From sequence record MK962758: a DNA stretch of 64,000 nt. One strand, written 5' to 3'. Source of the stretch: Shigella phage JK55. A model generated the notes under the pieces. That model had not been told where the DNA came from and ran no database searches. It saw only the letters and a program-made list of their open reading frames with translations. How positions within the stretch are numbered: position 1 is the first letter of the stretch; the number at the start of each line of letters is the position of its first letter. Positions 1 to 64,000 of the stretch are shown here, in pieces. The translations under genes and the position numbers were made by a program.

Positions 1-1101
1 ATGCGCATGGTAAACGACCACGCAGAAGTGATTAAGAGTTCAACTTCTTTGGAGACATCTCAAGCACAGATTACAATGACACCTGAAATGTTCAGCCTTT
101 TGAGTTCAGGTGTATACACATTCAAAGAAAGGGCAGTGATTCGTGAACTGTCATGTAACGCAGTAGATGCTCAAAAAGAAGCTGGAAAAGAGAACATCCC
201 ATTCCATGTGCATTTACCTACTCGATTTGAGCCTTACTTTGAAGTCCGTGACTTTGGAACTGGTTTAACCCATGACAAAGTAATGAGTTTGTATCTGAAC
301 TATGGGGCTTCTACGAAGAATGACTCCAATGATTACATTGGTGCAATGGGTATCGGCTCAAAATCCCCATTTGCAATTGCTCAGTCATTCACAGTATCTA
401 GCTATGTTGATGGTGTTGTTAATAAGTACTCTGTTTACCTTGAGAATGGTATCCCTCAAGTAACTAAGCTTACTACCAACCCAACAAATGAACCCAATGG
501 TTTAGCTGTACGTGTGGCAGTTGCTGACCATCGTATTTCAAAGTTCTTTGAAGAGGCTGGTCACGTATACTCATACTTTGCTGTGAAACCAGAAAGTAAT
601 ATTGTATATGATGACGTGTTAGCAGATATGAACGTCATTGCCCGTGAAGAGGGTGTTTATGATGCCATGATTCATAAGCAAAGCTGGCGTTCTAGTGGTA
701 ACAGGACAGAGTTTAATGTGGTGATGGGTAACATTGCCTACCCTGTTAACATGGAAGCATTACTTGGTGATGATTTCTTCAAAATCTTGCCAGAATTTTT
801 CCGTAGGAGCGTAGACCTTGTAAACATCTACATGCCTATTGGTTCAGTTGCTATTGCAGCTTCTCGTGAAGCATTACAGATGAATGACACGACAAAAAAT
901 GTTATCATTGAGGCTACTAAAAAGATAACTGAAGCCATTACAAAGGATGTTATCAAGAAAGTTAATAGCCAACCTACACTCATGGATGCCGCACAGGCTT
1001 ATGCTGAGTTACGTTTGAACTCACGAGAGATGTTTAATGCTGTGTGTCCAAAGCTAGAGTGGGTGGCGTTAAGCTTGATTCTCTGGAAGAAGAATTGCTA
1101 A
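1..1101 (+). CDS. rIIA: rIIA-like protein, N-terminal part (GHKL-type ATPase fold)
   Basis: GHKL motifs visible in translation: N-box RELSCNAVDA, G1 box DFGTG, G2-like GAMGIGSKS; PxGSxxIAxSREAL segment typical of rIIA family; followed by rIIB-like gene. Ends at stop 1099-1101 while an overlapping frame continues (see 1044..2366). Confidence 0.6.
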   Translation: MRMVNDHAEVIKSSTSLETSQAQITMTPEMFSLLSSGVYTFKERAVIRELSCNAVDAQKEAGKENIPFHVHLPTRFEPYFEVRDFGTGLTHDKVMSLYLNYGASTKNDSNDYIGAMGIGSKSPFAIAQSFTVSSYVDGVVNKYSVYLENGIPQVTKLTTNPTNEPNGLAVRVAVADHRISKFFEEAGHVYSYFAVKPESNIVYDDVLADMNVIAREEGVYDAMIHKQSWRSSGNRTEFNVVMGNIAYPVNMEALLGDDFFKILPEFFRRSVDLVNIYMPIGSVAIAASREALQMNDTTKNVIIEATKKITEAITKDVIKKVNSQPTLMDAAQAYAELRLNSREMFNAVCPKLEWVALSLILWKKNC

Positions 1102-2366
1102 ACATTCGTCGTGGAATTATCTACGCAGAAGACGGCTCAGTTATTTATGAACGTGACGGCAAAGGTAATATTAAGGTTGATAGGAACGGGAACAATATCC
1201 CTAAAGTAGATTATCTTTATGACCCAGTTGCTTATGTCAAGTTCAACTCTTTAGAGAGTAAGATTCGTGCAACATCGCTTTCCTACACTCAAGAGGCAAG
1301 TATGTTCAATATCTTTGGTGCAATGCGTAAAAGCCAAATTGAACAGTTTTTGTTTGTTATAAATGACCGTCGCAATAAAAATGGTACTGAGAAGACTGTA
1401 GGACGCAATCAGATTCTGCGTGGTGCATGTCGAGACTATGCCAGCGAGTCAAGCCTGTTTCACAGATATAATGGTATTGTCTTTGTATTCTCTACAGAGA
1501 AAGAGCTAGATGACTTAATCAATCTGCACAAACTTGATAAGAGCTTGTTAAAGATTGTGAAGATGTCTGATAAGGAACACCATTATCAGCGTAAAGAAGC
1601 TGTGAGAGGTGTTGTAAAACTCTGGAAAGCTGTTCCAGCAGAAGGTGTAGCCTCATACACAGAGGTGTCAGAAGACTTAGACACGATTGAAGAGCCTCAG
1701 CTTTATATTAAGGCAGTAGGTGACACAGTTGATGGCGAATGTTTTTGCTCATCTCCAGATGATGTAGCTAAGTCAGTTGCCAATGTCATTGGAAAGACAG
1801 TCTATGTTTTCCGAAAAGCAAATTGGAAAAAGATACCAGAAGACTGGATTGAAGTAGATGAGAAGCTCTTGAACGACAGCTTAACTGATGTTCATTGGAT
1901 TAATCATAACAGGTATATGACACGCGTCTGTATGCGTGGTGTCCTAGACCTTACAAGCTGTTGGATTATTACCAGAAACTTTACGTTCAATAACAGGAAG
2001 ATTTCTGATGGTTATTGCTATTCACGGGATACAAACAAAACTATCTTCCTAGAAGGTAATGAAGATGCTGTTGAGGCAATGTTCGGTAAAATCCAATACA
2101 TTGCTGCACAATTTGCATACACTTACACTATTAGTGTGTTGCAAGATTTGAAAAGGTGTCTTGATAATGATACAAAACTTTACAAGAAAATTAAGAAAGC
2201 TGGTGACCGTATGTTTATTAAGGTAACAAACTACTTCTCAAAAAGAAAACAAGAAAACTTCTTGCTTTCTCATCTAGATTGGAATAAAGTGTCACCCGTC
2301 GAAGTAAGTAAGTTCTTAGGCTTTGATGTGAAGTGTGTTCCAGAAGGAACTACAATTTACGATTAA
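1044..2366 (+). CDS. rIIA: rIIA-like protein, C-terminal part (continues in -1 frame relative to 1..1101; frameshifted or split gene)
   Basis: ORF opens (GTG at 1044) inside the 3' end of the previous ORF; combined length about 790 aa fits rIIA-size proteins; frame change coincides with a (TG)3 tract at 1041-1047. Confidence 0.45.
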   Translation: MSKARVGGVKLDSLEEELLNIRRGIIYAEDGSVIYERDGKGNIKVDRNGNNIPKVDYLYDPVAYVKFNSLESKIRATSLSYTQEASMFNIFGAMRKSQIEQFLFVINDRRNKNGTEKTVGRNQILRGACRDYASESSLFHRYNGIVFVFSTEKELDDLINLHKLDKSLLKIVKMSDKEHHYQRKEAVRGVVKLWKAVPAEGVASYTEVSEDLDTIEEPQLYIKAVGDTVDGECFCSSPDDVAKSVANVIGKTVYVFRKANWKKIPEDWIEVDEKLLNDSLTDVHWINHNRYMTRVCMRGVLDLTSCWIITRNFTFNNRKISDGYCYSRDTNKTIFLEGNEDAVEAMFGKIQYIAAQFAYTYTISVLQDLKRCLDNDTKLYKKIKKAGDRMFIKVTNYFSKRKQENFLLSHLDWNKVSPVEVSKFLGFDVKCVPEGTTIYD

Positions 2367-2371
2367 AGTGT

Positions 2372-2401
2372 TTGACAAGGGGCTTCGAAGCCCCTTAGAA
2401 T
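2372..2401 (+). promoter_or_regulatory. sigma70-like promoter with perfect hairpin in spacer (TTGACA - AGGGGCTTCGAAGCCCCT - TAGAAT); could alternatively act as terminator-like hairpin after rIIA
   Basis: TTGACA at 2372-2377, 18-nt spacer forming 7-bp stem with TCGA loop, TAGAAT at 2396-2401. Confidence 0.4.
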
Positions 2402-2412
2402 AGCCTTACAAA

Positions 2413-3555
2413 ATGATTTATCAACTAACAAGAGAGAGTAATAAGATGACTACTAAAACTAAAGCACAGATTGACGCAGAAATTTACGAACTGGTTAAAG
2501 AAGGTAAGCTGACTAAAACAGCTATTGCACAGAAGTTCAATACTTCAACCCGTTCAGTTGGTCGTGCTGTAGAGCGTCATGAAGCAACCTTAAAAGGTAA
2601 GAAAAAGGTAGCTTCTAAACCAGCTACGAAGACTTTGAAGCAAGTTGCTAAATCAGTTAAAAAGAAAGCTGACAAACCAGTTGAAAAGGTTGTTAAAGAG
2701 CCTGTACAGAAAGCTCCGGTAAATAAACTGCATGAAGCTATGCAGAATGGCAACCAGATTGAGTACATGATTACTGGCGACTCTGTTATCATGACTTTCG
2801 GTGCAGATTCTGAAATCGTTGAATCTACCCATCCGAACTACAAAGAAATCGTGATGGCTGTTGTATCCGGTGAGTATAAGAAAGCTTTCGAACTGATGAA
2901 CATTCGTAAGTCTATCGAAAACTTCACTCAGGGTGCTATCACCATCAAAGGTGACAAGTTATTCTACGGTGCTGTTGAGATGCGTTCTACTCTGGTTGAC
3001 CGTATTCTTCACATGATGAAGACTGGAGATAAGGGTTTTGAACGCCTTGTGATGTTCTTCGAAAAACTGATGGAAAACCCATCTAAAGATTCTGTAGAAC
3101 AACTTTGGGGATTCGTATCTCACCTTGATGTTGAAATTGATGAAGAAGGCTACATCATTGGTTGGAAGAAAGTCTCTACTCGTGAAGGCAAGCTGGTTGA
3201 CTCCCACACCTACAGAGTACCTAATGATTTGGGTAACATTGTAGAAATGCCACGTTGGATGGTTGATAATAACCGTAACGTGACTTGCTCTCAAGGTCTT
3301 CACGTTGGTGCTTGGGATTACGTTCGTTACTTCTCAGGTGATACAATCCTGAAGGTTCGTGTCCATCCACGAGATGTTGTATCTGTTCCAACTGATTACA
3401 ACGATATGAAGATGCGTTCGTCTCGTTATGAAGTTGCAGCAATCGTTGATAATCAACGTAAAGTGCTGAAAGAATGGGATGGCAAGACTGAAGCTTTGCA
3501 TGTCATCGTTGGTACTGCTGGAGAACTTATCTCTCAACGTAAACGTGAAATCTAA
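2413..3555 (+). CDS. rIIB: rIIB-like protein
   Basis: Immediately downstream of rIIA-like gene; C-terminal HPRDVVSVPTDYNDMKMRSSRYEV and LVDRIL segments resemble rIIB family as I recall it; true start may be ATG at 2446. Confidence 0.45.
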   Translation: MIYQLTRESNKMTTKTKAQIDAEIYELVKEGKLTKTAIAQKFNTSTRSVGRAVERHEATLKGKKKVASKPATKTLKQVAKSVKKKADKPVEKVVKEPVQKAPVNKLHEAMQNGNQIEYMITGDSVIMTFGADSEIVESTHPNYKEIVMAVVSGEYKKAFELMNIRKSIENFTQGAITIKGDKLFYGAVEMRSTLVDRILHMMKTGDKGFERLVMFFEKLMENPSKDSVEQLWGFVSHLDVEIDEEGYIIGWKKVSTREGKLVDSHTYRVPNDLGNIVEMPRWMVDNNRNVTCSQGLHVGAWDYVRYFSGDTILKVRVHPRDVVSVPTDYNDMKMRSSRYEVAAIVDNQRKVLKEWDGKTEALHVIVGTAGELISQRKREI

Positions 3556-3572
3556 TAAATAACTTCTTAAAA

Positions 3573-3597
3573 GGCTGCTTCGGCGGCCTTTTTTATT
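3573..3597 (+). terminator. rho-independent terminator (GGCTGC-TTCG-GCGGCC + T-run)
   Basis: GC stem with UUCG tetraloop followed by TTTTTTATTT. Confidence 0.7.
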
Positions 3598-3655
3598 TGT
3601 ATTTTGTGCAGAGTGCTGTATAATTGTTGTCACGATAAACTAAACAGGAGAACCA

Positions 3656-4204
3656 ATGAAGAAATTGATTCTAGGTTTGTGCTTAATGTTTACAGCACAC
3701 TTATCTTATGCAGTTGACTGCCCAGAGCTATCAATTAGCCAAAAAGTAAACATGTTAAAAGCTTACCAGTATGGTGAGAATAACATGGGCAAAGGTTGGG
3801 GTATCACTCTAGCTGCTATAGCCTTACAAGAGTCAGAGTTAGGTCTGAAGGTAGAGAATAAAAAGACACATGATTATGGTATTTTCCAGAATCACTTGAA
3901 GACTGTTGTAAAGCGTAACAAAATTAGTCCTAATGTGGCTAAAAAGAAACTCTTAAAAGACTTTGACTATGCTGCGAAGGAAACGCACAAAGAGCTTGAG
4001 TTTTGGACAAAGGTGCATGGTCAGCCAAAGTCAAAGAAGACTTTACAAAAAGTTTTAGCATCATATAATGCTGGGTATTCGTACAGAATCCCTAAAGCTA
4101 AGAAATACTCTCAAGATGTCTATAACAATATGAAAGTTATCGCTCAATGTGAATTTGCAACAAACATTTCTAAGGTAAATCATGAAAAAATTAAGAAAGT
4201 CTGA
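3656..4204 (+). CDS. secreted lytic transglycosylase-like protein (SLT-domain motifs)
   Basis: N-terminal signal peptide (MKKLILGLCLMFTAHLSYA); motifs LQESELGL, YGIFQ and SYNAG match the E-S / G-x-x-Q / AYNxG pattern of family-1 lytic transglycosylases. Confidence 0.45.
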   Translation: MKKLILGLCLMFTAHLSYAVDCPELSISQKVNMLKAYQYGENNMGKGWGITLAAIALQESELGLKVENKKTHDYGIFQNHLKTVVKRNKISPNVAKKKLLKDFDYAAKETHKELEFWTKVHGQPKSKKTLQKVLASYNAGYSYRIPKAKKYSQDVYNNMKVIAQCEFATNISKVNHEKIKKV

Positions 4205-4877
4205 TGAAGTCCTGTGTCATGCTTATGACTTGCATCCTCATGAGTTTGGTCTTGATTCCTGTGTATGGACTCCAGAACAGTGCAGGGATTTTGAAGACAC
4301 TGCAAGAGAAGTTGTATGTTCACTTGAAGATTTCCACACATCAGAGCCAATTGTGAATGTTGTAGATAAAGAGACTGGACAAACTATAGGTGTAAGTCGT
4401 GATAGCTTAGTCATAGTCAATAAAGACCTTGTAGAAAAAGGTAACCTCATCTTAGCAGATATTGATGGTGTTCTTACAAATTTTAATCACGAAGATTGCT
4501 CAACGGAATTGACTGATGGGTCATTCTCACAGTACACTAATCTTCTTGACTCTGTAAGAGCAAAACCAACGTATGTCTTTAGTATTATTGATGCAATTGC
4601 TAATCATGCTGCCATTGGACTCTTGACAGCGAGAGGTGAATCTCAGAGAATACCTACTGAGATGTTTTTAAGGCATAACACAGAGCATGACTACATGCTT
4701 TTTATGCGTGGTTTTGGGACTAACTCTATAAGTGCAGAAAGTTTGAAAGTGAGGATGATTCAGTCTTGCATTCTGCCTTACTTTAATATAGTATGTTTTA
4801 TAGAAGATACAGAGAAGAATGTGCAGAAGGTGAACAGAATCCTTCCACACATCAAAACCATGTTAGTTAAACATTGA
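4182..4877 (+). CDS. HAD-superfamily phosphatase-like protein
   Basis: Motif ILADIDGVLTNF matches HAD motif I (DxDGx); otherwise unassigned. Confidence 0.35.
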   Translation: MKKLRKSDEVLCHAYDLHPHEFGLDSCVWTPEQCRDFEDTAREVVCSLEDFHTSEPIVNVVDKETGQTIGVSRDSLVIVNKDLVEKGNLILADIDGVLTNFNHEDCSTELTDGSFSQYTNLLDSVRAKPTYVFSIIDAIANHAAIGLLTARGESQRIPTEMFLRHNTEHDYMLFMRGFGTNSISAESLKVRMIQSCILPYFNIVCFIEDTEKNVQKVNRILPHIKTMLVKH

Positions 4878-4887
4878 GAGAAAACTT

Positions 4888-5352
4888 ATGAACAATATCA
4901 TTACGGTAGCACTGGACGTTACGGCAAACAAATCTGAAGTAGTTCGTAACATTATCAAGAGCAACTTTGAGGGTAAAATCTTCCGTGCTGTCAATGTAAA
5001 AGCAGACGGTAACATTCGGGAGTATCGTGCCCTTTTGAATGTTAAGAAACACGTCAAAGGTGCTGGTTCAACGACTGCACACAAAGAAAACCTGATGACC
5101 ATCTATGATATGGGGATGGCTTCAGAATTAGGTGCTGAAGGTATCGTTAAAGAAGGTGCTCCGTATCGCTCTTTCAATCTGGAAACTGCTCTCATGCTTT
5201 CCTTTACAAGTGGTTCTAAAACAACTACTTATCTCTTTACTGATGCTGCAACGGTATCTGCTATCAAGGATAGCACTGTCAAAGCTGGGGTAGCTGCTGC
5301 TGCAAAAGCTTCTTCGATGGCTGCAAATGTCCTTGCTAAAGTCCTCGGTTAA
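4888..5352 (+). CDS. hypothetical protein
   Basis: ORF with upstream purine-rich RBS; followed by terminator. Confidence 0.5.
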   Translation: MNNIITVALDVTANKSEVVRNIIKSNFEGKIFRAVNVKADGNIREYRALLNVKKHVKGAGSTTAHKENLMTIYDMGMASELGAEGIVKEGAPYRSFNLETALMLSFTSGSKTTTYLFTDAATVSAIKDSTVKAGVAAAAKASSMAANVLAKVLG

Positions 5353-5364
5353 GGTTAAGATACA

Positions 5365-5386
5365 GGCTCCTTCGGGAGCCTTTTTC
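5365..5386 (+). terminator. rho-independent terminator (GGCTCC-TTCG-GGAGCC + TTTTT)
   Basis: Perfect 6-bp GC stem, UUCG loop, T-run. Confidence 0.75.
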
Positions 5387-5404
5387 ATTTCAGGAGATTG
5401 TTAA

Positions 5405-5752
5405 ATGACATTTAAAGAGTTCTGTCAAGCTACTTTCATAATTGTTTTCTTAGTTGGGGCAGGTGTCTGGGGAGGATACTCTTACAGAGACTATCAAGTT
5501 GCTGAAGCTGAGCTAAATAATGAGAAACTAATAAGTGTTGCCAAAGATGCTTATCAGGAAGGTTTAGCCACACTGAGCACCAATTACAAAAATGATTTGA
5601 AAGATGTGCTTGCTAAGAATAAGCACACAAAAGAGGTACTAACATATGAAAAAACTAAGCCAGAGTTTTATAATGTTTGTGTTACTGATAATTATGTCAG
5701 GGTGTTCAACGAACAAAGTGAACAGTACATTCAAAAACTCCCAAGTAAGTGA
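5405..5752 (+). CDS. i-spanin candidate (Rz-like, N-terminal TM anchor)
   Basis: Single N-terminal TM helix (FIIVFLVGAGVWGG) then charged helical periplasmic domain; 3' end overlaps a lipoprotein ORF in another frame (classic Rz/Rz1 overlap). Confidence 0.45.
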   Translation: MTFKEFCQATFIIVFLVGAGVWGGYSYRDYQVAEAELNNEKLISVAKDAYQEGLATLSTNYKNDLKDVLAKNKHTKEVLTYEKTKPEFYNVCVTDNYVRVFNEQSEQYIQKLPSK

Positions 5753-5915
5753 GAGTGATAAGTACACTCAAGAAGATTCAAGATTCACTATCAAAGGTAA
5801 TACTGGTAGTGATGTGGCAGCAGCCCTTGAGTTCTATCGTGATGGATTTTACCAGTGCACAATCAAAGCTAATAACCTTATTGATATGATTTTATTAGGA
5901 AATAAACAGCAATGA
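5646..5915 (+). CDS. o-spanin candidate (Rz1-like outer-membrane lipoprotein)
   Basis: Signal peptide with lipobox IIMSGC; starts inside 3' end of the preceding TM-protein gene in a different frame. Confidence 0.45.
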   Translation: MKKLSQSFIMFVLLIIMSGCSTNKVNSTFKNSQVSESDKYTQEDSRFTIKGNTGSDVAAALEFYRDGFYQCTIKANNLIDMILLGNKQQ

Positions 5916-6181
5916 CAGAGAATGAAGATACTTTTTACGTAGAAGGGTACTTACTGTTACCGCGACCAAAAGAAACCTATATGCGAATTGACTTCATACC
6001 AACCATTATGGATAATGTGATGTGTCATATCTTTATGCAGGGTGTCACAGCACAGCTTAAGCATGTTGGTAAAGAGTGCAAAATAAAGGTTGACACTCAT
6101 CCAGAAATCAAAGAGAATCACTACACATGGTTCTTACCAGACTCTAAAGAAATCTTAGCAGTTCTTAAAACGAGGAAGTAA
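5912..6181 (+). CDS. hypothetical protein
   Basis: ORF, start overlaps previous stop (ATGA). Confidence 0.45.
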   Translation: MTENEDTFYVEGYLLLPRPKETYMRIDFIPTIMDNVMCHIFMQGVTAQLKHVGKECKIKVDTHPEIKENHYTWFLPDSKEILAVLKTRK

Positions 6182-6183
6182 CT

Positions 6184-6510
6184 ATGCAGATTAATGGAAG
6201 AGACTTTGTAGCCGTTTACTACGAGAAAGGTAAAGAAGTTGGCGTAGCACAAGTGTCTTATGGCAATGGTAAGTGGCTATATGGAACAATCGCAGTAGTT
6301 GGAACGAGAAGTGATACAAAAACTTTCAAAGATTGTGTTGAACTTCTTGAAGAATCCATCCATAATCATTGGTGTCTGATATGGATGACTGACAACGAAG
6401 TGAAGGAGCGTTTCAAAAAGATTGATATCAACATTGATAGTATTGAGCATGTTGATTTATATGAGCTAACCGAGAAGGTAAACTATGAAAGTAATACTAG
6501 CCAGAGATAA
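6184..6510 (+). CDS. hypothetical protein
   Basis: ORF tightly packed after previous gene. Confidence 0.45.
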   Translation: MQINGRDFVAVYYEKGKEVGVAQVSYGNGKWLYGTIAVVGTRSDTKTFKDCVELLEESIHNHWCLIWMTDNEVKERFKKIDINIDSIEHVDLYELTEKVNYESNTSQR

Positions 6511-6712
6511 AAAGACACGAAAACTTATCAGGTCAGCAGTGTTCATTGGACGAAATGAGGTCATCCCATTTACAGCAAATGATGTGATAGCTTACAGGAA
6601 GAACTTAGTATTCACTGACTGCTTACGTGGCTTCATCTCTGAACCATTGGAAAACTTTAAAAGTCGTTGTGGTAAAGGCATCATCATTCAAGAGGCAATT
6701 ATTCATGGCTGA
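6485..6712 (+). CDS. hypothetical protein
   Basis: ORF overlapping neighbours by a few codons. Confidence 0.4.
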   Translation: MKVILARDKKTRKLIRSAVFIGRNEVIPFTANDVIAYRKNLVFTDCLRGFISEPLENFKSRCGKGIIIQEAIIHG

Positions 6713-6905
6713 CTTCTGCAAAGACTGTTCTATCGAAATGTTCGGACGTGATACAGGTGACTTAAAAGGTCTTATCACTGAAGATGACTTTAAAGCTGGC
6801 TATGCAATGCCAGTAATCTGTGAAGGTTGTGGGTGCATCTGGGTAGACCACGAAGGACAGCGTGTAAAACCTTCAGAAGATAAAGAATCTTGGGAGAGAT
6901 GTTAA
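6705..6905 (+). CDS. hypothetical small Cys-rich protein (CxxC...CxGCGC)
   Basis: Internal ATG at 6705 with AAGAGG RBS about 10 nt upstream; contains CKDC and CEGCGC motifs (possible Zn binding). The ORF track start at 6627 overlaps the upstream gene extensively. Confidence 0.4.
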   Translation: MADFCKDCSIEMFGRDTGDLKGLITEDDFKAGYAMPVICEGCGCIWVDHEGQRVKPSEDKESWERC

Positions 6906-7691
6906 ATGGGTATTGTAAAAATCATCAATGGCGATATCTTTGCCGCATTTGATAAAGGTAAGTTTGACATCATTGGTCACGGTTGCAACTGTATGAATTT
7001 AATGGGTGCAGGTATCGCTGACAAGATTTCTAAACTTTACCCAAAAGCATATGAGACCGATACAGAAGTTTATCTATATGCAGGTGGTATAGGTCACAAA
7101 CCCTGTGAGAATTTACTAGGTAATTTCTCTGTAGCACGCTTAAAACAAGGTCGTATAGCTAACCTTTACACTCAGCTTAAGACTGGTAAAGATGCACGAT
7201 ACAGTGTTTTAGAGTCATCTTTGAAACAGCTTAACAGATACTGTGAAGTTAATCAGTTGAAGAAAGTTGGTTTACCTATGATTGGTGCAGGTATCGGTGG
7301 GCTGGACCCTCAAGCTGTCACAGTTATCATCAATCAGGTGATGAAGAGTGTAGATGTTTATCTGTATGTCTATGAAGGCGAGATGTACCACAAGTTACGC
7401 TCAGGTTGGAAGAACTACTGTGAACCAGAATACTTTGCAGGTGTAGCAGTGTTCACGGATAACGCAGTTACCCTCTTCAGACGAAGAAAAGGTAAGATAC
7501 ATCAAAGTAACCCTCCGGTTGAAAAGATGTCTCTAGGTAATGCTCTAGTTACCCACCTGTCGAAGAGCAATCACAGAATGGCTGTGACATTTGGTAGTGA
7601 TGCAGAAGCTTATATCTATGCAAGAACTGATGAGGATATCGAGGCAATCTTCTCTTCACCAGAAGTTACCTTCTTAGACGCAAAGAACTAA
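6906..7691 (+). CDS. macro-domain protein, TARG1/OARD1/DarG-like (ADP-ribose processing)
   Basis: N-terminal 160 aa show GDIF...HGCNCxNLMGAGIA...LPMIGAGIGGL...VYLYVY, matching the TARG1-type macro-domain pattern (GDLF, MGAGIA, MPRIGCGLDRL); about 100 aa of C-terminal extension unassigned. Confidence 0.55.
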   Translation: MGIVKIINGDIFAAFDKGKFDIIGHGCNCMNLMGAGIADKISKLYPKAYETDTEVYLYAGGIGHKPCENLLGNFSVARLKQGRIANLYTQLKTGKDARYSVLESSLKQLNRYCEVNQLKKVGLPMIGAGIGGLDPQAVTVIINQVMKSVDVYLYVYEGEMYHKLRSGWKNYCEPEYFAGVAVFTDNAVTLFRRRKGKIHQSNPPVEKMSLGNALVTHLSKSNHRMAVTFGSDAEAYIYARTDEDIEAIFSSPEVTFLDAKN

Positions 7692-7760
7692 GAAACTCTG
7701 TAGAATATTCACAATAGACTAAGCCTTTCTTATCTGGTAAATTTTTCAGGTAAGGAGGGC

Positions 7761-7943
7761 TTTTTCATTTCAGGATTGTGCAGGTATATTTCTATAGAGA
7801 AATCTGTAGAGAAAATTTTGAACTCCAAAGAGAAAATTCATTTTCAAACTGTGCAGGTAATCTCCAAAGGGCTTTTTCATTTTCAAAACGTGCAGACCCC
7901 GCTCAGGTCGGGCAAGAAAAATCATTTTAGAATTGTGCAGGTA
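7761..7943 (+). repeat. four direct copies of about 22-bp motif TTCATTT(T)CAnnA..GTGCAGGTA in intergenic region
   Basis: Copies near 7765-7786, 7838-7860, 7876-7896, 7922-7943; a fifth partial copy follows the terminator at 5380-5394. Confidence 0.6.
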
Positions 7944-7967
7944 GGTTTTTATAGAGAGCCAGACCAA

Positions 7968-7998
7968 CCCCTCTCCCCCTCTTACTCCCCCTCTCCCC
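7968..7998 (-). other. G-quadruplex-forming motif on minus strand (GGGG-AGA-GGGGG-AGTAAGA-GGGGG-AGA-GGGG); C-rich i-motif strand on plus
   Basis: Plus strand reads CCCCTCTCCCCCTCTTACTCCCCCTCTCCCC; four C/G tracts of 4-5 with loops of 3, 7, 3 nt in an otherwise AT-rich intergenic region. Confidence 0.6.
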
Positions 7999-8119
7999 AA
8001 AAGTCAAGAGAAAAATTTGTAGCGGATTGAAAAATAATTCTTGATTTGTGTTCTGTTTTGTGGTAGTCGTGTGCGCCCGTTTCATTACAGTTTTGCCAAA
8101 GATATTTTTAAAATTTTTC

Positions 8120-8179
8120 TTGACTCTTTGAACGGGGTTATCTAGTATTTGCATCAACGGGGAGGGAATGACCTTCCCC
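8120..8179 (+). promoter_or_regulatory. type-A early cassette: promoter (TTGACT-17-TAGTAT) plus 5'UTR hairpin GGGGAGGGAATGACCTTCCCC and GGAG RBS
   Basis: -35 at 8120-8125, -10 at 8143-8148, hairpin 8159-8179, conserved tail ACTAAATAAAGTCCTAAACTGGAGATTCAAAAATG to start 8212. Confidence 0.6.
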
Positions 8180-8211
8180 ACTAAATAAAGTCCTAAACTG
8201 GAGATTCAAAA

Positions 8212-8592
8212 ATGAAATATCGTGCGCCTAAATTCATCAACAAAGACAACTTTCGTAGCGTACTGGAGAAGTCACTTGATGAAAATTTCAAAGGTAATGT
8301 GATTGTTGTTCACTCGTTCAATTTTAAGTATGATATCAACGGGAATAAAATCAACCATTACACGGCAACCATGTTAGATGGCACTCTTTCAAGTGAAAAA
8401 ACAATTCTACATGCACTTGCTGGGCGTGGAAAAAACCTGATAAGATGCGATAAGAGACGTTATCAGGGTGGCGCATATGGTTACGATGACGCTATTTATC
8501 ATCTTGAAAATATGGGCTATCAAGTAGAAAAAGCTGGAGTATCACAAATCATCGGGAGCGATGGTTATGTAACAATCTTCAAAATTAACTGA
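8212..8592 (+). CDS. hypothetical small early protein
   Basis: ORF directly behind type-A cassette with GGAG RBS 8 nt upstream. Confidence 0.6.
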   Translation: MKYRAPKFINKDNFRSVLEKSLDENFKGNVIVVHSFNFKYDINGNKINHYTATMLDGTLSSEKTILHALAGRGKNLIRCDKRRYQGGAYGYDDAIYHLENMGYQVEKAGVSQIIGSDGYVTIFKIN

Positions 8593-8600
8593 TAAAGTAC

Positions 8601-8636
8601 TTTACAAGGGGCTTATAGTTCGATAAAGTAAGCCCC
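8601..8636 (+). promoter_or_regulatory. type-B early cassette: TTTACA-17-TAAAGT promoter-like element overlapping hairpin GGGGCTTA...TAAGCCCC
   Basis: -35-like TTTACA 8601-8606, -10-like TAAAGT 8624-8629, 8-bp stem hairpin 8608-8636, then AGATAAAGAGCTTTACCACT..GGAGA..ATG. Confidence 0.5.
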
Positions 8637-8681
8637 AGATAAAGAGCTTTACCACTCAATCCTAAATTGGAGAACTAAAAA

Positions 8682-8939
8682 ATGGCTATTATCAAAAACG
8701 TTGTAGTTACTGCAAAGACTCGCGATGACGCTCGCATTATGGCTAAAAAGTTATGCGGAAAAGTGGTTGACAACGGAAAACAATCTGCTGTAAGATGGGG
8801 CGTAAAGGCTGATAAACAACTAACCTTAAAACGCAGTTCAAACAACCTTTTTAAAGGTGTAAAATCACTCGGTAAAGTGAACGTCTTTACCAAAAAAGGC
8901 TATAAAATGCACTTATCATTAACTGGCAATTTAATCTGA
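8682..8939 (+). CDS. hypothetical small early protein (basic, 85 aa)
   Basis: ORF behind type-B cassette. Confidence 0.55.
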   Translation: MAIIKNVVVTAKTRDDARIMAKKLCGKVVDNGKQSAVRWGVKADKQLTLKRSSNNLFKGVKSLGKVNVFTKKGYKMHLSLTGNLI

Positions 8940-8947
8940 TAAAGTAC

Positions 8948-8983
8948 TTTACAGGGGGCTTAAAAGTTGATATCTTAAGCCCC
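8948..8983 (+). promoter_or_regulatory. type-B early cassette (TTTACA-17-TATCTT; hairpin GGGGCTTAA...TTAAGCCCC)
   Basis: Same architecture as 8601-8636 with 9-bp stem. Confidence 0.5.
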
Positions 8984-9027
8984 AGATAAAGAGCTTTACC
9001 ACTAAATCCTAAACTGGAGATTCAAAA

Positions 9028-9540
9028 ATGAAAACTGTAGACGCTACCTTTGAAGTTGTAAAAGAAAAATTCACCATTATTTATGAAGCTGTCAATTGCT
9101 TTGAAGCAAGCCATAATCTCGATAATTGGGAGTTTACAAACGACCATCAAGGCGGTGTGACTGTTAAAAATCCTAACTGTCAGCATAATGATTTTAAATA
9201 TGCAATCCCTTTGCATTACAGCCTTAAACAGCTTTCAAGTGACTATGCAAAACAAGGCCGCGATAATCCATCGAAAGAGGCTTACACGAGCTTACAGAAA
9301 GAACTAGAAAGAGATTTAGAGGCTTCAGAGTATAACCTTGCCGCGAAAGTTGTGGATGCAAACGGTAACACGGTTTTAGAAAGTTTTTATCTTGGTTATG
9401 CTTTCGATTGGTGCTATCGTGACGGCGATGATTTAGAGGATAGACTAAAAGAAGAGGTGAACAACGCAGACGCAGAATCTGAAGTATTAGAACGTTTGGA
9501 ATCATTGAAAGACTCAGTGATGAATATCTTTAAGAACTAA
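9028..9540 (+). CDS. hypothetical early protein (170 aa, acidic C-terminus)
   Basis: ORF behind type-B cassette. Confidence 0.55.
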   Translation: MKTVDATFEVVKEKFTIIYEAVNCFEASHNLDNWEFTNDHQGGVTVKNPNCQHNDFKYAIPLHYSLKQLSSDYAKQGRDNPSKEAYTSLQKELERDLEASEYNLAAKVVDANGNTVLESFYLGYAFDWCYRDGDDLEDRLKEEVNNADAESEVLERLESLKDSVMNIFKN

Positions 9541-9550
9541 ATAGATTTCT

Positions 9551-9590
9551 TTACACGGGGTTATCAAGCTGGTAGGATAGCCCCAGATAA
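9551..9590 (+). promoter_or_regulatory. type-B-variant early cassette (TTTACA-17-TAGGAT; hairpin GGGGTTATC...ATAGCCCC)
   Basis: Variant hairpin sequence but same positions relative to ATG at 9633. Confidence 0.4.
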
Positions 9591-9632
9591 ATAGATTTAT
9601 CAAATAAAGCCCTTAAACTAGGAGATTCTAAA

Positions 9633-9929
9633 ATGAAATTATCAAATCAAGTGCGTGAAAATTTGAGCAAATTACTCAACAAAATTGATTTCATTGAAAC
9701 ATCAAGGAATAGTCATGATGTTATGGAATGGTTACACGGCAAAATAAAAGGTCGTCGTGTAGTGATTTGCTTATGGAATAGTTGCAGGGAGTATAAAAAA
9801 CCTGTATTGCAAGTCAATATTTACGATGATACTTTTAAAAGCCCTGTAAAGTCTAAAAGCGATTTATTAGAATCTTATGAGATAACTGTAAGTGGCAAAG
9901 TATCACGTAAAGAGGAAACACCATGTTAA
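9633..9929 (+). CDS. hypothetical small early protein
   Basis: ORF behind cassette; 3' end overlaps next ORF. Confidence 0.5.
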   Translation: MKLSNQVRENLSKLLNKIDFIETSRNSHDVMEWLHGKIKGRRVVICLWNSCREYKKPVLQVNIYDDTFKSPVKSKSDLLESYEITVSGKVSRKEETPC

Positions 9930-10255
9930 TGACTGGTATCACTGCAATCATTGCCATTTTCGCGCTATATAAGGCATATAAAGCCTATAATCTAGCAAAT
10001 AAGGCAATCACACAGCAGGTTAGCAATAACCTTGTAGAAAGCTTTCTAGGACGTCTCAGTGATGAGCAAATAAAGCGGCTAGAGATGAGCTTCAGATATA
10101 AAGCGAAAACCTATCAGATAAGTGACATCTTCAAAGATGATTTTCAGCTTGTCGATGATTATAATGCTCTGATAAATGCTTTAAATATCAGTGACTTAAA
10201 AGACTACTACGCTGTAATTGTTCAAGAACTGAGCAAACGAAAAAATTCCTCTTGA
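9923..10255 (+). CDS. hypothetical small membrane protein (N-terminal TM helix)
   Basis: Hydrophobic segment LMTGITAIIAIFALY; start overlaps previous gene; no own cassette. Confidence 0.45.
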   Translation: MLMTGITAIIAIFALYKAYKAYNLANKAITQQVSNNLVESFLGRLSDEQIKRLEMSFRYKAKTYQISDIFKDDFQLVDDYNALINALNISDLKDYYAVIVQELSKRKNSS

Positions 10256-10310
10256 TTTTGGTTTTTAAAGCAAGTAAATTACTAATCAACGGGGAGGAAA
10301 TGACCTCCCC
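10252..10310 (+). promoter_or_regulatory. type-A early cassette (TTGATT-17-TAAATT; hairpin GGGGAGGAAATGACCTCCCC)
   Basis: -35 10252-10257, -10 10275-10280, hairpin 10291-10310 with compensatory stem change relative to other copies. Confidence 0.55.
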
Positions 10311-10343
10311 ACTACATAAAACCCTTAAACTAGGAGATTCAAA

Positions 10344-10616
10344 ATGTATACTACTAACAACGGTCGCACCTTAAACGTAACCCTGCGCCACTATGTGAAC
10401 GGTGTAATGCACTTCGAGGATTTACAAGCCGAACAACATATTCTGAATTGGCAACTTGCAGGGCTGCAAAAAACTGCTACAGGATACGGTAAAAAGATTC
10501 CAACTAGTTGGAAAGTATACTACGAAGGCCGTTTGCGTAGAATTTATCAAGATGTACACAGCAATAGCGCAACAAGTTACATCATGGTAAAAGGTAAAAA
10601 GCTGCATTTAGTATAA
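10344..10616 (+). CDS. hypothetical small early protein
   Basis: ORF behind type-A cassette. Confidence 0.55.
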   Translation: MYTTNNGRTLNVTLRHYVNGVMHFEDLQAEQHILNWQLAGLQKTATGYGKKIPTSWKVYYEGRLRRIYQDVHSNSATSYIMVKGKKLHLV

Positions 10617-10621
10617 AGTAC

Positions 10622-10657
10622 TTTACAAGGGGCTTATAGTTCGATAAAGTAAGCCCC
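10622..10657 (+). promoter_or_regulatory. type-B early cassette (identical hairpin to 8608-8636)
   Basis: AAGTACTTTACAAGGGGCTTATAGTTCGATAAAGTAAGCCCCAGATAAAGAGC repeated. Confidence 0.5.
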
Positions 10658-10702
10658 AGATAAAGAGCTTTACCACTAAATCCTAAATTGGAGAACTTAA
10701 AA

Positions 10703-11107
10703 ATGGCTATTAATAACCGTGAATTATCAATTTTAAAAGCACGTTTGACCGTTAACCGGATTAATGTCATCACGTCATCAGCACCAGATGAAACACTGCA
10801 AAACATTATTGGGAAGATTCAAAGTGTTATCTTAGACGTTGAAAGCGTAAAAAATTCATTGGCTGACGTTGCAGCAGGTATCACACTAGACGGTGCGCAA
10901 TATGAAATGTCCGACATGTTAGGCAAATCTAAGGTAATGAATAAAGAGTTAGATTTGAAAATGTTCCGATTTGCTGTTAAAGTGTGGCTATCTGTCGAGT
11001 ATGATGCTAACTTTGCAATCGCTGACTTTTTCGCCACTTGGTTGCAGCGTAATTTGACTAATCATGACTTCCGCGATATCTGTGATGCAATTTATGCAGA
11101 ACTCTAA
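10703..11107 (+). CDS. hypothetical early protein
   Basis: Start chosen at ATG 10703 (conserved GGAGAACTTAAAAATG context) rather than the track ATG at 10688, which lies within the RBS region. Confidence 0.5.
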   Translation: MAINNRELSILKARLTVNRINVITSSAPDETLQNIIGKIQSVILDVESVKNSLADVAAGITLDGAQYEMSDMLGKSKVMNKELDLKMFRFAVKVWLSVEYDANFAIADFFATWLQRNLTNHDFRDICDAIYAEL

Positions 11108-11116
11108 AAAATTTTG

Positions 11117-11176
11117 TTGACACTGGTTTTTAGATAGATTAAATTACACATCAACGGGGAGGGAATGACCTTCCCC
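11117..11176 (+). promoter_or_regulatory. type-A early cassette (TTGACA-17-TAAATT; hairpin GGGGAGGGAATGACCTTCCCC)
   Basis: -35 11117-11122, -10 11140-11145, hairpin 11156-11176. Confidence 0.6.
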
Positions 11177-11208
11177 ACTAAATAAAGTCCTAAACTGGAG
11201 ATTCAAAA

Positions 11209-11412
11209 ATGGCTATTATTAATGGTTTAACCATTGAAACTACACACATCAAAGATATCAAAGTTGGTGATATAGTCCTTTCCCACGGCGTAGAAAAAAC
11301 TGTCACTGCAAAGGATATCAAAGAGGATTCTTTCATGGGTAGGACTCTCTTCGGTGATTCTTATTGCTTAGGCTATCTTGCAGTTTTAAAAGTTGTCAAA
11401 AATAACAAATAA
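11209..11412 (+). CDS. hypothetical small early protein (67 aa)
   Basis: ORF behind type-A cassette. Confidence 0.5.
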   Translation: MAIINGLTIETTHIKDIKVGDIVLSHGVEKTVTAKDIKEDSFMGRTLFGDSYCLGYLAVLKVVKNNK

Positions 11413-11416
11413 AGTA

Positions 11417-11452
11417 CTTTACAAGGGGCTTAAAAGTTGATAACTTAAGCCT
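11417..11452 (+). promoter_or_regulatory. type-B early cassette (hairpin GGGGCTTAA...TTAAGCCTC)
   Basis: Same architecture; one stem mismatch. Confidence 0.45.
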
Positions 11453-11497
11453 CAGATAAAGAGCTTTACCACTAAATCCTAAACTGGAGATTCAAAA

Positions 11498-12040
11498 ATG
11501 AAATGTTTTCACGGAACTACTCAAGAAAATTTCCTCAACCTGATTAATAACGGTGATAAACCATCAGGCGCATGGAATTGTTCGGATATGGACGGCAATT
11601 TTTACGTGTATCCAGAAAATAAAATCTATGGCGACGATGAGGAAGAGATAACATCAGAAGGCATCCAGCAAGCTCTAGGCAATGCCACTATCACCGCAGC
11701 TTTTCAGATGAAGACTCAAAATATTGTTATCTTAGAACTCGATATTCCAGAGGATGAGCTGAATGACGATTATTATTGTGATAATATGTCGAGTGTAGCA
11801 AGTTTTACAGAGTACTTTGATGTAAATTGGATTAAAAAGGTCTATACAACAGAGTTTAACGCTATGTATTCACCTTTTTGTCTTCCTTCATTGGATAACC
11901 CAAATTTAAACTATCTTGATGAGTCTCTGGAGCTTCTTGCTAAAAGTGTTCAACAGTCGGACAGTATTCAGGTTTTTTGTGACATCATGGACACGCTGAC
12001 AGGAAACATCACAGAAGAGGATTTAAAGAGCTTTTTCTAA
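11498..12040 (+). CDS. hypothetical early protein (180 aa, acidic)
   Basis: ORF behind type-B cassette. Confidence 0.55.
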   Translation: MKCFHGTTQENFLNLINNGDKPSGAWNCSDMDGNFYVYPENKIYGDDEEEITSEGIQQALGNATITAAFQMKTQNIVILELDIPEDELNDDYYCDNMSSVASFTEYFDVNWIKKVYTTEFNAMYSPFCLPSLDNPNLNYLDESLELLAKSVQQSDSIQVFCDIMDTLTGNITEEDLKSFF

Positions 12041-12072
12041 AAACCTACACAATCACCTTATAAACACTGATT

Positions 12073-12093
12073 AGCCCCTTGTAGGGGCTTTTA
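12073..12093 (+). terminator. rho-independent terminator (AGCCCCT-TGT-AGGGGCT + TTTT)
   Basis: 7-bp GC-rich stem, short loop, T-run. Confidence 0.6.
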
Positions 12094-12106
12094 GAGGGCT
12101 TAAATC

Positions 12107-12340
12107 ATGCTAACAACCGTTTATCTCATCCTCTCAATTTGTAATGGCCATTCATGTGACTTTAAAGGGCTTGAAGAGTTTACAGGGAGTAAAGAAAATG
12201 CTATTCAAGTTTGCCAGATAGCAAGGCAAGACTATCCCGCCAGTGATGATATACAATGCTACTTTAAGACAGAAGATGAAGAAGGAATCTATTTCGACAG
12301 CGTTGATGGTCAATATGAAATTATCATTGAAAAAGACTAG
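12107..12340 (+). CDS. hypothetical small protein (77 aa)
   Basis: ORF with AGAGGG RBS; the only gene in the array without a cassette. Confidence 0.45.
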   Translation: MLTTVYLILSICNGHSCDFKGLEEFTGSKENAIQVCQIARQDYPASDDIQCYFKTEDEEGIYFDSVDGQYEIIIEKD

Positions 12341-12397
12341 ACAAGCCTGATAAAAGTCTGTAAATTGTCAATCAACGGGGAGGGAATGACCTTCCCC
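12338..12397 (+). promoter_or_regulatory. type-A early cassette (TAGACA-17-TAAATT; hairpin)
   Basis: -35 12338-12343, -10 12361-12366, hairpin 12377-12397. Confidence 0.55.
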
Positions 12398-12432
12398 ACT
12401 AAATAAAGTCCTTAAACTAGGAGATTCCAAAA

Positions 12433-12774
12433 ATGGCTTATGTAACCGTAATTACCGATAAAGCTGGCGCATCTTGGTCAACTCAGGTTAGTGATAAGAT
12501 GTCGCCTATGCAGTGCCTAAAATACTTTGAACAGTGGAACAAAGGCGAGGACACAAGCCCCTTTCAAGTGATGCAGATTATCCATGTAGACAACGAAGGG
12601 AAGAAAACAACTCTGAATAGTGAGTACTATGCAAGCCGTTTTGAAACGAGAAGTAAAACAATGAAGCTTCTACGTGAATCCGGTTATACCCATATCGCCG
12701 CGTTAATCTGGGATGACCTTCTAAAAAGTCAACGTATCAGCTATGTAAAGCCTGAAAAAATATTCATCAGTTAA
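12433..12774 (+). CDS. hypothetical early protein (113 aa)
   Basis: ORF behind type-A cassette. Confidence 0.55.
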   Translation: MAYVTVITDKAGASWSTQVSDKMSPMQCLKYFEQWNKGEDTSPFQVMQIIHVDNEGKKTTLNSEYYASRFETRSKTMKLLRESGYTHIAALIWDDLLKSQRISYVKPEKIFIS

Positions 12775-12903
12775 TCAATAACTTACAAAAAACTTTTAAA
12801 AAAGTGTTGACAATACCCCTTGACATTGGTAACTTTGTTCGAGGGGGTTTATCTAAAAGGGATTCACTTAAAAGATTCTTTATAGATAAGCTTAAAAAAT
12901 TGC

Positions 12904-12960
12904 TTGCAATCAGCTATCAAAACAAGTAAATTACTAATCAACGGGAGGGATAACCTCCCC
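12904..12960 (+). promoter_or_regulatory. type-A early cassette (TTGCAA-17-TAAATT; hairpin GGGAGGGATAACCTCCC)
   Basis: -35 12904-12909, -10 12927-12932, hairpin 12943-12960 with covarying stem. Confidence 0.5.
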
Positions 12961-12993
12961 ACTAAATAAAATCCTTAAACTAGGAGAGTCAAA

Positions 12994-13524
12994 ATGAACA
13001 AGTTTAAAGCTATCAACTTCATTCGTTCAAATGCTGTAATGTCAAAACCTGTAAAAGACACATACGAATTTCGCTGCAATGGGGTACACTTTGCAACCAT
13101 CACTAAGTCAGAAAACGGGGCTTATTACATTCATCGCCGTAATGTTTCTACTGTTGTAGTCTCTCACTTTATGCAAGCTGTAGCGGAATTATTACCGTTA
13201 TTCTTAGAGATTTACTTAGATGAGTGCAAAAACGTTCGTAACCACGTTAAAAACCTTTTAAACGGTTATAAAATGGCTTATGAACGTTCTATCAAGTCCT
13301 TAAACAAGTTTTATAAAGCCCCTGTAAATACTGTTTCAATGGCTTACAGTGTAAGCGGTGAGTTGGTTAGCCTCTTCGAAGTAGAAGAAATTGAACTATA
13401 TGACTCACGTCCTAGCGGTTACTCTAAGACACTGGGAGAAGGTTTATCTTTCAATATCAAGAACTTAGAAAAAACTTTAAAAGATATTGAAAAAGATATT
13501 GACGAAACAATCAAAAGTCTGTAA
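12994..13524 (+). CDS. hypothetical early protein (176 aa)
   Basis: ORF behind type-A cassette. Confidence 0.55.
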   Translation: MNKFKAINFIRSNAVMSKPVKDTYEFRCNGVHFATITKSENGAYYIHRRNVSTVVVSHFMQAVAELLPLFLEIYLDECKNVRNHVKNLLNGYKMAYERSIKSLNKFYKAPVNTVSMAYSVSGELVSLFEVEEIELYDSRPSGYSKTLGEGLSFNIKNLEKTLKDIEKDIDETIKSL

Positions 13525-13558
13525 ATTGTCAATCAACGGGGAGGGAATGACCTTCCCC
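13499..13558 (+). promoter_or_regulatory. type-A early cassette (TTGACG-17-TAAATT; hairpin); promoter lies inside 3' end of upstream gene
   Basis: -35 13499-13504, -10 13522-13527, hairpin 13538-13558. Confidence 0.55.
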
Positions 13559-13603
13559 GCTAAACAAAACCCTTAATCAACTTCCTAAACTGGAGATTCT
13601 AAA

Positions 13604-13852
13604 ATGGCTACTATCCGCGCAACTGTTAACGAATTTGGCTTCTACTCTCTGGACGTTAAATTTGACCTTGTAGGTACTGATAACGCCTTTGAAATGGTGA
13701 AAGGCCTTATCAGCCAGACCATCAGTGACTACAACCCCTCTGATGAATTCTGGAAAGAAACAAAACAAGAAGCCCTTAAAGATGGTTACACTTATCACTA
13801 TTGGGGCGAAAAAATTGTCTCCCTGTACTACGACAAAAAAGGCACTAACTAA
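13604..13852 (+). CDS. hypothetical small early protein (82 aa)
   Basis: ORF behind type-A cassette; last gene before the non-coding region. Confidence 0.55.
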   Translation: MATIRATVNEFGFYSLDVKFDLVGTDNAFEMVKGLISQTISDYNPSDEFWKETKQEALKDGYTYHYWGEKIVSLYYDKKGTN

Positions 13853-13890
13853 ACGCCGCAACGGGGCTAAATAGCCCCAGATACCTTTAC

Positions 13891-13941
13891 AGCCCCTTTC
13901 CCATATAGATTCGATAGAGTCTATCTCATAGGGGCTTTTTT
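13891..13941 (+). terminator. terminator-like hairpin (AGCCCCT...AGGGGCT + TTTTT) closing the plus-strand early array
   Basis: 7-bp stem with long structured loop then TTTTT; preceded by smaller hairpin GGGGCTAAATAGCCCC at 13864-13879. Confidence 0.5.
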
Positions 13942-14288
13942 ACGTCTTATCAAATCCCTTATACAACCCTTTCCCTTTCCTTTCCAGAATCTTATCAGAC
14001 CTTAAAAGCAATAACTCTATAGCTTACTCTATAGCCTTTTATTAAATCAACTTAAATATAAGCCCATAACCCGAAAGGGAAGGGCAACCATTTAAACGCT
14101 CTATAAAGCCCTATAACGGCCTTATTAACCTAACTTAAGGGATTGCATTACCTCACCCTTAAAAGCCCTTTATAAAGCTTCCCAGAGCCTTAAAAGAATC
14201 TTATAAGGGTATAAGCTTTATTATCTCGTTAGCTATCTTGTGAATAACTAAAAAGGGCTTGTTAGTGTCTTAAAAGTATGTTATAGGG

Positions 14289-14347
14289 GCTTAAAAGTTA
14301 CTTTGAAGTAGCTTAAAAGTTACTTTGAAGTAGCTTAAAAGTTACGT
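14289..14347. repeat. short tandem repeat, about 2.6 copies of 22-bp unit GCTTAAAAGTTACTTTGAAGTA
   Basis: Read directly: ...GGGGCTTAAAAGTTACTTTGAAGTAGCTTAAAAGTTACTTTGAAGTAGCTTAAAAGTTACG. Confidence 0.8.
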
Positions 14348-14389
14348 AAATGCTAGCCCCCTTAACAATTTCTTAACAATCCCTACATA

Positions 14390-15051
14390 GTTATGCTTTT
14401 AAGGCACTTGTTAGCAACTTGTTAGCCCCTTGTTAAATCTCTGTTAAGACCACGTAAAAGCCTTGTAAGAGTCTTTGACATAGCCTTTAAAGCTTCTGTA
14501 AAGCCTTATAAAAAGGTGTCTGTATAGTTGGGCTGTAGATACTAGGAAGAGACTTAAAAGAGCTTACAAGGAGCTATAGAGAGCTTTTAAGAGGGCTATT
14601 TAGAGATTCACTAGGGATTGGTAACAATACCAATTAAGAGGGAAAGGGAACGATAAGAAAAGAGTAGTGACCATGTTAACAACTTGTTAAAAAGATTAAA
14701 CACTTGTTAGGAACTTGTTAATTATCTTAACAAAATAACTCTTAACATTTAACTACTTAGCTCTTGTTAGTCATCTGTTAAGATTCTGTAAAGCCTATTC
14801 AGCAACTGTTAAGATTCTGTTACATCCTTGTTAGTTCTGTTAAGAATCTGTTAAGGCCTTTGAAGATTTGTTAAGAGCTTGAGAGAGTTGTTAAGAGATT
14901 GTTAAGGATATTTTAAAATTTTGCAAAGTACTTGTAAGGGAGTTGTTAAGGGCTACCAAGCAGATATACATCCTAATCAGATATTTTTCAGTTCCTTCAA
15001 AGACCCTAAAAAATGACTTGATAGCTCTATTTTATAAAAATTTTAAGATTC
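14390..15051. repeat. 662-bp tandem direct repeat, copy 1 (iteron-rich)
   Basis: Sequence from 14390 repeats at offset 662; all line-by-line spot checks identical. Confidence 0.85.
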
Positions 15052-15713
15052 GTTATGCTTTTAAGGCACTTGTTAGCAACTTGTTAGCCCCTTGTTAAAT
15101 CTCTGTTAAGACCACGTAAAAGCCTTGTAAGAGTCTTTGACATAGCCTTTAAAGCTTCTGTAAAGCCTTATAAAAAGGTGTCTGTATAGTTGGGCTGTAG
15201 ATACTAGGAAGAGACTTAAAAGAGCTTACAAGGAGCTATAGAGAGCTTTTAAGAGGGCTATTTAGAGATTCACTAGGGATTGGTAACAATACCAATTAAG
15301 AGGGAAAGGGAACGATAAGAAAAGAGTAGTGACCATGTTAACAACTTGTTAAAAAGATTAAACACTTGTTAGGAACTTGTTAATTATCTTAACAAAATAA
15401 CTCTTAACATTTAACTACTTAGCTCTTGTTAGTCATCTGTTAAGATTCTGTAAAGCCTATTCAGCAACTGTTAAGATTCTGTTACATCCTTGTTAGTTCT
15501 GTTAAGAATCTGTTAAGGCCTTTGAAGATTTGTTAAGAGCTTGAGAGAGTTGTTAAGAGATTGTTAAGGATATTTTAAAATTTTGCAAAGTACTTGTAAG
15601 GGAGTTGTTAAGGGCTACCAAGCAGATATACATCCTAATCAGATATTTTTCAGTTCCTTCAAAGACCCTAAAAAATGACTTGATAGCTCTATTTTATAAA
15701 AATTTTAAGATTC
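15052..15713. repeat. 662-bp tandem direct repeat, copy 2
   Basis: Identical to 14390-15051 in every segment compared. Confidence 0.85.
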
Positions 15714-16218
15714 TGAATAATTACCTATACAGTCTTTTAAAAATACAGGTAGAAACAGGCTTATAAGATACCTTGTTAGTACCGTGTTAGACCTTGTGAG
15801 ATAAGGTCTGTAAAGATATTCCTGTTAAGTTTGTTAAAACAGTCTATATAGAGGCTTAGTAATACCTAGTGAACACCTATAGAGAGTATCATAGCTAACC
15901 TAGAGATTAAGAGGTGTATAGGAGCTTCTAAGAGGGTGTAGAGAGATGGTTAAGGTGATTGTATAGGTTGTTAAGAAGGCTTGTTAGAAGAGTGTTTAGA
16001 AGGCTTGTTAGAGGGTTATTTAGAAGGGCTATACAGATGGGCTATTAAGACCACTAGATAGTTACTAAGATACTATATAGTACTATATAACTATATAGAG
16101 AGTAAGATTAAGAAGGTTGTTAAGAAGGATAGATATTTTGTTCACATATGATGGTGACCCAGAGGTTGGGACAACCGATAAAATTTTATAAAAAATATAA
16201 ATTTCGTAAATTTTACTC

Positions 16219-16249
16219 AATAAAAAGCCCCCAATTAAGGAGGCTCTTA
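16219..16249 (-). terminator. rho-independent terminator for minus-strand block
   Basis: On minus strand: GAGCCTCCTTAATTGGGGGCTTTTTATT (stem plus U-run) just after the stop of 16257..16850. Confidence 0.5.
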
Positions 16250-16256
16250 AGATATT

Positions 16257-16850
16257 TTAAATCAATGTTTCCAGAACTGTTTTTAGGGATGACTTAGTTG
16301 TCTGATAAAAATGAGTGAATCCGTTGTTGTTATCGAATATCTGCATCATGATATCATCTCCCTTGATTGGGTATACTCGGATATCATAGTGAAACCCGTT
16401 AAAGACAGCAGAACCATTACAGAACACACTAAAATCGTCCACTGAGATATACTCTTCATGTCCTGTGATTTTTATACAGACGCCTTTGCTCGGTCTCTTA
16501 GGGTTGATATCTTCCATCACAGACATACTCTGTCCACCAAGAGATACCATAGTGACCACTTTACGGTTCTTCTGTCTAAAGTACATTTTAACTTTCTGTA
16601 AAGTGTCTTCATAGAACGGATAAGACTTCTCTACAAAGATTCCTTCAAGTGGCTCTTTACCATTTTCAACTTCTCTGGTATGTCGTACTGCAAAGATAAT
16701 TTGTTGGAACCAGTCAAGATTTTCTTCGGAGAGTGCTTCACGAACATCACTCCAGTCAAGGACTAGGTAGTTACCTTCAACTTCTTTTAAGTTATCTTTT
16801 TCCATAGCTATCACACCATTATCGTAAAACTTGGTAGGCTGGTACTGCAA
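16257..16850 (-). CDS. hypothetical protein
   Basis: ORF in co-directional minus-strand block. Confidence 0.5.
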   Translation of the reverse strand: MQYQPTKFYDNGVIAMEKDNLKEVEGNYLVLDWSDVREALSEENLDWFQQIIFAVRHTREVENGKEPLEGIFVEKSYPFYEDTLQKVKMYFRQKNRKVVTMVSLGGQSMSVMEDINPKRPSKGVCIKITGHEEYISVDDFSVFCNGSAVFNGFHYDIRVYPIKGDDIMMQIFDNNNGFTHFYQTTKSSLKTVLETLI

Positions 16851-17283
16851 ACTTGTTGCTGTTGTGCTTAATAAGGTCTTCTTCTGTTACTAAGAATGTA
16901 ATCCCACATAAGTGCGTATAGTGGCTGTCATACTCAAATATTTTAAGTAAGTATTTACCATCATGATAGACAGATTCTACTACACCTTTTGCAACAATCT
17001 TTCCAGTCTTGAAATCTTTAAGAGGGTATGTATTACCGACTCTAGGGACTGTTTTCATCTCAGGCTCTTTTAGCTTATCACCAGCTTCTACATCACCTAG
17101 CAAGTGAGAACTTTCAAAAGCTACATATTGCATATAAGCCTCTGAGCATTCCCAGATAAAACAATGTACAAGAGCCTTAGCAGCATGTCTTGAACAATTC
17201 AACTTATCACAAATCTCTTTGTACATTTCATCTTTAGTTGAGTTGTCAAGCATTGCTTTTTGAACGACTTCTTTAATTTTCAT
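16819..17283 (-). CDS. hypothetical protein
   Basis: ORF; overlaps neighbour by about 30 nt so true start may be internal. Confidence 0.45.
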   Translation of the reverse strand: MKIKEVVQKAMLDNSTKDEMYKEICDKLNCSRHAAKALVHCFIWECSEAYMQYVAFESSHLLGDVEAGDKLKEPEMKTVPRVGNTYPLKDFKTGKIVAKGVVESVYHDGKYLLKIFEYDSHYTHLCGITFLVTEEDLIKHNSNKFAVPAYQVLR

Positions 17284-17335
17284 TTCGCTACCTTCTAAGC
17301 TTCTATAAAGGGGCTATCAAGTAACCCCTAAGTTA

Positions 17336-17560
17336 TTACTCAGACTTTTCAGTCTTCTTATCAGATTTCTTACTAGTCTTCTTCTCAGCTTTCTGCTCAG
17401 GTTCCTTCTCAGAAGTTGCCTTAATAACCATATCAAGAAGCTCTGATAAGTCACTCTTCAGCAAAGTAACAGGCTGCTCGTTGTAGAAGTTTTTGTCAAG
17501 ATAAACTTTAAACTCTTCTATAGAAGGAAATCCAAAAATTGGTACAGGTGTTTTAATCAT
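17336..17560 (-). CDS. hypothetical small protein with Lys/Glu-rich C-terminus
   Basis: ORF 74 aa. Confidence 0.4.
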   Translation of the reverse strand: MIKTPVPIFGFPSIEEFKVYLDKNFYNEQPVTLLKSDLSELLDMVIKATSEKEPEQKAEKKTSKKSDKKTEKSE

Positions 17561-17636
17561 TACTTAGTCTCTCCATAGGCATCTTTTAAGATTGCCTTGT
17601 TAATCATTTCAGCGATTGCAAAACGAACACATACAG

Positions 17637-18170
17637 CTATAATTGTAGGTTGCATTCTTTACTTACCTCTTCAAGTTTAACCTCAGAATCCTTAAGTCGT
17701 TTCTTATGAACTCTGAACCTTATTAGTGAGATGATAATACCAGCTAAAGGAACAGCATACAAGTACCAGATATCGTGTATCTTTGCAGTAATCTGTGTAA
17801 TGGTCAAGTCTTGAGCTATGCAGCTAATTGCTGATACTGCCAGTAACATTGCTAAGAAGAACGCCAGTACCATAACAATACTTAGGCAACCTCTGGCATG
17901 GTGTTCATGCTTAATACACTTATTCTTTTCGTCAACAACTCTGTTGTAGTCATTTGCAAAGTCTCTGTAGAAAGCTTTCAAGTATTCTTGAGTGTAGCCT
18001 TCAAAGCAACCTGTACCATACCAATAATCACCACCAAAATGTGCTATGATACCAACCTCTCCATTTGGTTTCGTCACTCTTAAAGAAGTATGATGGCAAG
18101 TATCCTGAAAATCTATCTTGTATCTTTCTTCGTAAATCATTTTCCAACCCCTCTCAATCGTTTGTTCCAC
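17637..18170 (-). CDS. hypothetical membrane protein (two predicted TM helices in C-terminal half)
   Basis: Hydrophobic stretches VMVLAFFLAMLLAVSAI and YLYAVPLAGIIISLI. Confidence 0.5.
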   Translation of the reverse strand: MEQTIERGWKMIYEERYKIDFQDTCHHTSLRVTKPNGEVGIIAHFGGDYWYGTGCFEGYTQEYLKAFYRDFANDYNRVVDEKNKCIKHEHHARGCLSIVMVLAFFLAMLLAVSAISCIAQDLTITQITAKIHDIWYLYAVPLAGIIISLIRFRVHKKRLKDSEVKLEEVSKECNLQL

Positions 18171-18355
18171 TCAAGGTCAACAAGTCTTTGCAGGACTTTC
18201 CCTCTAGGTGTTACGCCTTTTAAATCTGCATCGTAGCAACGGTAAAAGTCACCTTCAGCGTGTTTACCGTAGCATTTTCTGATATTCTGACTTCTGCGAT
18301 ACTGTTCTAACAGGGAAAGTTTGTAGTAATCTTCAACTGTAGTTAACTTTTTCAT
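18137..18355 (-). CDS. hypothetical small protein
   Basis: ORF 72 aa overlapping neighbour. Confidence 0.4.
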   Translation of the reverse strand: MKKLTTVEDYYKLSLLEQYRRSQNIRKCYGKHAEGDFYRCYDADLKGVTPRGKVLQRLVDLEWNKRLRGVGK

Positions 18356-18438
18356 TCTTTTACCATGTCTCTTCTCTAGAAACTAAAAAGGGAACTACCT
18401 CTCGATAGCTCCCATCATAATCAGTTTTGTATACTCGG

Positions 18439-19020
18439 TCAAGAGTATTTTTTAGGCAGTAACGCACTACGCTTGTTACTCTCTTCACTCAATAGTGCAA
18501 TGAAATCATCACTTTTACCTTTCCACGGGCTGAATGAAGGGATATGTTCACGGATAGCCTCGATAACCGTCTTAAGTGCTGTGTTCTTCATCCACCAATC
18601 AGAATCTGCTGATGCTACCACGTAGTATCCACCGTCATCAGTTAAAATTGGCTCTGAAATACATGGTGAAATTAAAGTGGTGATGATTGAACCATTGTTC
18701 ATGTAATATGTGCGCTTAATAACCTTTTCAAGAAGCTTGTGAAGGTCACCAAACAGTGTTACAAGTTCTTTGTGGTCGATGTCTTTTTCTAGGTTTGCTC
18801 GGTACTTCAATAGTGCAGCGTCAACCTCTCTATCATTAAACTTGAAGTACTGGACTTCATCAACAAGGCAAACACTGATGTTGTTAACATTCATAGTCAG
18901 CTTGCAAACTTTTGCAGGAGAGTTGATGCTTGGTTGAAAAAGTGCAACACACCCTTCAATATTCCCAAAGTGTTGTACAAGTGTTACTTGTGGAATGATA
19001 TCCTGTTGCTCTTCGGACAT
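18439..19020 (-). CDS. hypothetical protein
   Basis: ORF 193 aa. Confidence 0.5.
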   Translation of the reverse strand: MSEEQQDIIPQVTLVQHFGNIEGCVALFQPSINSPAKVCKLTMNVNNISVCLVDEVQYFKFNDREVDAALLKYRANLEKDIDHKELVTLFGDLHKLLEKVIKRTYYMNNGSIITTLISPCISEPILTDDGGYYVVASADSDWWMKNTALKTVIEAIREHIPSFSPWKGKSDDFIALLSEESNKRSALLPKKYS

Positions 19021-19364
19021 TACAGTTTCCTCATTAAATACTTTTTAAGTTGTGTGTTAGGTTTCTCAAAAACTTCTATAGAAGATATCTTAACAGATTC
19101 ACCACGCATACCAGTATGTTTGAATATGTAATACTCTAACATCCCTATGTACTTTGCTGGTAAGTCATATTTGACATACACCGTCACAGAATCTTCAAAT
19201 TCGACAACCTTTGTACCATCTTTGTAGTTAAACTCTTTAGGATGGTTGTAGTTGTCTATATCGTACATTAAAAAGAGTCTTTTACGTTGTAAGTCAAGCT
19301 TATTTGTTAAAGACTCTTTAATATCTGAGAAGTTTTTGTACACTGTGACATGGAGCTTACTCAT
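19020..19364 (-). CDS. hypothetical protein
   Basis: ORF 114 aa, start/stop overlap with neighbours. Confidence 0.5.
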   Translation of the reverse strand: MSKLHVTVYKNFSDIKESLTNKLDLQRKRLFLMYDIDNYNHPKEFNYKDGTKVVEFEDSVTVYVKYDLPAKYIGMLEYYIFKHTGMRGESVKISSIEVFEKPNTQLKKYLMRKL

Positions 19365-19650
19365 CGTTAAACTCTCTGACGAAGAAATAGTTGACTTTGT
19401 TATTACCTACCATAAGGTCAAAGCAGGTATTTTCAAAAGGTTTGTTGTAGGCATCGTATGAAATATATGGGTCAGCTACTTGCTTAGTGCTTAACTTCTT
19501 ACTTGATGGATTTAAGAGGCCACCATACAGTTTCTTGATAGCCTCTTCTACAACAGACCAGATAATTTCGTCAGTAATTTCTTCGTACAGGTCAAGTTCA
19601 CGCTCTAGTGAGAAGTCACAAATTGGGAAAATAACCTGTACTTTACTCAT
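19357..19650 (-). CDS. hypothetical protein
   Basis: ORF 97 aa. Confidence 0.45.
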   Translation of the reverse strand: MSKVQVIFPICDFSLERELDLYEEITDEIIWSVVEEAIKKLYGGLLNPSSKKLSTKQVADPYISYDAYNKPFENTCFDLMVGNNKVNYFFVREFNDE

Positions 19651-20039
19651 TAACGAATAACCTGTGTGACTTGAATTGCTTCAGTTACAGACAAGTCCCC
19701 TACTTTCTCTTCTTTGACAAAGGTGAAGGTAAGCTCAACAGGCTCTTGCTCTTCTTGCTCAACTGGAACACCATTAAGCTCATCAAAGATTGATTGAGTT
19801 GTCCAGTCTTCTCCACCATCTGGATAGTGGATTGCGTAAAGAGGGAACTCGATGCCAAACCAACCAAATACAGGGCAACCATCTTCATCATCACGCACTC
19901 TGCGAAGGGTGCTACCTGAGTCTGTAAAACGAAGACTAATATTGCCGTTACACTCAAAAATTATTGCATCAGCGAGACCAATATCTTCTCGACCATCATG
20001 AGCAAAAGTGTCAACTTTTACTTGAATCTCTTTATTCAT
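19650..20039 (-). CDS. hypothetical protein
   Basis: ORF 129 aa. Confidence 0.5.
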   Translation of the reverse strand: MNKEIQVKVDTFAHDGREDIGLADAIIFECNGNISLRFTDSGSTLRRVRDDEDGCPVFGWFGIEFPLYAIHYPDGGEDWTTQSIFDELNGVPVEQEEQEPVELTFTFVKEEKVGDLSVTEAIQVTQVIR

Positions 20040-20430
20040 AAAAACCTCTCTCTGCTAGTTTTATCTTTTCTCTTAGAGTTTCGCAACGCTCAATGTGGTA
20101 GTTTGCTTCACGCTCATGGGTTGCTAACTCTCTTTCAAGGATGGATTTATAATAACCTGCTAATTGCTCTTCTGTCAATGGGTGTTCAGAAATAATATCT
20201 AATCCACTTTCTCCAAGAGGGTTGAACCGACCATACTCGTCCACTTTGTATATCTCGAACCTGAAAAACCCATTTTTAGCATGAGTAATAGGTGATAGCT
20301 CAGCTAACTCTACAGTGAACTTTGTACAAACCTTATCACCACTTACTACAATCTGGCTGCCAATGATTCTCACCATTGAGCCATTGCGAGTGTACTTAAA
20401 AGTTCCAAAGTCACTAGCCCAAAGTTTCAT
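20032..20430 (-). CDS. hypothetical protein
   Basis: ORF 132 aa. Confidence 0.5.
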   Translation of the reverse strand: MKLWASDFGTFKYTRNGSMVRIIGSQIVVSGDKVCTKFTVELAELSPITHAKNGFFRFEIYKVDEYGRFNPLGESGLDIISEHPLTEEQLAGYYKSILERELATHEREANYHIERCETLREKIKLAERGFYE

Positions 20431-20481
20431 AGCTTTCTCCTTAGAAAATAAAAAAGGCTCCCGAAGGAGCCTATGAAGATA

Positions 20482-20946
20482 TTACTTTGGATATAGATTG
20501 TCAAGATAAATGTCAGCTTCCATTCTACGTCTGTTTTTCAGTCCGTTTGAAGTGACCTTCTGACCTTTGACTGTAACCTTGTTCCACCACTGCATAGCTT
20601 CTGCACAACCTACCTTATTACCAGCATTGTGTCGCTTGATAAATGTAGAATCCTGCATAGCTGTGATACCGATGTTGTATGTTTCACTTACAAGTGCATC
20701 GAACTCGTTCTGAGAAGTTGGAACCTTGATAGCTTTATTCACTGCTGCAACGAACTTCTCAACATCTGCAAGAAGATACCGTTCAGCTTGTTCAGCAGTA
20801 ATTTTCATACCCATCTTAACAGGTTTTCCGTCAATACGGATTGTACCATACCCGATTGTTGGGATTCCGGCAGAGTCTTCGTAAGCCTCTAACTTCAGAC
20901 CTTCAAAGAACTTAATAGCTTCTAAACCTTTTCTTGAGAGTTGCAT
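20482..20946 (-). CDS. endolysin, T4-lysozyme-like (glycoside hydrolase family 24)
   Basis: N-terminal GLEAIKFFEGLKLEAYEDSAGIPTIGYGT matches the catalytic E...D...T region of GH24 phage lysozymes. Confidence 0.75.
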   Translation of the reverse strand: MQLSRKGLEAIKFFEGLKLEAYEDSAGIPTIGYGTIRIDGKPVKMGMKITAEQAERYLLADVEKFVAAVNKAIKVPTSQNEFDALVSETYNIGITAMQDSTFIKRHNAGNKVGCAEAMQWWNKVTVKGQKVTSNGLKNRRRMEADIYLDNLYPK

Positions 20947-21830
20947 TATGCCTCCCCTGCTGGGTTAACTGTAACTGTTGCCGCATTAGATGTTACAGAG
21001 CCACCTGCGCCAGTCACTACACAGGTGTAGCTTCCTGCATCAGCAGCGGTTGCACCTTCTTTGGTGTAAGTTGCAGCAGTTGCGTCTGGGATGACTTCCT
21101 CATCTTTCTTCCACTGATAACCTGTTGCACCTGTTGCCACAACATTCAACGTTAAGGTCTCACCTTCATTGATTTCTTGATTGGTTGGCTGTTGAGTGAT
21201 GACAGGAAGTGCATTCACAGTCACTGTTGCTGCATCTGAGGTAACACTTGTTCCACCCTCTCCAGATACAACACAAGTGTATGAACCAGCATCAGAAGGT
21301 GCTACTGACTGTTTTGTGTAAGTTGCAGAATTGGCACTAGGGATGTCCTCACCATCCTTCTTCCACTGATATCCAGTGGCGTTAGTTGCTAGAATGCTTA
21401 GAGTAAGTGTGCCACCCTCATTGACTGTTTGACCTGTCGGTTGCTGAGTAATTGCTGGTGGCTTAATAGCATCCTTCAACTTAGCATTCAACATTGAGAA
21501 CGGCTTAACTCTTGCCAACCATTCACAGTAAATTGTGTCAACATCTTTACCATTGATGATTGCATACTGCAAATCCATGAAGAAATCAGCAGTTCTCATC
21601 TGTGCACCAACACTGTAAAGCAATTCATCACTAAATGGAACTTTGTAGTCTGGTTTGTAGTCAAACTTCTCAACTTCTGCAATATCAGCTTCAGGCCAAT
21701 ATGAACTATAGGTAAGTGGTAAAATAGCCTCTTGATATGTTCTAAAATCATACCTCTTACCAGCCTTTACATTTGCAATGAAACCCTTCACAAACTCTTT
21801 GAAGTCTGGGTAAGTCTTTGCTTTAATCAT
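20946..21830 (-). CDS. protein with N-terminal domain paralogous to 21827..22198 and two C-terminal Ig-like repeats
   Basis: Two about 85-aa repeats each ending AGSYTCVV(S/T)G and ATVTVN (Ig-like signature); N-terminal 125 aa alignable by eye with the adjacent upstream gene product. Confidence 0.55.
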   Translation of the reverse strand: MIKAKTYPDFKEFVKGFIANVKAGKRYDFRTYQEAILPLTYSSYWPEADIAEVEKFDYKPDYKVPFSDELLYSVGAQMRTADFFMDLQYAIINGKDVDTIYCEWLARVKPFSMLNAKLKDAIKPPAITQQPTGQTVNEGGTLTLSILATNATGYQWKKDGEDIPSANSATYTKQSVAPSDAGSYTCVVSGEGGTSVTSDAATVTVNALPVITQQPTNQEINEGETLTLNVVATGATGYQWKKDEEVIPDATAATYTKEGATAADAGSYTCVVTGAGGSVTSNAATVTVNPAGEA

Positions 21831-22198
21831 TTCTTTTTAGCCTCTAAATGTGCGTTTAGTTTAAAATAACCTTTGTGATGCGGAGATACATCACCAACAA
21901 CAATACCTTTAACCTTATAGCCTTTACCAATTACATACTGGATATCCATAAGGAATCTTCCAAGTCCAACAATATGGAACATTGGATATAATAGGTTCTC
22001 AGAATCTGGAATATTGATTTCAGGTTTGTAGGTACGCTGTTCGATTGTTGGTGTAATATCTTCTTCAGGCCATTTGCTGAGTCTCCATGTCAAAGGTGTT
22101 GGGATAACATCATTAAGGTTGTACCTTTCACCATTTTGCACGGAATTGATATAGGATTGTAGGAAGCAATAAAAGTCTTTTGCACTCTTAGCTTTCAT
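21827..22198 (-). CDS. hypothetical protein, paralog of N-terminal domain of 20946..21830
   Basis: Shared pattern K..DF..F...I..V..G.RY........P......W.E.DI......YKP... Confidence 0.5.
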   Translation of the reverse strand: MKAKSAKDFYCFLQSYINSVQNGERYNLNDVIPTPLTWRLSKWPEEDITPTIEQRTYKPEINIPDSENLLYPMFHIVGLGRFLMDIQYVIGKGYKVKGIVVGDVSPHHKGYFKLNAHLEAKKK

Positions 22199-22245
22199 TA
22201 AATATCCTTATAAATAGTTAAAGGGGCATCAGCCCCTATTCACAC

Positions 22246-22836
22246 TTAAGCTTTGGTCTTAAGTAGGTTCTTAAGTTTTTTAAGATTCATACTCTCATCA
22301 AACTTAAAACCAAATCCATTGACATAATCAATGAACTCGGATTTCTTACTAAGTGACAATGCGTAACTCATATCAAAGTTCTTACTTGTTTCTGCGTCTG
22401 GACTAGAGTTCACATCAAATGAAATTTCTGTAGGCTCTTGCTTACTTTTTCTCATATTATCAACCAACAAACATGTATAGTTTGCTGGATAGAAGTTTAC
22501 ACTACCATCAACGTAGCTGTATTTATTATTATGGATAAGGTTGGAAAATACCTTAAGGAATGTTTCTGAGTCGTGGCAAACAAGTTTGAATTGGCTGCTC
22601 TCTCCAAGCGCAACTAATGAGTACGGACTTTCACTATCAAAGTCATAATTTGGATTCGATGCCGTCACTGTTACACGCATCAAGTTATTAGCAATAGTCT
22701 TCTGTTTAAAAGAATTTTGAACATAGTGAAGACCCCTCTCACACTGATTGACTAGCTCTTTAAGTAGGTCATTTGCATATGGTGAGTTAATTGATACAGA
22801 GCCATCACTATTGTAATTAAAACTTACTGTTAACAT
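22246..22836 (-). CDS. hypothetical protein
   Basis: ORF 196 aa. Confidence 0.5.
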   Translation of the reverse strand: MLTVSFNYNSDGSVSINSPYANDLLKELVNQCERGLHYVQNSFKQKTIANNLMRVTVTASNPNYDFDSESPYSLVALGESSQFKLVCHDSETFLKVFSNLIHNNKYSYVDGSVNFYPANYTCLLVDNMRKSKQEPTEISFDVNSSPDAETSKNFDMSYALSLSKKSEFIDYVNGFGFKFDESMNLKKLKNLLKTKA

Positions 22837-23063
22837 TTTTCAGTTCTCCTGCGATTTATAATTTTGCTGCAATAGAAAAACGAAGTAAACTCACTGGAAG
22901 AAACCACTAAGTGTTGTTCACTAGATTGAGCCATTGCCCTGAAATACATTCCAGTCAAAGCATCATAGTGACTATTCTTTCCAATTGAGGTTATATAGCC
23001 ATGACTCTTTGCAGTTTGATATAAATCTATAATATCTGCGATTTCTAATTGGGAACTACACAT
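22830..23063 (-). CDS. hypothetical small protein
   Basis: ORF 77 aa. Confidence 0.4.
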   Translation of the reverse strand: MCSSQLEIADIIDLYQTAKSHGYITSIGKNSHYDALTGMYFRAMAQSSEQHLVVSSSEFTSFFYCSKIINRRRTEKC

Positions 23064-23227
23064 AGATAATCCTCTTGTCTTCTGTAATTTTGAAAGAACA
23101 GGTACAGACCAATTTCAGAGGATGAATAGTAGATTAACTCTACCCTTTTTGATTCCTTACAGTGATTGGTATTCTTACCTTTCTTCGGTTTATTTGATTT
23201 TCTCATTAAGTCTCCTTTGTAGAACAA
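23045..23227 (-). CDS. hypothetical small basic protein
   Basis: ORF 60 aa, first gene of minus-strand block. Confidence 0.35.
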   Translation of the reverse strand: MFYKGDLMRKSNKPKKGKNTNHCKESKRVELIYYSSSEIGLYLFFQNYRRQEDYLCVVPN

Positions 23228-23455
23228 GGCAGACCTACAGCTTTAAGTAAGATGGTACAGTAATCCATACAACAAGTCAAGAACTATTGCAAGTTAAAAA
23301 AGTTGTTGACAAAGTACTTGACAAGGTGTAGGCTTATAAATACTTAGAAGATAACTTAAAAGGTTCCTCTAAAAAGGCTATTTAAACAGATATCTTTCTG
23401 GATATCTATCTTTTATCTTAAAAGCCTTTTAAGAGGTCTTATAAGAGGCATACCA

Positions 23456-23827
23456 ATGAAAAACAGAACAAACAAAGGCCAGTTTAAAAAAGGCCAGTCT
23501 GGAAACCCATCTGGAAGACCGAAAGGCTCACGTAACAAAAGCTCTCTCGTAAAAGCTCAACTGACCATTGATAATTCTGCTGAGTTTGCTGCAAAGTTGT
23601 TTGAGGCGATTGTTACAAGGGATGCTGCTAAGCTTGCAGAGTTCGGTTTGACGACTGACGATGTAAACCTGAAGTCGATGATGGAAGCTGGTAAAACTAT
23701 CATGACCCACTCAGCAGGTGAGATGAAAGCGATTGCAGCAGACACTAAGAAAACCCCTGATAATGGTGGTCAAACCCAGACAGATAACAAACCAACGTTT
23801 TCTGCTGTAGCGACTCTCAAAAAATAA
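23456..23827 (+). CDS. hypothetical protein with N-terminal basic GNPSGRPKGSRN motif (DNA/RNA-binding-like)
   Basis: Motif KGQSGNPSGRPKGSRNK near N-terminus; TTGACA boxes upstream at 23305-23322. Confidence 0.45.
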   Translation: MKNRTNKGQFKKGQSGNPSGRPKGSRNKSSLVKAQLTIDNSAEFAAKLFEAIVTRDAAKLAEFGLTTDDVNLKSMMEAGKTIMTHSAGEMKAIAADTKKTPDNGGQTQTDNKPTFSAVATLKK

Positions 23828-23839
23828 TTTTAAAAGGTG

Positions 23840-23875
23840 TTGACAGACTCTATAAAGTTGCTCTAAAGTCTGTCA
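23840..23875 (+). promoter_or_regulatory. promoter-like TTGACA overlapping 9-bp inverted repeat TGACAGACT-N17-AGTCTGTCA (operator-like)
   Basis: Perfect inverted repeat 23841-23849 / 23867-23875 upstream of the vWA gene. Confidence 0.4.
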
Positions 23876-23908
23876 CATCAAACAACAAATGAGAGAAGAG
23901 AGTAAAAT

Positions 23909-25324
23909 ATGAGCGAATTATTTAAACATGCGCACCTTCATGCAGGTCGAACTGAAAATGGTGCTGTAAACCATACTTCATCAATGTCTGCTCTAGTAAA
24001 CTTTTACAAAGCTGCTGGTTCAAGCCGTAGCAATGTAGAAATCTTACCAGACCTGTTCTACAAAGCTTTGCGTGAGGATGTTGATGTTGCAGTTCGTATT
24101 TTACTGCATATGCGAGATGTACGAGAAGGTATGGGTGAGCGTAAAGCCTTCAGAACTGTTTTGCTTCAAGCAATTGAAGACAAAGTTTTAGAGCCTACAC
24201 AGGTTCTTCGCATTATGGATAAGGTTGCAGAACTTGGTCGTTTTGATGACTTCAAAATCTTCGTAGGTACTCGTTTCGAGACGGATGCCTTCAAACATTT
24301 AGAGGCAGCATTACTAGACCCTGCAACAGCAGGTTTGGCAGCTAAGTGGTTACCACGAGTCAAACCACGTCATAAGCAGTTTGTAAAACGTTTCTGCAAG
24401 TTTGCCAACTTGAGTGAGAAAGAGTACCGCACACTGTTATCTGCACTGTCTGATACGGTTGAGCAAAAAATCTCTGCTAATGAGTTTGGTAAGATTGACT
24501 ACAGCAAGATTCCTTCACTCGCTGCTGCACGTTACCAAAAGCTCTTTAACCGTAAAGATGGAGAACGTTACAAAGCTTACATCGAATCACTCTCAAAGGG
24601 TGAGGCTAAGATTAACGCTGGTGCTGTTTATCCATACGATGTGATTAAGTCTATCAAGCATGGTAATGCAGATGTTGCCAATGAGCAGTGGAAAGCACTA
24701 CCAAACTGGATGGCAGAAGGTGAGAACATCTTGTGTATGACTGATGTTTCAAGCTCAATGTCTTGGGTGAATCTTGGTTCAATCACTGCTCTGGATATTG
24801 GTGTATCACTTGCCTTGTATGTAGCAGAACGCAATACAGGTTGCTTTAAGAATGAGTTAATGGTTTATTCAACAAACCCTCACTTCATCGAACTGAGTGG
24901 TGATTTACGAAACCGTCATCGTCAGGTGATGCGACACGTTGAATATGGCTCAACTAACTTACAAGCAGCTTTTGACCGCATTCTTGAAACAGGTAAAAGA
25001 AACAACTTGACTCAGAAAGATATGCCAAGTAAGCTTATCATCTTCTCCGATATGGAGTTCAATCAGGTTGATGGAGCTAACGGTCGTACAAACTTTGAAG
25101 CAATTCAGAGTAAGTACAAAAAAGCTGGATATGAGATGCCACAACTGGTATTCTGGTACTTAGCAAACCGTAATGGTACTTGCGAAGTGTCTGTTAAGGA
25201 TAACGGTGTAGCAATGGTATCTGGTTTCTCTCCAGCCACTTTAAAAGCTTTGCTTGGTGGTGAGAAGTTTGACCCAATCAGTGTAATGCTCAAAGCAGTA
25301 ATGATTGACCGTTACATCTGGTAA
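23909..25324 (+). CDS. vWA-domain protein with MIDAS motif (DUF2828-like or Ro60/TROVE-like; unresolved)
   Basis: MIDAS-type DxSxS motif (CMTDVSSSMS) at about residue 280; N-terminal TENGA motif; lies directly upstream of the tRNA array. Confidence 0.5.
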   Translation: MSELFKHAHLHAGRTENGAVNHTSSMSALVNFYKAAGSSRSNVEILPDLFYKALREDVDVAVRILLHMRDVREGMGERKAFRTVLLQAIEDKVLEPTQVLRIMDKVAELGRFDDFKIFVGTRFETDAFKHLEAALLDPATAGLAAKWLPRVKPRHKQFVKRFCKFANLSEKEYRTLLSALSDTVEQKISANEFGKIDYSKIPSLAAARYQKLFNRKDGERYKAYIESLSKGEAKINAGAVYPYDVIKSIKHGNADVANEQWKALPNWMAEGENILCMTDVSSSMSWVNLGSITALDIGVSLALYVAERNTGCFKNELMVYSTNPHFIELSGDLRNRHRQVMRHVEYGSTNLQAAFDRILETGKRNNLTQKDMPSKLIIFSDMEFNQVDGANGRTNFEAIQSKYKKAGYEMPQLVFWYLANRNGTCEVSVKDNGVAMVSGFSPATLKALLGGEKFDPISVMLKAVMIDRYIW

Positions 25325-25342
25325 AAAGTTTCAAAAAGGGTA

Positions 25343-25371
25343 TTGACAATGTGTTTGATACCCTTTAATAT
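25343..25371 (+). promoter_or_regulatory. sigma70-like promoter ahead of tRNA cluster (TTGACA-17-TAATAT)
   Basis: -35 25343-25348, -10 25366-25371. Confidence 0.55.
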
Positions 25372-25489
25372 GTTCTACATAGAAACGAAACGAGAGCTTT
25401 TCTAAGATACTGAAAAATATTTTAAAAAAGTTCTTGACAATCACTAAAAAATAATGTTAAAGTGGTTACATAGAGTTTGAAAAGTTTAT

Positions 25490-25566
25490 CTCTGTTTAGC
25501 TCAGCTTGGTAGAGCGTTCCGTTTGGGGCGGTAAGGCCGGAGGTTCAAGTCCTCCAACAGAGACCA
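25490..25566 (+). tRNA. tRNA-Pro (anticodon TGG)
   Basis: Hand-folded cloverleaf: 7-bp acceptor CTCTGTT/AACAGAG, D-arm GCTC..GAGC, anticodon loop TTTGGGG, T-arm GGAGGTTCAAGTCCTCC, CCA encoded. Confidence 0.7.
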
Positions 25567-25573
25567 AATTAAT

Positions 25574-25651
25574 GTTCCAGTAGACAAAATGGTATAGTCA
25601 CCACTCTTTCAAAGTGGATATCTGAGGGTTCAAATCCCTTCTGGAACGCCA
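25574..25651 (+). tRNA. tRNA-Glu (anticodon TTC)
   Basis: Acceptor GTTCCAG/CTGGAAC, anticodon stem CCACT/AGTGG with loop CTTTCAA, T-arm GAGGGTTCAAATCCCTT, CCA encoded. Confidence 0.6.
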
Positions 25652-25738
25652 GTTTTGACAGAAGACCAATTACAGCAAACTGAATCTACTCATCTGACAC
25701 GAAATCGGACAAAGAAGATATTTGGTCTGGTCATTAAG
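25652..25738 (+). ncRNA. repeated structured element, copy a (ACAGAAGACCAATTACAGCAA ... TTGGTCTGG)
   Basis: Shares 5' motif and covarying closing stem with copies b, c, d. Confidence 0.4.
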
Positions 25739-25741
25739 AAT

Positions 25742-25818
25742 TGCGGGTATAGAGAAAGGGCGTCTCACATGTCTCATTAGCATGGTATCGGCAGGTTCGA
25801 CTCCTGCACCCGCCTCCA
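25742..25818 (+). tRNA. tRNA-Met or Ile2 (anticodon CAT)
   Basis: Anticodon loop CTCATTA, T-arm GCAGGTTCGACTCCTGC, acceptor about 6/7 bp, CCA encoded. Confidence 0.55.
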
Positions 25819-25819
25819 A

Positions 25820-25892
25820 ATTTACAGAAGACCGTTTACAGCAATACTTATTAAATTTTTAGCGGAAAAATTGAAAGATGCGGTCTGGTAAT
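25820..25892 (+). ncRNA. repeated structured element, copy b (ACAGAAGACCGTTTACAGCAA ... CGGTCTGG)
   Basis: As above; closing stem AGACCG/CGGTCT. Confidence 0.4.
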
Positions 25893-25901
25893 ACTAAACA
25901 T

Positions 25902-25975
25902 GGTTAGGAAGCACATAAGGTATGTGCGGTCGCCTGTTAAGCGAATGGCACAGGGTTCGAATCCCTGACTAACCG
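25902..25975 (+). tRNA. tRNA-Asn (anticodon GTT)
   Basis: D-arm GCAC..GTGC, anticodon loop CTGTTAA, T-arm CAGGGTTCGAATCCCTG; no CCA encoded. Confidence 0.55.
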
Positions 25976-25986
25976 CAAAATTTAAA

Positions 25987-26075
25987 TGTGTCGTTATCCC
26001 GTAGATGGTAGCGGTGGGGACTGTAAATCCCTTGTCATTGAGACTCGGTAGGTTCGACTCCTACACGGCACACCA
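25987..26075 (+). tRNA. tRNA-Tyr (anticodon GTA), long variable arm
   Basis: Anticodon loop CTGTAAA, about 15-nt variable arm, T-arm GTAGGTTCGACTCCTAC, CCA encoded. Confidence 0.6.
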
Positions 26076-26080
26076 ATAAA

Positions 26081-26158
26081 GGTTATGTAGTTTAATTTGG
26101 TTAAAATACTCCCCTGTCACGGGAGATGATGAGGGTTCAAATCCCTTCGTAACCGCCA
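26081..26158 (+). tRNA. tRNA-Asp (anticodon GTC)
   Basis: Anticodon stem CTCCC/GGGAG with loop CTGTCAC, T-arm GAGGGTTCAAATCCCTT, CCA encoded. Confidence 0.6.
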
Positions 26159-26216
26159 ATTTTGAGAGGGCTATTTAGCCCCTCCCTTAAAGAGTTCTTA
26201 CGAGTATTCTTTAAAG

Positions 26217-26296
26217 GAGTAGAAGACCAAATACAGCAAGAATGTATGATATTTTCAAGCCAATTCAATTTTGAAAAAATTTAAAACTTGGTCTGG
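26217..26296 (+). ncRNA. repeated structured element, copy c (AGAAGACCAAATACAGCAA ... TTGGTCTGG)
   Basis: As above; closing stem AGACCAA/TTGGTCT. Confidence 0.4.
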
Positions 26297-26306
26297 CTCA
26301 ACAAAT

Positions 26307-26450
26307 TTACAGAAGACCGTTTACAGCAAAACTTAAACAATCTATTTCTCGGTAAAGAAAAGGCGAAGGTTCGATTCCTTCACTCGGCAGAGGTCGAGTT
26401 GGTGTAATGGTAGCACTTAAGATGATAAACAACGGTCTGGTAATTATCTT
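26307..26450 (+). ncRNA. repeated structured element, copy d, expanded; contains tRNA-like T-arm (GAAGGTTCGATTCCTTC) and D-arm-like segment
   Basis: Closing stem AGACCGTT/AACGGTCT; internal T-loop motif and TGGTGTAATGGTAGCAC D-arm-like segment, but no complete cloverleaf found. Confidence 0.35.
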
Positions 26451-26585
26451 TGTAGATAAGTTATTAAGCTTACCTGTGAGTATGCGACCACAAAGGGTGA
26501 AAGGGTAAATTCTAGATTTAAACCCAAAAAGTCACATCGCTACAGACCTTAAGCAAGTCTGGGTAGCTTATCTACAAAGATAATT
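26441..26585 (+). repeat. 19-bp perfect inverted repeat (TAATTATCTTTGTAGATAAG / CTTATCTACAAAGATAATT) enclosing 105 bp
   Basis: Arms at 26441-26460 and 26566-26584; candidate RNase III-type processing stem or miniature inverted-repeat element. Confidence 0.6.
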
Positions 26586-26589
26586 TAAT

Positions 26590-26665
26590 GGAAGTGTAGC
26601 AGAATGGTGATGCGGCAGACTTTTAATCTGACAGGCGATGGGTTCGAATCCCTCCACTTCTACCA
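26590..26665 (+). tRNA. tRNA-Lys (anticodon TTT)
   Basis: Acceptor GGAAGTG/CACTTCT, anticodon loop CTTTTAA, T-loop TTCGAAT with weak T-stem, CCA encoded. Confidence 0.5.
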
Positions 26666-26669
26666 AAAT

Positions 26670-26746
26670 GGTTCAGTCGCAGATAAGGTAATGCAAGGGT
26701 CTCATAAGCCCTATGAATGTGGGTTCGAATCCCATCTGAACCTCCA
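26670..26746 (+). tRNA. tRNA-Met or Ile2 (anticodon CAT), second copy
   Basis: Acceptor GGTTCAG/CTGAACC, anticodon stem AGGGT/GCCCT loop CTCATAA, T-arm GTGGGTTCGAATCCCAT, CCA encoded. Confidence 0.6.
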
Positions 26747-26748
26747 AT

Positions 26749-26823
26749 TGTGGGTTAGCATAAATGGTAATGCAAACGGCTGATAACCGTTAGAAGAGGG
26801 TTCGATACCCTCACCTACAACCA
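26749..26823 (+). tRNA. tRNA-Ile (anticodon GAT)
   Basis: Anticodon stem AACGG/CCGTT loop CTGATAA, T-arm GAGGGTTCGATACCCTC, CCA encoded. Confidence 0.6.
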
Positions 26824-26838
26824 AATTCAATAAAGTTG

Positions 26839-26867
26839 TTGACATTGAGATGTGACTACTTTATAGT
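26839..26867 (+). promoter_or_regulatory. sigma70-like promoter inside tRNA cluster (TTGACA-17-TATAGT)
   Basis: -35 26839-26844, -10 26862-26867; about 200 nt of non-tRNA sequence follows before the next tRNA. Confidence 0.55.
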
Positions 26868-27070
26868 ACCCTTAGTTTTCGTTGCGTAGCGTCTATTTTG
26901 CAAATTTAAAATAAATGCAAACGACAATGTTTTTCTGGCAGTAGCTTGATAGGCTAAACACCAGTGAGGTCTTCCAATCCCTCATCAAAGAATTTGGCGT
27001 ACTCGCCCACGGTATGATTAATAAGGTGGGCATCTTTAAGGGCTTTCTAAGAGAGTCTTTAAAGATTAAT

Positions 27071-27147
27071 GCACCCTTAGTTCAACTGGACAGAGCAAAT
27101 GACTTCTAATCATTGAGTTACAGGTTCGAATCCTGTAGGGTGCGCCA
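27071..27147 (+). tRNA. tRNA-Arg (anticodon TCT)
   Basis: Acceptor GCACCCT/AGGGTGC, anticodon stem AATGA/TCATT loop CTTCTAA, T-arm ACAGGTTCGAATCCTGT, CCA encoded. Confidence 0.65.
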
Positions 27148-27289
27148 ATTAGTTAGCAGATTACTTAGACGACCTAAGCGGGTCTTCCTGTAGGGAGGTG
27201 GTCTGTATCTCATGTTTTCCAGAACATGTAAATAATCTGAGAAGGGGCTTTACAGTGTTGAGATAATACGGTAAGTTTCGAATTATAGT

Positions 27290-27372
27290 ATGGGACGATG
27301 TTAAGACTCTAAGGCATGAGCAACGGCCTCCAAAACCGTTTCAAAGGGGTTCAACTCCTCCGTCCCATGCCA
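27290..27372 (+). tRNA. atypical tRNA-like gene (possible anticodon CCA in an enlarged 9-nt loop; isotype unresolved)
   Basis: Perfect acceptor ATGGGAC/GTCCCAT, T-arm AGGGGTTCAACTCCTCC, CCA encoded, but 83 nt long with about 7 extra nt between acceptor and anticodon arm; stem AACGG/CCGTT encloses CCTCCAAAA. Confidence 0.35.
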
Positions 27373-27385
27373 AAGTCTTATTAGT

Positions 27386-27473
27386 GGTAGGTAGCGGCTA
27401 ATGGTAGCCAAACTGTCTTGAAAACAGTTGCCACTGTAGAGATACGGTGAGGGTTCGACTCCTTTACTTACCG
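27386..27473 (+). tRNA. tRNA-Ser (anticodon TGA), long variable arm
   Basis: Anticodon stem ACTGT/ACAGT loop CTTGAAA, long variable arm, T-arm GAGGGTTCGACTCCTTT; no CCA encoded. Confidence 0.55.
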
Positions 27474-27730
27474 CCTAATAAGATTTAAAGCCAAGCTTCA
27501 TTCGGATGTTGCTTTGGTATCCCTCGTGTATTGTCGTACACACTAATAAAGCACCTAGTAGGTGTCACGGAGAAGAGATAATATCAAGCTCTCCAAAGGT
27601 TCTAGTCACCGGATTAAACAAGACTATGCAAAGACCTTTTTAGGTCTTTTTAGAGGGCTTCTAAGGTTATTACAGCTTGTTGTGGAACCTTGTTGCTTAG
27701 GTTCTTAGAAGTTCTCTAAAAAGGTTTAAT

Positions 27731-27808
27731 GGGAGATTGACGGTAATTGGTAAACCTATCTCGCTTAGAACGAGATGTTTGAGGGTTCGAATCCCTTGTC
27801 TCCTACCA
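27731..27808 (+). tRNA. tRNA with anticodon TAG (Leu by code) but short variable arm
   Basis: Anticodon stem TCTCG/CGAGA loop CTTAGAA, T-arm GAGGGTTCGAATCCCTT, CCA encoded; class-I length. Confidence 0.45.
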
Positions 27809-27815
27809 AATTAAT

Positions 27816-27891
27816 GCAGGTGTAGCAAAATGGTTATGCGGCTGACTCTTAATCAGTAAGACGATGGGTTCAATTCCCTCCACCTGTACCA
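27816..27891 (+). tRNA. tRNA-Lys (anticodon CTT)
   Basis: Acceptor GCAGGTG/CACCTGT, anticodon stem GCTGA/TCAGT loop CTCTTAA, T-loop TTCAATT, CCA encoded; paralog of tRNA-Lys(TTT). Confidence 0.5.
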
Positions 27892-27897
27892 AACAAT

Positions 27898-27973
27898 GGG
27901 GTCATAGTTTATATGGTTAAAATTCGAGTTTTGCAAACTTGGGAACTGAGTTCAATTCTCAGTGACTCCACCA
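27898..27973 (+). tRNA. tRNA-Ala (anticodon TGC)
   Basis: Anticodon stem CGAGT/ACTTG loop TTTGCAA, T-arm CTGAGTTCAATTCTCAG, CCA encoded. Confidence 0.5.
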
Positions 27974-27979
27974 ATTAGT

Positions 27980-28054
27980 GCATCCATAGTTTAAACGGGA
28001 AAATTACAGTCTTCCAAACTGAGGTTGAGGGTTCGATTCCCTCTGGATGCTCCA
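27980..28054 (+). tRNA. tRNA-Gly (anticodon TCC)
   Basis: Perfect acceptor GCATCCA/TGGATGC, anticodon loop CTTCCAA, T-arm GAGGGTTCGATTCCCTC, CCA encoded. Confidence 0.6.
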
Positions 28055-28060
28055 AACAAT

Positions 28061-28137
28061 GCTGCTTTCGTATAATTGGCTATTACACATCCCTTGTAAG
28101 GATGGAAATGCAGGTTCGAGTCCTGTGAGCAGCACCA
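28061..28137 (+). tRNA. tRNA-Thr (anticodon TGT)
   Basis: Anticodon stem CATCC/GGATG loop CTTGTAA, T-arm GCAGGTTCGAGTCCTGT, CCA encoded. Confidence 0.65.
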
Positions 28138-28140
28138 ATT

Positions 28141-28232
28141 CAGAGGTCAAGTGAAAGACCGCTGGTGTCAACTGAAGACCGTAACAAATTCCACGGAGTT
28201 GAGTTAGCGGCACAACTTCAGACCTCTTTCAC
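28141..28232 (+). ncRNA. structured non-tRNA element between tRNA-Thr and tRNA-Val (nested inverted repeats)
   Basis: AGAGGTC...GACCTCT outer inverted repeat, CTGAAG...CTTCAG inner repeat, contains the GAAGACCGT motif shared with copies a-d; no T-loop motif. Confidence 0.35.
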
Positions 28233-28307
28233 ACTCGCTTAGTTTATATGGTAAAACATCACCCTTACAAGATGAAGAAAAAGGTTCAAGTCCTTTAGTG
28301 AGTACCA
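28233..28307 (+). tRNA. tRNA-Val (anticodon TAC)
   Basis: Acceptor ACTCGCT/AGTGAGT, anticodon loop CTTACAA, T-arm AAGGTTCAAGTCCTT, CCA encoded. Confidence 0.5.
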
Positions 28308-28308
28308 T

Positions 28309-28386
28309 GTTCCAGTATCCCAATTGGCAGAGGATGCAAGCTCAAACCTTGTATTAGTGACGGTTCGAATCCGTCTTGGAACACCA
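28309..28386 (+). tRNA. tRNA with anticodon CAA (Leu by code) but short variable arm
   Basis: Acceptor GTTCCAG/TTGGAAC, anticodon stem GCAAG/CTTGT loop CTCAAAC, T-arm GACGGTTCGAATCCGTC, CCA encoded. Confidence 0.45.
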
Positions 28387-28405
28387 ATTTTAAGAGGCTA
28401 TTTAG

Positions 28406-28963
28406 ATGAGATATTTGAAGTATGCTTCATGGATTTTCTTAGCTTTACTAGAACCATTTGCAGCAACCCTAGCAGTCATCTTAGCACCTTTCGTAGTTCC
28501 ATTCTACAGTGAGAAGAAAGGGCATCTACCTTTTGGATTCAGATGGATGGAGACCTATGACAACCCGATTGATGGTGATAAAGGCCACGTTGAGAGATGG
28601 GCTAAGATTAGAAAGATTGGCAAGCTCGGTGTTTATATGCAGAGAGTTGGATGGCTCTGGAGAAACAAAGCTTATAACTTCTCTTACCATGTATTAGGAA
28701 GAGATGTAAAAGATGTTACTAAGTGGAAAGGTAATATCAACGTAAGTTCTGACCCTGAAGATAATCAGACAGGTTATCTCCTAATGTGGAACAACAATGC
28801 TTGGGGATTATTCGCTTTTATTCCGTCAATTAAAATCTTTGGTAAACAGTTTTACTGGAGAATTTATGTTGGATGGAAACTAAAAAGTGTTGTCCCAGAA
28901 GAAAGAGCATTCTCAAGGGAAAGAGTTATGTTGGCATTCTTTATTCATCCACTGAGAAAGTAA
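28406..28963 (+). CDS. hypothetical membrane protein embedded in tRNA cluster
   Basis: N-terminal hydrophobic segments (IFLALLEPFAATLAVILAPFVVPF); AAGAGG RBS 9 nt upstream. Confidence 0.55.
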   Translation: MRYLKYASWIFLALLEPFAATLAVILAPFVVPFYSEKKGHLPFGFRWMETYDNPIDGDKGHVERWAKIRKIGKLGVYMQRVGWLWRNKAYNFSYHVLGRDVKDVTKWKGNINVSSDPEDNQTGYLLMWNNNAWGLFAFIPSIKIFGKQFYWRIYVGWKLKSVVPEERAFSRERVMLAFFIHPLRK

Positions 28964-28971
28964 AGATTTAA

Positions 28972-29047
28972 AGGGGATTAGTTTACAAGGTTAAAACCTC
29001 GGTCTTTGAAATCGAAGAAGTTGGTTCAATTCCAACATCCCCCGCCA
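28972..29047 (+). tRNA. tRNA-Gln (anticodon TTG)
   Basis: Anticodon stem TCGGT/ATCGA loop CTTTGAA, T-arm GTTGGTTCAATTCCAAC, CCA encoded. Confidence 0.55.
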
Positions 29048-29049
29048 AT

Positions 29050-29128
29050 GCTCCATTACTCCAATTGGCAGAGAGGCCAGACTTAAAATCTGTGTTATGT
29101 ATCGGTTCGAATCCGATATGGAGTACCA
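29050..29128 (+). tRNA. tRNA with anticodon TAA (Leu by code) but short variable arm
   Basis: Acceptor GCTCCAT/ATGGAGT, anticodon loop CTTAAAA, T-arm ATCGGTTCGAATCCGAT, CCA encoded; D-arm paralogous to the CAA tRNA. Confidence 0.45.
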
Positions 29129-29133
29129 AATTT

Positions 29134-29209
29134 AGCGGTATAGCATAACTGGCAATGCAGCAGTCTCTGAAGCTGTCTTATTAAGGTTCAAATCCTTATG
29201 CCGCTGCCA
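29134..29209 (+). tRNA. tRNA-Gln (anticodon CTG)
   Basis: Acceptor AGCGGTA/TGCCGCT, anticodon loop CTCTGAA, T-arm TAAGGTTCAAATCCTTA, CCA encoded. Confidence 0.5.
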
Positions 29210-29240
29210 CTTCTAAGGGTTCTTACGAGAGTCCTTAAAT

Positions 29241-29316
29241 GTGGCCTTATCATAAATGGTAATGACCCATGCTGTGAACATGGTCTATACGGGTTCAAAT
29301 CCCGTAGGTCACCCCA
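29241..29316 (+). tRNA. tRNA-His (anticodon GTG)
   Basis: Anticodon stem CCATG/CATGG loop CTGTGAA, T-arm ACGGGTTCAAATCCCGT, CCA encoded. Confidence 0.65.
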
Positions 29317-29322
29317 ATTTAT

Positions 29323-29398
29323 AGTCCAAGTAGCTTATATGGTTAAAGCGCGTGTCTGAAAAACATGAGAAGAGGGTTCGAATCCCACTGGACTACCA
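29323..29398 (+). tRNA. tRNA-Phe (anticodon GAA)
   Basis: Anticodon stem CGTGT/ACATG loop CTGAAAA, T-loop TTCGAAT, CCA encoded. Confidence 0.55.
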
Positions 29399-29416
29399 AT
29401 TTCAAAGGTGCTTAAT

Positions 29417-30149
29417 GAAAGAGATGACAGAACAAGGTAAGGAGATTTTTAATCTCTTAAAAACCGGTAAAGGGTTTTCTAACCCACTTATTACTGGTGC
29501 AGCAGTTCTCGGTGGAACCGTAGCTGCTTCTACATCACTTGTAAGCTCTATTAGTTCTGTAACAGACCCTACAATGCAGGAGAAACTTGTTGCTGCTGGA
29601 CTTACAACAGTCCTTCTAAACAGCTTTACAACAAGCCTTACAAGCACTACAGCAACTACTAAAACTCTGACAGACTACGGTCAAAAGTCTATTGATGAGT
29701 TTTCATCACGTATGCAGGTAGCAAAGGGGTATTCCAATGTTATGGGTGCAGCAGGAGAGCAAGTTGGTTGTACACCATTCAGTGGTATCATGGGTGTTGC
29801 TACAGAGTATGGTCAAAAAGCTATTAACATGATGAACAGTACACTAGATAGTGTTAATGGTGTGTTAAGTGACTTACAAGATGCTATTGATAAGGGTCTT
29901 GATACTGTTTCTGATTTAGCTAATCAGGCTGTTAGTAAGATTAATGAAGGTATTTCAAAGATTACAGCTTATGCAGATGAAGTTGTGCAGATGATTGAAG
30001 AAGAAGCTTCCCTTATTGCAGAGTACCTTAAAACGAATATCAATGGGTTCTTAGCAGGTATCTTACCAGACTGGTTTGATGATGCCTGTAAAACTGGTGT
30101 GATTGACACTATTGCAACACCAGAAATGAAGAGCGCATTACAGAAATAA
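29417..30149 (+). CDS. hypothetical protein (Ser/Thr/Ala-rich N-terminal region) embedded in tRNA cluster
   Basis: Start moved to ATG 29417 (AAAGGTG upstream) because the track start 29352 lies inside tRNA-Phe. Confidence 0.5.
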
Positions 30150-30150
30150 T

Positions 30151-30243
30151 GGAAGATTAACCCTAAAAGGTAAGGGAGCAGTTTGCTAAACTGCCAGTAG
30201 CTGAGAAATCGGTGTACCAGTTCAAGTCTGGTATCTTCCTCCA
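30151..30243 (+). tRNA. tRNA-Ser (anticodon GCT), long variable arm
   Basis: Perfect acceptor GGAAGAT/ATCTTCC, anticodon stem GCAGT/ACTGC loop TTGCTAA, about 20-nt variable arm, T-arm ACCAGTTCAAGTCTGGT, CCA encoded. Confidence 0.7.
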
Positions 30244-30247
30244 ATTT

Positions 30248-30323
30248 GAATCCGTGACAGAAATGGATATGTGCCTGTCTGCAAAACAGGTTTATAAGGG
30301 TTCGAGTCCCTTCGGATTCTCCA
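30248..30323 (+). tRNA. tRNA-Cys (anticodon GCA)
   Basis: Perfect acceptor GAATCCG/CGGATTC, anticodon stem CCTGT/ACAGG loop CTGCAAA, T-arm AAGGGTTCGAGTCCCTT, CCA encoded. Confidence 0.7.
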
Positions 30324-30360
30324 AGTTATTTTACTCTCTCTCAATTAAAATAATAATAAT

Positions 30361-30420
30361 GCCCTGCTATAAGTATTCTTCCTTTCGCTACCGAAGAGTA
30401 TTTTTAGACAGGGCTTTTTT
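30361..30420 (+). terminator. rho-independent terminator closing the tRNA cluster
   Basis: GCCCTG...CAGGGC stem enclosing an inner hairpin, followed by TTTTTT. Confidence 0.6.
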
Positions 30421-30485
30421 ACAGAGTTATACTTTATAAGAAGGCTTATACAGTATGTCTCTGACGTACATTGTGGTTTCTCCTT

Positions 30486-30509
30486 GACGGTCTCTGTGCC
30501 GTCTTTTTT
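30486..30509 (+). terminator. rho-independent terminator (GACGG-loop-CCGTC + TTTTTT)
   Basis: 5-bp GC stem plus T-run ahead of the morphogenesis module. Confidence 0.5.
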
Positions 30510-30545
30510 AAGGAGAAACATGGTTAATTATTTGGAGAAAACATA

Positions 30546-30746
30546 ATGAGTGAGGCCGTTTATAAAGAACTTTATGAAGCTAACAAAAAGCTAGAATTTA
30601 TGCAGAACACTATCATGGCAATTGCAGATAGATTATCTGTAGCAACAGGTATTGATATCAAAGAAGCCTCTATGGATGCACTTCTTGATGCTGTTGATGC
30701 AAAGTTCGAAGTTAAGAAAGAAGAGACTGCTACAGACTCTGAATAA
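30546..30746 (+). CDS. hypothetical small protein upstream of terminase (small-terminase candidate by position only)
   Basis: 66-aa ORF immediately 5' of the large terminase gene. Confidence 0.35.
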   Translation: MSEAVYKELYEANKKLEFMQNTIMAIADRLSVATGIDIKEASMDALLDAVDAKFEVKKEETATDSE

Positions 30747-30767
30747 TTCTATTTGCGGAGGTGCTTA

Positions 30768-32369
30768 ATGGACTTAAATGCTGTTAAGCAGAAGCGAGTG
30801 GAAGATGTTAGGAAAGTCCTAGCTGGAGAGTTGGGGCTTTCTGATGAAGTAAAAGAAATTATCAAATCATTCGGTAAAGACCCCTCTAAATTCCTTCCAA
30901 CTCAAATTCTGACTTTATTAAGATACACACCAGACCAAGTTCGCCTTATCTTTAAGTTGATGACTGATAAGAACTATGTAGCCCCTCAGCCGGGTTCTCA
31001 AGAGGTCTTTTTAAACACTAATGCTGACTTGGTACTCTATGGTGGTGCTGCTGGTGCTGGTAAGACTGCTGCATTGTTAATGGACTCTTTAAGATTTATT
31101 GAAGACCCTAACTATAATGCTGTGTATTTCCGTCGAAACACAACACAGCTACAAGGTGGTTTATGGCCTGCTGCAAAGAAACTATTTGGTAAGTTTGGTG
31201 GGATTCCTCACGAGCAGAAAATGACTATTACATTCCCTTCTGGGGCAACTATCAAGTTTACCTACCTAGAACTTGAAAAGCACGCTGAAGGTCATCAGGG
31301 TATTGAATACTCAGCTATTTACTTTGACGAAGGTACACACTTTTCTGCTTCACAGATTTCATATCTACAAACCCGTTTACGTTCTGGTGCTGAAGGTGAT
31401 TCATACATGAAGATTTCCATGAACCCAGACAGAGACCACTTTATTTATGATTGGGTAGAACCATTCTTAGATGAAGAAGGTTATCCAGACCCTGAAAAGT
31501 GTGGTCGTATTCGTTGGTATGTAATGAATGATGGTGTGATGGTTTCTGATTGGGAGAGAGACAAGATTCTTGAAATGTTCCCTCTGGAGATTCCTCAAAC
31601 ATACACCTTCATCTCTGGTACGATTGATGATAACCCAATTCTTGACTTCTTAGAACCTAAGTACCGTGGTAAGCTGGAAAACAACACCCCTGTAAACGTT
31701 GCAAGACTTCGTTTCGGTAACTGGAAGGCTCGTGCAGAAGGTTCAAACTATTGGCAAAGGCAATGGTGTGAAATTGTTGATTCACTCCCAGAGGATGTAT
31801 TTGATGTTAGAGCATGGGACTTAGCAGCAACTTTACCATCTGAAATTAACCCTAATCCAGACTGGACAGCAGGTGTTAAGATGGGTAAATCTAAAAAAGA
31901 CGGTTGCTATTATATCATTGATGTAGTAAGATTTAGAGATAGACCCTCTGGAGTCGAAACACAAATTAATTTGACTGCTGAAAGTGACGGTAAGCGAACT
32001 GGTATTTTTATCCCTCAAGACCCAGGCGCTGCTGGTAAATCCTACGCAACATCCCTCATCAGGAAACTTGCCGAGAAAGGTTATCGAGCAAGAGCCAAAC
32101 CAACAAATAAAGATAAAGTTACCCGCTTTGCGGGGTTTTCTGCTGCTTCTGAAGCTGGACTTGTAAAAGTTTTGAGAGGTAGTTGGAACGAAGCTTATTT
32201 CCAAGAGCTTGAAGGCTTTTGTGGTGATGGCAAAACTAAAGATGACCAAGTGGATGCTACCAGTGATGCTTTCAACAGTCTTAACGAAGTTAAATTATTC
32301 AAGCCACCATCAATGGGTGCTCACACAGACTTAGTGAGAGGAAACCCATATGAGGGGCTTAGACGTTGA
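30768..32369 (+). CDS. terminase large subunit
   Basis: Walker A P-loop LYGGAAGAGKT near N-terminus; first gene of head module; start set at ATG 30768 behind GGAGG RBS (track start 30753). Confidence 0.75.
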   Translation: MDLNAVKQKRVEDVRKVLAGELGLSDEVKEIIKSFGKDPSKFLPTQILTLLRYTPDQVRLIFKLMTDKNYVAPQPGSQEVFLNTNADLVLYGGAAGAGKTAALLMDSLRFIEDPNYNAVYFRRNTTQLQGGLWPAAKKLFGKFGGIPHEQKMTITFPSGATIKFTYLELEKHAEGHQGIEYSAIYFDEGTHFSASQISYLQTRLRSGAEGDSYMKISMNPDRDHFIYDWVEPFLDEEGYPDPEKCGRIRWYVMNDGVMVSDWERDKILEMFPLEIPQTYTFISGTIDDNPILDFLEPKYRGKLENNTPVNVARLRFGNWKARAEGSNYWQRQWCEIVDSLPEDVFDVRAWDLAATLPSEINPNPDWTAGVKMGKSKKDGCYYIIDVVRFRDRPSGVETQINLTAESDGKRTGIFIPQDPGAAGKSYATSLIRKLAEKGYRARAKPTNKDKVTRFAGFSAASEAGLVKVLRGSWNEAYFQELEGFCGDGKTKDDQVDATSDAFNSLNEVKLFKPPSMGAHTDLVRGNPYEGLRR

Positions 32370-32385
32370 TAGCTAGGTGAGAAGA

Positions 32386-33852
32386 ATGGCAGATATTACA
32401 GAAACACAAGAAAGCTTACCACCATTTAGAATGGGTGAAGTAGGTTCTTTGGGTCTGAAGGTTAAGAATGGAAGAATCTATGAAGAACCTCGTCAGGCAC
32501 TAAGGTTCCCTGAAAGTATTAAAACTTTTCAATTAATGATGCGTGACCCTGCTGTAGCAGCATCTGTAAATATTATTAAGATGTTTGTCAGAAAAGTCAA
32601 CTGGAGATTCGTACCTCCAAAGGGAAAAGAGCAAGACCCTAAAATGCTTGAAAGAGCAGACTTCTTTAATTCTTTAATGGATGACATGGAGCATGATTGG
32701 GCAGATTTTATTAACTCTGTAATGTCATTCTGCACTTATGGGTTCTGTGTTAACGAGAAAGTTTATAAGAAACGTCAGGGCAAGAAAGGGAAGTACCAGT
32801 CTAAGTTTGATGATGGTCTAATTGGATGGGCTAAATTACCAATCAGAAACCAATCAACACTTGATAAGTGGTATTTTGATGAAGACTTTAGAAAAGTTAC
32901 TGGTGTCAGACAAAATCTGAGAAATGTTTCACATATTGCTGGAGCAATTAATCTTGGAGAAAGACCACTAACAAGAAAACTTCCACGAGCTAAATTCATG
33001 CTGTTTAAGTATGATGATGAATATGGAAACCCAGAAGGTCGTTCACCATTACTTAATGCCTATGTACCGTGGAAGTATAAAGTTCAGATTGAAGAGTACG
33101 AAGCTGTTGGTGTTTCAAGAGACTTGGTAGGTATGCCAAAAATTGGTTTACCACCAGATTATCTGGATGAAAATGCAGAACCTGAAAAGAAAGCTTTCGT
33201 ACAATACTGCAAAACTGTTGTTAACGATATGATTGCTAATGATAGAGCAGGTTTAATCTGGCCTAGATATATCGACCCAGATACTAAAGAGGATATTTTC
33301 GAGTTCTCATTAGTATCTAGACAGGGTGCTAAAGCATACGATACAGGTTCTATTATTGACAGATATTCCAAGCAGATTATGATGGCATTTATGTCAGATG
33401 TTCTTGCTATGGGTCAGTCAAAATATGGTTCATTCTCTCTTGCAGATTCTAAGACAAGCTTACTAGCAATGTCAGTGGATATTCTGCTGAAGCAAATTAA
33501 GAACGTAATTAACCGTGATTTAGTTGCACAGACTTATGCTCTTAATATGTGGGATGATGAAGAACATGTACAAATCACATATGATGATATCGAAACTCCA
33601 GACCTTGAAGCAATTGGTTCTTATATTCAGAAGACTGTTGCAGTAGGTGCTTTGGAAGTTGACAAAGAGCTATCTAACAAACTTAGAGAGCATATTGGTC
33701 TTCCTCCTGCTGATGAGTCTCAACCAGTATCTGAAAAGCTTTCTCCAAATAGCCAAAGCCGCTCAGGAGATGGTTATAAGACCGCTGGAGAAGGTACTGC
33801 AAAGACACCTTCAGCGAAAGACCCAAGCACAGCAAATAAGGCAAATAAATAA
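32386..33852 (+). CDS. portal protein
   Basis: About 490-aa protein immediately after terminase, with acidic Gly/Ser-rich C-terminus; start ATG 32386 behind AGGTGAG. Confidence 0.6.
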   Translation: MADITETQESLPPFRMGEVGSLGLKVKNGRIYEEPRQALRFPESIKTFQLMMRDPAVAASVNIIKMFVRKVNWRFVPPKGKEQDPKMLERADFFNSLMDDMEHDWADFINSVMSFCTYGFCVNEKVYKKRQGKKGKYQSKFDDGLIGWAKLPIRNQSTLDKWYFDEDFRKVTGVRQNLRNVSHIAGAINLGERPLTRKLPRAKFMLFKYDDEYGNPEGRSPLLNAYVPWKYKVQIEEYEAVGVSRDLVGMPKIGLPPDYLDENAEPEKKAFVQYCKTVVNDMIANDRAGLIWPRYIDPDTKEDIFEFSLVSRQGAKAYDTGSIIDRYSKQIMMAFMSDVLAMGQSKYGSFSLADSKTSLLAMSVDILLKQIKNVINRDLVAQTYALNMWDDEEHVQITYDDIETPDLEAIGSYIQKTVAVGALEVDKELSNKLREHIGLPPADESQPVSEKLSPNSQSRSGDGYKTAGEGTAKTPSAKDPSTANKANK

Positions 33853-34352
33853 TGGCTGAAGTTATCTCTATTTCAAATGCTACACGAGTGCATTCGTATA
33901 GGGGTGTACTTATCATTACTGATAAATTATCTGTAGAGGCTGGCTCAAGGGTCAGCCTTTCAGGTTATGTAAGTGATGGTGGAGCCTCTGACGTTTTCAC
34001 TATTTGCAGGTTACTTGATGCACCAATGAGTGGAAAACCGTTTATTTCAGGAAATTGTAGTGAAATTGTTAAAATTCCATTTGACAGTTCATGCCTTTTG
34101 GGTGTAAAGTTATATAACTGCGAGAATAAACGTATCAATGTTAATAGCATTGAAGCCGCTTTCATTACCCTCGACACTGCATTTCAATCTCCAATGACAG
34201 TTAATAAAGAAACAAACAGACTTGAGTACATTTTTTCACAAAATGATTACAAAGTACTTGTCAAAGGTAAAGTTTATGATATGATTGTAAATGTGGTAGA
34301 TGAATCTGGTAACCATTCAACAGTCCTTAAACAAAAAGTAAGGTTTAATTAA
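33852..34352 (+). CDS. hypothetical head-module protein
   Basis: ORF between portal and protease genes; overlapping stop/start. Confidence 0.45.
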   Translation: MAEVISISNATRVHSYRGVLIITDKLSVEAGSRVSLSGYVSDGGASDVFTICRLLDAPMSGKPFISGNCSEIVKIPFDSSCLLGVKLYNCENKRINVNSIEAAFITLDTAFQSPMTVNKETNRLEYIFSQNDYKVLVKGKVYDMIVNVVDESGNHSTVLKQKVRFN

Positions 34353-34684
34353 TGGGAACATTAACTATTGATGGTAAGAATAAAATCCTCGCCACGCTAA
34401 CCCCAACGACTATTATTTTACACAATGTAGACCCAACGGCAGACCCTACAGCAAATAAGGTTACTCAGCCAGTGGCTATTTATTTTTCTGAACCGGATAA
34501 TGGCTTAATTGCCTCAGAAGACACAGTTAACATTACTGTCCCAGCTTCTGCAACGGTCTCACACTATAGCTTGTGGGATGCTAACGATAAATGCGTGGCA
34601 ACTGGTGCTCTTAGCAAACCTCAATTCTTTGCTGAAGAAGGTATTTATGTTATCTCTTCAGTCTCTGTAGATTTAAACAAATAG
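34352..34684 (+). CDS. hypothetical head-module protein
   Basis: ORF 110 aa. Confidence 0.45.
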   Translation: MGTLTIDGKNKILATLTPTTIILHNVDPTADPTANKVTQPVAIYFSEPDNGLIASEDTVNITVPASATVSHYSLWDANDKCVATGALSKPQFFAEEGIYVISSVSVDLNK

Positions 34685-34695
34685 GGTGAGTAAAA

Positions 34696-36042
34696 ATGAG
34701 TTCGAATATCTTCAGACTTGCTGATAGATTATTCAACCAACCTTTACTAGCCACTGAATCATTAGCTCACTCAGCAGCAACTTATGTGAATAACAGATTG
34801 CTGGGTGATGTCCAAGCAGCAGTAAACTTTGATAAACCCAAAGGTGAAGCAAGAAGTCTTTTAAAAGTGAAAGATGACATTGCTATTATCCCTATTATGG
34901 GTGGTTTAACCCATCGTATGACATTCATTGATGCAATGTGTACAGGTGGATTAAGCTCTTATGAAGGTTTGCGTAGAGGCTTTGACGAAGCTTTAGCAGA
35001 TGAGTCAATCAAGACTATTGTTCTGCACATCGATTCTGGTGGTGGTGAAGCTTCAGGTTGCTTTGAATTAGCACGTCACATTATGGCTTCAAGAGGCCAA
35101 AAGAAAATTATTGCTTATGTAGATGAGTTCGCTTGTTCCGCTGCATACGCTCTTGCATCTTCTGCTGAAGAAATTATCGCATCACCAGATGCAGATGTTG
35201 GTTCGATTGGTGTAATTATGGTTCATCAGGAATTAACTAAGGCATTTGAAAAGAATGGCGTAACAATTAACGTCATCAAAGCTGGTGAGTTTAAAGGTAT
35301 GGGTTCACCATTCCAAGCACTTTCAGAAGAAAGCAAAGAAAGACTTCAAAAGAGAATTAATGATACCTACGCAACCTTTACAGGTTTTGTAGCCGAATCT
35401 CGTAATCTCTCTGAAGAAGCTGTAAAGAATACTGAGGCGAATGTTTATTCTGCTCAGGAAGCTCTTGAACTTGGTTTAATTAACTCAATCATGTCTCAAG
35501 ATGATTTCTTAAATTACTTACAAGGTTCTGAAGAGGCTCCTGTAAGTTTAAACGTTAACAATTCAGGTGAAGAAATGACTGAACAAGAAAAGCAAGAACT
35601 AGAAGCTTTGCGTCTTCAGGTTGCTCAAATGAAAGCTAAAGAACAGGAAGCTGCTTTGTCAGATTTGACTAATAAGATTTCTGCTTCTGCTGAAGCTTTT
35701 GGATTTGATGCAAAAGAAGCTGCAACGACTATTTTAGGTGCTGGTCTTGATAACCCTCTGAGTGTTCTGTTTATGAATGCTATGGAAGGTGCTAACCAGA
35801 AACTTAATGAAACTATCGCGTCCCATGCTTCTGCAATGGAAGAAAAAGAATCAGAAATTACCAAGCTGAAAGAAACTGCTGGTGCTGTTCTTGAACATTC
35901 TAATGCTATGGAAGAAATGGGTAATGACGGCGAAGCTGATTTGGTTGAAGAAGAAAAAGAACCAGCTAAGAATGCTTCCGAAGACACCGCTGAACAACGC
36001 AAACTGGCTCTCCAGAATGCTCTAAAATCTCTTATCAAATAA
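34696..36042 (+). CDS. prohead protease (S49/SppA-like) fused to coiled-coil scaffold domain
   Basis: Motifs IVLHIDSGGGEASG and FACSAAYALASSA resemble the SppA/lambda C peptidase core; C-terminal about 170 aa are Ala/Glu/Lys-rich helical. Confidence 0.65.
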   Translation: MSSNIFRLADRLFNQPLLATESLAHSAATYVNNRLLGDVQAAVNFDKPKGEARSLLKVKDDIAIIPIMGGLTHRMTFIDAMCTGGLSSYEGLRRGFDEALADESIKTIVLHIDSGGGEASGCFELARHIMASRGQKKIIAYVDEFACSAAYALASSAEEIIASPDADVGSIGVIMVHQELTKAFEKNGVTINVIKAGEFKGMGSPFQALSEESKERLQKRINDTYATFTGFVAESRNLSEEAVKNTEANVYSAQEALELGLINSIMSQDDFLNYLQGSEEAPVSLNVNNSGEEMTEQEKQELEALRLQVAQMKAKEQEAALSDLTNKISASAEAFGFDAKEAATTILGAGLDNPLSVLFMNAMEGANQKLNETIASHASAMEEKESEITKLKETAGAVLEHSNAMEEMGNDGEADLVEEEKEPAKNASEDTAEQRKLALQNALKSLIK

Positions 36043-36053
36043 GGAACACAATA

Positions 36054-36431
36054 ATGGCATATCAAGGTTTTACTAAGTTAGGTAACAGAGAACCTCTGAA
36101 TGATATCATTCTTTGGGAACAGATTACACCAACAGGCCACTCTCGTAAAGAGTACACTCCAGTTGCTTCAACAGAATACCGCGTAGGTGAAGTTCTGAAA
36201 GCAGATGGTACTAAGGTACAAGCTGGAGAAGAAGCCCAAGCAGACTCTGTATGTATCGTTAATTTCTACGCAGACCTGCAACTGTCTTATCATGGTCAGT
36301 TGAAAGTGGTAGGTATCCACCGTGATGCAGAACTGAAAGACCTGCTAACTCTTGAATCAAGCGTTGATGCTACTGAAGTCAAGAAAGCTCTGGCTGCTAA
36401 AGGTATTGATTTCGTACCAACTGGCCTGTAA
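36054..36431 (+). CDS. head decoration protein candidate
   Basis: 125-aa ORF between protease-scaffold and major capsid genes (lambda D position). Confidence 0.45.
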   Translation: MAYQGFTKLGNREPLNDIILWEQITPTGHSRKEYTPVASTEYRVGEVLKADGTKVQAGEEAQADSVCIVNFYADLQLSYHGQLKVVGIHRDAELKDLLTLESSVDATEVKKALAAKGIDFVPTGL

Positions 36432-36464
36432 TAACAATAATAAGACATTCTGGAGAATTTTACA

Positions 36465-37574
36465 ATGTTGACTAATTCTGAAAAAAGCAGATTTTTCCTT
36501 GCTGACCTGACTGGTGAAGTCCAGTCTATCCCTAATACTTATGGGTATATTTCCAACTTAGGTCTGTTCCGTTCAGCACCAATCACCCAAACTACTTTCC
36601 TTATGGACTTGACTGATTGGGATGTTAGCTTGCTTGATGCGGTAGACCGTGATAGCCGTAAAGCAGAGACTAGCGCACCTGAGCGTGTTCGTCAAATCAG
36701 CTTCCCAATGATGTACTTCAAAGAAGTTGAAAGCATTACTCCTGATGAGATTCAGGGTGTACGTCAGCCAGGCACTGCAAACGAACTGACTACTGAAGCT
36801 GTAGTACGTGCTAAGAAGCTGATGAAGATTCGTACCAAGTTCGATATTACTCGTGAGTTCTTGTTTATGCAAGCTCTGAAGGGTAAAGTTGTTGATGCTC
36901 GTGGTACTCTGTATGCTGACCTGTACAAGCAGTTCGACGTTGAGAAGAAGACTATTTACTTCGACCTTGACAACCCTAATGCTGACATCGATGCTGCTAT
37001 TGAAGAACTGCGTATGCACATGGAAGACGAAGCTAAGACTGGCACTGTAATCAACGGTGAAGAAATTCACGTAGTTGTTGACCGTGTATTCTTCAGCAAA
37101 CTGGTTAAGCACCCTAAGATTCGTGACGCTTATCTTGCACAGCAGACTCCACTGGCTTGGCAACAGATTACTGGTTCTCTGAGAACTGGTGGTGCTGACG
37201 GCGTTCAGGCTCATATGAACACTTTCTACTACGGTGGTGTTAAGTTTGTCCAGTACAACGGTAAGTTCAAAGACAAGCGTGGTAAGGTTCATACTCTGGT
37301 TAGTATTGATGGTGTTACTCAGGATGGAACTGTAGGTGTAGGTCATGCTTTCCCTAACGTTTCTATGCTGGGTGAAGCAAACAACATCTTCGAAGTGGCA
37401 TATGGCCCATGTCCTAAGATGGGTTATGCAAATACTCTGGGTCAGGAACTGTACGTATTCGAATACGAAAAAGACCGTGACGAAGGTATTGACTTTGAAG
37501 CTCACTCTTACATGCTGCCATACTGCACACGTCCTCAGTTGCTGGTAGATGTTCGTTCTGACGCTCAAGAATAA
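36465..37574 (+). CDS. major capsid protein
   Basis: 369-aa ORF after protease/decoration genes; strongly biased codon usage; lambda E-like order. Confidence 0.65.
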   Translation: MLTNSEKSRFFLADLTGEVQSIPNTYGYISNLGLFRSAPITQTTFLMDLTDWDVSLLDAVDRDSRKAETSAPERVRQISFPMMYFKEVESITPDEIQGVRQPGTANELTTEAVVRAKKLMKIRTKFDITREFLFMQALKGKVVDARGTLYADLYKQFDVEKKTIYFDLDNPNADIDAAIEELRMHMEDEAKTGTVINGEEIHVVVDRVFFSKLVKHPKIRDAYLAQQTPLAWQQITGSLRTGGADGVQAHMNTFYYGGVKFVQYNGKFKDKRGKVHTLVSIDGVTQDGTVGVGHAFPNVSMLGEANNIFEVAYGPCPKMGYANTLGQELYVFEYEKDRDEGIDFEAHSYMLPYCTRPQLLVDVRSDAQE

Positions 37575-37595
37575 TATTCTTAAGGAGGGTTATGA

Positions 37596-38045
37596 ATGTG
37601 TTATACAGGCGACCCAGCCAATAACCCTCTTGATAGAGTAAGAATCCTCTGCACAGACACCAATAATGATGAAATTCTTATTGAGCAGTCTGTGCTAGAG
37701 TGGTTCTATCTAGAATCTGGAAAGGATGAAAAGAAAGCAGCCATCAAAGCTCTTAAATATTTACTCTTTCAAGTAGCCAAGATGGGAGATGAGAAGGTTG
37801 GTGGTGTTTATTTACGTAACTCTTCCAGATTCAAGTCTCTGAAAGCTGTTTATGACGACCTTGTTAAAAGCTCTGTTTCAGGACTACCCTATGCAGGTGG
37901 TATTAATCAGTGTGATATTGACATGCGTCGTCAGAATCCTTGCTCTGTCAAGAAATACACAGAATATGGTGATGCTGCCAGATACGAAGGCAGAGATTAC
38001 TGCAACCGTGTTAATGGCGTATTTATTATCGAGCGAGATGAATAA
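37596..38045 (+). CDS. head-tail connector/completion protein candidate
   Basis: Position between capsid and tail genes. Confidence 0.4.
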   Translation: MCYTGDPANNPLDRVRILCTDTNNDEILIEQSVLEWFYLESGKDEKKAAIKALKYLLFQVAKMGDEKVGGVYLRNSSRFKSLKAVYDDLVKSSVSGLPYAGGINQCDIDMRRQNPCSVKKYTEYGDAARYEGRDYCNRVNGVFIIERDE

Positions 38046-38527
38046 TGGTTAAAAGGGTTATTCACCCCGCTAGAGCAAAATTAGTCGGGGCTATGAAGAA
38101 CTTGCAAACGGCTAATGCTCAAGTTGGGTATTTTCAAGAACAAGGTCAACATAGCTCTGGTTTTTCTTATCCTGCTTTAATGTATTTACAAGAAGTTATT
38201 GGGGTTCCTTCAGCTTCTGGTAAAGTATATCGTAGGTTGTTTGAAATTACTATGATGCTAAACAAACAGACCTTGTTAGAGCAGACTAAGAAGAATCTAT
38301 ATAAGCAACTTAGCAGTCTCAACACAGACCCTTCGAATACCTTAGAAGCATTTGCAAAAAATGCTCAAAAGGCAATTAAAAGAGGCTTTGGTAATTCTGC
38401 TATCCTCCCTCCTAACGCACCTTCCACAGTCAAGAAAAAAGGCTTTAATGCACCTCTTGTTGAGACAGGTGACTTAAGAGATAACCTTGCTTATAAAATT
38501 TCTACTAAGAAGGGTATTAAGAAATGA
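38045..38527 (+). CDS. head-tail connector/completion protein candidate
   Basis: Position; overlapping start/stop. Confidence 0.4.
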   Translation: MVKRVIHPARAKLVGAMKNLQTANAQVGYFQEQGQHSSGFSYPALMYLQEVIGVPSASGKVYRRLFEITMMLNKQTLLEQTKKNLYKQLSSLNTDPSNTLEAFAKNAQKAIKRGFGNSAILPPNAPSTVKKKGFNAPLVETGDLRDNLAYKISTKKGIKK

Positions 38528-38925
38528 GACTCTTAAACAGACACAGCTTTGTAGTAAAGCGTAAAGTCTCTGAAGACGGTTATTATAACGATGATGGTGA
38601 TTGGGTAGCTTCACAAGATATTGTAGAGGTTAACTGTAAAGGTAATATCCAGCCATATATCAAAGGTTCTGTAAAGAACGGTACACAGATTGCTTTACCG
38701 GAAGGTATTAGACTTACCGATACAAGAATCCTGTATACCACATATAAGCTTAGAACTTCAGATGATGTAGAGTGGAATGAGTCTGATATTGTTATGATTG
38801 ATGGTCATGAGTATGAAGTATTTATGACTATGGATTGGTCACAGCAATTAGCCCATACGTCCCATTATGAATATATCATTATTAGAAGGGATAAAATGAA
38901 TGCAGTTAGAAACAGCAGAACTTGA
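38524..38925 (+). CDS. head-tail connector/completion protein candidate
   Basis: Position. Confidence 0.4.
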   Translation: MRLLNRHSFVVKRKVSEDGYYNDDGDWVASQDIVEVNCKGNIQPYIKGSVKNGTQIALPEGIRLTDTRILYTTYKLRTSDDVEWNESDIVMIDGHEYEVFMTMDWSQQLAHTSHYEYIIIRRDKMNAVRNSRT

Positions 38926-39499
38926 AAAAGGTCTAGTTAGAACCTTAGTGGATGTTATTGGTCACAGACTAGCTCGTGATAAAAATAATAGGCCAAACGT
39001 AATTAGAGCTTACCCTTCTGATAACTCAAATGACAAAGGTTTAAAACCTGACCAGCCATTTATCACCGTATATTGTCAAGATGCTGCAACACCTTATGGT
39101 TGGGTTCTTGATAAGTTTGTTGAGGATGATGTAGTTTGCTACAGAATTGCTTTTCAGATTCCTGTATTGATTACGGTAAATGGTAAAGGTGCTCACAGTA
39201 TTATGCTTGAGCTTAAACAACGATTAGAGATGAGTTCAGTCAGAGATTTAATCCTTGAAGAAACAGGAGCTACAGTACTAGACACTGGAGCTATCCCGAA
39301 TGACTACACTTATCTCAATACAGATTTCGAAAATTCTGCGCCTCTTGTTGTAACTCTTGTAAAAAACTCAGTCCTGAAGGATGAACGTGGAAGTATTATT
39401 GAGCGTGTCATTGTTGATGGTGAGTTGGTTTATGAAGAAGGACAAGAGCCACCAGAATATACTATCCATCTAGATGTAGACTCCAAAGGGGTAAAATAA
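38900..39499 (+). CDS. tail completion protein candidate
   Basis: Position before sheath gene. Confidence 0.4.
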   Translation: MQLETAELEKGLVRTLVDVIGHRLARDKNNRPNVIRAYPSDNSNDKGLKPDQPFITVYCQDAATPYGWVLDKFVEDDVVCYRIAFQIPVLITVNGKGAHSIMLELKQRLEMSSVRDLILEETGATVLDTGAIPNDYTYLNTDFENSAPLVVTLVKNSVLKDERGSIIERVIVDGELVYEEGQEPPEYTIHLDVDSKGVK

Positions 39500-40852
39500 A
39501 TGTGGAATCCAATTGTTAATGTAGATATTACATTGAACACCGCAGGAACTACAAGAGAAGGTTTTGGTTTGCCACTATTCTTAGCTTCAACAGATAACTT
39601 TGAAGAAAGAGTGCGTGGTTACACTTCCTTAACTGAAGTTGCTGAAGATTTCGATGAGAGGTCTGCTGCATATAAGGCTGCTAAACAACTTTGGAGTCAG
39701 ACTCCTAAAGTAACTCAGCTTTATATTGGTAGACGTGCTATGCAGTACACTGTATCAATTCCTGATGCCGTTACCGAAAGTACAGACTACTCAATTACTG
39801 TAGCTGTTGGCGGTGGAATTTCTCAACCATACCAGTACACAGCACAAGATTCAGACACTGCTGAGGTAGTGTTGCAACAGTTTAAAACACAGATTGAAGC
39901 TGACCCAACAATCAAAGATAAGGTTTCTGTGAATGTAACTGGTAGCAATGGCTCTGCCACAATGATTATTACCAAAGCTGGTGATAATGACTTTGTGAAA
40001 GTAACAACCACAGCACAGACTGTATATATTGCAAGTACAACTGCTGATACAGCAGCAACTGCTCTGGCAGCTATCGAAGCTTACTCTACTGACTGGTATT
40101 TCATTGCAGCAGAAGACAGAACTCAACAGTTTGTCTTAGCAATGGCTTCTGAGATTCAGGCTCGTAAGAAAATCTTCTTTACGGCTAACTCTGATGTAAC
40201 AGCCCTACAAGGTACAGAATTAGCCAGTGCAAATGATGTTCCAGCACAGCTTGCTAAGAATATGTACACTCGTACAGTTTGCTTGTGGCATCACGCAGCA
40301 GCAGAAGATTACCCAGAGATGGCATACATTGCTTATGGTGCTCCATATGATGCAGGCTCAATTGCTTGGGGTAATGCTCAGCTAACTGGCGTAGCAGCTT
40401 CTCTACAACCATCTAATCAGAGACCTCTGACAAGTATTCAGAAGTCTGCTTTAGATGTACGTCACTGTAACTTTATTGACCTTGATGGTGGTGTTCCAGT
40501 GGTTCGTAGAGGGATTACTTCTGGTGGGGAATGGATTGATATCGTCCGTGGTGTTGACTGGTTAGAATCAGACCTGAAAACTTCTCTGAGAGACTTGCTA
40601 ATTAACCAGAAGGGTGGTAAGATTACTTATGATGATACTGGTATTACCCGTATTCGTCAAGTCATTGAAACCTCTCTGCAAAGAGCAGTCAACAGAAACT
40701 TCCTGTCATCTTACACAGTTAATGTTCCTAAAGCCTCTCAAGTTGCTTTAGCAGACAAGAAAGCACGTATCCTGAAAGATGTTACCTTCGCAGGTATCTT
40801 AGCAGGGGCTATCTTGGATGTTGACTTGAAAGGTACAGTGGCTTACGAATAA
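39500..40852 (+). CDS. tail sheath protein candidate
   Basis: 450-aa protein followed by a 148-aa tube-size protein, chaperone pair and tape measure (P2/Mu-type order). Confidence 0.5.
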   Translation: MWNPIVNVDITLNTAGTTREGFGLPLFLASTDNFEERVRGYTSLTEVAEDFDERSAAYKAAKQLWSQTPKVTQLYIGRRAMQYTVSIPDAVTESTDYSITVAVGGGISQPYQYTAQDSDTAEVVLQQFKTQIEADPTIKDKVSVNVTGSNGSATMIITKAGDNDFVKVTTTAQTVYIASTTADTAATALAAIEAYSTDWYFIAAEDRTQQFVLAMASEIQARKKIFFTANSDVTALQGTELASANDVPAQLAKNMYTRTVCLWHHAAAEDYPEMAYIAYGAPYDAGSIAWGNAQLTGVAASLQPSNQRPLTSIQKSALDVRHCNFIDLDGGVPVVRRGITSGGEWIDIVRGVDWLESDLKTSLRDLLINQKGGKITYDDTGITRIRQVIETSLQRAVNRNFLSSYTVNVPKASQVALADKKARILKDVTFAGILAGAILDVDLKGTVAYE

Positions 40853-40867
40853 TAGAGGTAAATTGGA

Positions 40868-41314
40868 ATGGCTATGTATCAGCAATATTCCCCTAAAGAC
40901 GTTGTATGTAGCTGGAACGGCATTGCTATTGAAGGCTTTGCTCCAGACTCATTCTTGCGTCTACAGAGAACATCACCACTTGTGACACCAGTTGTTGGTG
41001 CAGGTGGTCAGGTTGCTCTGACAAGAAATGCAGACAAGACAGGTACTATTGAGATTGAGTTAATGCAGACTTCTCTCTCTAACCAGATGCTTTCTGCAAT
41101 TCAAGCTAAACAAGACAATATGGAACTTGAAGAAGATATCTCTTCTAACTTCGTAATCTACGACCCATCAGGCTCTGTTCTGGCAACTGGTATTAACGCT
41201 TGGTTGCAGGAGTTACCGCAGATTGAACTTGGTCGTGACCAGAACTCTAAAACTTGGATTTTTGGTTGTGAGAAGTTAGACTACACTTCTACAATTCCAG
41301 CGTCAAGTGTTTAA
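40868..41314 (+). CDS. tail tube protein candidate
   Basis: 148 aa, immediately before chaperone genes; followed by terminator. Confidence 0.5.
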   Translation: MAMYQQYSPKDVVCSWNGIAIEGFAPDSFLRLQRTSPLVTPVVGAGGQVALTRNADKTGTIEIELMQTSLSNQMLSAIQAKQDNMELEEDISSNFVIYDPSGSVLATGINAWLQELPQIELGRDQNSKTWIFGCEKLDYTSTIPASSV

Positions 41315-41326
41315 TAAATCCTATAA

Positions 41327-41358
41327 GGGGGAGACTTTAAAAGGTCTTCCCCTTTTTT
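41327..41358 (+). terminator. rho-independent terminator after tube gene
   Basis: GGGGAGAC...GTCTTCCCC stem plus TTTTTT. Confidence 0.55.
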
Positions 41359-41387
41359 GTTTCTTTTAAAAGTATTAAGGAATCACA

Positions 41388-41786
41388 ATGAAAACAGAAT
41401 CTAGAGTAATTAATGGTAAGAAAGTAAATATCATCCTGCTTGGGGCAAGAGATGGTATTAAGATGTCTATGAAGTTGGGTAAAATTGTTGTTCCAACATT
41501 TGCACAGATGCTGTCAAGTCTTACGGATAAAGATAAGAAAGAAGCTCCAATGGTTCCATTTAAAGAGCTTGTTGAAGCTTGTTTTGACAGAATTGAAGAA
41601 ATTAACCTTGAAGAGATGGCAACCCTGTTATTTCAAGGGGCAACTGTTGATGACTTCCCACTTAATATTGATACGTACTTCCAAGCAAACTATGGTGAGT
41701 TCATTGATTACTTAGCATTTGCGCTGGAGGCAAACTTCGGAAGTTTTTTCGAAGCAAGCATTTTCAAAAGCCTAACTTCTCAGTAA
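41388..41786 (+). CDS. tail assembly chaperone (G/E-like)
   Basis: Position upstream of tape measure; slippery heptamer T_TTT_TTC at 41744-41750 with -1 frame open into the next gene. Confidence 0.6.
   Translation: MKTESRVINGKKVNIILLGARDGIKMSMKLGKIVVPTFAQMLSSLTDKDKKEAPMVPFKELVEACFDRIEEINLEEMATLLFQGATVDDFPLNIDTYFQANYGEFIDYLAFALEANFGSFFEASIFKSLTSQ
41744..41750 (+). promoter_or_regulatory. candidate -1 programmed ribosomal frameshift slippery site (T TTT TTC)
   Basis: Heptamer in the zero frame of the chaperone gene; -1 frame is stop-free from 41708 through the ATG at 41789. Confidence 0.5.
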
Positions 41787-41788
41787 AC

Positions 41789-42027
41789 ATGGGTAACACT
41801 CTACAGACACCACTAACTGATGCTGCTGTAGAGGCAACCTATGAAGAAGCAGACGAGATGAAATTTGTGCTTGCTATTTATGGTATGGAAGGGTGTAAAG
41901 AAACACTTGACCAACTCTTTGCTATGACATTCTCTGATTTATTATCATTGAGACAATTTCTTGAAATTCAGAGGTCGTATAAAGAGGAAATTGCTTACAA
42001 CGAACTTAGAAGAGCAGGAAAAATGTA

Positions 42028-42028
<1 letters not shown>
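41789..42028 (+). CDS. tail assembly chaperone extension (GT/E'-like)
   Basis: 79-aa ORF in -1 frame relative to upstream chaperone, just before tape measure. Confidence 0.5.
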
Positions 42029-50029
<8,001 letters not shown>

Positions 50030-50031
50030 TA

Positions 50032-51180
50032 ATGGCAGTAGGTGAAATTCAAATTAGTGCCTTGCCTCAAGCAGCCTTACCAATTGACCTTAGTGATATC
50101 TTCCATCTTAAACAGGGTATCGAGGATAAGAGATGCACTCTTGAGCAATTACTTGCTCCACACTCAAGCCTAAGAAATAACCCTCATGGTGTTACTAAGA
50201 CACAAATTGGTTTAGATAACGTTATTAATGCTCTCCAGTTAGTTGCTGAAAATAACTTATCAGACATTGTTAATGTAGCTGAGGCAAGAGCAAATCTACA
50301 GATTATGTCTTCAGAAGAGGTTAATAATCTTATTCAACAACATATTGATGATAAGAGCAACCCACACAATACCACTAAGGCACAGGTTGGGTTAAGTAAT
50401 GTTCAGAACTGGGTGACATCTAACCTTTATAACGAGGATGCAGATAAGTATGCTACAGCAAGAGCAGTAAATAACTTGTACAAGGCTGTTCAGGCTTCTT
50501 ATCCAGTAGGTACTATCCATCTCTCTATGAATCCTGCAAACCCTTCTACATATTTAATTTGTGGAGGTACTTGGGAGTTAGTTTCAAAAGGAAGAGCACT
50601 TGTAGGTTATGATAGTGCTTCTAGGCCAGTTGGCTCAACGTTTGGTTCGCAGACTACTGCACTGACAGTTAACAACATTCCTGCACATACTCACTCAGTA
50701 TACGTCACTGGTGGTGGTCACACACACGGTGCAACGGCCTCTATCAGTGCTTTTGACTACGGTACTAAAGGGACTACAACGTTTGACTATGGAACAAAGA
50801 CTGTATCTACTTATGACTATGGTAACAGAACAACCAGTGCTGCTGGTTTAACACAAACAACATTCATTAATCGTGGTTATGCTGATGGTGGTTGGAGAGG
50901 TTTATCAGTTGAGGGGGCAAGCTATGACCCAAGAGCTACGCTGACAACAGCTAACAACCACACTCACTCTGTAGCAATTGGTGCACATAATCACACAGTT
51001 GGTATTGGTGCTCACAGTCATTCTGTTGCAATTGGCTCCCACAACCACTCAGCAACAGTAACAGTAACCGGAGCAGGTGAGCATTCGCACTCTGGCACAA
51101 CTGGCACAACTGGTTCTGGTCAAGCATTTAGCGTTGAACAGCCATCCTTCGTATTGTATGTATGGCAGAGAACAGCTTAA
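50032..51180 (+). CDS. tail fiber protein with C-terminal tail-collar-like domain and HxH repeats
   Basis: Motifs NIPAHTHSV, GGGHTHGA, NNHTHSVAIGAHNHTVGIGAHSHSVAIGSHNHS; C-terminus FSVEQPSFVLYVWQRTA shared with the next fiber. Confidence 0.65.
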   Translation: MAVGEIQISALPQAALPIDLSDIFHLKQGIEDKRCTLEQLLAPHSSLRNNPHGVTKTQIGLDNVINALQLVAENNLSDIVNVAEARANLQIMSSEEVNNLIQQHIDDKSNPHNTTKAQVGLSNVQNWVTSNLYNEDADKYATARAVNNLYKAVQASYPVGTIHLSMNPANPSTYLICGGTWELVSKGRALVGYDSASRPVGSTFGSQTTALTVNNIPAHTHSVYVTGGGHTHGATASISAFDYGTKGTTTFDYGTKTVSTYDYGNRTTSAAGLTQTTFINRGYADGGWRGLSVEGASYDPRATLTTANNHTHSVAIGAHNHTVGIGAHSHSVAIGSHNHSATVTVTGAGEHSHSGTTGTTGSGQAFSVEQPSFVLYVWQRTA

Positions 51181-51189
51181 TTTCTTTAC

Positions 51190-51210
51190 AGGGGCTGTAT
51201 AGCCCCTTTT
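51190..51210 (+). terminator. rho-independent terminator between fiber genes (GGGGCTGTATAGCCCC + TTTT)
   Basis: Perfect hairpin plus T-run. Confidence 0.55.
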
Positions 51211-51226
51211 AAGAGGAAAATTTATA

Positions 51227-53614
51227 ATGGCAGATTACAAGTTGAGTGAATTAAACTCAATTGATACAATTCGTTCAGACGACCTCCTTCATGTCAGGGT
51301 TAAAAAGAGACCTGAAATGCTGGGTGATGAAGACCGTCGAATGACCTATCAAGACTTCTTAGCATCTTTTAAACTAGAAAGGTTTGTCCAGATTGCTGGT
51401 AGCACTATGACGGGTGACTTAGGAATTGTCAAGTTACTTTATGGTGGTAAGGCAGTATTTGACCCTACAGGTTCTTCTGAGATTACTATGGGGGATGTTT
51501 TAAAGGCTTTTAAAATCAATGCAAATGGTCTTAAACTAACTATTGCAGATGCTTCAAGGTCTGCAACTGTTTATCATACTCTTAATAAGCCAAGTCCTAA
51601 TGAGCTTGGAATGAGAACCAATGAAGAGAATGATGCAAGATATGCAAGACTCGCTGTAAATAACGCCTTTAGGGCCACTCAAAATATTCTATCTGATAAT
51701 GAAACTATTATTGTTAAGAATGTTACACAAGGGATGCCGCTGTATATTCGCGGTCAAGATGCAGATGGCTCTAACAGGTGGTATCTAGGCAATGATAACA
51801 AAGGTACAGACAATCTTGTTTTAAAAAATGTTAAATCTGGTGCATATGTAGCTATTTTGGATAGCTTAATCACTGTGAACAAATCTATCCAGATTACTGG
51901 TCAAGTTCAGCCTTCTGACTTCTCTAACTTAGATGCTAGATACTTTACTCAGACAGCAGCTAATCAGAGATTTGCACAGTTAGTTGGTAATAACACATTC
52001 AGTGGTTTAAACACATTCAACCAACTAAGTGTTTTCAAAAAAGATGGTGAAGCAATTAGGCTACAGAATGCCAATGCTGCACAACCATTGTACATTAAGG
52101 CGATTGATAGCACAGGTGTCAACAGATGGTACATTGGTAATAGTAACGAAGGTGATAACGTAGCTCTAGAAAACTACAAAACTAGTGGCAAGATTACTGT
52201 AGGGACAAGTGTTAATATCAATAAAACACTAACTGTAACTGGTCAAGTTCAACCTTCAGATTGGACTAACATTGACTCTCGTTATGTTCTTATCGGTTCA
52301 TACGCAAATCTTGCTAAGAAGAATGAAGCTAACACATTCACTTTACAGCAGAATATTCAATCTGATGGTGAAGCATTAAGAATCTACAGCAAGGCTCAGA
52401 ATAATTCTTCTTACATTGTTGGTAAGAATACTGATAACACAAATAAGTGGTTTATCGGTTGTGGTACTAATGGTTCTGGTACGGCATCATTCCATAACTA
52501 CTTGACTGGTGCAAGACTCGATTTAGCTGACGAAGTTCTTCTGTCTAAATCTCTACAGATTACTGGACAGGTAAAACCTTCTGATTGGTCTAACTTAGAT
52601 GCTAGATTCTTGAAGGTTTCTGGAAGCACAGCAGCGAACCTTATTATTGACTCTACTAACCACGGTGTGATGACTGGTAAGCTTATCTCCATCCCAACTA
52701 GGGCTGACTGGAACAGACCACAAGGTTTTACAGCTATGGCTATAGCGCCTGATTCAAGTGTCATCCCAGACTTCCCAGCAGGTCCAATCGCATACCTACA
52801 CGTCTTTGCTAAAAGAGATACTAAAGGTGGTCAATTAGCATTCTTGGCAAACTACTCTACTAAGGGCATTTGGCTAGCGAGAAGTTTAACTTCAACTGAT
52901 GCGATTACCTTTGAGAAAATCTATACAGATGGTACTAAGCCAACCCCTTCTGAGCTTGGTGCATACACTAAAGCTGAAACTGACCAGAAGATTGCACAGG
53001 CAGTAAGTGACTCTACAGACCTTAACAAAATCTACCCAGTAGGCATTGTAACGTGGTTTAACAGTAATGTTGACCCTAATACAGCACTGCCTGGCCTAAC
53101 TTGGACGTATCTGAAGAATGGCGTTGGTAGGACTATTAGAATTGCAGCAGCAAATGGTTCAGATGTTGCTACAACTGGTGGTTCAGATTCTGTAACGTTA
53201 GCTGTTGGTAACTTACCTTCACACACTCACAGTTTTTCTGCTACCACTTCATCTTTTGACTACGGAACAAAAAACACTAACACGACTGGTGCTCACGCTC
53301 ACTCTGTAAGTGGCTCTACTTCATCTGATGGTTACCACAACCACGCTATCTCGTGGATTGGTCAGAACTCTACACACTACTCTGGTGGTGGTGGTGGTAG
53401 AATCGGTACAGGTCCGGGTTACACTGATGCGGGTGGTGCGCACACCCATACAATCTCTGGTACTGCCGCTTCTGCTGGTAACCATGCTCACAGTGTAGGT
53501 ATCGGTGCTCACACTCATACAGTTAGTGGTAACACTGGTGGTACAGGTTTTGGTTCAGCATTTAGTGTTACTAACCAGTTCTACAAGTTAATGGCTTGGG
53601 TAAGAACTGCTTAA
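51227..53614 (+). CDS. long tail fiber protein with internal about 100-aa repeats and C-terminal tail-collar-like domain
   Basis: Three repeats containing ITGQVQPSD(F/W)(S/T)N(L/I)D(A/S)R(Y/F); C-terminal [37 protein letters not shown] and [17 protein letters not shown]. Confidence 0.65.
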
Positions 53615-53693
53615 TCCCTTGTTGACTGATTGTTAAGATGGTGTTAATATTCTTTATGGGTATTCTCACCATCTTGGCTGATGAGGTGATTAA

Positions 53694-53891
53694 ATGCCTA
53701 CAATCCTAGCAATTCTTCTAAAAAATCTAGGTAGCTTCTTCTGGAAACTCATTTTATCCCTTCTAAGTGAATACATGATTGAGAAAGTGTTCTTTAGGCT
53801 TGCAAGATATCTTGCGAGTAAAACAGACACACCTATTGATGATGAGTTCGTAGATAACTTAGAAAAAGCTTTTAAGGGGGAGAATAAATGA
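53694..53891 (+). CDS. hypothetical small membrane protein
   Basis: 65 aa with N-terminal hydrophobic helix. Confidence 0.4.
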   Translation: MPTILAILLKNLGSFFWKLILSLLSEYMIEKVFFRLARYLASKTDTPIDDEFVDNLEKAFKGENK

Positions 53892-54259
53892 AGTGGCTAG
53901 AGGAAGCTTTTAAAAACAATATTGGTGCAATTGTTGTTGGTATTTTTAGTGTTATTGGGATGTATACCACTATGCAAGTTTCAAGTGGTAAGCAAGAAGT
54001 GTCTGTCACAACAAAGTTACAGCAGCTAGATAATTATTCCAAAAGTAACTATTCAGCTATTCGTGATTTACAGTCTGACATGAGACTGATTCAGCTAGGG
54101 ATGGAGAACCAGAAAGTTCAGTTAGAGAATGTTAAGGGTGAAAACGCAAAACTTACCAAAACTCTTGATAAATTCTCTGACAGTGTAAATAATCTGGCTC
54201 AATCAGTATCAGCCCTCCAAGCTATTACTGAGAAGAACACAAAGAATACTGAAAAATAA
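53888..54259 (+). CDS. hypothetical membrane-anchored coiled-coil protein
   Basis: TM helix IGAIVVGIFSVIGMYT then heptad-like region. Confidence 0.45.
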   Translation: MKWLEEAFKNNIGAIVVGIFSVIGMYTTMQVSSGKQEVSVTTKLQQLDNYSKSNYSAIRDLQSDMRLIQLGMENQKVQLENVKGENAKLTKTLDKFSDSVNNLAQSVSALQAITEKNTKNTEK

Positions 54260-54267
54260 AATTTTAA

Positions 54268-54293
54268 GGCTCCTTTTTACGGGAGCCTTTTTT
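54268..54293 (+). terminator. terminator between convergent blocks (GGCTCC-loop-GGAGCC + TTTTTT)
   Basis: GC hairpin flanked by A-run upstream and T-run downstream. Confidence 0.65.
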
Positions 54294-54297
54294 GTTT

Positions 54298-55197
54298 CTA
54301 CTTACCTACTGACAAAGGTGCTTCAATCTTTCCTGCATGTTGGTAGTTACTAATTCCACCGATAAAGTCACTTGCAGTAAGATGTTTCAGGTCACTTAAA
54401 GTATTAAGTTGTAGACCAATCTCAAAAGTTGGTGCATGGAACTCTTCATTGTTCATCAGTTCATAAACCTGCTTCATATGGTTCTGATAAATCTGAGTAT
54501 CCCCAAAGACACCTATCAAGTACCGTGGAGTATATCCAGTCATCTTGCAAAGTACTTCCAGAATAAAACCATAAGATGCAATGTTAAATGGAAGACCTAA
54601 AAAGGTGTCTACAGAACGTTGATACCATTGTAAGTCAACCTCACCTTCGTTAGTGATATAAATCTGAAACAGAACATGACAAGGTGCTAAAGCCATTGAG
54701 TTAGCTGCAATATCTGCTGCATTCCAAGCATTAACAAGCATGTAACGGTCTGTGATATCACCTTTCATCTTCGTTACTAAGGTCTCTAACTGGTCTACAA
54801 CACAACCGTTATGACCTTCAAAGTTTCTCCACTGAACCCCGTAGATTCTCCCACCTGCATCTTCTAACCAGTCTTGCTCAGAAGAATAGTTAGAGCTTAA
54901 CCAGCGTTTAAAATCATCTGACCAGATAGTCCAACGTTCCCCATCATTTTCACCCCAAGTACGATAACGGAGTTCACCAAGTTTATTCTCACCATTCAGG
55001 AACCATAAAGCTTCCCCAATAACTTGCCGTGTAAACACCTGTTTAGATGTTAAGAGTGGGAAACCAGTACGCATATCAAAACGAAATTGTGGTGGAGCAA
55101 ATGCAGAGATAACATCTCCAGTTCGTGTAGTACGCAGTTCACCAACGGATAAAACATGGTTCAGGATATTTTTGTAACTCAAATCAGCTTGTGACAT
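54298..55197 (-). CDS. thyA: thymidylate synthase (ThyA type)
   Basis: Active-site region NSMALAPCHVLFQIY matches the ThyA ALAPCH signature; length 299 aa. Confidence 0.8.
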   Translation of the reverse strand: MSQADLSYKNILNHVLSVGELRTTRTGDVISAFAPPQFRFDMRTGFPLLTSKQVFTRQVIGEALWFLNGENKLGELRYRTWGENDGERWTIWSDDFKRWLSSNYSSEQDWLEDAGGRIYGVQWRNFEGHNGCVVDQLETLVTKMKGDITDRYMLVNAWNAADIAANSMALAPCHVLFQIYITNEGEVDLQWYQRSVDTFLGLPFNIASYGFILEVLCKMTGYTPRYLIGVFGDTQIYQNHMKQVYELMNNEEFHAPTFEIGLQLNTLSDLKHLTASDFIGGISNYQHAGKIEAPLSVGK

Positions 55198-55198
55198 A

Positions 55199-55744
55199 TC
55201 AAAAGTGCCCTTTTACTTGTGGAACATAAATCTCAAAGGTTGCTTTACCATCCTCTGAGGGTCTTGATTGTACCTTTGCAAATACACGGCTATCATACAG
55301 TTTATCAAAGAAGTTTTCAAAAGGTAAATACACAGTGGCCTCTTCAGTGACTTTATGGAAAACTGTATGGAAAACTACACCAGCATACGGCAAAGCATCG
55401 ACAAGAACACCTGCACCACCAATTACAAAGACATCTTCATCAATAGAGCTATCAAGATACTTCAAAAATGCTCCAAATGACTCTTTACTGGCTTTAGCAT
55501 ACATTACATCATCTTTGCCAAAGTCTATGCCTAAGTATGGTACAGAATTTGTTAAGATGAGGTTTGCACGTTCTGGTAAAGGTTTACTACCCAGAGTCTT
55601 AAAAGTCTCATTACCCATGACTACTAAGTTATTTTTAGTGAGTCTCTTAAACTCTTGCATGTCCTGTTTATGTCGAGGCCACGGCATACCAGTCGGTGTA
55701 CCAAATTCACCGTTTTCACCACTTGCAAATATTAGTTTAATCAT
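55199..55744 (-). CDS. frd: dihydrofolate reductase
   Basis: N-terminal MIKLIFA...GMPW pattern typical of DHFR; directly upstream of thyA. Confidence 0.7.
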   Translation of the reverse strand: MIKLIFASGENGEFGTPTGMPWPRHKQDMQEFKRLTKNNLVVMGNETFKTLGSKPLPERANLILTNSVPYLGIDFGKDDVMYAKASKESFGAFLKYLDSSIDEDVFVIGGAGVLVDALPYAGVVFHTVFHKVTEEATVYLPFENFFDKLYDSRVFAKVQSRPSEDGKATFEIYVPQVKGHF

Positions 55745-55784
55745 TTTGTAAACCCTTTCTTAATGAACCAGTTGATGACACTCT

Positions 55785-56000
55785 TCACAAATTTACTACG
55801 ATGGTAGATAAAATGTGAGAGGGTTGGTATGAACCATAAGCCCAGAAAGCGATAATTTCATTACACCCTGTGCATCGGGTACTTTCTTCAGCAATATGAC
55901 CATTGACTATTTCACTTACCTCACCTTGTAAGTCTGTACACCCACAATGTGGACAACGGATAGGTGTTCCATCAGACTCATAGCAGTGTTCAATTTTCAT
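55785..56000 (-). CDS. small zinc-ribbon protein
   Basis: CPHCGC ... CTGCN Cys pairs. Confidence 0.45.
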   Translation of the reverse strand: MKIEHCYESDGTPIRCPHCGCTDLQGEVSEIVNGHIAEESTRCTGCNEIIAFWAYGSYQPSHILSTIVVNL

Positions 56001-56516
56001 CTATTTAACCTCAAAAACTGGCTCAAGAACCAATATAAAGCCTACACAGTCATCTTCTTCATCCAGAATACCATCAAAGTTCTTAGGAACGAAGTCGAAG
56101 AGGCTCATAACAAAGCAGTCAGAAGTGACCTTGATAGTTCCTCCCATGTTCTCTACAGTCAACACTGTACGACTTTCTTTTACCTCCCTCAGAAGATTAC
56201 CCACAAAGTCGTCTAAGAAGTACTTCATCAATGACTTAAAACCTTTAGGATAATCTGTACCAGAGTATGTTTCAATCTGAGGTACAAGCTTAACATTTAT
56301 ACTAGTCTTTGTTAAGAACGTTTTAGAGAACATACTATCAGGTAACTTACAAACAGTCTTTCCAGTACCTTCATGCTCAATCTCAACAAAACCAGCTTCG
56401 TCGCCACATGTAACTATTTTAAAAGATGCTTCATTCTCATACTGTGAAGCCATAAACTTTTTAAGCATCTCTTTAAGGAAGTCTGCATGAGCATCTTGTA
56501 AGAAGATATCAATCAT
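56001..56516 (-). CDS. hypothetical protein
   Basis: ORF 171 aa. Confidence 0.5.
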   Translation of the reverse strand: MIDIFLQDAHADFLKEMLKKFMASQYENEASFKIVTCGDEAGFVEIEHEGTGKTVCKLPDSMFSKTFLTKTSINVKLVPQIETYSGTDYPKGFKSLMKYFLDDFVGNLLREVKESRTVLTVENMGGTIKVTSDCFVMSLFDFVPKNFDGILDEEDDCVGFILVLEPVFEVK

Positions 56517-56529
56517 AGTTAATCACCTA

Positions 56530-56889
56530 TTATGGGAACAAACACTTAATGTCATCGTTTTTGAAAACAAAACTTGTGTAATTATGACCATCAACATCCA
56601 GCCAAACAGCCTGAACATCTACACCATCAAGATTTTGGTAAAGCTCTTTGATGAAGTGGTCTTTTACAATCTGACTGCTAGTTGTTTCCAACTTAATGTT
56701 CGAGATTGCTGAACCTACAGCCATATAGCCCATGACACGTTTCTTCTCAGTATGCTTAATCTTACCATCTTTGTAAGCCATAATGAGATTGGAAAGAATC
56801 TTTACACCATAATACTTTTCAAGGTGAGTAGGTACACCATAAAAGCCTAATGCGAAGTTTTCAGAGTGGATAATGTTTTCACGTTTCAT
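56530..56889 (-). CDS. hypothetical protein
   Basis: ORF 119 aa. Confidence 0.5.
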   Translation of the reverse strand: MKRENIIHSENFALGFYGVPTHLEKYYGVKILSNLIMAYKDGKIKHTEKKRVMGYMAVGSAISNIKLETTSSQIVKDHFIKELYQNLDGVDVQAVWLDVDGHNYTSFVFKNDDIKCLFP

Positions 56890-56890
56890 A

Positions 56891-57220
56891 CTAGTCTGCC
56901 AACCTTAAATTGAAATTAACACCAAATTTTTCACATACTTCCAACATATACTCAAGGGAAACATTACCAGTGAGGTGGATTATGTTGGATACACGAGCCT
57001 GAGAGATACCACAAATTTTAGCAACTTGCTCTTGAGAAAGACCTCTGGATTTAATCTCTCTCTTAAAACGATGTGCAACGAAGTCTCTCATTTCGTCTAC
57101 ATCCATTGGACAAATATAACTCTCCATTTCAGCCTCTCTATCAGCCTCCCAATCATCTTGTGGAGCATAAGGGTCAAAAACTTCATTCATCTTTCTTCTT
57201 CCGTTTGCGTGAAGTGTCAA
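56891..57220 (-). CDS. helix-turn-helix DNA-binding protein (XRE/Cro-like)
   Basis: RGLSQEQVAKICGISQARVSNIIH matches HTH pattern. Confidence 0.55.
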   Translation of the reverse strand: MTLHANGRRKMNEVFDPYAPQDDWEADREAEMESYICPMDVDEMRDFVAHRFKREIKSRGLSQEQVAKICGISQARVSNIIHLTGNVSLEYMLEVCEKFGVNFNLRLAD

Positions 57221-57395
57221 TCAATGAATCTATGTTTGTAGCCCTAACCTTTTCACGTTCATCGTTAAGATAATCATCAAGAGCCTTTTCAATCTGTGAA
57301 TCATCTTGACAGATAACTGTAAAGACTGTAAAGCCGTCTGTATCGTCAATTATCTTACCATAACCGCTTCTGGGATGTAACTTTTTAAGAGCCAT
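57183..57395 (-). CDS. hypothetical small protein
   Basis: ORF 70 aa. Confidence 0.4.
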   Translation of the reverse strand: MALKKLHPRSGYGKIIDDTDGFTVFTVICQDDSQIEKALDDYLNDEREKVRATNIDSLIDTSRKRKKKDE

Positions 57396-57396
57396 A

Positions 57397-57780
57397 TCAA
57401 ATACCTGTGCAGCTTCTGTTTTCTAAGAAATACTCAACACCATACATAGCTTTTTGCATCAAATCTTCTTTAAACTGGATACGATGATTAAGCATAGCCT
57501 GTACATCAATATCATCATGGTGCTTCTCTTTGATATTTGCAGATTGCAGGAAATACTCTGCAAGAACACGATACTGATAGTCAGTTACCTTATCAGTCAT
57601 CTCTGTTAAAGACTCTTCAGAGATTGGTTTAAGTAGCTCACCATTAGCCAGAGCAACACCTTTTACAATCTGACAAGTGTCTTCTGAAACACCTGATAAG
57701 TCAACATTTGGAAGTTCTGTTGCATTGACTGGTAAATTTATTGCCATAACCATTGCAGCAGCTAATAAAATCTTTTTCAT
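57397..57780 (-). CDS. secreted/periplasmic hypothetical protein
   Basis: Signal peptide MKKILLAAAMVMAINLPVNA. Confidence 0.5.
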   Translation of the reverse strand: MKKILLAAAMVMAINLPVNATELPNVDLSGVSEDTCQIVKGVALANGELLKPISEESLTEMTDKVTDYQYRVLAEYFLQSANIKEKHHDDIDVQAMLNHRIQFKEDLMQKAMYGVEYFLENRSCTGI

Positions 57781-57963
57781 AATGACCTCAAAGTTATATT
57801 AAATTTTGTATTACATTGAGTATAAAAATAAGCTATAACACCTGACTTGTCAACAGATTTTATAGCTTATTTGGCAGATTTTTTATAAGGCTACTGCCAT
57901 CCTTCCATACCAAACCCTACCGAACAGAACCATGCTTTGCCATACTGGACAACACCTGACCAG

Positions 57964-58003
57964 ACATCACTTAAAAACCCTTTCAAAGACTCTTAAGTGA
58001 TGT
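57964..58003. repeat. inverted repeat hairpin ACATCACTTAA-N18-TTAAGTGATGT, copy 1
   Basis: 11-bp perfect arms. Confidence 0.7.
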
Positions 58004-58247
58004 AATCGAATTTTAATGTAGCTCCGATTAACTACCCATACCTTGCATTACTTCACCAAACCGTACATTACTTCACCAAACCATACATTACCAGACCATG
58101 CCACACCTGTCCAAACTCAACCTCATTAAAAGACCCTGTTTAAAGACCTTTTAAAAAGGTAAGTCTCATTTTAATGTAGCTGAGACTAACTACCCATACC
58201 AAACAGCACCGCACTATGCCTTACCCCACCTCACCGAGCCTCGCCCC

Positions 58248-58289
58248 ACATCACTTAAAAAACCCTTTTCAAAGACTCTTAAGTGATGT
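58248..58289. repeat. inverted repeat hairpin ACATCACTTAA-N20-TTAAGTGATGT, copy 2
   Basis: Same arms and near-identical loop as copy 1. Confidence 0.7.
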
Positions 58290-58502
58290 TGGTGAGTACC
58301 CGTTGGTTTATGCTGCTCAGTATACTCACCAAATTTTCTATGTCAACAACTTTTTATAAAAAGTTCTGATAGCTATATGTGTCACGAAACAAAAGATTGT
58401 AAACAAGACACCCATTGCAAAAGATGTGTCCAAAAGCTTACTTGCAACATATGACAATACAAAGACAACCAGTATAAACATAATGACTGTACTGAACATA
58501 GT

Positions 58503-59639
58503 TTACTCATAATCCCTAATAACTAGCCCAACAGGAAACTGTAAAGAACCCTTACGAGTCATCTTCTGGAACTGAACCGTTAAAGGTTTCCCGATAAACT
58601 CTTCAGGATGCTCAGCAAGATACTGTTTCTTCTCATGAGTAGTCTTCCATGAGACATCTACAAAGACGTTAGGAAGAGTCTCTACAACGAACTTACCGTG
58701 ACCACGTTTATCGGTCTTGACACCAGTCACTTTAAACTCTTCAGTGTGCATCTTCTTGTGCTTAATCAAGAAGTATGAACGGTGACAACACTCATAGAAG
58801 GAGTCTTCAGAGATTGAACGGTACATTGCACCTTCAAACTTAGCTTCAACCCACTTATCATGAGCTTCATCAAACTCTTCCCAAGAATTTACACGACGAG
58901 ATTTAACAGGGACAACTTTACAGCCGTCTCTAAAGTCATTCAATGGTGAAGTCTCAATAATATCTCTACGCTCAGGCCACGTTTTAGTACTGTCACAGAT
59001 ATCATACCAGTAGAACTTAAGTAAGTGTCTGTCAGGATTGTCTTCATTTTTAATCATGGAGACAATATCTTCTAAGTCCCACCCATGAGCATAAATCTCT
59101 CCATCAAATTCATCAACATCTTTGTGGAGCCTTAACATTGCCATAATGTCAGGTATTAGTTCAGTAGGGATTTTGTAAACAGTATTCTCACGAGAATATG
59201 CTGTAAATACACTGCCAATACTTAAGTGTCTTGAAATTCTACAACGTACACCATCAAGTTTTGGTTGAGCATCAGCAGGGAACTTCAGATACTTTGCATG
59301 ACTAACCTTTGCAGCATCATGAGCAAGTTGTACACCTACTTTCTCAGTATTCTTTGCAGACTCTTTTGTGTAAGCGTAGCCTTTACGGTCAACTTGCTTT
59401 TTATACTTAGCAGCAACTTCAAAGAGAGCTTGCTGTTCAGCGTTACGCTCATTCTTTTTACCGATGTTTTTCGGTTCTGCTGTGTACTCTTCAAACATCA
59501 TCTTGCCATTTTCTTTACCATAGGTTGTAATAACTTTGTCACCTACAGCAACGCATGACCAGACGTTGAAAGAGCCATCTTTATTTTGTTTGTATAGGAT
59601 TGTCATTTTTATTCCTCTGAGTGATACCAAGTATTGCAA
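58503..59639 (-). CDS. ATP-dependent DNA ligase
   Basis: Adenylation motif I KLDGVR (AQPKLDGVRCRIS); 378 aa. Confidence 0.75.
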   Translation of the reverse strand: MQYLVSLRGIKMTILYKQNKDGSFNVWSCVAVGDKVITTYGKENGKMMFEEYTAEPKNIGKKNERNAEQQALFEVAAKYKKQVDRKGYAYTKESAKNTEKVGVQLAHDAAKVSHAKYLKFPADAQPKLDGVRCRISRHLSIGSVFTAYSRENTVYKIPTELIPDIMAMLRLHKDVDEFDGEIYAHGWDLEDIVSMIKNEDNPDRHLLKFYWYDICDSTKTWPERRDIIETSPLNDFRDGCKVVPVKSRRVNSWEEFDEAHDKWVEAKFEGAMYRSISEDSFYECCHRSYFLIKHKKMHTEEFKVTGVKTDKRGHGKFVVETLPNVFVDVSWKTTHEKKQYLAEHPEEFIGKPLTVQFQKMTRKGSLQFPVGLVIRDYE

Positions 59640-59800
59640 GCATTACATGCGTAAAGCTCTAAGTCATTTTTATCTGGTTTATGAAAACAGTTTGCTCCGC
59701 AGTGGCAACGAAATGGCTTTCCACCAACTGTCAGGACGAAGGACTGAATCTTTCCATCAGGAGTCCGTACAGCATTTTTATGCTTATCTTCTTTGTTCAT
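59609..59800 (-). CDS. small zinc-finger protein
   Basis: CHCGANC ... CNAC Cys/His pattern. Confidence 0.45.
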   Translation of the reverse strand: MNKEDKHKNAVRTPDGKIQSFVLTVGGKPFRCHCGANCFHKPDKNDLELYACNACNTWYHSEE

Positions 59801-60102
59801 TTCCTCTTGCCACCAATTTCTACGTCAATAACTTGAACATCACCAGCAACATCAAACTTATGAATGATGCTTTCCACAGTGTAAGTCCAACCATCAATGC
59901 GAACCAACTCACCTTCTCGTGGGACGATTGGGTTACGTTGAGCTACCGTTGTAGTAGAGTGAACAACATCATAACAATAGATATAGTTTACTAGGACTTC
60001 CATCGTGAAACCCTCACTCAATAACCGTAGTGTGTGATTGACCATTTTTGCCATAGCTATAAGATGTTGTTGTTTGGGAGTTTGGACATCTGACAACAAC
60101 AA
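59797..60102 (-). CDS. hypothetical protein
   Basis: ORF 101 aa. Confidence 0.45.
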   Translation of the reverse strand: MLLSDVQTPKQQHLIAMAKMVNHTLRLLSEGFTMEVLVNYIYCYDVVHSTTTVAQRNPIVPREGELVRIDGWTYTVESIIHKFDVAGDVQVIDVEIGGKRK

Positions 60103-60250
60103 TATCTCTGCTTATAGCATCACCATGTAACTTGTATACTCTGCAATCTTGCATCTCTGGTGGGAGGCTGTAAGAAGCATTTTTATCTTCATAAGAAGGG
60201 TTGCAGCCAGATAGAAAAATAACACCAAGCGCAATTACTGATTTCCACAT
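60014..60250 (-). CDS. small lipoprotein (lipobox LSGC)
   Basis: MWKSVIALGVIFLSGC signal peptide; start taken at internal Met giving a canonical signal peptide. Confidence 0.5.
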   Translation of the reverse strand: MWKSVIALGVIFLSGCNPSYEDKNASYSLPPEMQDCRVYKLHGDAISRDIVVVRCPNSQTTTSYSYGKNGQSHTTVIE

Positions 60251-60437
60251 AATACACCCCTGTTTACTGTTCACGATGCTCTACTTCTCTGTATGTACGT
60301 CGATAATGAATGATAAGTGGTGCTAATTCATTGCTTTTAACATTTGAGCGTAACAGTTGCCAGTCAAAACCTTTACCAACTCTTCCATATAAATTAAAAA
60401 ACTTAACTTTGCGTTTCATTTTCGGTATCTCCAATAT

Positions 60438-60665
60438 TCAGAGGTTAATATTAATACGTTCGCCCTTAAGGACTCCAGTACGGTCCCTTGCAATCTTACC
60501 ATCAACAATAAGGATATGCGCAGACCTTAAAGAGTCATTATTAAAACCTTTTACGAACTTACTAGGCATCACTACAATAAGCATCTCCTGAATCAACTCT
60601 GGAGTATAGCAGTTATCATGAAGTTGTTGGATAACGTCTGCAAGTGTCATTTTTGATGTCTCCAA
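60438..60665 (-). CDS. hypothetical small protein
   Basis: ORF 75 aa in minus-strand block. Confidence 0.4.
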   Translation of the reverse strand: METSKMTLADVIQQLHDNCYTPELIQEMLIVVMPSKFVKGFNNDSLRSAHILIVDGKIARDRTGVLKGERININL

Positions 60666-60856
60666 TACTCAATGTCAATAAGTTCTTGTGCAATGCTTTT
60701 CAGATTACCTTTCAAGAAAACCTTCTCAGAACCTGAAAGAGATGAATTGTCAATTAACCTGTTCATTCTCTCAAACAACTTCTGCTTACGGTTCTTGATA
60801 GTTTCCTTTGAAGCGCCTTTCATCATCGCTGCATGGGTTCTTCCACGATGGCTCAT
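60647..60856 (-). CDS. hypothetical small basic protein
   Basis: ORF 69 aa. Confidence 0.4.
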   Translation of the reverse strand: MSHRGRTHAAMMKGASKETIKNRKQKLFERMNRLIDNSSLSGSEKVFLKGNLKSIAQELIDIEYWRHQK

Positions 60857-60907
60857 AAGTCCTCCTATACAAGATATTGTATAAGGTACTCTTCCCTGAG
60901 CACCTTG

Positions 60908-61459
60908 TCAAGATAGTTTTGCAAACTCTCCGTGGAGTTTAATAGCAGCTTCACAGTAAGCTTTATGGGCTTCTTCTGGTGTGTCAAACATACCAAGATG
61001 ATAGTTTTTACCTTGTAAACGTATCATTGCTCGAAACCTTTTACTTATCTTCTGTACACCTTTTGGCAACCCAGATGGGGACTCTCTTGACCGATTGCAA
61101 GAGTTTTGTGAAGCTGTACAAACCCTTAAATTCAAGTACCTATTGTCCCAACCGTCCCCATTCTTATGGTCAACCTGTAAGGTTTTATCAGGTAGATATC
61201 CATCCATATACAAGATAACTAAACGATTTGCTTGGTAACCCCTTCCATCAATCAGCAACTGAACTGACTTGTGTCCATCAGTATTTGTTCTGTAGTTTCC
61301 AGCCCTCTTACCTCCAAATCTAGAGTTAAAGTTTGCATTACCTTCTCTAAACTTCCAAGTAAAGACCCCTGTTTCGGGGTCGTAGTCCAATAGCTCCTTA
61401 AGACGAATTTCTGTAATCATTTCAACACCATCAATGCACTTCCAACCAGCTCTTACCAA
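60908..61459 (-). CDS. HNH homing endonuclease with AP2-type DNA-binding domain
   Basis: HNH core QVDHKNGDGWDNRYLNLRVCT and C-terminal KGV...FRAMI..QGKNYHLGMF.TPEEA..AY..A...LHGEFA (AP2-like); sits at the 3' end of the DNA polymerase gene, overlapping its stop. Confidence 0.7.
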   Translation of the reverse strand: MVRAGWKCIDGVEMITEIRLKELLDYDPETGVFTWKFREGNANFNSRFGGKRAGNYRTNTDGHKSVQLLIDGRGYQANRLVILYMDGYLPDKTLQVDHKNGDGWDNRYLNLRVCTASQNSCNRSRESPSGLPKGVQKISKRFRAMIRLQGKNYHLGMFDTPEEAHKAYCEAAIKLHGEFAKLS

Positions 61460-64000
61460 CCTTACCTGTGCCAGTTACAAGCGTCTCACTCTTCAAACCT
61501 AAATTCTTAGATGCCTGACCATACATCCAGTCAGTTATGGCTTTAACTTCTTGAGTCATACTTTCTGGGCACTCCCAACTGTTTTCATCGTGGTATGCCA
61601 GCAAAAGCCTAGCACCAATTGCTGGTTTTCGTCCATTTAATTTTGTCAACCCTTCTTCACATGCTCTTCTACAAGCAAGGTTAATTGCCTCATTTTGAAT
61701 CTGAGCCTCTGAACCCATCAAAAGATAGTTCAATAATTTGTGTGGAGATTTACACCACAACCAAGCTCCTGCAACCTTTACAAAACCTCCTTTAGAGATT
61801 GCAGCAGTCTTACCAAACACCTCTTCAAGTGCCTTTTTAGTTGCTTTGTAGTCAGCTTCCAAGTCATCTAGCAGCTTCTTAATTTTAGGCAAACGAATAA
61901 AGTAAGTCTGTTTAGTTAGTGCGCCTTCCTGAGTAGTTGCAGCTTTAATCGTCTTAGCAAACTTCTCATCACCTGCACCGAACAGCAGTGCATAGATACC
62001 ATTCTTAGCTTTCTTACGACCCTTACTAATCTCATGGAGAAGGTTCTCATCCTGAGTAGCACGACAAGTCAAGATGTCCTGCTCATCATTCAAGCTAAAG
62101 TAAATACTATTCAGTGTATGCGCATCAGTCCCTGAATAGACAACATACAGGTCATTCTCAGAGTCATAACGAAGGTACTTATCAATCTCTGGGTTGAGGT
62201 ACTCATCAAAGTGTTTGCAGTAATAGCGTCCATCTTCTTGACGAATAAACTCAATCTCTTCTTTACCTTGCGTTACCGCTTTGGTGAAGTCTTTGTCACC
62301 CATAAAGTTACAAAGGAGAACTAGCTGGGCTGAGTTCATGTCTACAGAGACAACGTTAGTACCTTCTTCACAAATCCACACTGCCCTCATTGGTTCCCCA
62401 TAGACAGCAGCACCAGACGGTACGTTTACAATACCATATTGTGTCATACGTCCAGTTGAAGTGCCAAATACCATTGCACCAGCACTAAGGCGACCATCAG
62501 GACGAATCTGGTTCAACCAACCTTTTTCATCATCTTTTGAGTTCTCAATAGTTCTGCGTCGGTGCATTAAAGTATAGTACTTAGCAATCTTCTGTCCAAG
62601 CTCACCTTCAATCGTATCATAAGATGATTCAGTAAGTTTTGGTGAAGTACGGATTAAGCAAGGCTCAAGCAAATCTGTGTACTTCTTCACAGACCAGTTA
62701 TGCTCAATGTACTGTACACCTTCGTGCTCAACATAGCTCAAACCACACCGCTCAACCATTTCCTGCCACTTAGGATGTTTTGTAATCATCTTTTTATTGT
62801 CTTTGAAACGACAAACTTTGACAGGGCGACCGTCTGAGTCTTTCTTGTAGTTCCAGTCATCTGGAATCCAACCAACTGATTTCAAGTAGTCTTTAACAAC
62901 TGCTACCTGAGTCATACGAGAAACTTCAAACTCAATTGGTGTATATGGTGCATCAATCAAACCTGTGTAGCGACTTGACTCAAGTTCAAAGTGGTTAACA
63001 ACGTGGCTGTTATAGTACTTCACAGTTTTGACTGTTTTTACTGGCTTCCAGTCTTTGCATTTCTTACCAATCTTTGCATTCAACTCATTGCAAATTGCAC
63101 GAGCATCCTTCATTGCTACAAAACCTTCCTTGTACTCTTCACCAGTTACAGAGTTGGTTGGTGTATAGCAATTCCTTTTTTCAATGTTAAAAATCTTTGT
63201 AGTTGGCTTACCAAATGGTTTGATTTCATAAGTCTGCATCTCACCATTACGTACCTGCTGACGATACTTTGTCTTAGGGTACTTGGTAATTCTTTTCAGT
63301 CCATCTGCATGACCAAATGTTTCAACATACTCATTCCAAGCTTTTGCAAACTCTTCTCCAGTGACTTTACCTTTGGTCTTAATAGTTGGAGGTAGATGTG
63401 GTTCAACCTCTGAAGCAAGCTCATTAGTCAACTTGTCAAGCTCCTTTACATGGAACTCCATAAGCTCTTTATCAGCTTTCCAACCATTGATAGCTTGTTG
63501 ACTCATCCAGAAAGATGTTTCTTTAGCTCGCATGTAAGTTTCATAAGTGTCTATACCACACTTCTTAAGCTTGAGATACTCGTTATCAAGTGCCCGTTTA
63601 GTTTTGGCATTAATACGGATATCTTCTACAACACGAGTGAAGATTTCTGCATTCCACACACCCCAATGTTCAATCTCTGGTTTACGGACACCAACACGAG
63701 CACCCCATGCAGCCAAACCATGAGCACCTTTATAGCCCTTTGGAGTTGGTCTATCCATCCACTGAACACGGGACTGGATAAGAGAATCCTGAAAGAAATT
63801 ACTCCACGGTTTACACTTTGGATTATCAAAGTTCCATAAATCAGGTGCAATGTGATTAAAAACCCACCAGTCATAACCGAGACCATTATGGATGCAAAGA
63901 CGTTTTGCCTTTAACGCAAATTCAACACCTTCACGTAAACCACCTTTGATGTACTTAGTGTACTTGTGACCGAGGATAGGCTCATCTGTAAAGACCCATA
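61431..64000 (-). CDS. DNA polymerase, family A (T7-like), 5' end beyond window
   Basis: Motif A VDMNSAQLVLLCNFM, motif B RKKAKNGIYALLFGAG, motif C LAYHDE; reading frame stays open upstream of the track ATG (63758) to the window edge and includes an exonuclease-like HNGLGYD segment. Confidence 0.75.
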   Translation of the reverse strand, partial: WVFTDEPILGHKYTKYIKGGLREGVEFALKAKRLCIHNGLGYDWWVFNHIAPDLWNFDNPKCKPWSNFFQDSLIQSRVQWMDRPTPKGYKGAHGLAAWGARVGVRKPEIEHWGVWNAEIFTRVVEDIRINAKTKRALDNEYLKLKKCGIDTYETYMRAKETSFWMSQQAINGWKADKELMEFHVKELDKLTNELASEVEPHLPPTIKTKGKVTGEEFAKAWNEYVETFGHADGLKRITKYPKTKYRQQVRNGEMQTYEIKPFGKPTTKIFNIEKRNCYTPTNSVTGEEYKEGFVAMKDARAICNELNAKIGKKCKDWKPVKTVKTVKYYNSHVVNHFELESSRYTGLIDAPYTPIEFEVSRMTQVAVVKDYLKSVGWIPDDWNYKKDSDGRPVKVCRFKDNKKMITKHPKWQEMVERCGLSYVEHEGVQYIEHNWSVKKYTDLLEPCLIRTSPKLTESSYDTIEGELGQKIAKYYTLMHRRRTIENSKDDEKGWLNQIRPDGRLSAGAMVFGTSTGRMTQYGIVNVPSGAAVYGEPMRAVWICEEGTNVVSVDMNSAQLVLLCNFMGDKDFTKAVTQGKEEIEFIRQEDGRYYCKHFDEYLNPEIDKYLRYDSENDLYVVYSGTDAHTLNSIYFSLNDEQDILTCRATQDENLLHEISKGRKKAKNGIYALLFGAGDEKFAKTIKAATTQEGALTKQTYFIRLPKIKKLLDDLEADYKATKKALEEVFGKTAAISKGGFVKVAGAWLWCKSPHKLLNYLLMGSEAQIQNEAINLACRRACEEGLTKLNGRKPAIGARLLLAYHDENSWECPESMTQEVKAITDWMYGQASKNLGLKSETLVTGTGKVGKSWLEVH

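Follow-up and report, generated by a model that had tools for sequence, protein, structure and literature searches.

Among the closest described counterparts of the locus reported here, a 31-nt C-rich tract in the early control region of a Felix O1-type phage, are Rho-dependent terminators such as lambda tR1 with its rutA and rutB sites. In both cases, untranslated, unstructured, C-rich and G-poor RNA of about 40–80 nt lies between an early gene and the next unit. The lambda nutR boxA (CGCUCUUAC), which is located inside rutA, matches the tract centre CCCUCUUAC at eight of nine positions. Unlike tR1, the tract is accompanied neither by a boxB-like hairpin nor by a known N-type antiterminator, and no stem-loop is predicted in the sense RNA downstream of CUCUUAC, the place at which boxB follows boxA in nut sites of the lambda type. 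It further differs from tR1 in that it lies 200 nt after an intrinsic terminator, is missing in relatives with a different allele (allele B, described below) and has a rut status that is predicted.

Three other systems resemble the tract on its G-rich strand or in its symmetry. The G-quadruplex (G4) of Neisseria gonorrhoeae pilE with its small-RNA promoter is likewise a single non-coding G4 motif upstream of genes, and at both loci a promoter-like −35 element would start transcription inside the G-tracts, giving a G-rich RNA from a C-rich template. Here, in contrast to pilE, the −10 element is poor, half of the G-tracts fall into the promoter spacer and there is no recombination or antigenic-variation system. 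Pu-Py mirror repeats at promoters (H-DNA; c-MYC NHE III1) share with the tract a G/C-rich mirror repeat capable of forming a triplex, a G4 or an i-motif. As in elements of the NHE III1 type, it is located 120–190 bp upstream of a strong promoter, where negative supercoiling generated by transcription could drive the transition; unlike them, it belongs to a bacterial virus, has no known binding proteins and shows a symmetry that the sister genus has not retained. In mitochondrial CSBII, a G-run folds into a hybrid G4 at which transcription stops, so that a primer is made. Both CSBII and the tract are short conserved G-runs in a non-coding control region with promoters and might couple transcription to replication, whereas here, with transcription in its known direction, the G-rich strand serves as template and the RNA resembles the C-rich one.

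Phages of the Felix O1 type are classics of Salmonella typing and widely used candidates for biocontrol and therapy. The control of their transcription and replication has been stated to be unknown (PMC3185647). The literature on Felix O1 and Felixounavirus and on phage G-quadruplexes yielded no description of the tract. The element is new to the annotation and papers searched and belongs to known kinds, namely Pu-Py/G4 tracts or rut-like sites. The most fitting description is that of a C-rich element, conserved yet dispensable and fixed in strand, in the early control region of Ounavirinae phages.

Layout of the control region

The source, Shigella phage JK55 (MK962758), is a Felix O1-type myovirus (Felixounavirus) that is 99.6% identical to Escherichia phage HY02. 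The window, that is, the whole stretch of its DNA that was analysed, comprises 64,000 nt (64 kb). It contains a control region of about 520 nt, in which a terminator, four repeats, a variable slot, an invariant block and promoters follow one another in a layout kept in three Ounavirinae genera. On its left lies the macro-domain gene (6906–7691, plus strand; Pfam PF01661, E = 1e-7), the last gene of the upstream rightward early unit that starts with rIIA; it corresponds to Felix O1 gene 13 and is annotated in relatives as a macro domain protein or a putative phosphatase. The RT-PCR timing of Felix O1 was considered as evidence for intergenic transcripts; its “gene 13” is the macro gene itself, so that these data are uninformative on the tract. 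The gene is followed by an intrinsic terminator (7721–7762, plus strand), a 17-pair hairpin with a subsequent T-run which is annotated as a terminator in wV8 and listed as t13, with a ΔG of −21.8 kcal/mol, among the Felix O1 terminators (PMC3185647, Table 2).

Directly downstream, at about 7765–7945 on the plus strand, a repeat search found the four direct repeats that had been noticed upstream of the tract in a preliminary description of this DNA. They are specific to the locus, measure about 39 nt and have a unit of approximately GAACTCCAAAGRG..TTCATTTTCAA..TGTGCAGGTA, with their GTGCAG anchors 73, 39 and 45 nt apart. No enrichment of the motif was seen in the rest of the 64-kb window, and all four copies are kept in Mooglevirus and in the Erwinia phages of the genus Kolesnikvirus. 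Two roles were considered for the repeats and rejected: as a genome-wide promoter motif, TGTGCAGGTA shows no enrichment outside this locus, and a comparison by eye with DnaA, IHF, CRP, Fur, ArgR, sigma-E and sigma-32 sites gave no convincing match.

The repeats lead into a 52-nt variable slot delimited by alignments (7947–7998, plus strand), which in this phage holds allele A, composed of TTTTATAGAGAGCCAGACCAA and the tract. The adjoining 24-nt block AAAAGTCAAGAGAAAAATTTGTAG (7999–8022) carries TTGACT on the minus strand (8007–8002) and is identical throughout Felixounavirus and Mooglevirus, except for G/C at 8008, a state that tracks the allele in the slot, and T/C at 8017 (in L020). Two promoter-like modules follow on the plus strand. 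The first, P1 (8041–8069; TTGAYT, 17 nt, TAnnnG), is also a fifth, degenerate copy of the repeat, and since an invariant G ends its second hexamer, it has no standard sigma-70 −10 element. The second, the predicted promoter P2 (8120–8148; TTGACT, 17 nt, TAGTAT), is near-consensus, has an A/T-rich element upstream and is invariant across genera.

P2 would give the first cassette mRNA a 5′-UTR hairpin visible in the sequence (GGGGAGGG-AATGA-CCTTCCCC; 8159–8179, plus strand), copies of which occur at 10284, 11149 and 12370; relatives carry a hairpin of other sequence at the same position. A ribosome-binding site separates it from the first cassette gene (8212–8592, plus strand), an open reading frame of 126 aa that belongs to no Pfam family. 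Several further small “cassette” genes lie downstream, each preceded by a repeated leader sequence, and the promoter-plus-leader unit recurs ahead of other cassettes. Cassette content differs among phages, with an extra gene in phage ekra as one example. An apparent insertion of about 480 nt in some relatives proved to be an extra cassette gene further downstream and unlinked to it. The tract itself thus lies where the preliminary description had placed it, between the macro-domain gene and the first of these small leader-preceded genes, in the stretch from t13 to P2 and more than 250 nt past the stop codon of the macro gene.

Sequence and structural potential of the tract

The C-tract CCCCTCTCCCCCTCTTACTCCCCCTCTCCCC occupies exactly positions 7968–7998 of the plus strand, as first reported. 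Its minus strand, GGGGAGAGGGGGAGTAAGAGGGGGAGAGGGG, is composed of G-tracts of 4, 5, 5 and 4 nt separated by loops of 3, 7 and 3 nt (GGGG-AGA-GGGGG-AGTAAGA-GGGGG-AGA-GGGG). Early reading of these letters as a textbook G4-forming sequence is borne out, as four tracts of at least three G with loops of 1–7 nt define a canonical motif. No other motif of this kind occurs on either strand of the window, and the tract remains the sole one when loops of up to 12 nt are allowed and the remaining 22 kb of HY02 are included. Uniqueness in the genome of about 86 kb accordingly refers to the 64-kb window plus these 22 kb from the near-identical HY02, which contain no canonical motif and have a maximum |G4Hunter| score of 1.2. 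The G4Hunter score of the tract (25 nt), the prediction that had been suggested as a check, is −2.36 and the extreme of the window. In 600 composition-matched simulations (order-1 and order-3 Markov, each 64 kb), this value was never reached (highest 2.32), and just 4–6% contained any canonical motif. G/C runs are as rare elsewhere as had been claimed, with six runs each of at least five G or C in 64 kb, two of the C5 runs being those of the tract. Since the tract stands alone in the genome, the random scatter of many equivalent motifs that was to count against a G4 element is not seen. When G4 energies are included, the minimum-energy structure that ViennaRNA predicts for the G strand contains a quadruplex.

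Other structures are candidates on the same letters. An i-motif requires four C-tracts, and tracts of five or more favour its stability near neutral pH; the plus strand offers C-tracts of 4, 5, 5 and 4 nt in this phage and of 3–4 nt in Mooglevirus. Moreover, the tract is a homopyrimidine mirror repeat of near-perfect symmetry, in which arms of 14 nt flank a 3-nt spacer and one A is the sole purine among 31 nt. Its arms exceed the length of about 10 nt and its spacer is as short as expected for H-DNA, which makes the mirror repeat a candidate for this structure too. With respect to potential alone, the description as a G4- and i-motif-forming sequence is therefore correct, and the same sequence is equally a candidate for mirror-repeat H-DNA.

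Several deposited sequences break at this site. Among GenBank genomes labelled complete, EC106 (...CTCTTACTCCCC), LMP34 (...CCCCTCTCCC) and Andreotti (...GAGCCAGACC, followed by a snap-back artefact) stop at the tract, and TH10 ends about 50 nt from it; EC106 and Andreotti visibly have no sequence past the tract. For a random opening point, we estimate the chance that at least four of the 60 records listed would end within about 100 nt of one site at roughly 1e-5. None of the 40 allele-B records listed ends within 500 nt of the slot. In one metagenome, contigs start or end inside the tract with Tn5 mosaic-end adapters flush to its centre, and two different contigs share the 9-bp junction CTCTTACTC.

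Such ends raise the question of a physical discontinuity of virion DNA, either a genome end or a site-specific nick at the tract, and the three GenBank records together with several metagenomic contigs that end in or beside it are what would be expected of one. The metagenomic junctions, however, consist of Tn5 mosaic-end adapters, and their shared 9-bp target is a sign that tagmentation favours the centre of the mirror repeat, not that a natural end lies there. The tract was also rejected as a genome end or packaging site by comparison with UAB_Phi87, whose ends were mapped by Bal31 digestion and run-off sequencing to a 608-bp terminal repeat (PMC4837284). In this phage the tract is identical, and the first 542 nt of the record equal the last 542 nt and map to 28631–29172 of the window, about 21 kb away. 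A physical end is thus highly improbable and, like translation of the tract (see below), essentially excluded. Some contig breaks are explained by de Bruijn graph branching between co-occurring strains, and contigs L004 and L005 end 19 nt after the SNP that separates them from L003. Overall, the breaks are consistent with an unusual structure or flexibility of the tract DNA in vitro, and the same breaks would be expected for any low-complexity stretch rich in G/C homopolymers. In practical terms, Illumina/Nextera assemblies can break at the tract, and some GenBank genomes termed complete end there.

Conservation of the tract and the two slot alleles

Within Felixounavirus, the slot between ...GCAGGTAGGT and AAAAGTCAA... 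occurs in two forms, both exactly 52 nt long. Allele B (GGGTGCAGGTGGGGATGTCGCCATTTCTCACAAGGCTACCACATCTGGAAAT) is about 38% identical to allele A when counted by hand, position by position. Allele-specific searches found allele A in 70 GenBank records, including Felix O1, FO1a, wV8, HY02 and UAB_Phi87, and allele B in 140. About two thirds of the deposited Felix O1-like genomes thus carry an unrelated sequence in place of the tract, so that natural phages can do without the tract or substitute it. On the minus strand, allele B offers no G4 potential, and on the other only a weak G-run (G4Hunter +1.52), and a hairpin within it shows no compensatory changes in the variants checked by hand.

Where allele A is present, it changes in a restricted manner. 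Four C-tracts of at least 3 nt are preserved in 11 of 12 variants in one set and in 15 of 16 in a larger set, across two genera; variant L003 has lost the canonical motif. None of the 16 distinct A-type variants contains a G on the sense strand of the tract. Natural changes in the right arm are C/T transitions, the left arm tolerates A, and the length of the right arm is constant over all 16 variants despite its runs of C4–C6. The best-conserved part, more so than the C-tracts, is the central “loop” CTCTTAC, which is near-invariant.

Mooglevirus phages, which infect Citrobacter and Shigella, keep the layout including the tract; their macro protein is 63% identical, and their slot measures 46–48 nt. 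In Erwinia Kolesnikvirus, with a macro protein that is 36–44% identical, the layout is likewise kept, with the exception of the 24-nt block and the tract's right arm. After the fourth repeat, these Erwinia phages read CGCCCACCCTCCCCTCTACCG, clearly homologous to the left arm and centre of Mooglevirus (CCCACCATCCCCTCTTAC), with three C-tracts of at least 3 nt only. By this homology, the C-rich core predates the three genera, and it has been conserved better than the adjacent macro protein. In all three, the flanking genes have the C-rich strand as their sense strand, a fixation that also follows from conserved synteny. Mirror symmetry behaves differently from the core: matches between the arms drop to 6–9 in Mooglevirus, the wV8 form is degraded, and conservation of the symmetry in relatives, as H-DNA would predict, was not found.

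These patterns bear on the reading of the tract as a non-B DNA element. Supercoiling or strand opening might allow a G4 on the bottom strand and an i-motif on the top strand, or H-DNA, which would modulate P1 and P2 or mark an origin together with the four iteron-like repeats. Such a role is suggested by the genome's sole G4 motif with its extreme score, the quadruplex in the predicted G-strand fold, the retention of four tracts in 11/12 and 15/16 variants of two genera, the 14-nt arms in Felixounavirus, the assembly breaks with a Tn5 hot spot at the centre, and the position of the tract directly after four conserved repeats and 120–190 nt upstream of an invariant strong promoter. Against it, conservation is highest in the 7-nt central loop and not in the tracts, the Erwinia homologue and L003 fall short of the canonical motif, arm symmetry decays in Mooglevirus, and allele B lacks a G4 on that strand. 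What stands of the original G4/i-motif proposal is hence its sequence potential and uniqueness; a structural role is weakened by the loop being the best-kept part, by the three tracts of the Erwinia homologue and by the two thirds of close relatives without the motif. For the origin version in particular, no initiator gene or DNA-unwinding element was identified, and the repeat spacings (73/39/45, 75/41/45 and 37/37/39) have no helical phasing; a second candidate for the origin is the non-coding zone at 14–16 kb. A non-B element is accordingly possible but unlikely. More doubtful still is a structure switch (G4, i-motif or R-loop) formed by the tract and the iteron-like repeats for early transcription or the start of replication, of which allele B would be the structure-free version in an on/off polymorphism.

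The equal length of alleles A and B, with unrelated sequences, also invites the view that the tract is filler without a function of its own, which arose by low-complexity expansion from CTCC in the repeat unit and persists by descent where spacer length and not sequence matters. The right end of the tract and the invariant block indeed resemble the repeat unit (CTCCCCAAAAGTCAAGAGAAAAATT versus CTCCAAAGAGAAAATT), and allele B is the majority form. Yet the core CCCACC[AC]TCCCCTCT(T)AC is kept between genera whose macro proteins are only 36–63% identical, the 16 variants show no run-length slippage in spite of C4–C6 runs, and the 46–48 nt of the Mooglevirus slot mean that its length is not universally fixed. 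That the tract is mere spacer thus has a small, though real, likelihood.

Conserved letters beside the tract could instead belong to a leftward promoter, formed on the minus strand by TTGACT (8007–8002), a 17-nt spacer, TAAGAG (7984–7979) and a GGGGA discriminator, which would transcribe a non-coding RNA across the repeats. Initiation within the G-tracts could separate the strands and so permit folding of the G4, by analogy with the Neisseria pilE G4. The −35-like TTGACT and an A/T-rich upstream stretch lie in the invariant block and mirror the region upstream of P2 (inverted repeats I4 and I12), the spacing to TAAGAG or TAATAG is exactly 17 nt in 12 of 12 A-type variants, and allele B has the hexamer TAGCCT at this place, preceded by TG at −15/−14. 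However, TAAGAG ends in G in place of the final T of a sigma-70 −10 hexamer, a consensus scan reports no minus-strand promoter here, the Erwinia homologue lacks the TTGACT-carrying block, and the minus strand has neither a terminator nor a conserved RNA fold (z = 0.41) nor an Rfam match. More generally, searches of Rfam yielded nothing but noise at E ≤ 1, and for both alleles the predicted folding of each strand was no better than that of shuffled sequence. Leftward initiation at this site is therefore rather improbable.

Translation of the tract is far less probable again. Minus-strand open reading frames at 7770–8000 or 7927–8181 (a Gly/Arg-rich peptide) and a plus-strand frame at 7776–8030 cross it, the minus-strand frames are open in all lineages, and hypothetical proteins are annotated there in several records. 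Open frames are accounted for by composition alone, as the minus strand is poor in T and stop codons are rare. Against coding, the frames lack a Shine-Dalgarno sequence and a promoter, every difference among close relatives in the N-terminal stretch changes an amino acid, annotated frames differ in phase and C-terminus between genera, and not even third codon positions vary in the 24-nt block.

In a separate observation, an exact scan of IMG/VR with the tract centre (CCCCTCTTAMTCCCC) returned many chance matches and about 70 contigs of crAss-like gut phages that have a conserved copy of GGGGAGTAAGAGGGG roughly 60 nt after thymidylate synthase. There it lies on the sense strand, opposite to its orientation in Felix O1, and with two G-tracts only it is unable to form an intramolecular G4. 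This 15-mer may be a coincidence or a shared recognition motif.

Rightward read-through and the possible role of the tract

The Rho-loading-like properties of the tract make insulation against rightward read-through transcription the best explanation of its presence, which we hold tentatively, with a probability of about 0.3. Polymerases escaping t13 would produce about 200 nt of untranslated RNA and then the unstructured, G-free and YC-rich segment CCCCUCUCCCCCUCUUACUCCCCCUCUCCCC, onto which host Rho could load. Rho would then release the polymerase ahead of the invariant early promoter P2, about 120 nt downstream, and the template strand, being the G-rich and G4-capable one, might cause additional pausing. 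From the letters of this region we infer all three premises, read-through at t13, loading of Rho at the tract and selection for insulation.

Several compositional features point in this direction. The tract is the core of a 40-nt G-free run (7963–8002) containing 24 C, and on the sense strand it forms the top 40-nt window for C minus G in the 64 kb, with a value of 25 (C26/G1) compared with a mean of −1.4 (sd 4.2). A 78-nt window over it (C28/G9) ranks at the 99.8th percentile, which is good and not extreme. The density of YC dinucleotides is the highest in the window, at 22 per 40 nt compared with a mean of 3.5 and a runner-up of 14, and sense RNA across the tract is predicted to be unstructured (z = −0.01). 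The sequence thus combines the features of rut sites, namely an untranslated, unstructured, YC-rich bubble of C over G extending over about 40–80 nt.

The location of comparable segments is also suggestive. Genes of this genome have more G than C on the sense strand, and strong windows of C over G are confined to the non-coding ends of transcription units. The top six 78-nt windows all lie in such ends, either at the tract or in the convergent zone at 13.9–16.2 kb. At the end of the same rightward unit the layout is repeated, with a hairpin and T6 at 13892–13941 followed by a 42-nt G-free pyrimidine tract at 13945–13986. Across phages, C minus G per 40 nt amounts to 20–26 in the A forms of Felixounavirus and in Mooglevirus and to a weaker 14 in the Erwinia phages.

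Other observations argue against an insulator. Allele-B phages have no rut-like signal anywhere in the intergenic region (maximum C minus G 7–8); as they are the majority, the function would have to be dispensable or otherwise supplied. Moreover, were the tract nothing but a rut site, the near-invariance of CTCTTAC, the constant lengths of the tract and the 52-nt slot, and the presence of four repeats between t13 and the tract would be left without explanation, and non-coding regions may be free to drift in composition.

Should a structure switch operate here, it would, as far as we know, be the first quadruplex element with a function in any virulent phage of enterobacteria, and the 15-mer of the crAss-like phages would point to a shared recognition motif. 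For Felix O1-type phages as a group, the control region is now defined, with a slot that holds either a unique, G4-capable and rut-like C-tract or an unrelated sequence of equal length. This A/B polymorphism is a ready-made natural experiment on whether a quadruplex or a Rho-loading site matters in a lytic phage.

Record ends and contig breaks at the C-rich tract

Several GenBank genomes labeled "complete" terminate in or beside the 31-nt C-rich tract (7968-7998), at positions equivalent to window 7960-8050. The records of EC106 (ON210138) and Andreotti (MN850610) start in this region, while those of LMP34 (MK482690) and TH10 (MT446388) end there. The sequence leading from the tract to a downstream cassette is missing from the EC106 and Andreotti records, and the latter carries a snap-back artefact at its terminus. 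None of the listed records with allele B, the unrelated sequence of equal length that fills the 52-nt variable slot (7947-7998) in place of the tract-bearing allele A, ends near the slot. In UAB_Phi87, a relative with an identical tract, the terminal repeat was located by experiment and corresponds to window 28631-29172 within the tRNA region; phages of this type thus have their physical genome ends inside the window. The interior of this terminal repeat includes a C-rich segment (29025-29064; G4Hunter -1.28) with one C5 run.

Felixounavirus contigs from the IMG/VR metagenome 3300045988 also break inside the tract (center, window 7979-7987): L005 and L004 end in it, and L040 and L037 start in it. 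At these termini, Nextera/Tn5 mosaic-end adapters lie flush against the tract. Two different contigs have the 9-bp junction CTCTTACTC in common, a pattern characteristic of a hot spot for Tn5 insertion located in the center of the mirror repeat.

Leader repeats, cassettes and non-coding regions

The small cassette genes 3' of the promoter P2 (8120-8148) vary in number and identity among close relatives; the first occupies window 8212-8592 (homologous positions, e.g., L059 1213-1401). A promoter-proximal leader is repeated ahead of several cassette genes, at 8152-8214, 10284-10346, 11149-11211, 12370-12432 and about 13530-13605. It comprises CATCAAC, a hairpin (GGGGAGGG-AATGA-CCTTCCCC) and the ribosome-binding region CTGGAGATTCAAAAATG. 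At the first leader site, relatives retain a hairpin, but with a differing sequence. The minus strand of the four direct repeats upstream of the tract (7765-7945) contains TGGAGATT/TGGAGTTC, which looks like an inverted form of the leader ribosome-binding region. An additional cassette of about 480 nt, flanked by the repeated leader and terminator sequences, is present in phages ekra, LF82P3 and Z31.

Beyond the final rightward gene (13604-13852) lies a terminator made of a hairpin plus T6 (13892-13941), with a G-free pyrimidine tract of 42 nt containing CCCTTTCCCTTTCCTTTCC (13945-13986) directly after it. Together (13892-13986) they form a second terminator-plus-C/T-tract arrangement. Further downstream, a 662-bp tandem duplication with 100% identical copies (14390-15051 and 15052-15713) lies within a non-coding zone of about 2.4 kb (33% GC) between convergent transcription units. 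This zone has no Rfam match, and its minus strand is rich in promoter-like sites composed of TTAACA and CAGAAT separated by 18 nt. The duplication may be genuine, may belong to an origin region, or may have arisen as an artefact of assembly.

Occurrence and possible exchange of the slot alleles

A 15-mer identical to that of the tract, GGGGAGTAAGAGGGG, is kept in crAss-like gut phages (loci L071-L185, e.g., L112 4417-4431 and L145 5468-5482; NC_055889 cr53_1, about 1700-1850), where it lies about 60 nt past thymidylate synthase and on the sense strand. It is embedded there as ...ACGTTTATA-GGGGAGTAAGAGGGG-T..., holds only two G-tracts and is oriented opposite to its counterpart in Felix O1.

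Allele B contains a plus-strand G-rich run, GGTAGGTGGGTGCAGGTGGGG (G4Hunter +1.52; e.g., L014 4032-4100), with weak predicted two-tetrad potential on the strand opposite to that of allele A. The slot also occurs within Felix O1-type sequence in the records of Staphylococcus phage SA1 (allele A; GU169904, 128935-128999) and Campylobacter phage A132 (allele B; MG065664, 70138-70204), both of which are probably contaminated or chimeric. Phage VpaE1 (NC_027337) has an allele B shortened by a 10-nt deletion, but the records named VpaE1_ev78, ev108 and ev035 (LR597663, LR597658 and LR699048) contain allele A. This distribution suggests that the slot is swapped by recombination between Felix O1-like phages.

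Follow-up and report, generated by a model that had tools for sequence, protein, structure and literature searches.

The array of small genes described here is probably a flexible early-gene region made up of 11 self-contained, shuffled expression modules. It lies in a window of 64,000 nucleotides, by which we mean the whole stretch of Shigella phage JK55 DNA that was analysed (record MK962758), and the window is from a Felixounavirus, a Felix O1-like myovirus of the Ounavirinae. Thirteen plus-strand ORFs encoding proteins of 67-180 aa are located between 8212 and 13852, and each cassette of a repeated family reaches from the stop codon of the preceding gene to the ATG of the next. The preliminary description had counted six cassettes of type A and about five of type B, and we located six and five; its view that nearly every gene has one holds for 11 of the 13 genes, the exceptions being g5 and g10. 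It had also ended the array at 13603, which has to be corrected, as the genes continue to 13852 and a terminator near 13891-13942 closes the array. The features, with promoter elements as predicted, are as follows.

7721..7771 (+): strong intrinsic terminator, 17-bp stem followed by a T-run, after the macro-domain gene
8120-8214 (+): cassette A1; -35 TTGACT 8120-8125, -10 TAGTAT 8143-8148, predicted transcription start near 8155-8157, hairpin 8159-8179, SD GGAG 8200-8203, ATG 8212
8212..8592 (+): g1, 126 aa; in 25 of 27 arrays
8590-8684 (+): cassette B1; stop codon, -35 TTTACA 8601-8606, -10 TAAAGT 8624-8629, hairpin with inner arms GGGGCTTAT..GTAAGCCCC and an outer stem pairing TAAAGTACTTTA with TAAAGAGCTTTA, SD 8669-8672, ATG 8682
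8682..8939 (+): g2, 85 aa, basic; lost in one relative
8937-9030 (+): cassette B2; TTTACA 8948-8953, TG-extended -10 TATCTT 8971-8976, ATG 9028
9028..9540 (+): g3, 170 aa, acidic; variable, in 21 of 27 arrays
9538-9635 (+): cassette B3, a divergent copy; TTTACA 9550-9555, TG-extended -10 TAGGAT 9573-9578, hairpin GGGGTTATC..GATAGCCCC, ATG 9633
9633..10255 (+): g4, 98 aa, and g5 (start 9923), 110 aa with an N-terminal hydrophobic helix
10252-10346 (+): cassette A2; -35 TTGATT 10252-10257, which includes the g5 stop codon, -10 TAAATT 10275-10280, hairpin GGGGAGG..CCTCCCC 10291-10310, ATG 10344
10344..10616 (+): g6, 90 aa; in 27 of 27 arrays
10614-10705 (+): cassette B4; -10 TAAAGT, ATG 10703
10703..11107 (+): g7, 134 aa
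11117-11211 (+): cassette A3; TTGACA 11117-11122, TAAATT 11140-11145, hairpin 11156-11176, ATG 11209
11209..11412 (+): g8, 67 aa; variable, in 19 of 27 arrays
11410-11500 (+): cassette B5; TTTACA 11418-11423, TG-extended -10 TAACTT 11441-11446, ATG 11498
11498..12340 (+): g9, 180 aa, and g10 (start 12107), 77 aa; a two-gene module
12073-12093 (+): small terminator-like hairpin with a T-run, between g9 and g10
12338-12435 (+): cassette A4; -35 TAGACA 12338-12343, which includes the g10 stop codon, TAAATT 12361-12366, hairpin 12377-12397, ATG 12433
12433..12774 (+): g11, 113 aa
12904-12996 (+): cassette A5; TTGCAA 12904-12909, TAAATT 12927-12932, hairpin GGGAGG..CCTCCC, ATG 12994
12994..13524 (+): g12, 176 aa; small beta domain, then a long helical hairpin
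13499-13606 (+): cassette A6; -35 TTGACG 13499-13504 within the 3' end of g12, -10 TAAATT 13522-13527 including the g12 stop codon, hairpin 13538-13558, ATG 13604
13604..13852 (+): g13, 82 aa
13863-13878 (+): array end, type-B-like promoter-less hairpin GGGGCTAAATAGCCCC, then AGATA
13891-13942 (+): array end, intrinsic terminator with a long stem and a T6 run

The array is bounded on both sides by terminators with T-runs, which are the counterparts of t13 (upstream) and t23 (downstream) of Felix O1 (Whichard et al., 2010, PMC3185647, with t13 in Table 2). As the upstream terminator closes the preceding transcription unit, the array needs its own promoter or promoters. The Felix O1 homologues of g3, g7, g11 and g12 peak in RT-PCR 5 min after infection (PMC3185647, Table 3). 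Cassettes make up ~82% of the spacer between genes, and the repeats are confined to the array: the core motifs have 4-5 matches each vs 0 in 100 shuffles, the 64 kb contain exactly 11 matches to the leader motif CCT(T)AAAYT(A)GGAG, all of them on the plus strand and within array cassettes, and nhmmer found no cassette copies in the rest of the window or in positions 58000-86252 of the close relative HY02.

All six type A copies have, as had been noticed before, a sigma70-like -35, a 17-bp spacer, a -10 (TAAATT in five, TAGTAT in one) and a hairpin. The final 63 nt of A3 are identical to those of A1, A5 is preceded by ~130 nt of non-cassette spacer, and the A6 leader exceeds that of the other copies by 13 nt. 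Type B had been described as TTTACA-17-TAAAGT, of which TTTACA and the 17-bp spacer are found in 5/5 copies, but TAAAGT only in B1 and B4. The B1/B4 and B2/B5 pairs share 97-98% identity. A promoter consensus scan gave 26 sites vs 17.6 +/- 4.3 in shuffles and taken alone is not above chance, and the evidence for promoters therefore comes from the comparison with relatives, which covered ~35 related phages and, counting distinct copies only, 133 of type A and 153 of type B. Information peaks at the TTG of the -35 and at the T, A and final T of the -10 (TAnnnT), the 17-bp type A spacer has almost no information across the 133 copies, an A5-6 tract lies upstream of the -35, and type B variants whose -10 hexamer is weaker carry a TG extension. 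This conservation profile supports the sigma70-like promoters proposed earlier, although three of the -35 hexamers are weak.

Among the relatives, the hairpins keep their structure while the sequence changes. The type B hairpin overlies the spacer and the -10 and extends to a ~22 bp interrupted helix with a 3x3 internal loop; 94% of its cells are paired and its covariation exceeds that of all shuffles. In copies from an Erwinia phage GC is replaced by UA in the stem, one pair is U·G in half of the distinct copies and can thus pair on the sense strand only, and 19 distinct copies carry a compensatory G-C to T-A change in the outer stem. For type A, 36/36 distinct variants fold (dG -7.5 to -17.2 kcal/mol), and in relatives the same place is taken by unrelated stems (GGGC/GCCC and GGGGC/GCCCC); covariation of the type A stem is weak, and its G-runs and C-runs also pair in shifted registers (87% of cells paired vs 80-81% with the partner slid by one column).

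We found no published transcription-start, 3'-end or RNA-stability data in the literature for any Felixounavirus; for the actual transcription starts and the function of each hairpin we infer the following from the cassette anatomy. Each cassette would supply the stop codon of the previous gene, a host sigma-70 promoter (A-tract, -35, 17-bp spacer and -10), a G/C-rich stem-loop and a common leader in which a GGAG ribosome-binding site precedes the ATG by 7-9 nt. In every type A copy the hairpin begins at a distance of 10 nt from the -10, and so 2-3 nt past the expected start; the mRNA therefore probably has this hairpin at its 5' end, where it would act as a cap and most likely shield the mRNA against 5'-end-dependent decay. 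The type B hairpin, in contrast, overlies the spacer and the -10, and would therefore form only in RNA reading through from upstream; its helix most likely attenuates this read-through, or else is cleaved or retained to stabilise the 3' end, and in this way the dosage of each gene could be made independent of its neighbours.

A possible though doubtful variant, compatible with the modular explanation, is that the stem-loops serve chiefly as terminators or attenuators of read-through, and not as stabilisers or processing sites, which is how the authors of the promoter-early stem-loop (PeSL) studies read the similar elements of T4-type phages. The cassette hairpins are G/C-rich and intergenic, and when a phi1 PeSL stem-loop was put between promoter and lacZ, expression fell about as far as with the rrnB T1 terminator (Arbiol et al., 2010, PMC2839356). 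However, a U-tract follows none of the cassette hairpins and a terminator scan called none of them, so they are not canonical intrinsic terminators, whereas the genuine terminators at both array ends and before g10 carry T-runs. The fixed 10-nt distance of the type A hairpin from the -10 is also better explained by a role at the 5' end of its own transcript.

Less probable is a model in which a single A1 promoter gives one long early transcript and the cassettes are processing or stability hairpins of the RNase III/RNase E type joined to a strong translation-initiation region. The interrupted type B helix, with its 3x3 loop, sense-strand G·U pair and compensatory outer-stem change, would suit such a role, A1 is the sole cassette directly 3' of a terminator, and several internal -35 hexamers are weak. 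Against it stands the promoter-shaped profile, with TTG and TAnnnT fixed 17 bp apart, a free type A spacer and the upstream A-tract, since an element acting only as RNA gives no reason for that pattern. Of the -10 positions in the type B loop, the T and A alone are fixed and their neighbours vary, and type A cassettes retain their -35 and A-tract even where these have to be encoded within the end of the upstream gene.

It has also been considered that the type B cassette holds operators. Two TAAAG-N2-CTTTA palindromes flank the hairpin, one over the -35 and one over the start site, and could bind a dimeric phage or host regulator that turns the early promoters off; TAAAGTACTTTA is a perfect 12-bp palindrome, TAAAGAGCTTTA a near-palindrome, and both are highly conserved. 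This is very unlikely, as the 19 copies with the outer-stem change (5' G to T with 3' C to A) keep the pairing between the sites while both palindromes are broken, and position 9 is C in 153/153 and position 53 G in 151/153 copies. This pattern fits an RNA stem, not two operators.

Coming back to the modular explanation, the same 60-100 bp sequence lies between unrelated genes, and homologous recombination between cassettes could therefore delete, insert, replace or relocate whole genes with reading frames and expression signals intact. Gene content was counted over 27 complete arrays. The array combines a conserved core with a flexible part: 7 of the 13 genes occur in each of the 27 and the order is largely syntenic, so the comparison with hyperplastic regions made earlier is right about cassette-bounded change but overstates the variability. 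Single genes (g2, g3 and g8) are lost in relatives, g3 cleanly between B2 and B3 in five of them and g8 between A3 and B5 in two, and Felix O1 is without g8-g10. Three different insertions each bring an extra cassette, and a further gene differs between two close relatives in the side of g8 on which it lies and in the cassette that drives it, type A in one phage and type B in the second. In Erwinia phage phiEa21-4, which belongs to another genus, a homologous array has the same cassette design and a different gene order. The g4/g5 pair, with its stop/start overlap and no cassette in between, behaves as a two-gene module whose members are never apart in the 27 arrays. As ~82% of the intergenic DNA is cassette, the location of breakpoints in cassettes goes only mildly beyond the expectation that indels must be intergenic; the junction cassettes, which are chimeric with a 5' half like that of the upstream parent cassette and a 3' half like that of the downstream parent, are the stronger evidence. 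The module shuffling suggested in the preliminary description is thus borne out by gain, loss, replacement and relocation at cassettes, and the relatives do not simply share identical genes in an identical order. That the cassettes merely remain from tandem duplications, or are ordinary conserved intergenic DNA, and play no part in recombination is hardly credible, even though they are tandemly oriented and the array is mostly syntenic in close relatives, as the 13 proteins are mutually unrelated (best pairwise hit E = 0.49), near-identical cassettes flank unrelated genes (B4 and B1 are 98% identical), about one-third of the cassette copies are most closely related to a copy from another slot, junctions are chimeric and the design persists across genera.

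The products are, as stated before, small and unassignable: none of the 13 proteins, and none of six extra proteins from relatives, has a match in Pfam, the 10 of 13 checked against NCBIfam have none there, and the PHROG families of all 13 are labelled 'unknown function'. For g9 there is a weak lead to an ADP-ribosyltransferase fold; for the g9/g10 module the homologue in the related phage Bas63 is Gp107 (PMC11482910). In a PhageMaP screen of Bas63 against 12 defence systems, the validated counters were g77, g79, g80, g84, g85 and g130 (PMC11482910), and the Bas63 array, g98-g111, contains none of these six. The proposal of an anti-defence island is therefore unsupported so far by protein families or by the Bas63 counters. 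The array products may be accessory host-takeover or counter-defence factors.

Several known systems resemble parts of the cassettes. A 5'-terminal stem-loop protects Escherichia coli mRNAs from 5'-end-dependent RNase E attack, and the ompA 5' UTR was reportedly described as such a stabiliser by Emory, Bouvet and Belasco in 1992; the type A hairpin, 2-3 nt from the predicted 5' end, has the same geometry. In T7, RNase III processing hairpins lie between early genes, at sites without promoters. The type B RNA likewise would form a ~22-bp interrupted helix between consecutive early genes, and if cleaved would give the upstream mRNA a hairpin at its 3' end, but type B has a predicted promoter. 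Phage morons, described by Hendrix and colleagues, are inserted genes equipped with a promoter and terminator of their own, and like the modules here are autonomous single-gene expression units between neighbouring genes; in the array, however, the modules share one repeated control cassette that is itself the homology for exchange.

Parts of the cassettes have been listed previously. The Felix O1 genome paper gives direct repeats (Whichard et al., 2010, PMC3185647), of which one of 57 bp is the type B core and one of 39 bp the promoter part of type A; these repeats are missing from the promoter list of that paper. The 14-bp 'repeat_region' features of Citrobacter phage Mordin (KT363872.2) are the leader just 5' of each ribosome-binding site. 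In both phages the sequences were reported only as repeats, with no structure, recombination role or comparison.

The closest likeness is to the PeSLs of the T4-type phages phi1/RB49, PST/T4 and nt-1/KVP40 (Arbiol et al., 2010, PMC2839356; Comeau et al., 2014, PMC4122927), and this earlier suggestion stands, as every PeSL feature that can be assessed from sequence (PMC2839356, section 13) is found in the array. Both are composites that contain, in order, the stop codon of the preceding gene, an A/T-rich tract, sigma-70 hexamers, the SD and the ATG, with a G-run/C-run stem-loop containing G·T pairs between the -35 and -10 (as in type B) or just after the -10 (as in type A); both are clustered before small genes of unassigned function and bound indels or replacements between close relatives. 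The array phage, however, is in the Ounavirinae and not in the T4-like group, and its cassettes have no sequence homology to the T4-type elements. PeSLs number ~50 copies over several regions, whereas here a single ~5.7 kb terminator-bounded array contains two tight sequence families with one common leader, and a type B stem that extends to ~22 bp. For PeSLs there is direct proof of promoter and terminator activity and of mini-circles, whereas the promoters of the cassettes described here are predicted. A PeSL-type design is thus found in a phage subfamily different from that of the T4-type phages.

A search with region 8000-14000 matched 257 phage records, the top matches of which (approximately 92% identity) were the Escherichia phages garuso, JohannRWettstein (Bas63) and warpig, all belonging to Felixounavirus, and Felix O1-type structural and replication blocks are also present in the window. 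The stretch studied here is the counterpart of Felix O1 ORFs 14-23 and contains 13 small genes (g1 to g13) between two terminators, with the following features.

6906-7691: macro-domain 'phosphatase' gene (Pfam Macro), upstream neighbour of the array
7721-7771: strong terminator, upstream array boundary
8212-13852, + strand: 13 ORFs of 67-180 aa, the array itself
13891-13942: terminator, downstream array boundary
13950-16250: ORF-free non-coding region of approximately 2.4 kb, downstream neighbour of the array

Several observations concern the surroundings of the array. The interval from the upstream terminator to the first promoter of the array (7765-7999) contains a motif of the type CATTTT-N-TGTGCAGGT four times, followed by the polypyrimidine run CCCCTCTCCCCCTCTTACTCCCCCTCTCCCC; the core TTYAGRATTGTGCAG is kept at the same position in most relatives, and short minus-strand ORFs are annotated there in some records. 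Between the last gene and the array terminator lies a promoter-less, type-B-like hairpin, GGGGCTAAATAGCCCC followed by AGATA (13863-13878), which looks as if a truncated cassette closed the array. The ORF-free stretch is rich in iterons of 11-bp period (TTGTTAAGA-type); within it, the 662 bp at 14390-15051 are repeated perfectly in tandem at 15052-15713. This duplication may be a junction of terminal repeats or a region for replication or packaging. Further away, 25 tRNA genes are clustered at 25490-30323; the Felix O1 list has 22, three fewer. Lastly, GU169904.1, a record named Staphylococcus phage SA1, matches the array with 92% identity over 84% of the query and thus includes sequence of the Felix O1 type, the probable cause being a mixed or mis-assigned assembly.

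The preliminary description had placed one of two kinds of promoter, hairpin and ribosome-binding cassette ahead of nearly every gene, and this was borne out: 11 of the 12 usable intergenic spaces consist of one of two repeat families, and these 11 copies are confined to the array. In the type A cassettes (A1 to A6) a -35-like hexamer is followed after exactly 17 bp by TAAATT or TAGTAT and, 10 nt further on, by the hairpin GGGGAGGG-AATGA-CCTTCCCC or a shorter variant, and then by the leader ACTAAATAAAGTCCT(T)AAACT(A)GGAGATTCAAAAATG. The type B cassettes (B1 to B5, one of them divergent) comprise, from the stop codon onwards, TTTACA, 17 bp and a TAnnnT hexamer; here the hairpin GGGGCTTA...TAAGCCCC spans the spacer and the -10, and is followed by AGATAAAGAGCTTTACCACT and the same leader as in type A. 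All 11 copies have the 17-bp spacer and a GGAG located 7-9 nt ahead of the ATG, and the stop codon of the preceding gene can lie inside the cassette, namely in the -35 of A2 and A4, in the -10 of A6 and in TGATAAAGT or TAAAGT in type B. The core motifs occur four to five times as compared with zero in shuffled sequences, the leader motif has exactly 11 matches, all on the + strand and within the array, and profile searches revealed no further cassette copy in the 64 kb or in the other 28 kb of HY02, a close relative. Two genes have no cassette, g5, which overlaps the stop codon of g4, and g10, which is preceded by a small hairpin with a T-run; as the pairs g4-g5 and g9-g10 are separated in no relative, the array can be regarded as 11 modules. 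The g11-g12 spacer (12775-12903) has approximately 130 nt of extra non-cassette sequence with a C-run/G-run inverted repeat and, from about 12808, a promoter-like TTGACA-17-TAACTT; this sequence may have been left by a lost module or may represent another promoter, and in some relatives a longer g12 is annotated that starts within this spacer.

A consensus promoter scan gave 26 sites against 17.6 +/- 4.3 expected, which on its own is unconvincing. Better evidence came from comparison: the arrays of approximately 35 relatives provided 133 type A and 153 type B copies, all distinct. In type A the information content is high at the T, T and G of the -35 and at the T, A and final T of the -10, near zero in the 17-bp spacer and raised over an upstream tract of five to six A residues, which in A2, A4 and A6 is encoded by the last codons of the preceding gene. 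In type B the T, A and last T of the -10 are fixed while the surrounding loop bases vary freely, and many variants whose hexamers are poorer have the TG of an extended -10. Selection on sigma-70 recognition would be expected to give such a pattern. The terminator directly ahead of the array means that the array needs promoters of its own, and transcripts of the Felix O1 homologues of g3, g7, g11 and g12 have been reported to peak at 5 min by RT-PCR (PMC3185647 Table 3). As no Felixounavirus transcription-start or RNA-seq data were found in the searchable literature, we infer promoter use from this conservation profile.

The type A stem-loop has a dG of approximately -15 kcal/mol, and its first base lies 10 nt past the -10. 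With a start site 7-8 nt past the -10, the hairpin would lie 2-3 nt behind the 5' end of the transcript. Formal covariation for this stem is weak because a shift by one column still leaves the G- and C-runs paired; this slippage and the placement of gaps by MAFFT made the covariation indecisive, and the variants were therefore folded individually. All 36 distinct type A variants fold (dG -7.5 to -17.2 kcal/mol), the sense strand being more stable than the antisense strand by 1.6 kcal/mol on average. The stems of relatives differ widely (GGGC-AAGCAA-GCCC, GGGGC...GCCCC, GGGAA...TCCC) and are all located 10-11 nt from the -10, that is, position and structure are conserved and the sequence is not. 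The cassette hairpins were also considered as intrinsic (rho-independent) terminators, which have a directly following U-tract; they do not fit this definition, as none of the hairpins is followed by a U-tract or called by a terminator scan, whereas the flanking terminators have T-runs.

For type B, 94% of the cells in the stem alignment are paired, and neither any of the 500 shuffles nor any slid control reaches the covariation observed; GC has become UA in the stem of the Erwinia phage copies. At one position of the stem, 30 distinct copies have C-G and another 30 have U·G, and the fact that such U·G pairs exist on the sense strand only points to RNA. On folding, the stem extends outward, TAAAGTACTTTA over the -35 pairing with TAAAGAGCTTTA just past the -10, to give an interrupted helix of approximately 22 bp (13 and 9 bp, separated by a 3x3 internal loop). 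Since the -10 lies inside this structure, the full hairpin can form only in RNA begun upstream. The type B helix was compared with RNase III processing sites, which consist of about two turns of double-stranded RNA between cistrons, often with an internal loop; it may be such a site. The type B palindromes could also be read as two operators; however, an outer pair changes from G-C to T-A in 19 distinct copies while the partners that would keep the palindrome within each site are unchanged, and on this outer-stem covariation, which favours an RNA stem, the operator reading was rejected. An Rfam scan of 7000-17000 at E <= 1 gave zero matches. The leader itself, for example at 8192-8203 and 10322-10336, has two forms: CCT...TGGAG in 159 copies and CCTT...TAGGAG in 119. 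In all, 278 distinct copies are concordant and two discordant, and both forms are found in both cassette types. This linkage fits pairing of a mini-hairpin with the ribosome-binding (Shine-Dalgarno) site, but is explained equally well by simple linkage over 6 nt.

It had further been proposed that the cassettes would permit shuffling of modules, and cassette-bounded gain and loss of genes was sought in the relatives and found, with chimeric cassettes at the junctions. The 13 array proteins are mutually unrelated, while the cassettes ahead of their genes can be nearly the same: B1 and B4, and likewise B2 and B5, are 97-98% identical, and A1 and A3 have 63 identical bases in common. According to gene maps covering 27 complete arrays, g3 alone is absent from five loci, g2 from one and g8 from two, and Felix O1 is without g1-g2 and g8-g10. 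An extra gene, x4, is inserted together with an extra type A cassette between g12 and g13 in 13 loci, two others (x37 and x43) represent one insertion each, and g3, g1 or g12 is replaced in some loci. The extra gene x6 lies ahead of g8 under a type A cassette in one locus (L016) and behind g8 under a type B cassette in another (L021). At least ten distinct gain, loss or replacement events can be distinguished among the relatives; the breakpoint chaining was greedy, and a few large 'events' (L003, L021 and L022) were artefacts and were taken from the gene maps instead. In pairwise comparisons 57 of 60 breakpoints, which are not independent events, fall in cassettes, and cassettes make up 18% of the span; however, as they fill approximately 82% of the intergenic space, breakpoint position alone is weak evidence. 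Stronger evidence for recombination comes from the clean chimeras and from the occurrence of one ORF under different cassette types. At every junction examined, the lone remaining cassette has the 5' half of the upstream parent and the 3' half of the downstream parent, and the switch point varies within the shared core or leader. Such variable crossover points fit homologous exchange, not a site-specific one.

The same design extends beyond the close relatives. In Erwinia phage phiEa21-4 the same macro-domain gene is followed downstream by an array of 17 small genes, with cassettes that read TTTACA-17-TAGTAT over GGTGTTTATAC...GTATAAGCACC and the leader CAACCCTTAxAAAGGAATCAAAA, and it carries homologues of g3, g6, g4 and g12 in a different order. 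Two other loci, L037 and L038, have only the macro domain in common (40% identity) and no such array. An alternative to homologous exchange would be that a phage nuclease or recombination system acts on the stem-loops by their structure, cutting out units of ORF plus cassette (circles, for example) that then re-enter at any other cassette, which would make the locus a promoter-carrying, integron-like gene-capture array across Ounavirinae genera. Points in its favour are that one ORF occupies different slots under different cassette types, that the cassette design is homologous in Erwinia and E. coli phages with different gene content and order, and that sequence drifts while structure stays conserved. 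However, the crossovers seen so far are spread over whatever the cassettes share, as in ordinary homologous recombination, and we consider structure-recognised capture improbable.

Pfam gave zero matches for the 13 array proteins and six extra proteins, NCBIfam zero matches for the 10 of the 13 that were scanned, and all PHROG matches of the 13 are to families of 'unknown function'. The g9 homologue of Bas63, Gp107, has been described as having 'slight structural homology' to the NAD-binding domain of RNA 2'-phosphotransferase and as more essential on E. coli S17-1 (PMC11482910); a PDB profile search with the g9 alignment gave no E value below 0.85, and we regard this likeness as a lead, not an assignment. 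The model of g12 is confident (pLDDT 92.3) and its structural matches are uninformative. A precomputed Pfam identifier, PF26821, is attached to g12 homologues (P0041-P0100) in the protein database. The counter-defence genes of Bas63 validated in the PhageMaP preprint all lie outside the array (PMC11482910). The preliminary description had called the array a strong candidate for an accessory/anti-defence island; by analogy, such a role is no more than plausible.

In the Felix O1 paper it was stated that how transcription passes the many terminators, and its timing, were not known (PMC3185647). Our analysis adds 11 predicted host-type promoters with predicted start coordinates, which are missing from the list in that paper. 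In addition, the cassettes indicate where foreign genes might be inserted or swapped without disturbing expression, which could be of use in the engineering of phages such as Bas63, and they narrow down the variable early genes worth screening for effects on host range or counter-defence to a few (g1-g3, g8, g12, x1, x4, x6, x7 and others).

The repeats themselves have been seen before. The 57-bp and 39-bp repeats listed without interpretation in the Felix O1 paper are these cassette repeats (PMC3185647), and the record of phage Mordin annotates them as 14-bp repeat_regions. No literature interpreting them was found, and the wV8, UAB_Phi87, rV5 and Felixounavirus-comparison papers contain no description of the cassettes. 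The closest known system is that of the promoter-early stem-loops (PeSLs) of the T4-type phages phi1 and RB49, which comprise a stop codon, an A/T-rich tract, sigma-70 boxes, a Shine-Dalgarno sequence and ATG, with a poly-G/poly-C stem-loop whose place with respect to the promoter varies, and which precede ORFans in hyperplastic regions where indels are bounded by the element (PMC2839356, PMC4122927). The cassettes described here likewise have an internal stop codon, an A-tract, sigma-70-like -35 and -10 hexamers at promoter spacing, a G-tract/C-tract stem-loop within or beside the promoter and a Shine-Dalgarno sequence and start codon at the 3' end, and they are clustered in a variable region before genes without assigned function, where gain, loss and replacement are bounded by the element. 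They differ in that all are found in one terminator-bounded array, in that there are only two tight families with one common leader, in the long type B helix and in their hosts, which are Ounavirinae (Felixounavirus, Mooglevirus, Kolesnikvirus) and not T4-like myoviruses. Promoter activity, terminator activity and mini-circles have been demonstrated for PeSLs. The resemblance to PeSLs noted in the preliminary description is well supported by the sequence and comparative evidence, from which we also infer the promoter and hairpin functions, and the cassettes appear to work like PeSLs outside the host range described for them. The PeSL principle, in which a single recurring regulatory cassette serves both the expression and the shuffling of accessory genes, would thereby reach an unrelated myovirus subfamily that is widely used in Salmonella and E. 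coli typing, biocontrol and therapy.

Follow-up and report, generated by a model that had tools for sequence, protein, structure and literature searches.

The closest described counterparts of the cassettes examined here are the promoter-early stem-loop (PeSL) cassettes that T4-type phages carry (Arbiol et al. 2010, PMC2839356; Comeau et al. 2014, PMC4122927). In both systems, multi-copy intergenic cassettes of about 70–100 bp join an AT-rich stretch and a strong early promoter of sigma-70-like type to a stable stem-loop, often polyG then polyC, followed by the Shine–Dalgarno (SD) sequence and initiation codon of a small, functionally uncharacterised gene. Both are clustered in a variable early region, and the genes inserted, deleted or replaced among related phages have the cassettes as their boundaries. 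The PeSL stem-loop lies upstream of initiation and has been interpreted, and in one case tested, as a terminator of upstream transcription, whereas the type-A stem-loop described here follows the predicted start and would lie in its own mRNA. The present cassettes, known from sequence, belong to the Ounavirinae rather than to the T4-type lineage, and no sequence similarity to PeSLs is claimed.

Another close system is formed by the 5′ stabilising stem-loops of E. coli and its phages, found in the ompA and papA 5′ UTRs and in the T7 gene 10 leader (GGGAGACCACAACGGUUUCCC). Like the type-A leader, each has a G/C-rich hairpin a few nucleotides from the 5′ end (a predicted position in type-A), an A/U-rich leader and a strong SD sequence. 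Cleavage by RNase E is much faster when the 5′ end is accessible than when it is base-paired, and E. coli mRNAs are stabilised by 5′-terminal stem-loops (Emory 1992 and Bouvet & Belasco 1992, cited in the review PMC3997798); in the T7 gene 10 leader, the stem-loop and the A/U-rich sequence before the SD lead to more mRNA and more expression (PMC6146998). The effect resides in structure and not in sequence (PMC3997798; PMC6146998), which matches the pairing kept here with free loops and arms. These stem-loops serve one gene each, whereas the type-A hairpin recurs six times within 5.4 kb in an apparently mobile cassette.

Six hairpin copies in an early-gene region

The window, the whole 64,000-nucleotide stretch of DNA that was analysed, derives from a Felix O1-like phage (Felixounavirus) and is 88–95% identical to many Felixounavirus genomes. 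The cassette region is a series of small hypothetical genes on one strand, in a block without minus-strand genes, and the hairpins sit inside early-gene promoter cassettes (table 1). Each lies 10 nt past the −10 hexamer of a sigma-70-type promoter and is followed by an A-rich linker, a GGAG SD sequence and a small gene. The stem sequences and positions given in the first-pass annotation hold for all six copies, every one of which is on the plus strand only, in the orientation of the genes. The promoter of cassette 3 is a 39-bp direct repeat reported in the Felix O1 genome paper, which gives no function for it (PMC3185647).

Table 1. Promoters, hairpins and associated signals of the six type-A cassettes.
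Feature	Position	Strand	Sequence and structure	SD and start codon	Basis
Cassette 1 promoter	8120..8148	+	TTGACT, 17-nt spacer, TAGTAT		promoter scan + regex scan
Hairpin copy 1	8159..8179	+	GGGGAGGG-AATGA-CCTTCCCC; 8 bp incl. one G.U; −15.2 kcal/mol	GGAG 8200–8203; ATG 8212	
3′ end common to every cassette (example)	8191..8203	+	CC-TAAACT-GGAG		fold
Cassette 2 promoter	10252..10280	+	TTGATT, 17-nt spacer, TAAATT		sequence reading + promoter parse
Hairpin copy 2	10291..10310	+	GGGGAGG-AAATGA-CCTCCCC; 7 perfect bp; −14.9 kcal/mol	ATG 10344	
Cassette 3 promoter	11117..11145	+	TTGACA, 17-nt spacer, TAAATT		promoter scan + regex scan; PMC3185647
Hairpin copy 3	11156..11176	+	same sequence as copy 1	ATG 11209	
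Cassette 4 promoter	12338..12366	+	TAGACA, 17-nt spacer, TAAATT		promoter scan + regex scan
Hairpin copy 4	12377..12397	+	same sequence as copy 1	ATG 12433	
Cassette 5 promoter	12904..12932	+	TTGCAA, 17-nt spacer, TAAATT		sequence reading + promoter parse
Hairpin copy 5	12943..12960	+	GGGAGG-GATAA-CCTCCC + one unpaired C; 6 bp; −12.3 kcal/mol	ATG 12994	
Cassette 6 promoter	13499..13527	+	TTGACG, 17-nt spacer, TAAATT		promoter scan + regex scan
Hairpin copy 6	13537..13559	+	copy-1 core 13538–13558 + C13537–G13559; 9 bp; −17.2 kcal/mol	ATG 13604	

The hairpin pattern gave seven matches (six sites) in the window and none in 100 shuffles, and a covariance model search of the 64 kb returned the six sites only. 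All six hairpins fold as predicted, three of them at −15.2 kcal/mol, and whole-leader fold z-scores range from −2.6 to −3.8. The ninth pair of copy 6 exists because of an A>G change after the stem, and the linker of this copy is long (27 nt). The SD sequence itself sits in a weak mini-hairpin of 3–4 bp, present in type-A and in the neighbouring type-B cassettes, and among relatives its CC..GG and CCT..AGG forms show perfect linkage.

One alternative is that the element works as DNA, whether as a palindromic operator bound by a repressor dimer, as a cruciform or hot spot of recombination, or as a terminator of antisense transcription. The inverted repeat does adjoin a promoter, one copy appears in the GenBank record of wV8 as a minus-strand terminator, and PeSL recombination junctions have been mapped in or near stem-loops (PMC2839356). 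Nevertheless, such a role is very improbable. In its most frequent form the repeat is an imperfect palindrome, and the mismatch becomes G.U only on the sense strand, this G.U pair being a C.A mismatch on the opposite strand; G.U or U.G pairs are common among distinct cores (23) and A.C mismatches rare (2). For copy 1 the sense fold has z = −2.67 against −0.56 for the antisense. In addition, half-site spacing and arm length both vary, and all copies are gene-oriented where there are no minus-strand genes.

Variation in the window and pairing in related phages

The differences between copies had been read in the first-pass annotation as compensatory. In the window they amount to stems of 8–9, 7 and 6 bp built from G-run and C-run arms, so that almost any variant still pairs. 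Compared with variant 1, variant 2 has lost one T from the 3′ arm and carries G8>A; deleting the T by itself yields −16.3 kcal/mol. There is therefore no broken intermediate in need of rescue, and variant 1 can become variant 2 by a route that never loses stability. Variant 3 has lost one G while its 3′ arm is still CCCC, an uncompensated shortening that takes the stem from −16.0 to −12.3 kcal/mol. At no position among the window copies is one Watson–Crick pair swapped for another. The supposed compensatory changes in the window alone prove little, and the four identical copies clearly arose by duplication or gene conversion.

Homologues of the same hairpin type give the same picture: in an unfitted MAFFT alignment that covers 33 distinct relatives of the type-A hairpin, covariation does not rise above shuffles (score 0.106 versus 0.107 shuffled), nor does the share of paired cells (89.1% versus 88.8%). 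Genuine two-sided changes appear only once more distant relatives are added. About 50 related loci hold 52 distinct hairpin cores with 27 distinct arm pairs at the same offset, among them a G-C, G.U, A-U series (GGGGAGG/CCTCCCC, GGGGAGG/CTTCCCC, GGGGAAG/CTTCCCC) and the pairs GGGGC/GCCCC, GGGGT/GCCCC, GGGC/GCCC, GGGA/TCCC and AAGC/GCTT. Swapping arms between variants weakens the mean folding energy from −10.2 to −6.9 ± 0.4 kcal/mol, and none of 5000 permutations reaches the native value. CM-fitted alignments are 94.4% paired against 92.8% shuffled, with a covariation score of 0.125 versus 0.095 (0/500); across more divergent genera the values are 95.1% versus 85.8% paired, 19 versus 4.6 cells with two-sided change, and a score of 0.114 versus 0.044 (0/500; slid controls 0.011–0.052), figures to be read with the shuffle controls leaving relatedness in and the fitted alignments biased toward structure. 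The number of pairs with two-sided change in the fitted alignments (three of seven) is not above shuffles (96/500 and 93/500). Representative leaders of hairpin groups I–IV beat their own dinucleotide shuffles (p about 0.0005 to 0.04), and the 5-bp GAGGG/CCTTC variant reaches only about 0.11.

Uncompensated stem breaks, which had been expected to be missing from related genomes if selection held, do occur, as rare singletons beside abundant G.U-containing variants: GGGAAGG/CCTCCCC (−8.0 kcal/mol), GAGGT/GCCCC (−2.1), wV8 GGGGAGGCAATAAACACCCC (−7.5) and a chimera (−2.7). At equivalent promoters of several relatives the hairpin is weakened or missing altogether. Could the element then be an inverted repeat with no function of its own, carried in a cassette spread by duplication and gene conversion, its pairing persisting since runs of G and of C can pair in every register? 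Four of the six copies in the window share one sequence, the variants differ by run length and indels, the same-type covariation is flat, several copies are degraded and cassettes clearly exchange between sites. We nevertheless consider this quite unlikely, since arms other than G/C runs stay complementary (AAGC/GCTT and GGGGAAG/CTTCCCC), the pair adjoining the outer G/C run may be A-U, C-G, U.G or G.U, and the arm-swap and slid-partner controls are clearly worse than native pairing. The hairpin is genuine and persists in related phages, with better support from the wider relatives than from the window. Common descent of the cassettes would be enough to account for its constant offset and its G-then-C orientation.

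Promoter geometry and a candidate role at the 5′ end

Across about 50 Ounavirinae loci, TTGnnn/TAnnnT is matched in 199 of 203 non-type-B cassettes, spacing is exactly 17 nt in 120 of 125 distinct leaders, and the −10 hexamer never varies at T1, A2 and T6 (alignment A1). The first paired base lies 10–11 nt past this hexamer in 106 of 113 distinct hairpin-bearing leaders, a near-fixed offset that contrasts with the hairpin-to-SD linker (1 to 26 nt). From this geometry we infer that the stem should begin about 3–4 nt into the transcript; the searchable literature on Felix O1-like phages gave neither mapped transcription starts nor half-lives. The hairpin is absent from other strong promoter-like sites in the window. 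Stem arms span 4–9 bp across relatives and loops 3–9 nt, and the variation in loop length and sequence (AATGA, GATAA, GAAA, AAGCAA, AACA and others) fits a structure-only role.

Lambda nut and HK022 put sites lie just downstream of early promoters, where an RNA structure is transcribed, and the type-A hairpin resembles them in location. It might by analogy be an antitermination RNA, or a site for a phage or host regulator or nuclease that, for example, times early-gene shut-off; GGAG or GGAGG occurs in the 5′ arm, and some relatives have GNRA-like loops (GAAA, GAGA). Such roles are improbable. Neither sequence nor length of the loop is conserved, the arms differ among cassettes of one genome so that they could not all be recognised by one sequence-specific protein, no Rfam family matched the hairpin even at E = 5, and the stems are far smaller than put RNAs.

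In type-B cassettes and those of the distant relative phiEa21-4, a G-run/C-run hairpin sits either between −35 and −10 or over the −10 hexamer. The transcripts of these cassettes thus exclude it and are predicted to begin with an unstructured 5′ end, so a 5′ hairpin is not a general need of these early mRNAs. A hairpin common to all cassette classes could instead act on transcripts from upstream, as a PeSL-type attenuator or 3′-end barrier working mainly on read-through from the preceding gene, by partial termination or by blocking 3′ exonucleases after cleavage in the A/U-rich leader and so protecting the upstream message; its location right after the cassette's own start site would be incidental. 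PeSLs are described in just this way, as ‘polyG followed by polyC’ in five positional subclasses, and one PeSL stem-loop cut lacZ expression like a strong terminator (PMC2839356). Intrinsic (rho-independent) terminators are likewise G/C-rich intergenic hairpins, and one copy has been labelled a terminator by an annotation pipeline, on the other strand. Here, however, the hairpin directly follows a promoter, on the coding strand every type-A stem leads into ACUAAAUAAA or AACAAUCC and not into a U-tract, and a terminator scan called none of the six, while true U-tract terminators nearby (12066–12091 and ~13,900–13,940, read from sequence) look different. An efficient terminator 25 nt past its own strong promoter would be self-defeating, and it is the offset from the −10 hexamer that is near-fixed, with the downstream linker free to vary. 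Action on upstream transcripts is possible but rather unlikely.

The reading we favour, with moderate confidence, is that the type-A hairpin is a 5′-terminal stem-loop that would protect or insulate the mRNA, within a mobile promoter/stem-loop/SD cassette. Such a cassette would comprise an AT-rich upstream region, a sigma-70 promoter, an ATCAAC start region, the hairpin, the A-rich linker, the GGAG SD and the ATG. Host RNA polymerase would start at the A of ‘CAAC’, 7–8 nt past the −10 hexamer, and every early mRNA would carry the hairpin 3–4 nt from its 5′ end, where a stable stem could shield that end from 5′-end-dependent decay (RppH and RNase E) and keep the A-rich, strongly SD-bearing leader unstructured and unaffected by upstream context. 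Selection would act on a stable stem at that site and not on a specific sequence. One orthologous gene has a type-A cassette in some phages and type-B in others, and different hairpin groups occupy one and the same site among relatives; the cassettes may spread and exchange between gene positions through recombination, like the T4-type PeSL cassettes.

The proposal of a structured 5′-UTR RNA element under selection is reasonable in view of position, sense-strand folding and pairing in relatives, although the covariation argument drawn from the window does not sustain it. Among the functions suggested for it, stability seems the best fit: a regulator site recognised by its sequence is hard to square with the variable loops, and stems of 4–9 bp are too short for RNase III. 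The element is of a familiar kind.

Promoter and leader frame of the type-A cassettes

The type-A hairpin, a G-run/C-run stem set between promoter and small gene, is a real feature of this genome, and its six copies lie exactly where the first-pass annotation placed them (see table). The hairpin pattern gives seven matches at six sites and none in shuffled sequence, and a covariance model of the hairpin matches just these six sites in 64 kb. Stems are 6–9 bp long in the window and 4–9 bp among relatives. The predicted folding energy is −15.2 kcal/mol in three variant 1 copies, −17.2 kcal/mol in the copy at 13538, where a flanking C-G pair extends the stem to 9 bp, −14.9 kcal/mol for variant 2 and −12.3 kcal/mol for variant 3; whole-leader folds of the six copies have z-scores of −2.6 to −3.8.

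Hairpins and cassettes of the window, with hairpin forms from related loci (groups I–IV are our informal grouping)
Feature	Sequence form	Position	Strand
Type-A hairpin, variant 1	GGGGAGGG-AATGA-CCTTCCCC	starts 8159, 11156, 12377, 13538	+
Type-A hairpin, variant 2	GGGGAGG-AAATGA-CCTCCCC	start 10291	+
Type-A hairpin, variant 3	GGGAGG-GATAA-CCTCCC(C)	start 12943	+
Type-B cassettes		8592-8691, 8939-9038, 9541-9632, 10613-10712, 11409-11508	
Group I	GGGGAGG/CCTYCCCC		
Group I variants	GGGGAGG/CTTCCCC (G.U); GGGGAAG/CTTCCCC (A-U); GGGGGG/CCTCCC (G.U); GGGGGA/TCCCCC		
Group I variant, register shift	GGGAAGG/CCTTCCC (7 perfect pairs)		
Group II	GGG(G)C-AAGCAA-GCCC(C); U.G variant GGGGT/GCCCC		
Group III	GGGA-AACA-TCCC		
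Group IV	AAGC-AATCAA-GCTT		

In all six copies the end of a TAAATT or TAGTAT hexamer lies 10 nt upstream of the stem, and a spacer of exactly 17 nt separates this −10 element from a −35 box (TTGACA, TTGACT, TTGACG, TAGACA, TTGATT or TTGCAA) flanked upstream by A/T-rich runs. Among the type-A-like cassettes of about 50 related loci, taken from GenBank phages and IMG/VR, 199 of 203 have such a promoter, and of 125 distinct leaders 120 show the 17-nt spacer. The −10 hexamer keeps its first T, its A and its final T throughout, and it is followed 10–11 nt later by the first paired base in 106 of 113 distinct leaders. Both the loops (3 to 9 nt) and the linker from hairpin to SD (1 to 26 nt) vary in length. 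A near-invariant ATCAAC occupies the interval between −10 and stem, and transcription is expected to start at its A, 7–8 nt past the hexamer; the literature searched gave no mapped start site for these promoters. Judged from this promoter geometry, the stem would begin 3–4 nt into the mRNA, leaving 2–4 unpaired 5′ nucleotides. On its 3′ side an A-rich linker leads in all copies to CC-TAAACT-GGAG, containing the SD, and then to ATG. The SD itself sits in a mini-hairpin, CC-TAAAYT-GG, in every cassette (for example at 8191-8203, and in loci L001–L122), of which a longer form, CCT-TAAAYT-AGG, has T and A added on opposite sides. There are 276 copies of the short form, 75 CCT plus 2 TCT copies of the long form, and no mixed forms, so the linkage is perfect; the difference is a paired insertion that lengthens the little stem.

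The cassettes belong to a variable block of small genes. A database search found 257 phage records matching window bases 8000–14000, the best being Felix O1-like myoviruses at 88–95% identity (Felixounavirus: garuso, momo, UAB_Phi87, wV8 and others), and the genes under these matches are all annotated as hypothetical protein. The six type-A and five type-B cassettes are spread among about 13 small ORFs, all of them on the + strand, at 8.1–13.9 kb. In GenBank records the cassettes are unannotated, or one hairpin is called a minus-strand terminator. The wV8 record (EU877232) lists them only as direct repeats DR_1 to DR_9 and labels one type-A hairpin (13581-13601 of the record; 10109-10129 of our locus L001) a rho-independent terminator on the complementary strand, which is likely a mis-annotation. 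The Felix O1 genome paper likewise lists the cassette sequences only as direct repeats, the promoter part being a 39-bp direct repeat of no given function, finds no promoters here and states that temporal control of transcription is unknown (PMC3185647). In the literature searched on Felix O1-like phages, covering start sites, promoters, hairpins and transcriptomes, no description of the element turned up, and a covariance-model search with Rfam 15 gave only tRNAs above the gathering score and nothing relevant in 7900–14100 at E up to 5.

The same search placed a block of 23 tRNA genes on the + strand at 25,490-30,320. No 5′ hairpin accompanies the strong promoter-like sites near this block, whose −10 hexamers end at 25371 and 26867; since such sites occur in the window without it, the hairpin is not a property of all phage promoters, and we rejected it as a general promoter feature. 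Within the long spacer before the 12904 promoter, at 12806-12850, TTGACA occurs twice and an inverted repeat runs the other way round, with its C-run ahead of its G-run (CCCCTTG...CGAGGGG); the promoters adjoining this spacer in relatives (TTGCAA-17-TATAGT) are those with weak or absent 5′ hairpins.

The flanks of the block are rich in repeats. The non-coding stretch 7760-8000, 3′ of a strong terminator (7721-7762), carries three to four copies of a repeat of about 40 bp (TCATTTTCAAACTGTGCAGGTA); a tract rich in C, CCCCTCTCCCCCTCTTACTCCCCCTCTCCCC, lies at about 7968-7998. At the other end, an ORF-poor stretch of about 1.9 kb (~13,950-15,800) separates the + strand early block from the next genes; it contains dense repeats with a period of roughly 11 nt (TCTGTTAAGAT, ACTTGTTAGCA) and could be an origin or packaging region. 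A 22-nt unit is present there in 2.6 copies (14289-14345), and 14390-15051 and 15052-15713 form a perfect head-to-tail duplication of 662 bp. This is probably a direct terminal repeat assembled in tandem, in which case the physical genome ends would sit at 14390-15713; the terminal repeats of the relative UAB_Phi87 are reported as 608 bp (PMC4837284).

Pairing within the window and among related phages

The first-pass annotation had read the differences between copies as compensatory changes that argue for selection on the hairpin as a 5′-UTR RNA element. Comparison of the three variants shows no strict compensation. One arm is a G-run and the other a C-run, broken by a single A-U pair, so that several pairing registers are available. 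Two changes separate variant 2 from variant 1, the loss of a T from the 3′ arm and G8>A; deleting that T on its own gives a fold of −16.3 kcal/mol, stabler than its parent, with G8 then in the loop, so nothing needs rescue. In variant 3 one G is gone and CCCC is retained, so that a pair is lost without compensation (−16.0 to −12.3 kcal/mol). In an unfitted MAFFT alignment of 33 distinct variants of this type, paired cells amount to 89.1% against 88.8% when shuffled, with no covariation above shuffles (0.106 against 0.107), which we take as a true negative, somewhat worsened by register errors in the alignment. The argument from covariation to selection thus fails on its original evidence, and the changes within the window are weak evidence.

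The general idea of a selected 5′-UTR hairpin draws its support instead from the promoter context and from comparison across genera. Contigs of Mooglevirus, Suspvirus and further Felixounavirus members keep the promoter, ATCAAC and SD frame and carry different hairpins, and the related loci together hold 52 distinct cores and 27 distinct arm pairs at the same offset. When variants exchange their 3′ arms, the mean folding energy rises from −10.2 to −6.9 ± 0.4 kcal/mol, and 0 of 5000 permutations match the native value. Covariation exceeds shuffles in alignments that were fitted to the structure, and against shuffles that ignore relatedness: a structural alignment fitted by hand has 98% standard pairs, two-sided changes at 4–5 of 9 positions and a score of 0.48–0.51 (0.25–0.27 shuffled), and model-fitted alignments, scored by the standard tool, have 94.4% paired (92.8%) and a score of 0.125 (0.095). 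For the divergent genera alone, the model-fitted values are 95.1% paired against 85.8%, a score of 0.114 against 0.044 and 19 cells with two-sided change against 4.6, and slid-partner controls score 0.011–0.052. The pairs showing two-sided change in the model-fitted alignments (3 of 7) are not above shuffles, and the independent compensated events probably number only four or five. Representative leaders of groups I–IV each fold better than their own dinucleotide shuffles (p from about 0.0005 to 0.04); for a 5-bp GAGGG/CCTTC variant p is only about 0.11.

Relatives also contain stems broken without compensation. Examples are GGGAAGG/CCTCCCC, with an A.C mismatch (−8.0 kcal/mol), GAGGT/GCCCC (only −2.1 kcal/mol), GGGGAGGCAATAAACACCCC of wV8 (−7.5 kcal/mol) and a chimera in the related locus L088 (−2.7 kcal/mol); in five distinct leaders with TTGCAA/TATAGT promoters the hairpin is wholly absent. 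On balance, pairing at the type-A position is favoured without being indispensable. What matters is structure and not sequence: 27 arm pairs and loops of 3–9 nt occur at one offset, and arm-swapped, shuffled and slid controls are all worse than the native pairing. That the hairpin hitch-hikes with no function of its own is improbable.

Several observations bear on whether RNA or DNA is the level concerned. The commonest type-A form contains a G.U pair, the distinct cores hold 23 G.U and U.G pairs to 2 A.C mismatches, and the antisense fold of copy 1 is no better than shuffles (z = −0.56, against −2.67 for sense). Counted by eye as separate mutational events, G.U outnumbers A.C by no more than about 5 to 3; by that measure the asymmetry is modest, and it resides in abundance. 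Sense is the stabler strand in 28 of the 52 cores and the less stable in 24, which is not decisive. Among roles that the inverted repeat might play as DNA, the operator of a dimeric repressor with fixed spacing is excluded by the variable loop, since a spacing of 3–9 nt leaves no fixed half-site distance; the majority form is moreover asymmetric, with G.T on one strand and C.A on the other. We consider DNA-level roles very unlikely.

Type-B cassettes and promoter-early stem-loops

The neighbouring type-B cassettes contain a bipartite hairpin of about 60 nt, longer than that of type-A; the 95-nt leader at 8590-8684 folds at −25.1 kcal/mol (z = −4.3). Its inner stem, GGGGCTTA/TAAGCCCC, is again G-run/C-run and lies between a TTTACA −35 and a TAnnnT −10. 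Because this hairpin is upstream of the start, the cassette's own transcripts would lack it, and would start just after it, unstructured. The long interrupted helix of type-B resembles the early RNase III sites of T7. RNase III processing needs about two helical turns of double-stranded RNA, and a site of this kind was rejected for type-A, whose stems are too short. Analogous cassettes occur at 9.7–16.3 kb in the distantly related Erwinia phage phiEa21-4 (locus L130), with hairpins that either span the −10 hexamer or lie between it and −35, as in GAGGGG-TTAAAAT-CCCCTC followed by ATCAAC; a type-B-like stem GGTG.../...CACC, compared with GGGG.../...CCCC, is a two-sided change.

These arrangements recall the promoter-early stem-loop (PeSL) cassettes of T4-type phages, in which a sigma-70 early promoter is combined with a polyG/polyC stem-loop, placed in any of five positions, and with an SD and a small gene of unknown function, and whose copies recombine, shuffling genes (PMC2839356). 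All type-A copies share the sigma-70-like early promoter with its AT-rich upstream region and the stable polyG-then-polyC stem-loop (−12.3 to −17.2 kcal/mol), and the window cassettes likewise end 3′ in an SD and small-gene start codon and are present in many copies in a variable early region. Type-B has the classic PeSL layout, with the stem-loop upstream of the transcription start, whereas the type-A stem begins 10–11 nt past the −10 hexamer, beyond an inferred start at 7–8 nt. Among relatives, the cassette ahead of one and the same orthologous gene is type-A or type-B depending on the phage, different hairpin groups occupy one gene site, and wV8 has extra cassette-plus-gene units compared with the window (genes 23 and 26); through these exchanges, swaps and additions the cassettes behave like PeSLs. 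As in PeSLs, gene gain, loss or replacement between relatives appears, from these comparisons, to be bounded by cassettes.

The PeSL stem-loop was taken to terminate transcription arriving from upstream, a role tested in one case (PMC2839356), and the main rival to a role in the cassette's own mRNA comes from this context, namely that the type-A hairpin acts on upstream transcripts as an attenuator or 3′ barrier. The type-B and phiEa21-4 hairpins, which precede or overlap −10, would agree with it, but no U-tract follows the type-A stem and a terminator directly after its own promoter makes little sense; for these two reasons we regard it as unlikely. An intrinsic terminator was rejected, as the stem is followed by ACTAAATAAA, not by a U-rich tract, and a terminator scan calls none of the six copies.

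Function of the type-A hairpin and its meaning

With moderate confidence, the type-A hairpin is predicted to be a 5′-terminal stabilising stem-loop. The transcript would carry a stable stem a few nucleotides from its 5′ end, followed by an open A/U-rich leader and a strong SD, the same layout as in classic 5′ stabilisers. A base-paired 5′ end is cleaved by RNase E much more slowly than an accessible one, and E. coli mRNAs are stabilised by 5′-terminal stem-loops (PMC3997798 and papers cited there); the T7 gene 10 leader, which joins a stem-loop to A/U-rich sequence, is employed to this very end (PMC6146998). Structure alone would suffice for such a role, in keeping with loops that vary freely and arms that can be exchanged.

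Other readings were also considered. The 5′ arm GGAGG and 3′ arm CCUCC could mimic SD and anti-SD, and the stem could offer a GGAG target of the T4 RegB type or a GGA site for CsrA; all three were dropped as general explanations, the motifs being absent from the GGGC/GCCC, GGGA/TCCC and AAGC/GCTT variants. An RNA bound by a regulator or acting in antitermination seems quite improbable. In place of a passive stabiliser, we attach a very small probability to a cis-acting regulatory RNA, whether one that gives RNA polymerase put-like resistance to type-B hairpins and other stops further downstream or one serving as a handle by which a phage factor shuts off the early cassettes jointly; were it true, Felix O1-like phages would possess a previously unknown RNA-based circuit of early-gene control on mobile cassettes.

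The type-A hairpin is best filed as probably working like a 5′-terminal stabilising stem-loop within PeSL-like mobile early-gene cassettes, of which we found no description for Felix O1-like phages in the literature searched. Its mechanism is not new in kind. Recognition of the cassettes provides a concrete, testable map of early transcription in phages widely used for typing and biocontrol, and yields compact expression parts of natural origin that could serve in E. coli and Salmonella. It also suggests that T4-type phages are not alone in shuffling small early genes as PeSL-like modules.

Follow-up and report, generated by a model that had tools for sequence, protein, structure and literature searches.

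Between a rightward and a leftward gene block, the DNA of Shigella phage JK55 contains a gene-free locus (positions 13862-16256 of the window, i.e., the 64,000-nucleotide stretch of record MK962758 analysed here) that is probably the concatemer junction of a Felix O1-like phage: a direct terminal repeat of ~600 bp with flanking non-coding DNA, forming a packaging region of the T7 type. The window is Felixounavirus DNA, a Felix O1-collinear piece and not an end-to-end virion sequence. The locus is matched by 256 phage records, with the same flanking genes in all, and homology to these relatives indicates that it holds the physical genome ends and the direct terminal repeat. Because it has already been mapped in close relatives, and is thus known at the genus level, the locus is largely ordinary. 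It also contains an array of YTGTTAR motifs that is real, phased and conserved, and that appears to be undescribed so far; the Felix O1 and VpaE1 genome papers and the Danish coliphage survey do not describe it, and the PhageMaP paper on Bas63 reports no data on this intergenic region. An earlier note on this DNA had read the locus as an iteron-type replication origin, a centromere-like partition site or a dedicated binding array for a phage DNA-binding protein. A binding array is compatible with our results; the two specific architectures are unsupported, and the note had not considered that genome ends might lie here.

The boundaries of the repeat were located by comparison with records that carry both of its copies, with conserved start and end sequences, namely those of ZX4221 (591 bp), NBEco004 (628 bp), vB_EcoM_D4 (581 bp), UAB_69 and Erwinia phage M7; repeat lengths in the mapped relatives are 581, 591, 628 and 618 bp. 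The left boundary, a putative terminase cut site, lies at 14354-14357 (...GTTACGTAAATGCTA/GCCCCCTTAACA), with the predicted cut between TA and GCCCCC at 14355/14356. The records of ZX4221, NBEco004 and vB_EcoM_D4 start or end exactly at the equivalent of this position. The annotated 'DTR' of UAB_69 starts 2 nt before it, and the boundaries of that annotation are within 2 nt of the mapped ones. The sequence flanking the left boundary is conserved in 9 aligned relatives. The right boundary, at 14956-14959 (...TGTTAAGGGCTACC/AAGCAGATATACA), has its predicted cut between GGGCTACC and AA at 14957/14958; its sequence is invariant in the 9 relatives, and several further records end at the equivalent of 14957. 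Conservation of the two boundary sequences, TA/GCCCCCTTAACA and TGTTAAGGGCTACC/AAGCAGATATACA, extends over 9 aligned genomes that represent 3 genera. Both can also be recognised in Erwinia phage M7, whose repeat is 444 bp long and whose homologous right boundary reads ...GGCCACTAA/GTAGATATACA. Since the relatives' ends map to 14356 and 14957, we take the 602 bp at 14356-14957 to be the equivalent of the direct terminal repeat.

This assignment can be compared with repeats reported within Felixounavirus. That of UAB_Phi87, 608 bp in length, was demonstrated experimentally by Bal31 digestion and run-off sequencing (PMC4837284), and PhageTerm lengths of 613 bp and 581 bp have been published for two other relatives; repeats known from the genus include those of UAB_Phi87 (608 bp), UAB_69 (annotated DTR), Ro111lw (613 bp), and Pr103Blw and vB_EcoM_D4 (581 bp each). 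The JK55 locus is homologous to these repeats (80-91% identity) and has the same flanking genes, boundaries and motif array. It differs from them in lacking one 11-bp CTTAACATTTT unit at the left boundary, in a private 23-bp insertion and in an extra, exact 662-bp copy of part of the locus.

The extra copy, which the earlier note had missed, is an exact tandem duplication, in which 14390-15051 equals 15052-15713 with 100% identity and without microhomology at the junction. Copy 1 (14390-15051) comprises repeat positions 35-602 and the 94 bp after the repeat. Copy 2 (15052-15713) brings a second right-boundary site, ending at 15619, and no second left-boundary site. The span given in the earlier note, 2.4 kb, is accurate as an ORF-free length (2395 bp), but the non-redundant length is ~1.73 kb, and ~40% of the motif count comes from the second copy. 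Across the duplication junction every listed relative matches as two separate pieces, and the junction was not found in IMG/VR. A simple join of two terminal repeats was considered as its source and rejected because the duplication boundaries miss the conserved termini by +34 and +94 bp. The extra copy may have arisen recently as a genuine duplication, or else it may be an overlap from assembly or circularisation that was left untrimmed. If real, it would provide two right-hand cut sites and might allow repeats of either 602 or 1264 bp. The 23-bp insertion, at 14613-14635 and again at 15275-15297 in copy 2, is missing from 8 of 8 aligned relatives and carries the inverted repeat ATTGGTAACAATACCAAT, with 7-bp arms and a 4-nt spacer. 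This sequence and TTAACAACTTGTTAA, with 7-bp arms around one central base, had been called perfect palindromes; the inverted repeats exist, but with a base or spacer between their arms they are not strictly perfect.

The motif saturation that had been noted earlier is borne out by counting. TGTTAR/YTAACA occurs 53 times in the 2395 bp (22 per kb), versus 1.67 per kb in the rest of the window. With the duplicate copy removed, 32 motifs remain in 1733 bp, versus 3.2 +/- 1.75 (maximum 11) in 1000 dinucleotide-preserving shuffles. No comparable cluster was found elsewhere in the 64-kb window; secondary clusters at 18.8-19.3 kb and 29.8-29.9 kb are at chance level and of mixed orientation. Helical spacing, likewise proposed beforehand, is also present on a computational count: distances between motifs on the same strand peak at 11, 20/22, 31, 42, 51 and 62 bp, a period of 10.25-10.5 bp fits best, and none of 5000 jittered controls reached the observed period score. 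The same period is found in 9 relatives, and the phased array is conserved across four genera. Both strands are occupied, as had been claimed, but with a strong bias, 27 of the non-redundant motifs being on the plus strand and 5 on the minus strand. The 602-bp repeat, which is filled with phased YTGTTAR throughout, holds 23 of the 32 (18 plus, 5 minus). In the alignment, motif columns are better conserved than the remainder (0.92 vs 0.82). A CTTAACA copy also lies 5-7 bp inside each predicted cut site, in mirror orientation, such that the repeat ends, read inward, are GCCCC-CTTAACA and GGTAGCC-CTTAACA.

Outside the repeat, the locus is bordered by the genes of an 82-aa protein (plus strand, the last of the right end) and a 197-aa protein (minus strand, the first of the left end). 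The convergent terminators claimed at its edges are indeed there. The rightward block is closed by a terminator hairpin region at 13863-13945 (plus strand), which includes GGGGCTAAATAGCCCC and AGCCCCT...AGGGGCTTTTTT and is the strongest conserved consensus fold within the locus; the leftward block is closed by an intrinsic terminator at 16228-16242 (minus strand). In AYO145A, terminators are annotated at the places homologous to both. The DNA at 13950-14355 is non-coding and unique to the right genome end, and in virion DNA would precede the right-hand terminal repeat. It contains a 22-bp tandem repeat (14289-14345) as well as repeats in the CTTAA orientation (CTTAAAAG, CTTATAA), with copy numbers that differ among relatives; 11 of the 12 CTTAA/TTAAG cores up to 14372 have the CTTAA orientation. 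On the other side, the left-end non-coding DNA begins just inside the left-hand repeat with a highly conserved block, discussed below, and continues at 15951-16227 with 12/24-bp tandem repeats (15965-16027), TATATAG repeats (16071-16099) and a conserved TCACATATGATGGTGACCC.

That the relatives' ends fall in this locus, and that the boundary sequences are conserved, is evident from the comparison of records; on this basis we propose the following scheme for JK55. Replicating DNA would contain a single copy of the repeat (14356-14957) between the genes of the 82-aa and 197-aa proteins. During packaging, the terminase would cut at two fixed sites, 14355/14356 and 14957/14958, and the repeat would be duplicated, so that each virion DNA would start and end with the same 602 bp, as in the T7 scheme. 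The YTGTTAR units, being one helical turn apart on one face of the DNA, most likely form an assembly platform, which would probably be bound by the cutting and packaging machinery. Its occupant would be a packaging or end-recognition protein that positions the two cuts, be it the small terminase or another phage DNA-binding protein. The expected cutter of both boundaries is the large terminase subunit, TerL, encoded at 30753-32369 on the plus strand (Pfam Terminase_6N and Terminase_6C; PHROG 979); Felixounavirus TerL groups with direct-terminal-repeat-generating enzymes in a published tree (PMC4837284). A search for the small terminase or motif binder with Pfam and PHROGs, among the ORFs upstream of TerL and the genes flanking the locus, gave no family match. 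A 66-aa ORF upstream of TerL, at 30546-30746, encodes an acidic helical protein, which is only 'hypothetical' in the 256 records (tblastn).

A more specific proposal, which we put forward tentatively and at somewhat less than even chances, is that the phased array is an undescribed platform common to the Ounavirinae, on which a non-canonical small terminase or end-binder would polymerise along one face of ~600 bp, with the mirror terminal copies setting both cuts and the helical phase being under selection. Indel lengths among relatives fall into discrete classes of 11/12, 21-24 and 33 bp, and lengths of 5-10 or 13-20 bp do not occur, which suggests that phase is selected. Slippage on 11-bp repeats, instead of selection, could also produce this pattern.

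Several known systems share elements of this arrangement. SPP1 pacL/pacR and the R sites of lambda cosB are packaging-site arrays to which the small terminase binds, presumably so that the DNA wraps or bends around the small-subunit oligomer; the phages concerned package by the headful or the cohesive-end mode and have a single cut region. Like the JK55 locus, they place short, helically phased motifs beside a terminase cut site; here, however, the array lies between two predicted cut sites that are separated by 602 bp, and the searches matched no small subunit. The long terminal repeat of T5 (~10 kb) encodes genes and includes an ORF-free repeat region known as the injection stop signal. Both loci have a gene-free stretch dense in direct and inverted repeats that is tied to a terminal repeat, but in T5 this stretch is part of the gene-encoding repeat and has been connected with DNA transfer in two steps, a process not known for Felix O1-like phages. 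In T7, a terminal repetition of 160 bp is reportedly flanked by the short-repeat arrays SRL and SRR, and the small terminase is known. A short, exact, non-permuted repeat derived from concatemers would be common to T7 and the JK55 locus; also shared are arrays of ~7-bp repeats at the junction and, in the relatives of JK55, T7-like replisome genes. In contrast to T7, the arrays here fill the repeat instead of flanking it, the motif is different, and no TerS match was found. In addition, T7 processing involves pausing of its own RNA polymerase at the junction (PMC3276506), whereas no phage RNA polymerase was reported in the Felix O1 paper.

The generic part of the earlier interpretation, that some phage DNA-binding protein has its own binding array here, is probably correct in essence, but is the least specific of the options offered. 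One form of it is that a phage or host protein occupies the phased repeats for some function unrelated to packaging. As both virion ends carry the repeat, this protein could cap the injected linear ends and shield them against RecBCD, bring ends into synapsis when concatemers form, or silence transcription that enters the ends. This reading accommodates a real array on one face of the helix, conserved in four genera; an XRE-type HTH protein is encoded at 56891-57220 (minus strand), and a RecBCD inhibitor may be missing from Bas63, as the PhageMaP paper suggests. Our search gave no family match for any binder, however, and motif copies abut both predicted cut sites in mirror orientation, which ties the motif to cleavage; we consider this reading unlikely. 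The two kinds of role are compatible with each other and not exclusive.

The block at 15714-15950, together with 14958-15051 (27% GC), is the most conserved non-coding DNA of the locus, with 95-97% identity within Felixounavirus and 81-83% in Suspvirus and Mooglevirus; that is, its conservation equals or exceeds that of most neighbouring genes, with long invariant blocks. It contains an AT-rich element (CTATTTTATAAAAATTTTAAGATTCTGAATAAT), a weak sigma-70-like site (15693-15721) and more TGTTAG/TGTTAAG units. Since this most conserved block is outside the repeat, another cis function (an origin or a promoter) may coexist with the packaging region. As an iteron origin, the locus would have an initiator bind the direct repeats and melt the adjacent AT-rich DNA (15020-15050, 15690-15725). 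Iteron origins (lambda ori, P1 oriR, the pSC101 class) have 3-7 iterons of 17-22 bp and a cognate initiator gene. They resemble the JK55 locus in having helically phased direct repeats beside AT-rich, here also highly conserved, DNA, but their iterons are longer, fewer and paired with an initiator gene not found here; each of the 32 copies in JK55 has a 7-bp core within an 11-bp module. No initiator is annotated in the well-annotated relatives, including one annotated with Pharokka, in which many proteins are hypothetical, and the proteins flanking the locus belong to no recognised functional family in Pfam or PHROGs. Replication genes in relatives are T7-like (primase/helicase, polymerase, exonuclease, ligase), and in T7 such genes operate without iterons. 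Host-factor boxes (IHF, DnaA, Chi) are essentially absent, with no IHF site and a single weak DnaA-box-like match. The suggested GC-skew check does give a local cumulative maximum near 16 kb, but the genes change strand at the same place, and they also do so at the two other turning points, near 23 kb and 54 kb; skew is confounded by gene orientation and thus uninformative on an origin. We therefore regard an iteron origin as improbable.

Coding for small proteins, or for a structured non-coding RNA, is still harder to sustain. The claim that the locus has no ORF of 60 aa or more holds on both strands, the longest being 53 aa. No ORF of at least 30 aa is kept across 9 aligned relatives, and the Bas63 counterpart has none over 1662 bp; the YTGTTAR motif itself includes TAA or TAG. 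Some records do annotate short 'hypothetical proteins' here, and the weak site at 15693-15721 could be read as a promoter for such products. A sigma-70 promoter scan, however, gave 16 weak matches versus 9 expected, which is not convincing, as the excess arises mostly because TTAACA resembles TTGACA. An Rfam scan of 13400-16700 at E <=1 returned a single sub-threshold chance match at the right edge (23.7 bits vs a gathering score of 55). In RNAalifold sliding windows it is mainly the terminators that stand out; consensus folds also appear at 14085-14256, but such folds were not taken as evidence for RNA because column-shuffle z-scores are inflated. Taken together, these results leave very little room for either product. 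A centromere-like partition site, which shares with the locus only the general look of a repeat array, can practically be dismissed, as the phage is virulent and its genome linear, the annotation of relatives (a complete genome among them) lists neither ParA/ParB nor plasmid-maintenance genes, and the physical genome ends appear to lie in the locus itself.

Felix O1-like phages are in use for diagnostics, biocontrol and therapy. The genome ends and likely packaging signals at this locus matter for correct genome orientation and annotation, for rebooting and engineering, and for packaging-competent vectors. The exact 662-bp duplication calls for caution about assembly artefacts at terminal repeats, or else points to genuine instability there. 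Lastly, the array, the mirror arrangement of its terminal copies and the whole-turn indels provide a testable model of how a T7-type repeat may be recognised in a myovirus with no annotated small terminase.

Sequence comparison with relatives predicts that the physical ends of the genome sit within the locus, i.e. the ORF-free, motif-packed stretch between convergent gene blocks at 13862-16256. Matches to the locus were found in 256 phage records, at 80-91% identity. Almost all are from Felixounavirus, the Felix O1-like myoviruses that infect E. coli, Salmonella, Shigella and Citrobacter; in every matching record the same pair of convergent genes flanks the locus. A direct terminal repeat (DTR) of 608 bp was determined for UAB_Phi87 by Bal31 digestion and run-off sequencing, in a paper that also cites repeats of similar size for Felix O1 and FO1a (PMC4837284). 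DTRs of 613 bp in Ro111lw (PMC6454146) and 581 bp in Pr103Blw (PMC8303462) have also been described, as has one of 439 bp from a Hafnia Kolesnikvirus (PMC8928762). For Felix O1 itself, the authors of the original paper had deduced from the size of the genome that it has short terminal repeats (PMC3185647).

The ends were placed on the window by means of GenBank records that hold both repeat copies. The records of ZX4221 (591-bp exact repeat), NBEco004 (628 bp) and vB_EcoM_D4 (581 bp) all begin with GCCCCCTTAACA... and finish with ...TGTTAAGGGCTACC. The UAB_69 record has a repeat_region feature labelled DTR, with boundaries at most 2 nt from these, and other records terminate at the equivalent of window position 14957. 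Mapped from these records, the left boundary falls between 14355 and 14356 (GTTACGTAAATGCTA followed by GCCCCCTTAACA) and the right boundary between 14957 and 14958 (TGTTAAGGGCTACC followed by AAGCAGATATACA); this gives 14356-14957 as the window's counterpart of the repeat, 602 bp in length. A nine-genome alignment spanning Felixounavirus, Suspvirus and Mooglevirus shows the sequence at each boundary to be conserved. In Erwinia phage M7, a Kolesnikvirus whose record holds a 444-bp repeat, the end sequences (TTAGCCACTTTTACA... and ...GGCCACTAA followed by GTAGATATACA) are recognisably related to those of the window. The identity of the locus was already known for the genus, the repeat having been mapped experimentally in UAB_Phi87 and annotated in UAB_69.

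The locus also contains an exact tandem duplication missed by the earlier note, in which the 662 bp at 14390-15051 recur at 15052-15713. The locus is about 1650 bp long in relatives, so the extra length here is this duplication. Its junction is blunt and free of microhomology; used as a query, the junction was matched in two separate pieces in every relative listed, and it was not found in IMG/VR. The duplicated DNA comprises repeat positions 35-602 and the following 94 bp, a content that rules out a direct join of two repeat copies as its source. It includes the predicted right-hand cut site, whose second copy ends at 15619, but not the left-hand one. The duplication could be a recent real event or, equally, an untrimmed overlap from contig circularisation and re-orientation; both possibilities are consistent with fully identical copies that meet bluntly and lack microhomology.

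The earlier description of the locus largely stands. The longest ORF on either strand is 53 aa, below the 60 aa that the earlier note had set, and terminators lie at both edges as described: a hairpin/terminator region at 13863-13945, after an 82-aa plus-strand gene, and an intrinsic terminator of the minus-strand genes at 16228-16242. The hexamer motif TGTTAR, with the extended consensus a-c-T-TGTTA-A/G-G-A, has 53 copies in the locus (22 per kb), against 1.67 per kb in the rest of the window, the latter being the base-composition expectation. Without the second duplication copy, the locus is 1733 bp long and contains 32 motif copies, whereas 1000 dinucleotide-preserving shuffles gave 3.2 ± 1.75 and never more than 11. 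Both orientations are present, but unevenly (27 copies on the plus strand and 5 on the minus strand). Same-strand spacings peak at 11, 20/22, 31, 42, 51 and 62 bp, and the best-fitting period is 10.25-10.5 bp, with a score reached by none of 5000 jittered controls; the claimed helical spacing is thus upheld by computational counting. The two palindromes, which had been called perfect, do have 7-bp arms, but the arms are separated by one central base in the first and by a spacer of 4 nt in the second; the latter is carried by a 23-bp insertion (14613-14635) found in the window and without counterpart in relatives. No comparable motif cluster occurs elsewhere in the 64-kb window. Across the same 64 kb, the Dam and MboI/Sau3AI site GATC is completely avoided (0 occurrences against 181 ± 13 in dinucleotide-preserving shuffles).

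The array is organised with respect to the ends. Of the non-redundant copies, 23 of 32 lie in the 602-bp repeat, 8 in the unique left-end DNA, to the right of the repeat on the window, and 1 in the unique right-end DNA, to its left. To the left of the repeat, reversed units of a related kind (CTTAAAAG, CTTATAA) prevail, and the shared core TTAAG/CTTAA switches orientation no more than 40 bp into the repeat. Read inward, the left end is GCCCC-CTTAACA(-N4-CTTAACA) and the right end GGTAGCC-CTTAACA; each predicted cut site therefore has a motif copy 5-7 bp to its inner side, the two copies being mirror-oriented. The motif and its 10.25-10.5-bp period are also found in Suspvirus, Mooglevirus and Kolesnikvirus. 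We found no description of the phased array of YTGTTAR units, of its mirrored layout at both boundaries, of its conservation across Ounavirinae or of its whole-turn indels in the Felix O1 and VpaE1 genome papers or the Danish coliphage survey.

Conservation is higher in motif columns (0.92) than elsewhere in the alignment (0.82); for the non-coding DNA as a whole it is similar to that of the adjacent accessory genes. When 13853-16256 was aligned with eight relatives, indels measured 1-4, 11/12, 21-24, 25-29 or 33 bp, and none of 5-10 or 13-20 bp occurred among the nine genomes. The locus has therefore evolved by whole-turn modules, a pattern that could stem from slippage on 11-bp units, from selection for helical phase, or from the two together. 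Short tandem repeats vary in copy number in phages DE7 and VSe11, with expansions in the right-end non-coding DNA (units of ~69 bp matching window 14087-14178 in DE7; repeats matching 14241-14350 in VSe11).

The best-supported interpretation is a T7-type packaging scheme. Concatemers would hold a single repeat at each junction, the terminase would cleave both conserved boundary sites, and duplication of the repeat would leave a copy at both ends of each virion DNA. The array lies on one helix face, fills the repeat and, mirror-oriented, adjoins each cut site; its simplest interpretation is a platform for one or more proteins that would recognise the junction and determine where the cuts fall. 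The T7 terminal repetition is flanked by short-repeat arrays, and SPP1 pac and lambda cosB have small-terminase binding arrays; these are the closest analogues of the array described here. The heptamer ATCTGTT, which we take to be the class II pause signal of T7 RNA polymerase found at the T7 concatemer junction, overlaps some array units at 14773 and 14846 (and 15435 and 15508). This match is probably coincidental, because the Felix O1 paper reports no phage RNA polymerase (PMC3185647).

The large terminase, TerL, is encoded at 30753-32369, as judged by family matches, and Felixounavirus TerL clusters with DTR-generating enzymes (PMC4837284). Just upstream of its gene, 25 tRNA genes are clustered on the plus strand (25490-30323); a listed ORF with a GTG start (29352-30149) overlaps tRNA-Phe and therefore probably begins further downstream than listed. 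The search for a small terminase or motif binder yielded none: the ORFs upstream of TerL matched only families of unknown function. Among them, a 66-aa ORF at 30546-30746, 7 bp upstream of the TerL gene, is by position a candidate packaging cofactor; its product is acidic, helical and probably coiled-coil, is 97-100% conserved in Felixounavirus, and is "hypothetical" in all 256 records that have the ORF. No link to the motif was found for the minus-strand XRE-type HTH protein at 56891-57220, which the earlier note had named as a candidate to test for binding.

Compatible with the packaging role, the array may also bind protein for another purpose, such as end protection or synapsis. An origin function is possible for the AT-rich non-coding block just right of the repeat (14958-15051 and 15714-15950), which is 95-97% identical within the genus and 81-83% between genera, exceeds most neighbouring genes in conservation and has long invariant runs across three genera; within the block lie the AT-rich element CTATTTTATAAAAATTTTA and, at 15693-15721, a weak sigma-70-like site. 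An iteron-type origin, one of the options in the earlier note, is not supported: the repeats are too short and too numerous, there is a single weak DnaA-like box and no IHF site, and no origin-binding initiator was found among the flanking proteins or in the annotation of a complete, well-annotated relative, whose replication genes are T7-like (primase/helicase, polymerase, exonuclease, ligase). Cumulative GC skew does peak near 16 kb, but the peak coincides with the gene-strand switch, as do two other turning points. Evidence against cryptic small ORFs and against a non-coding RNA is that no ORF is conserved, that no Rfam family matched, and that the only standout consensus folds are terminator-like. 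A partition site is at odds with a virulent phage with a linear genome, and no partition proteins are annotated in that relative.

The significance of the locus is modest: it is an ordinary feature, rightly flagged as odd-looking, whose array offers testable detail on end recognition.
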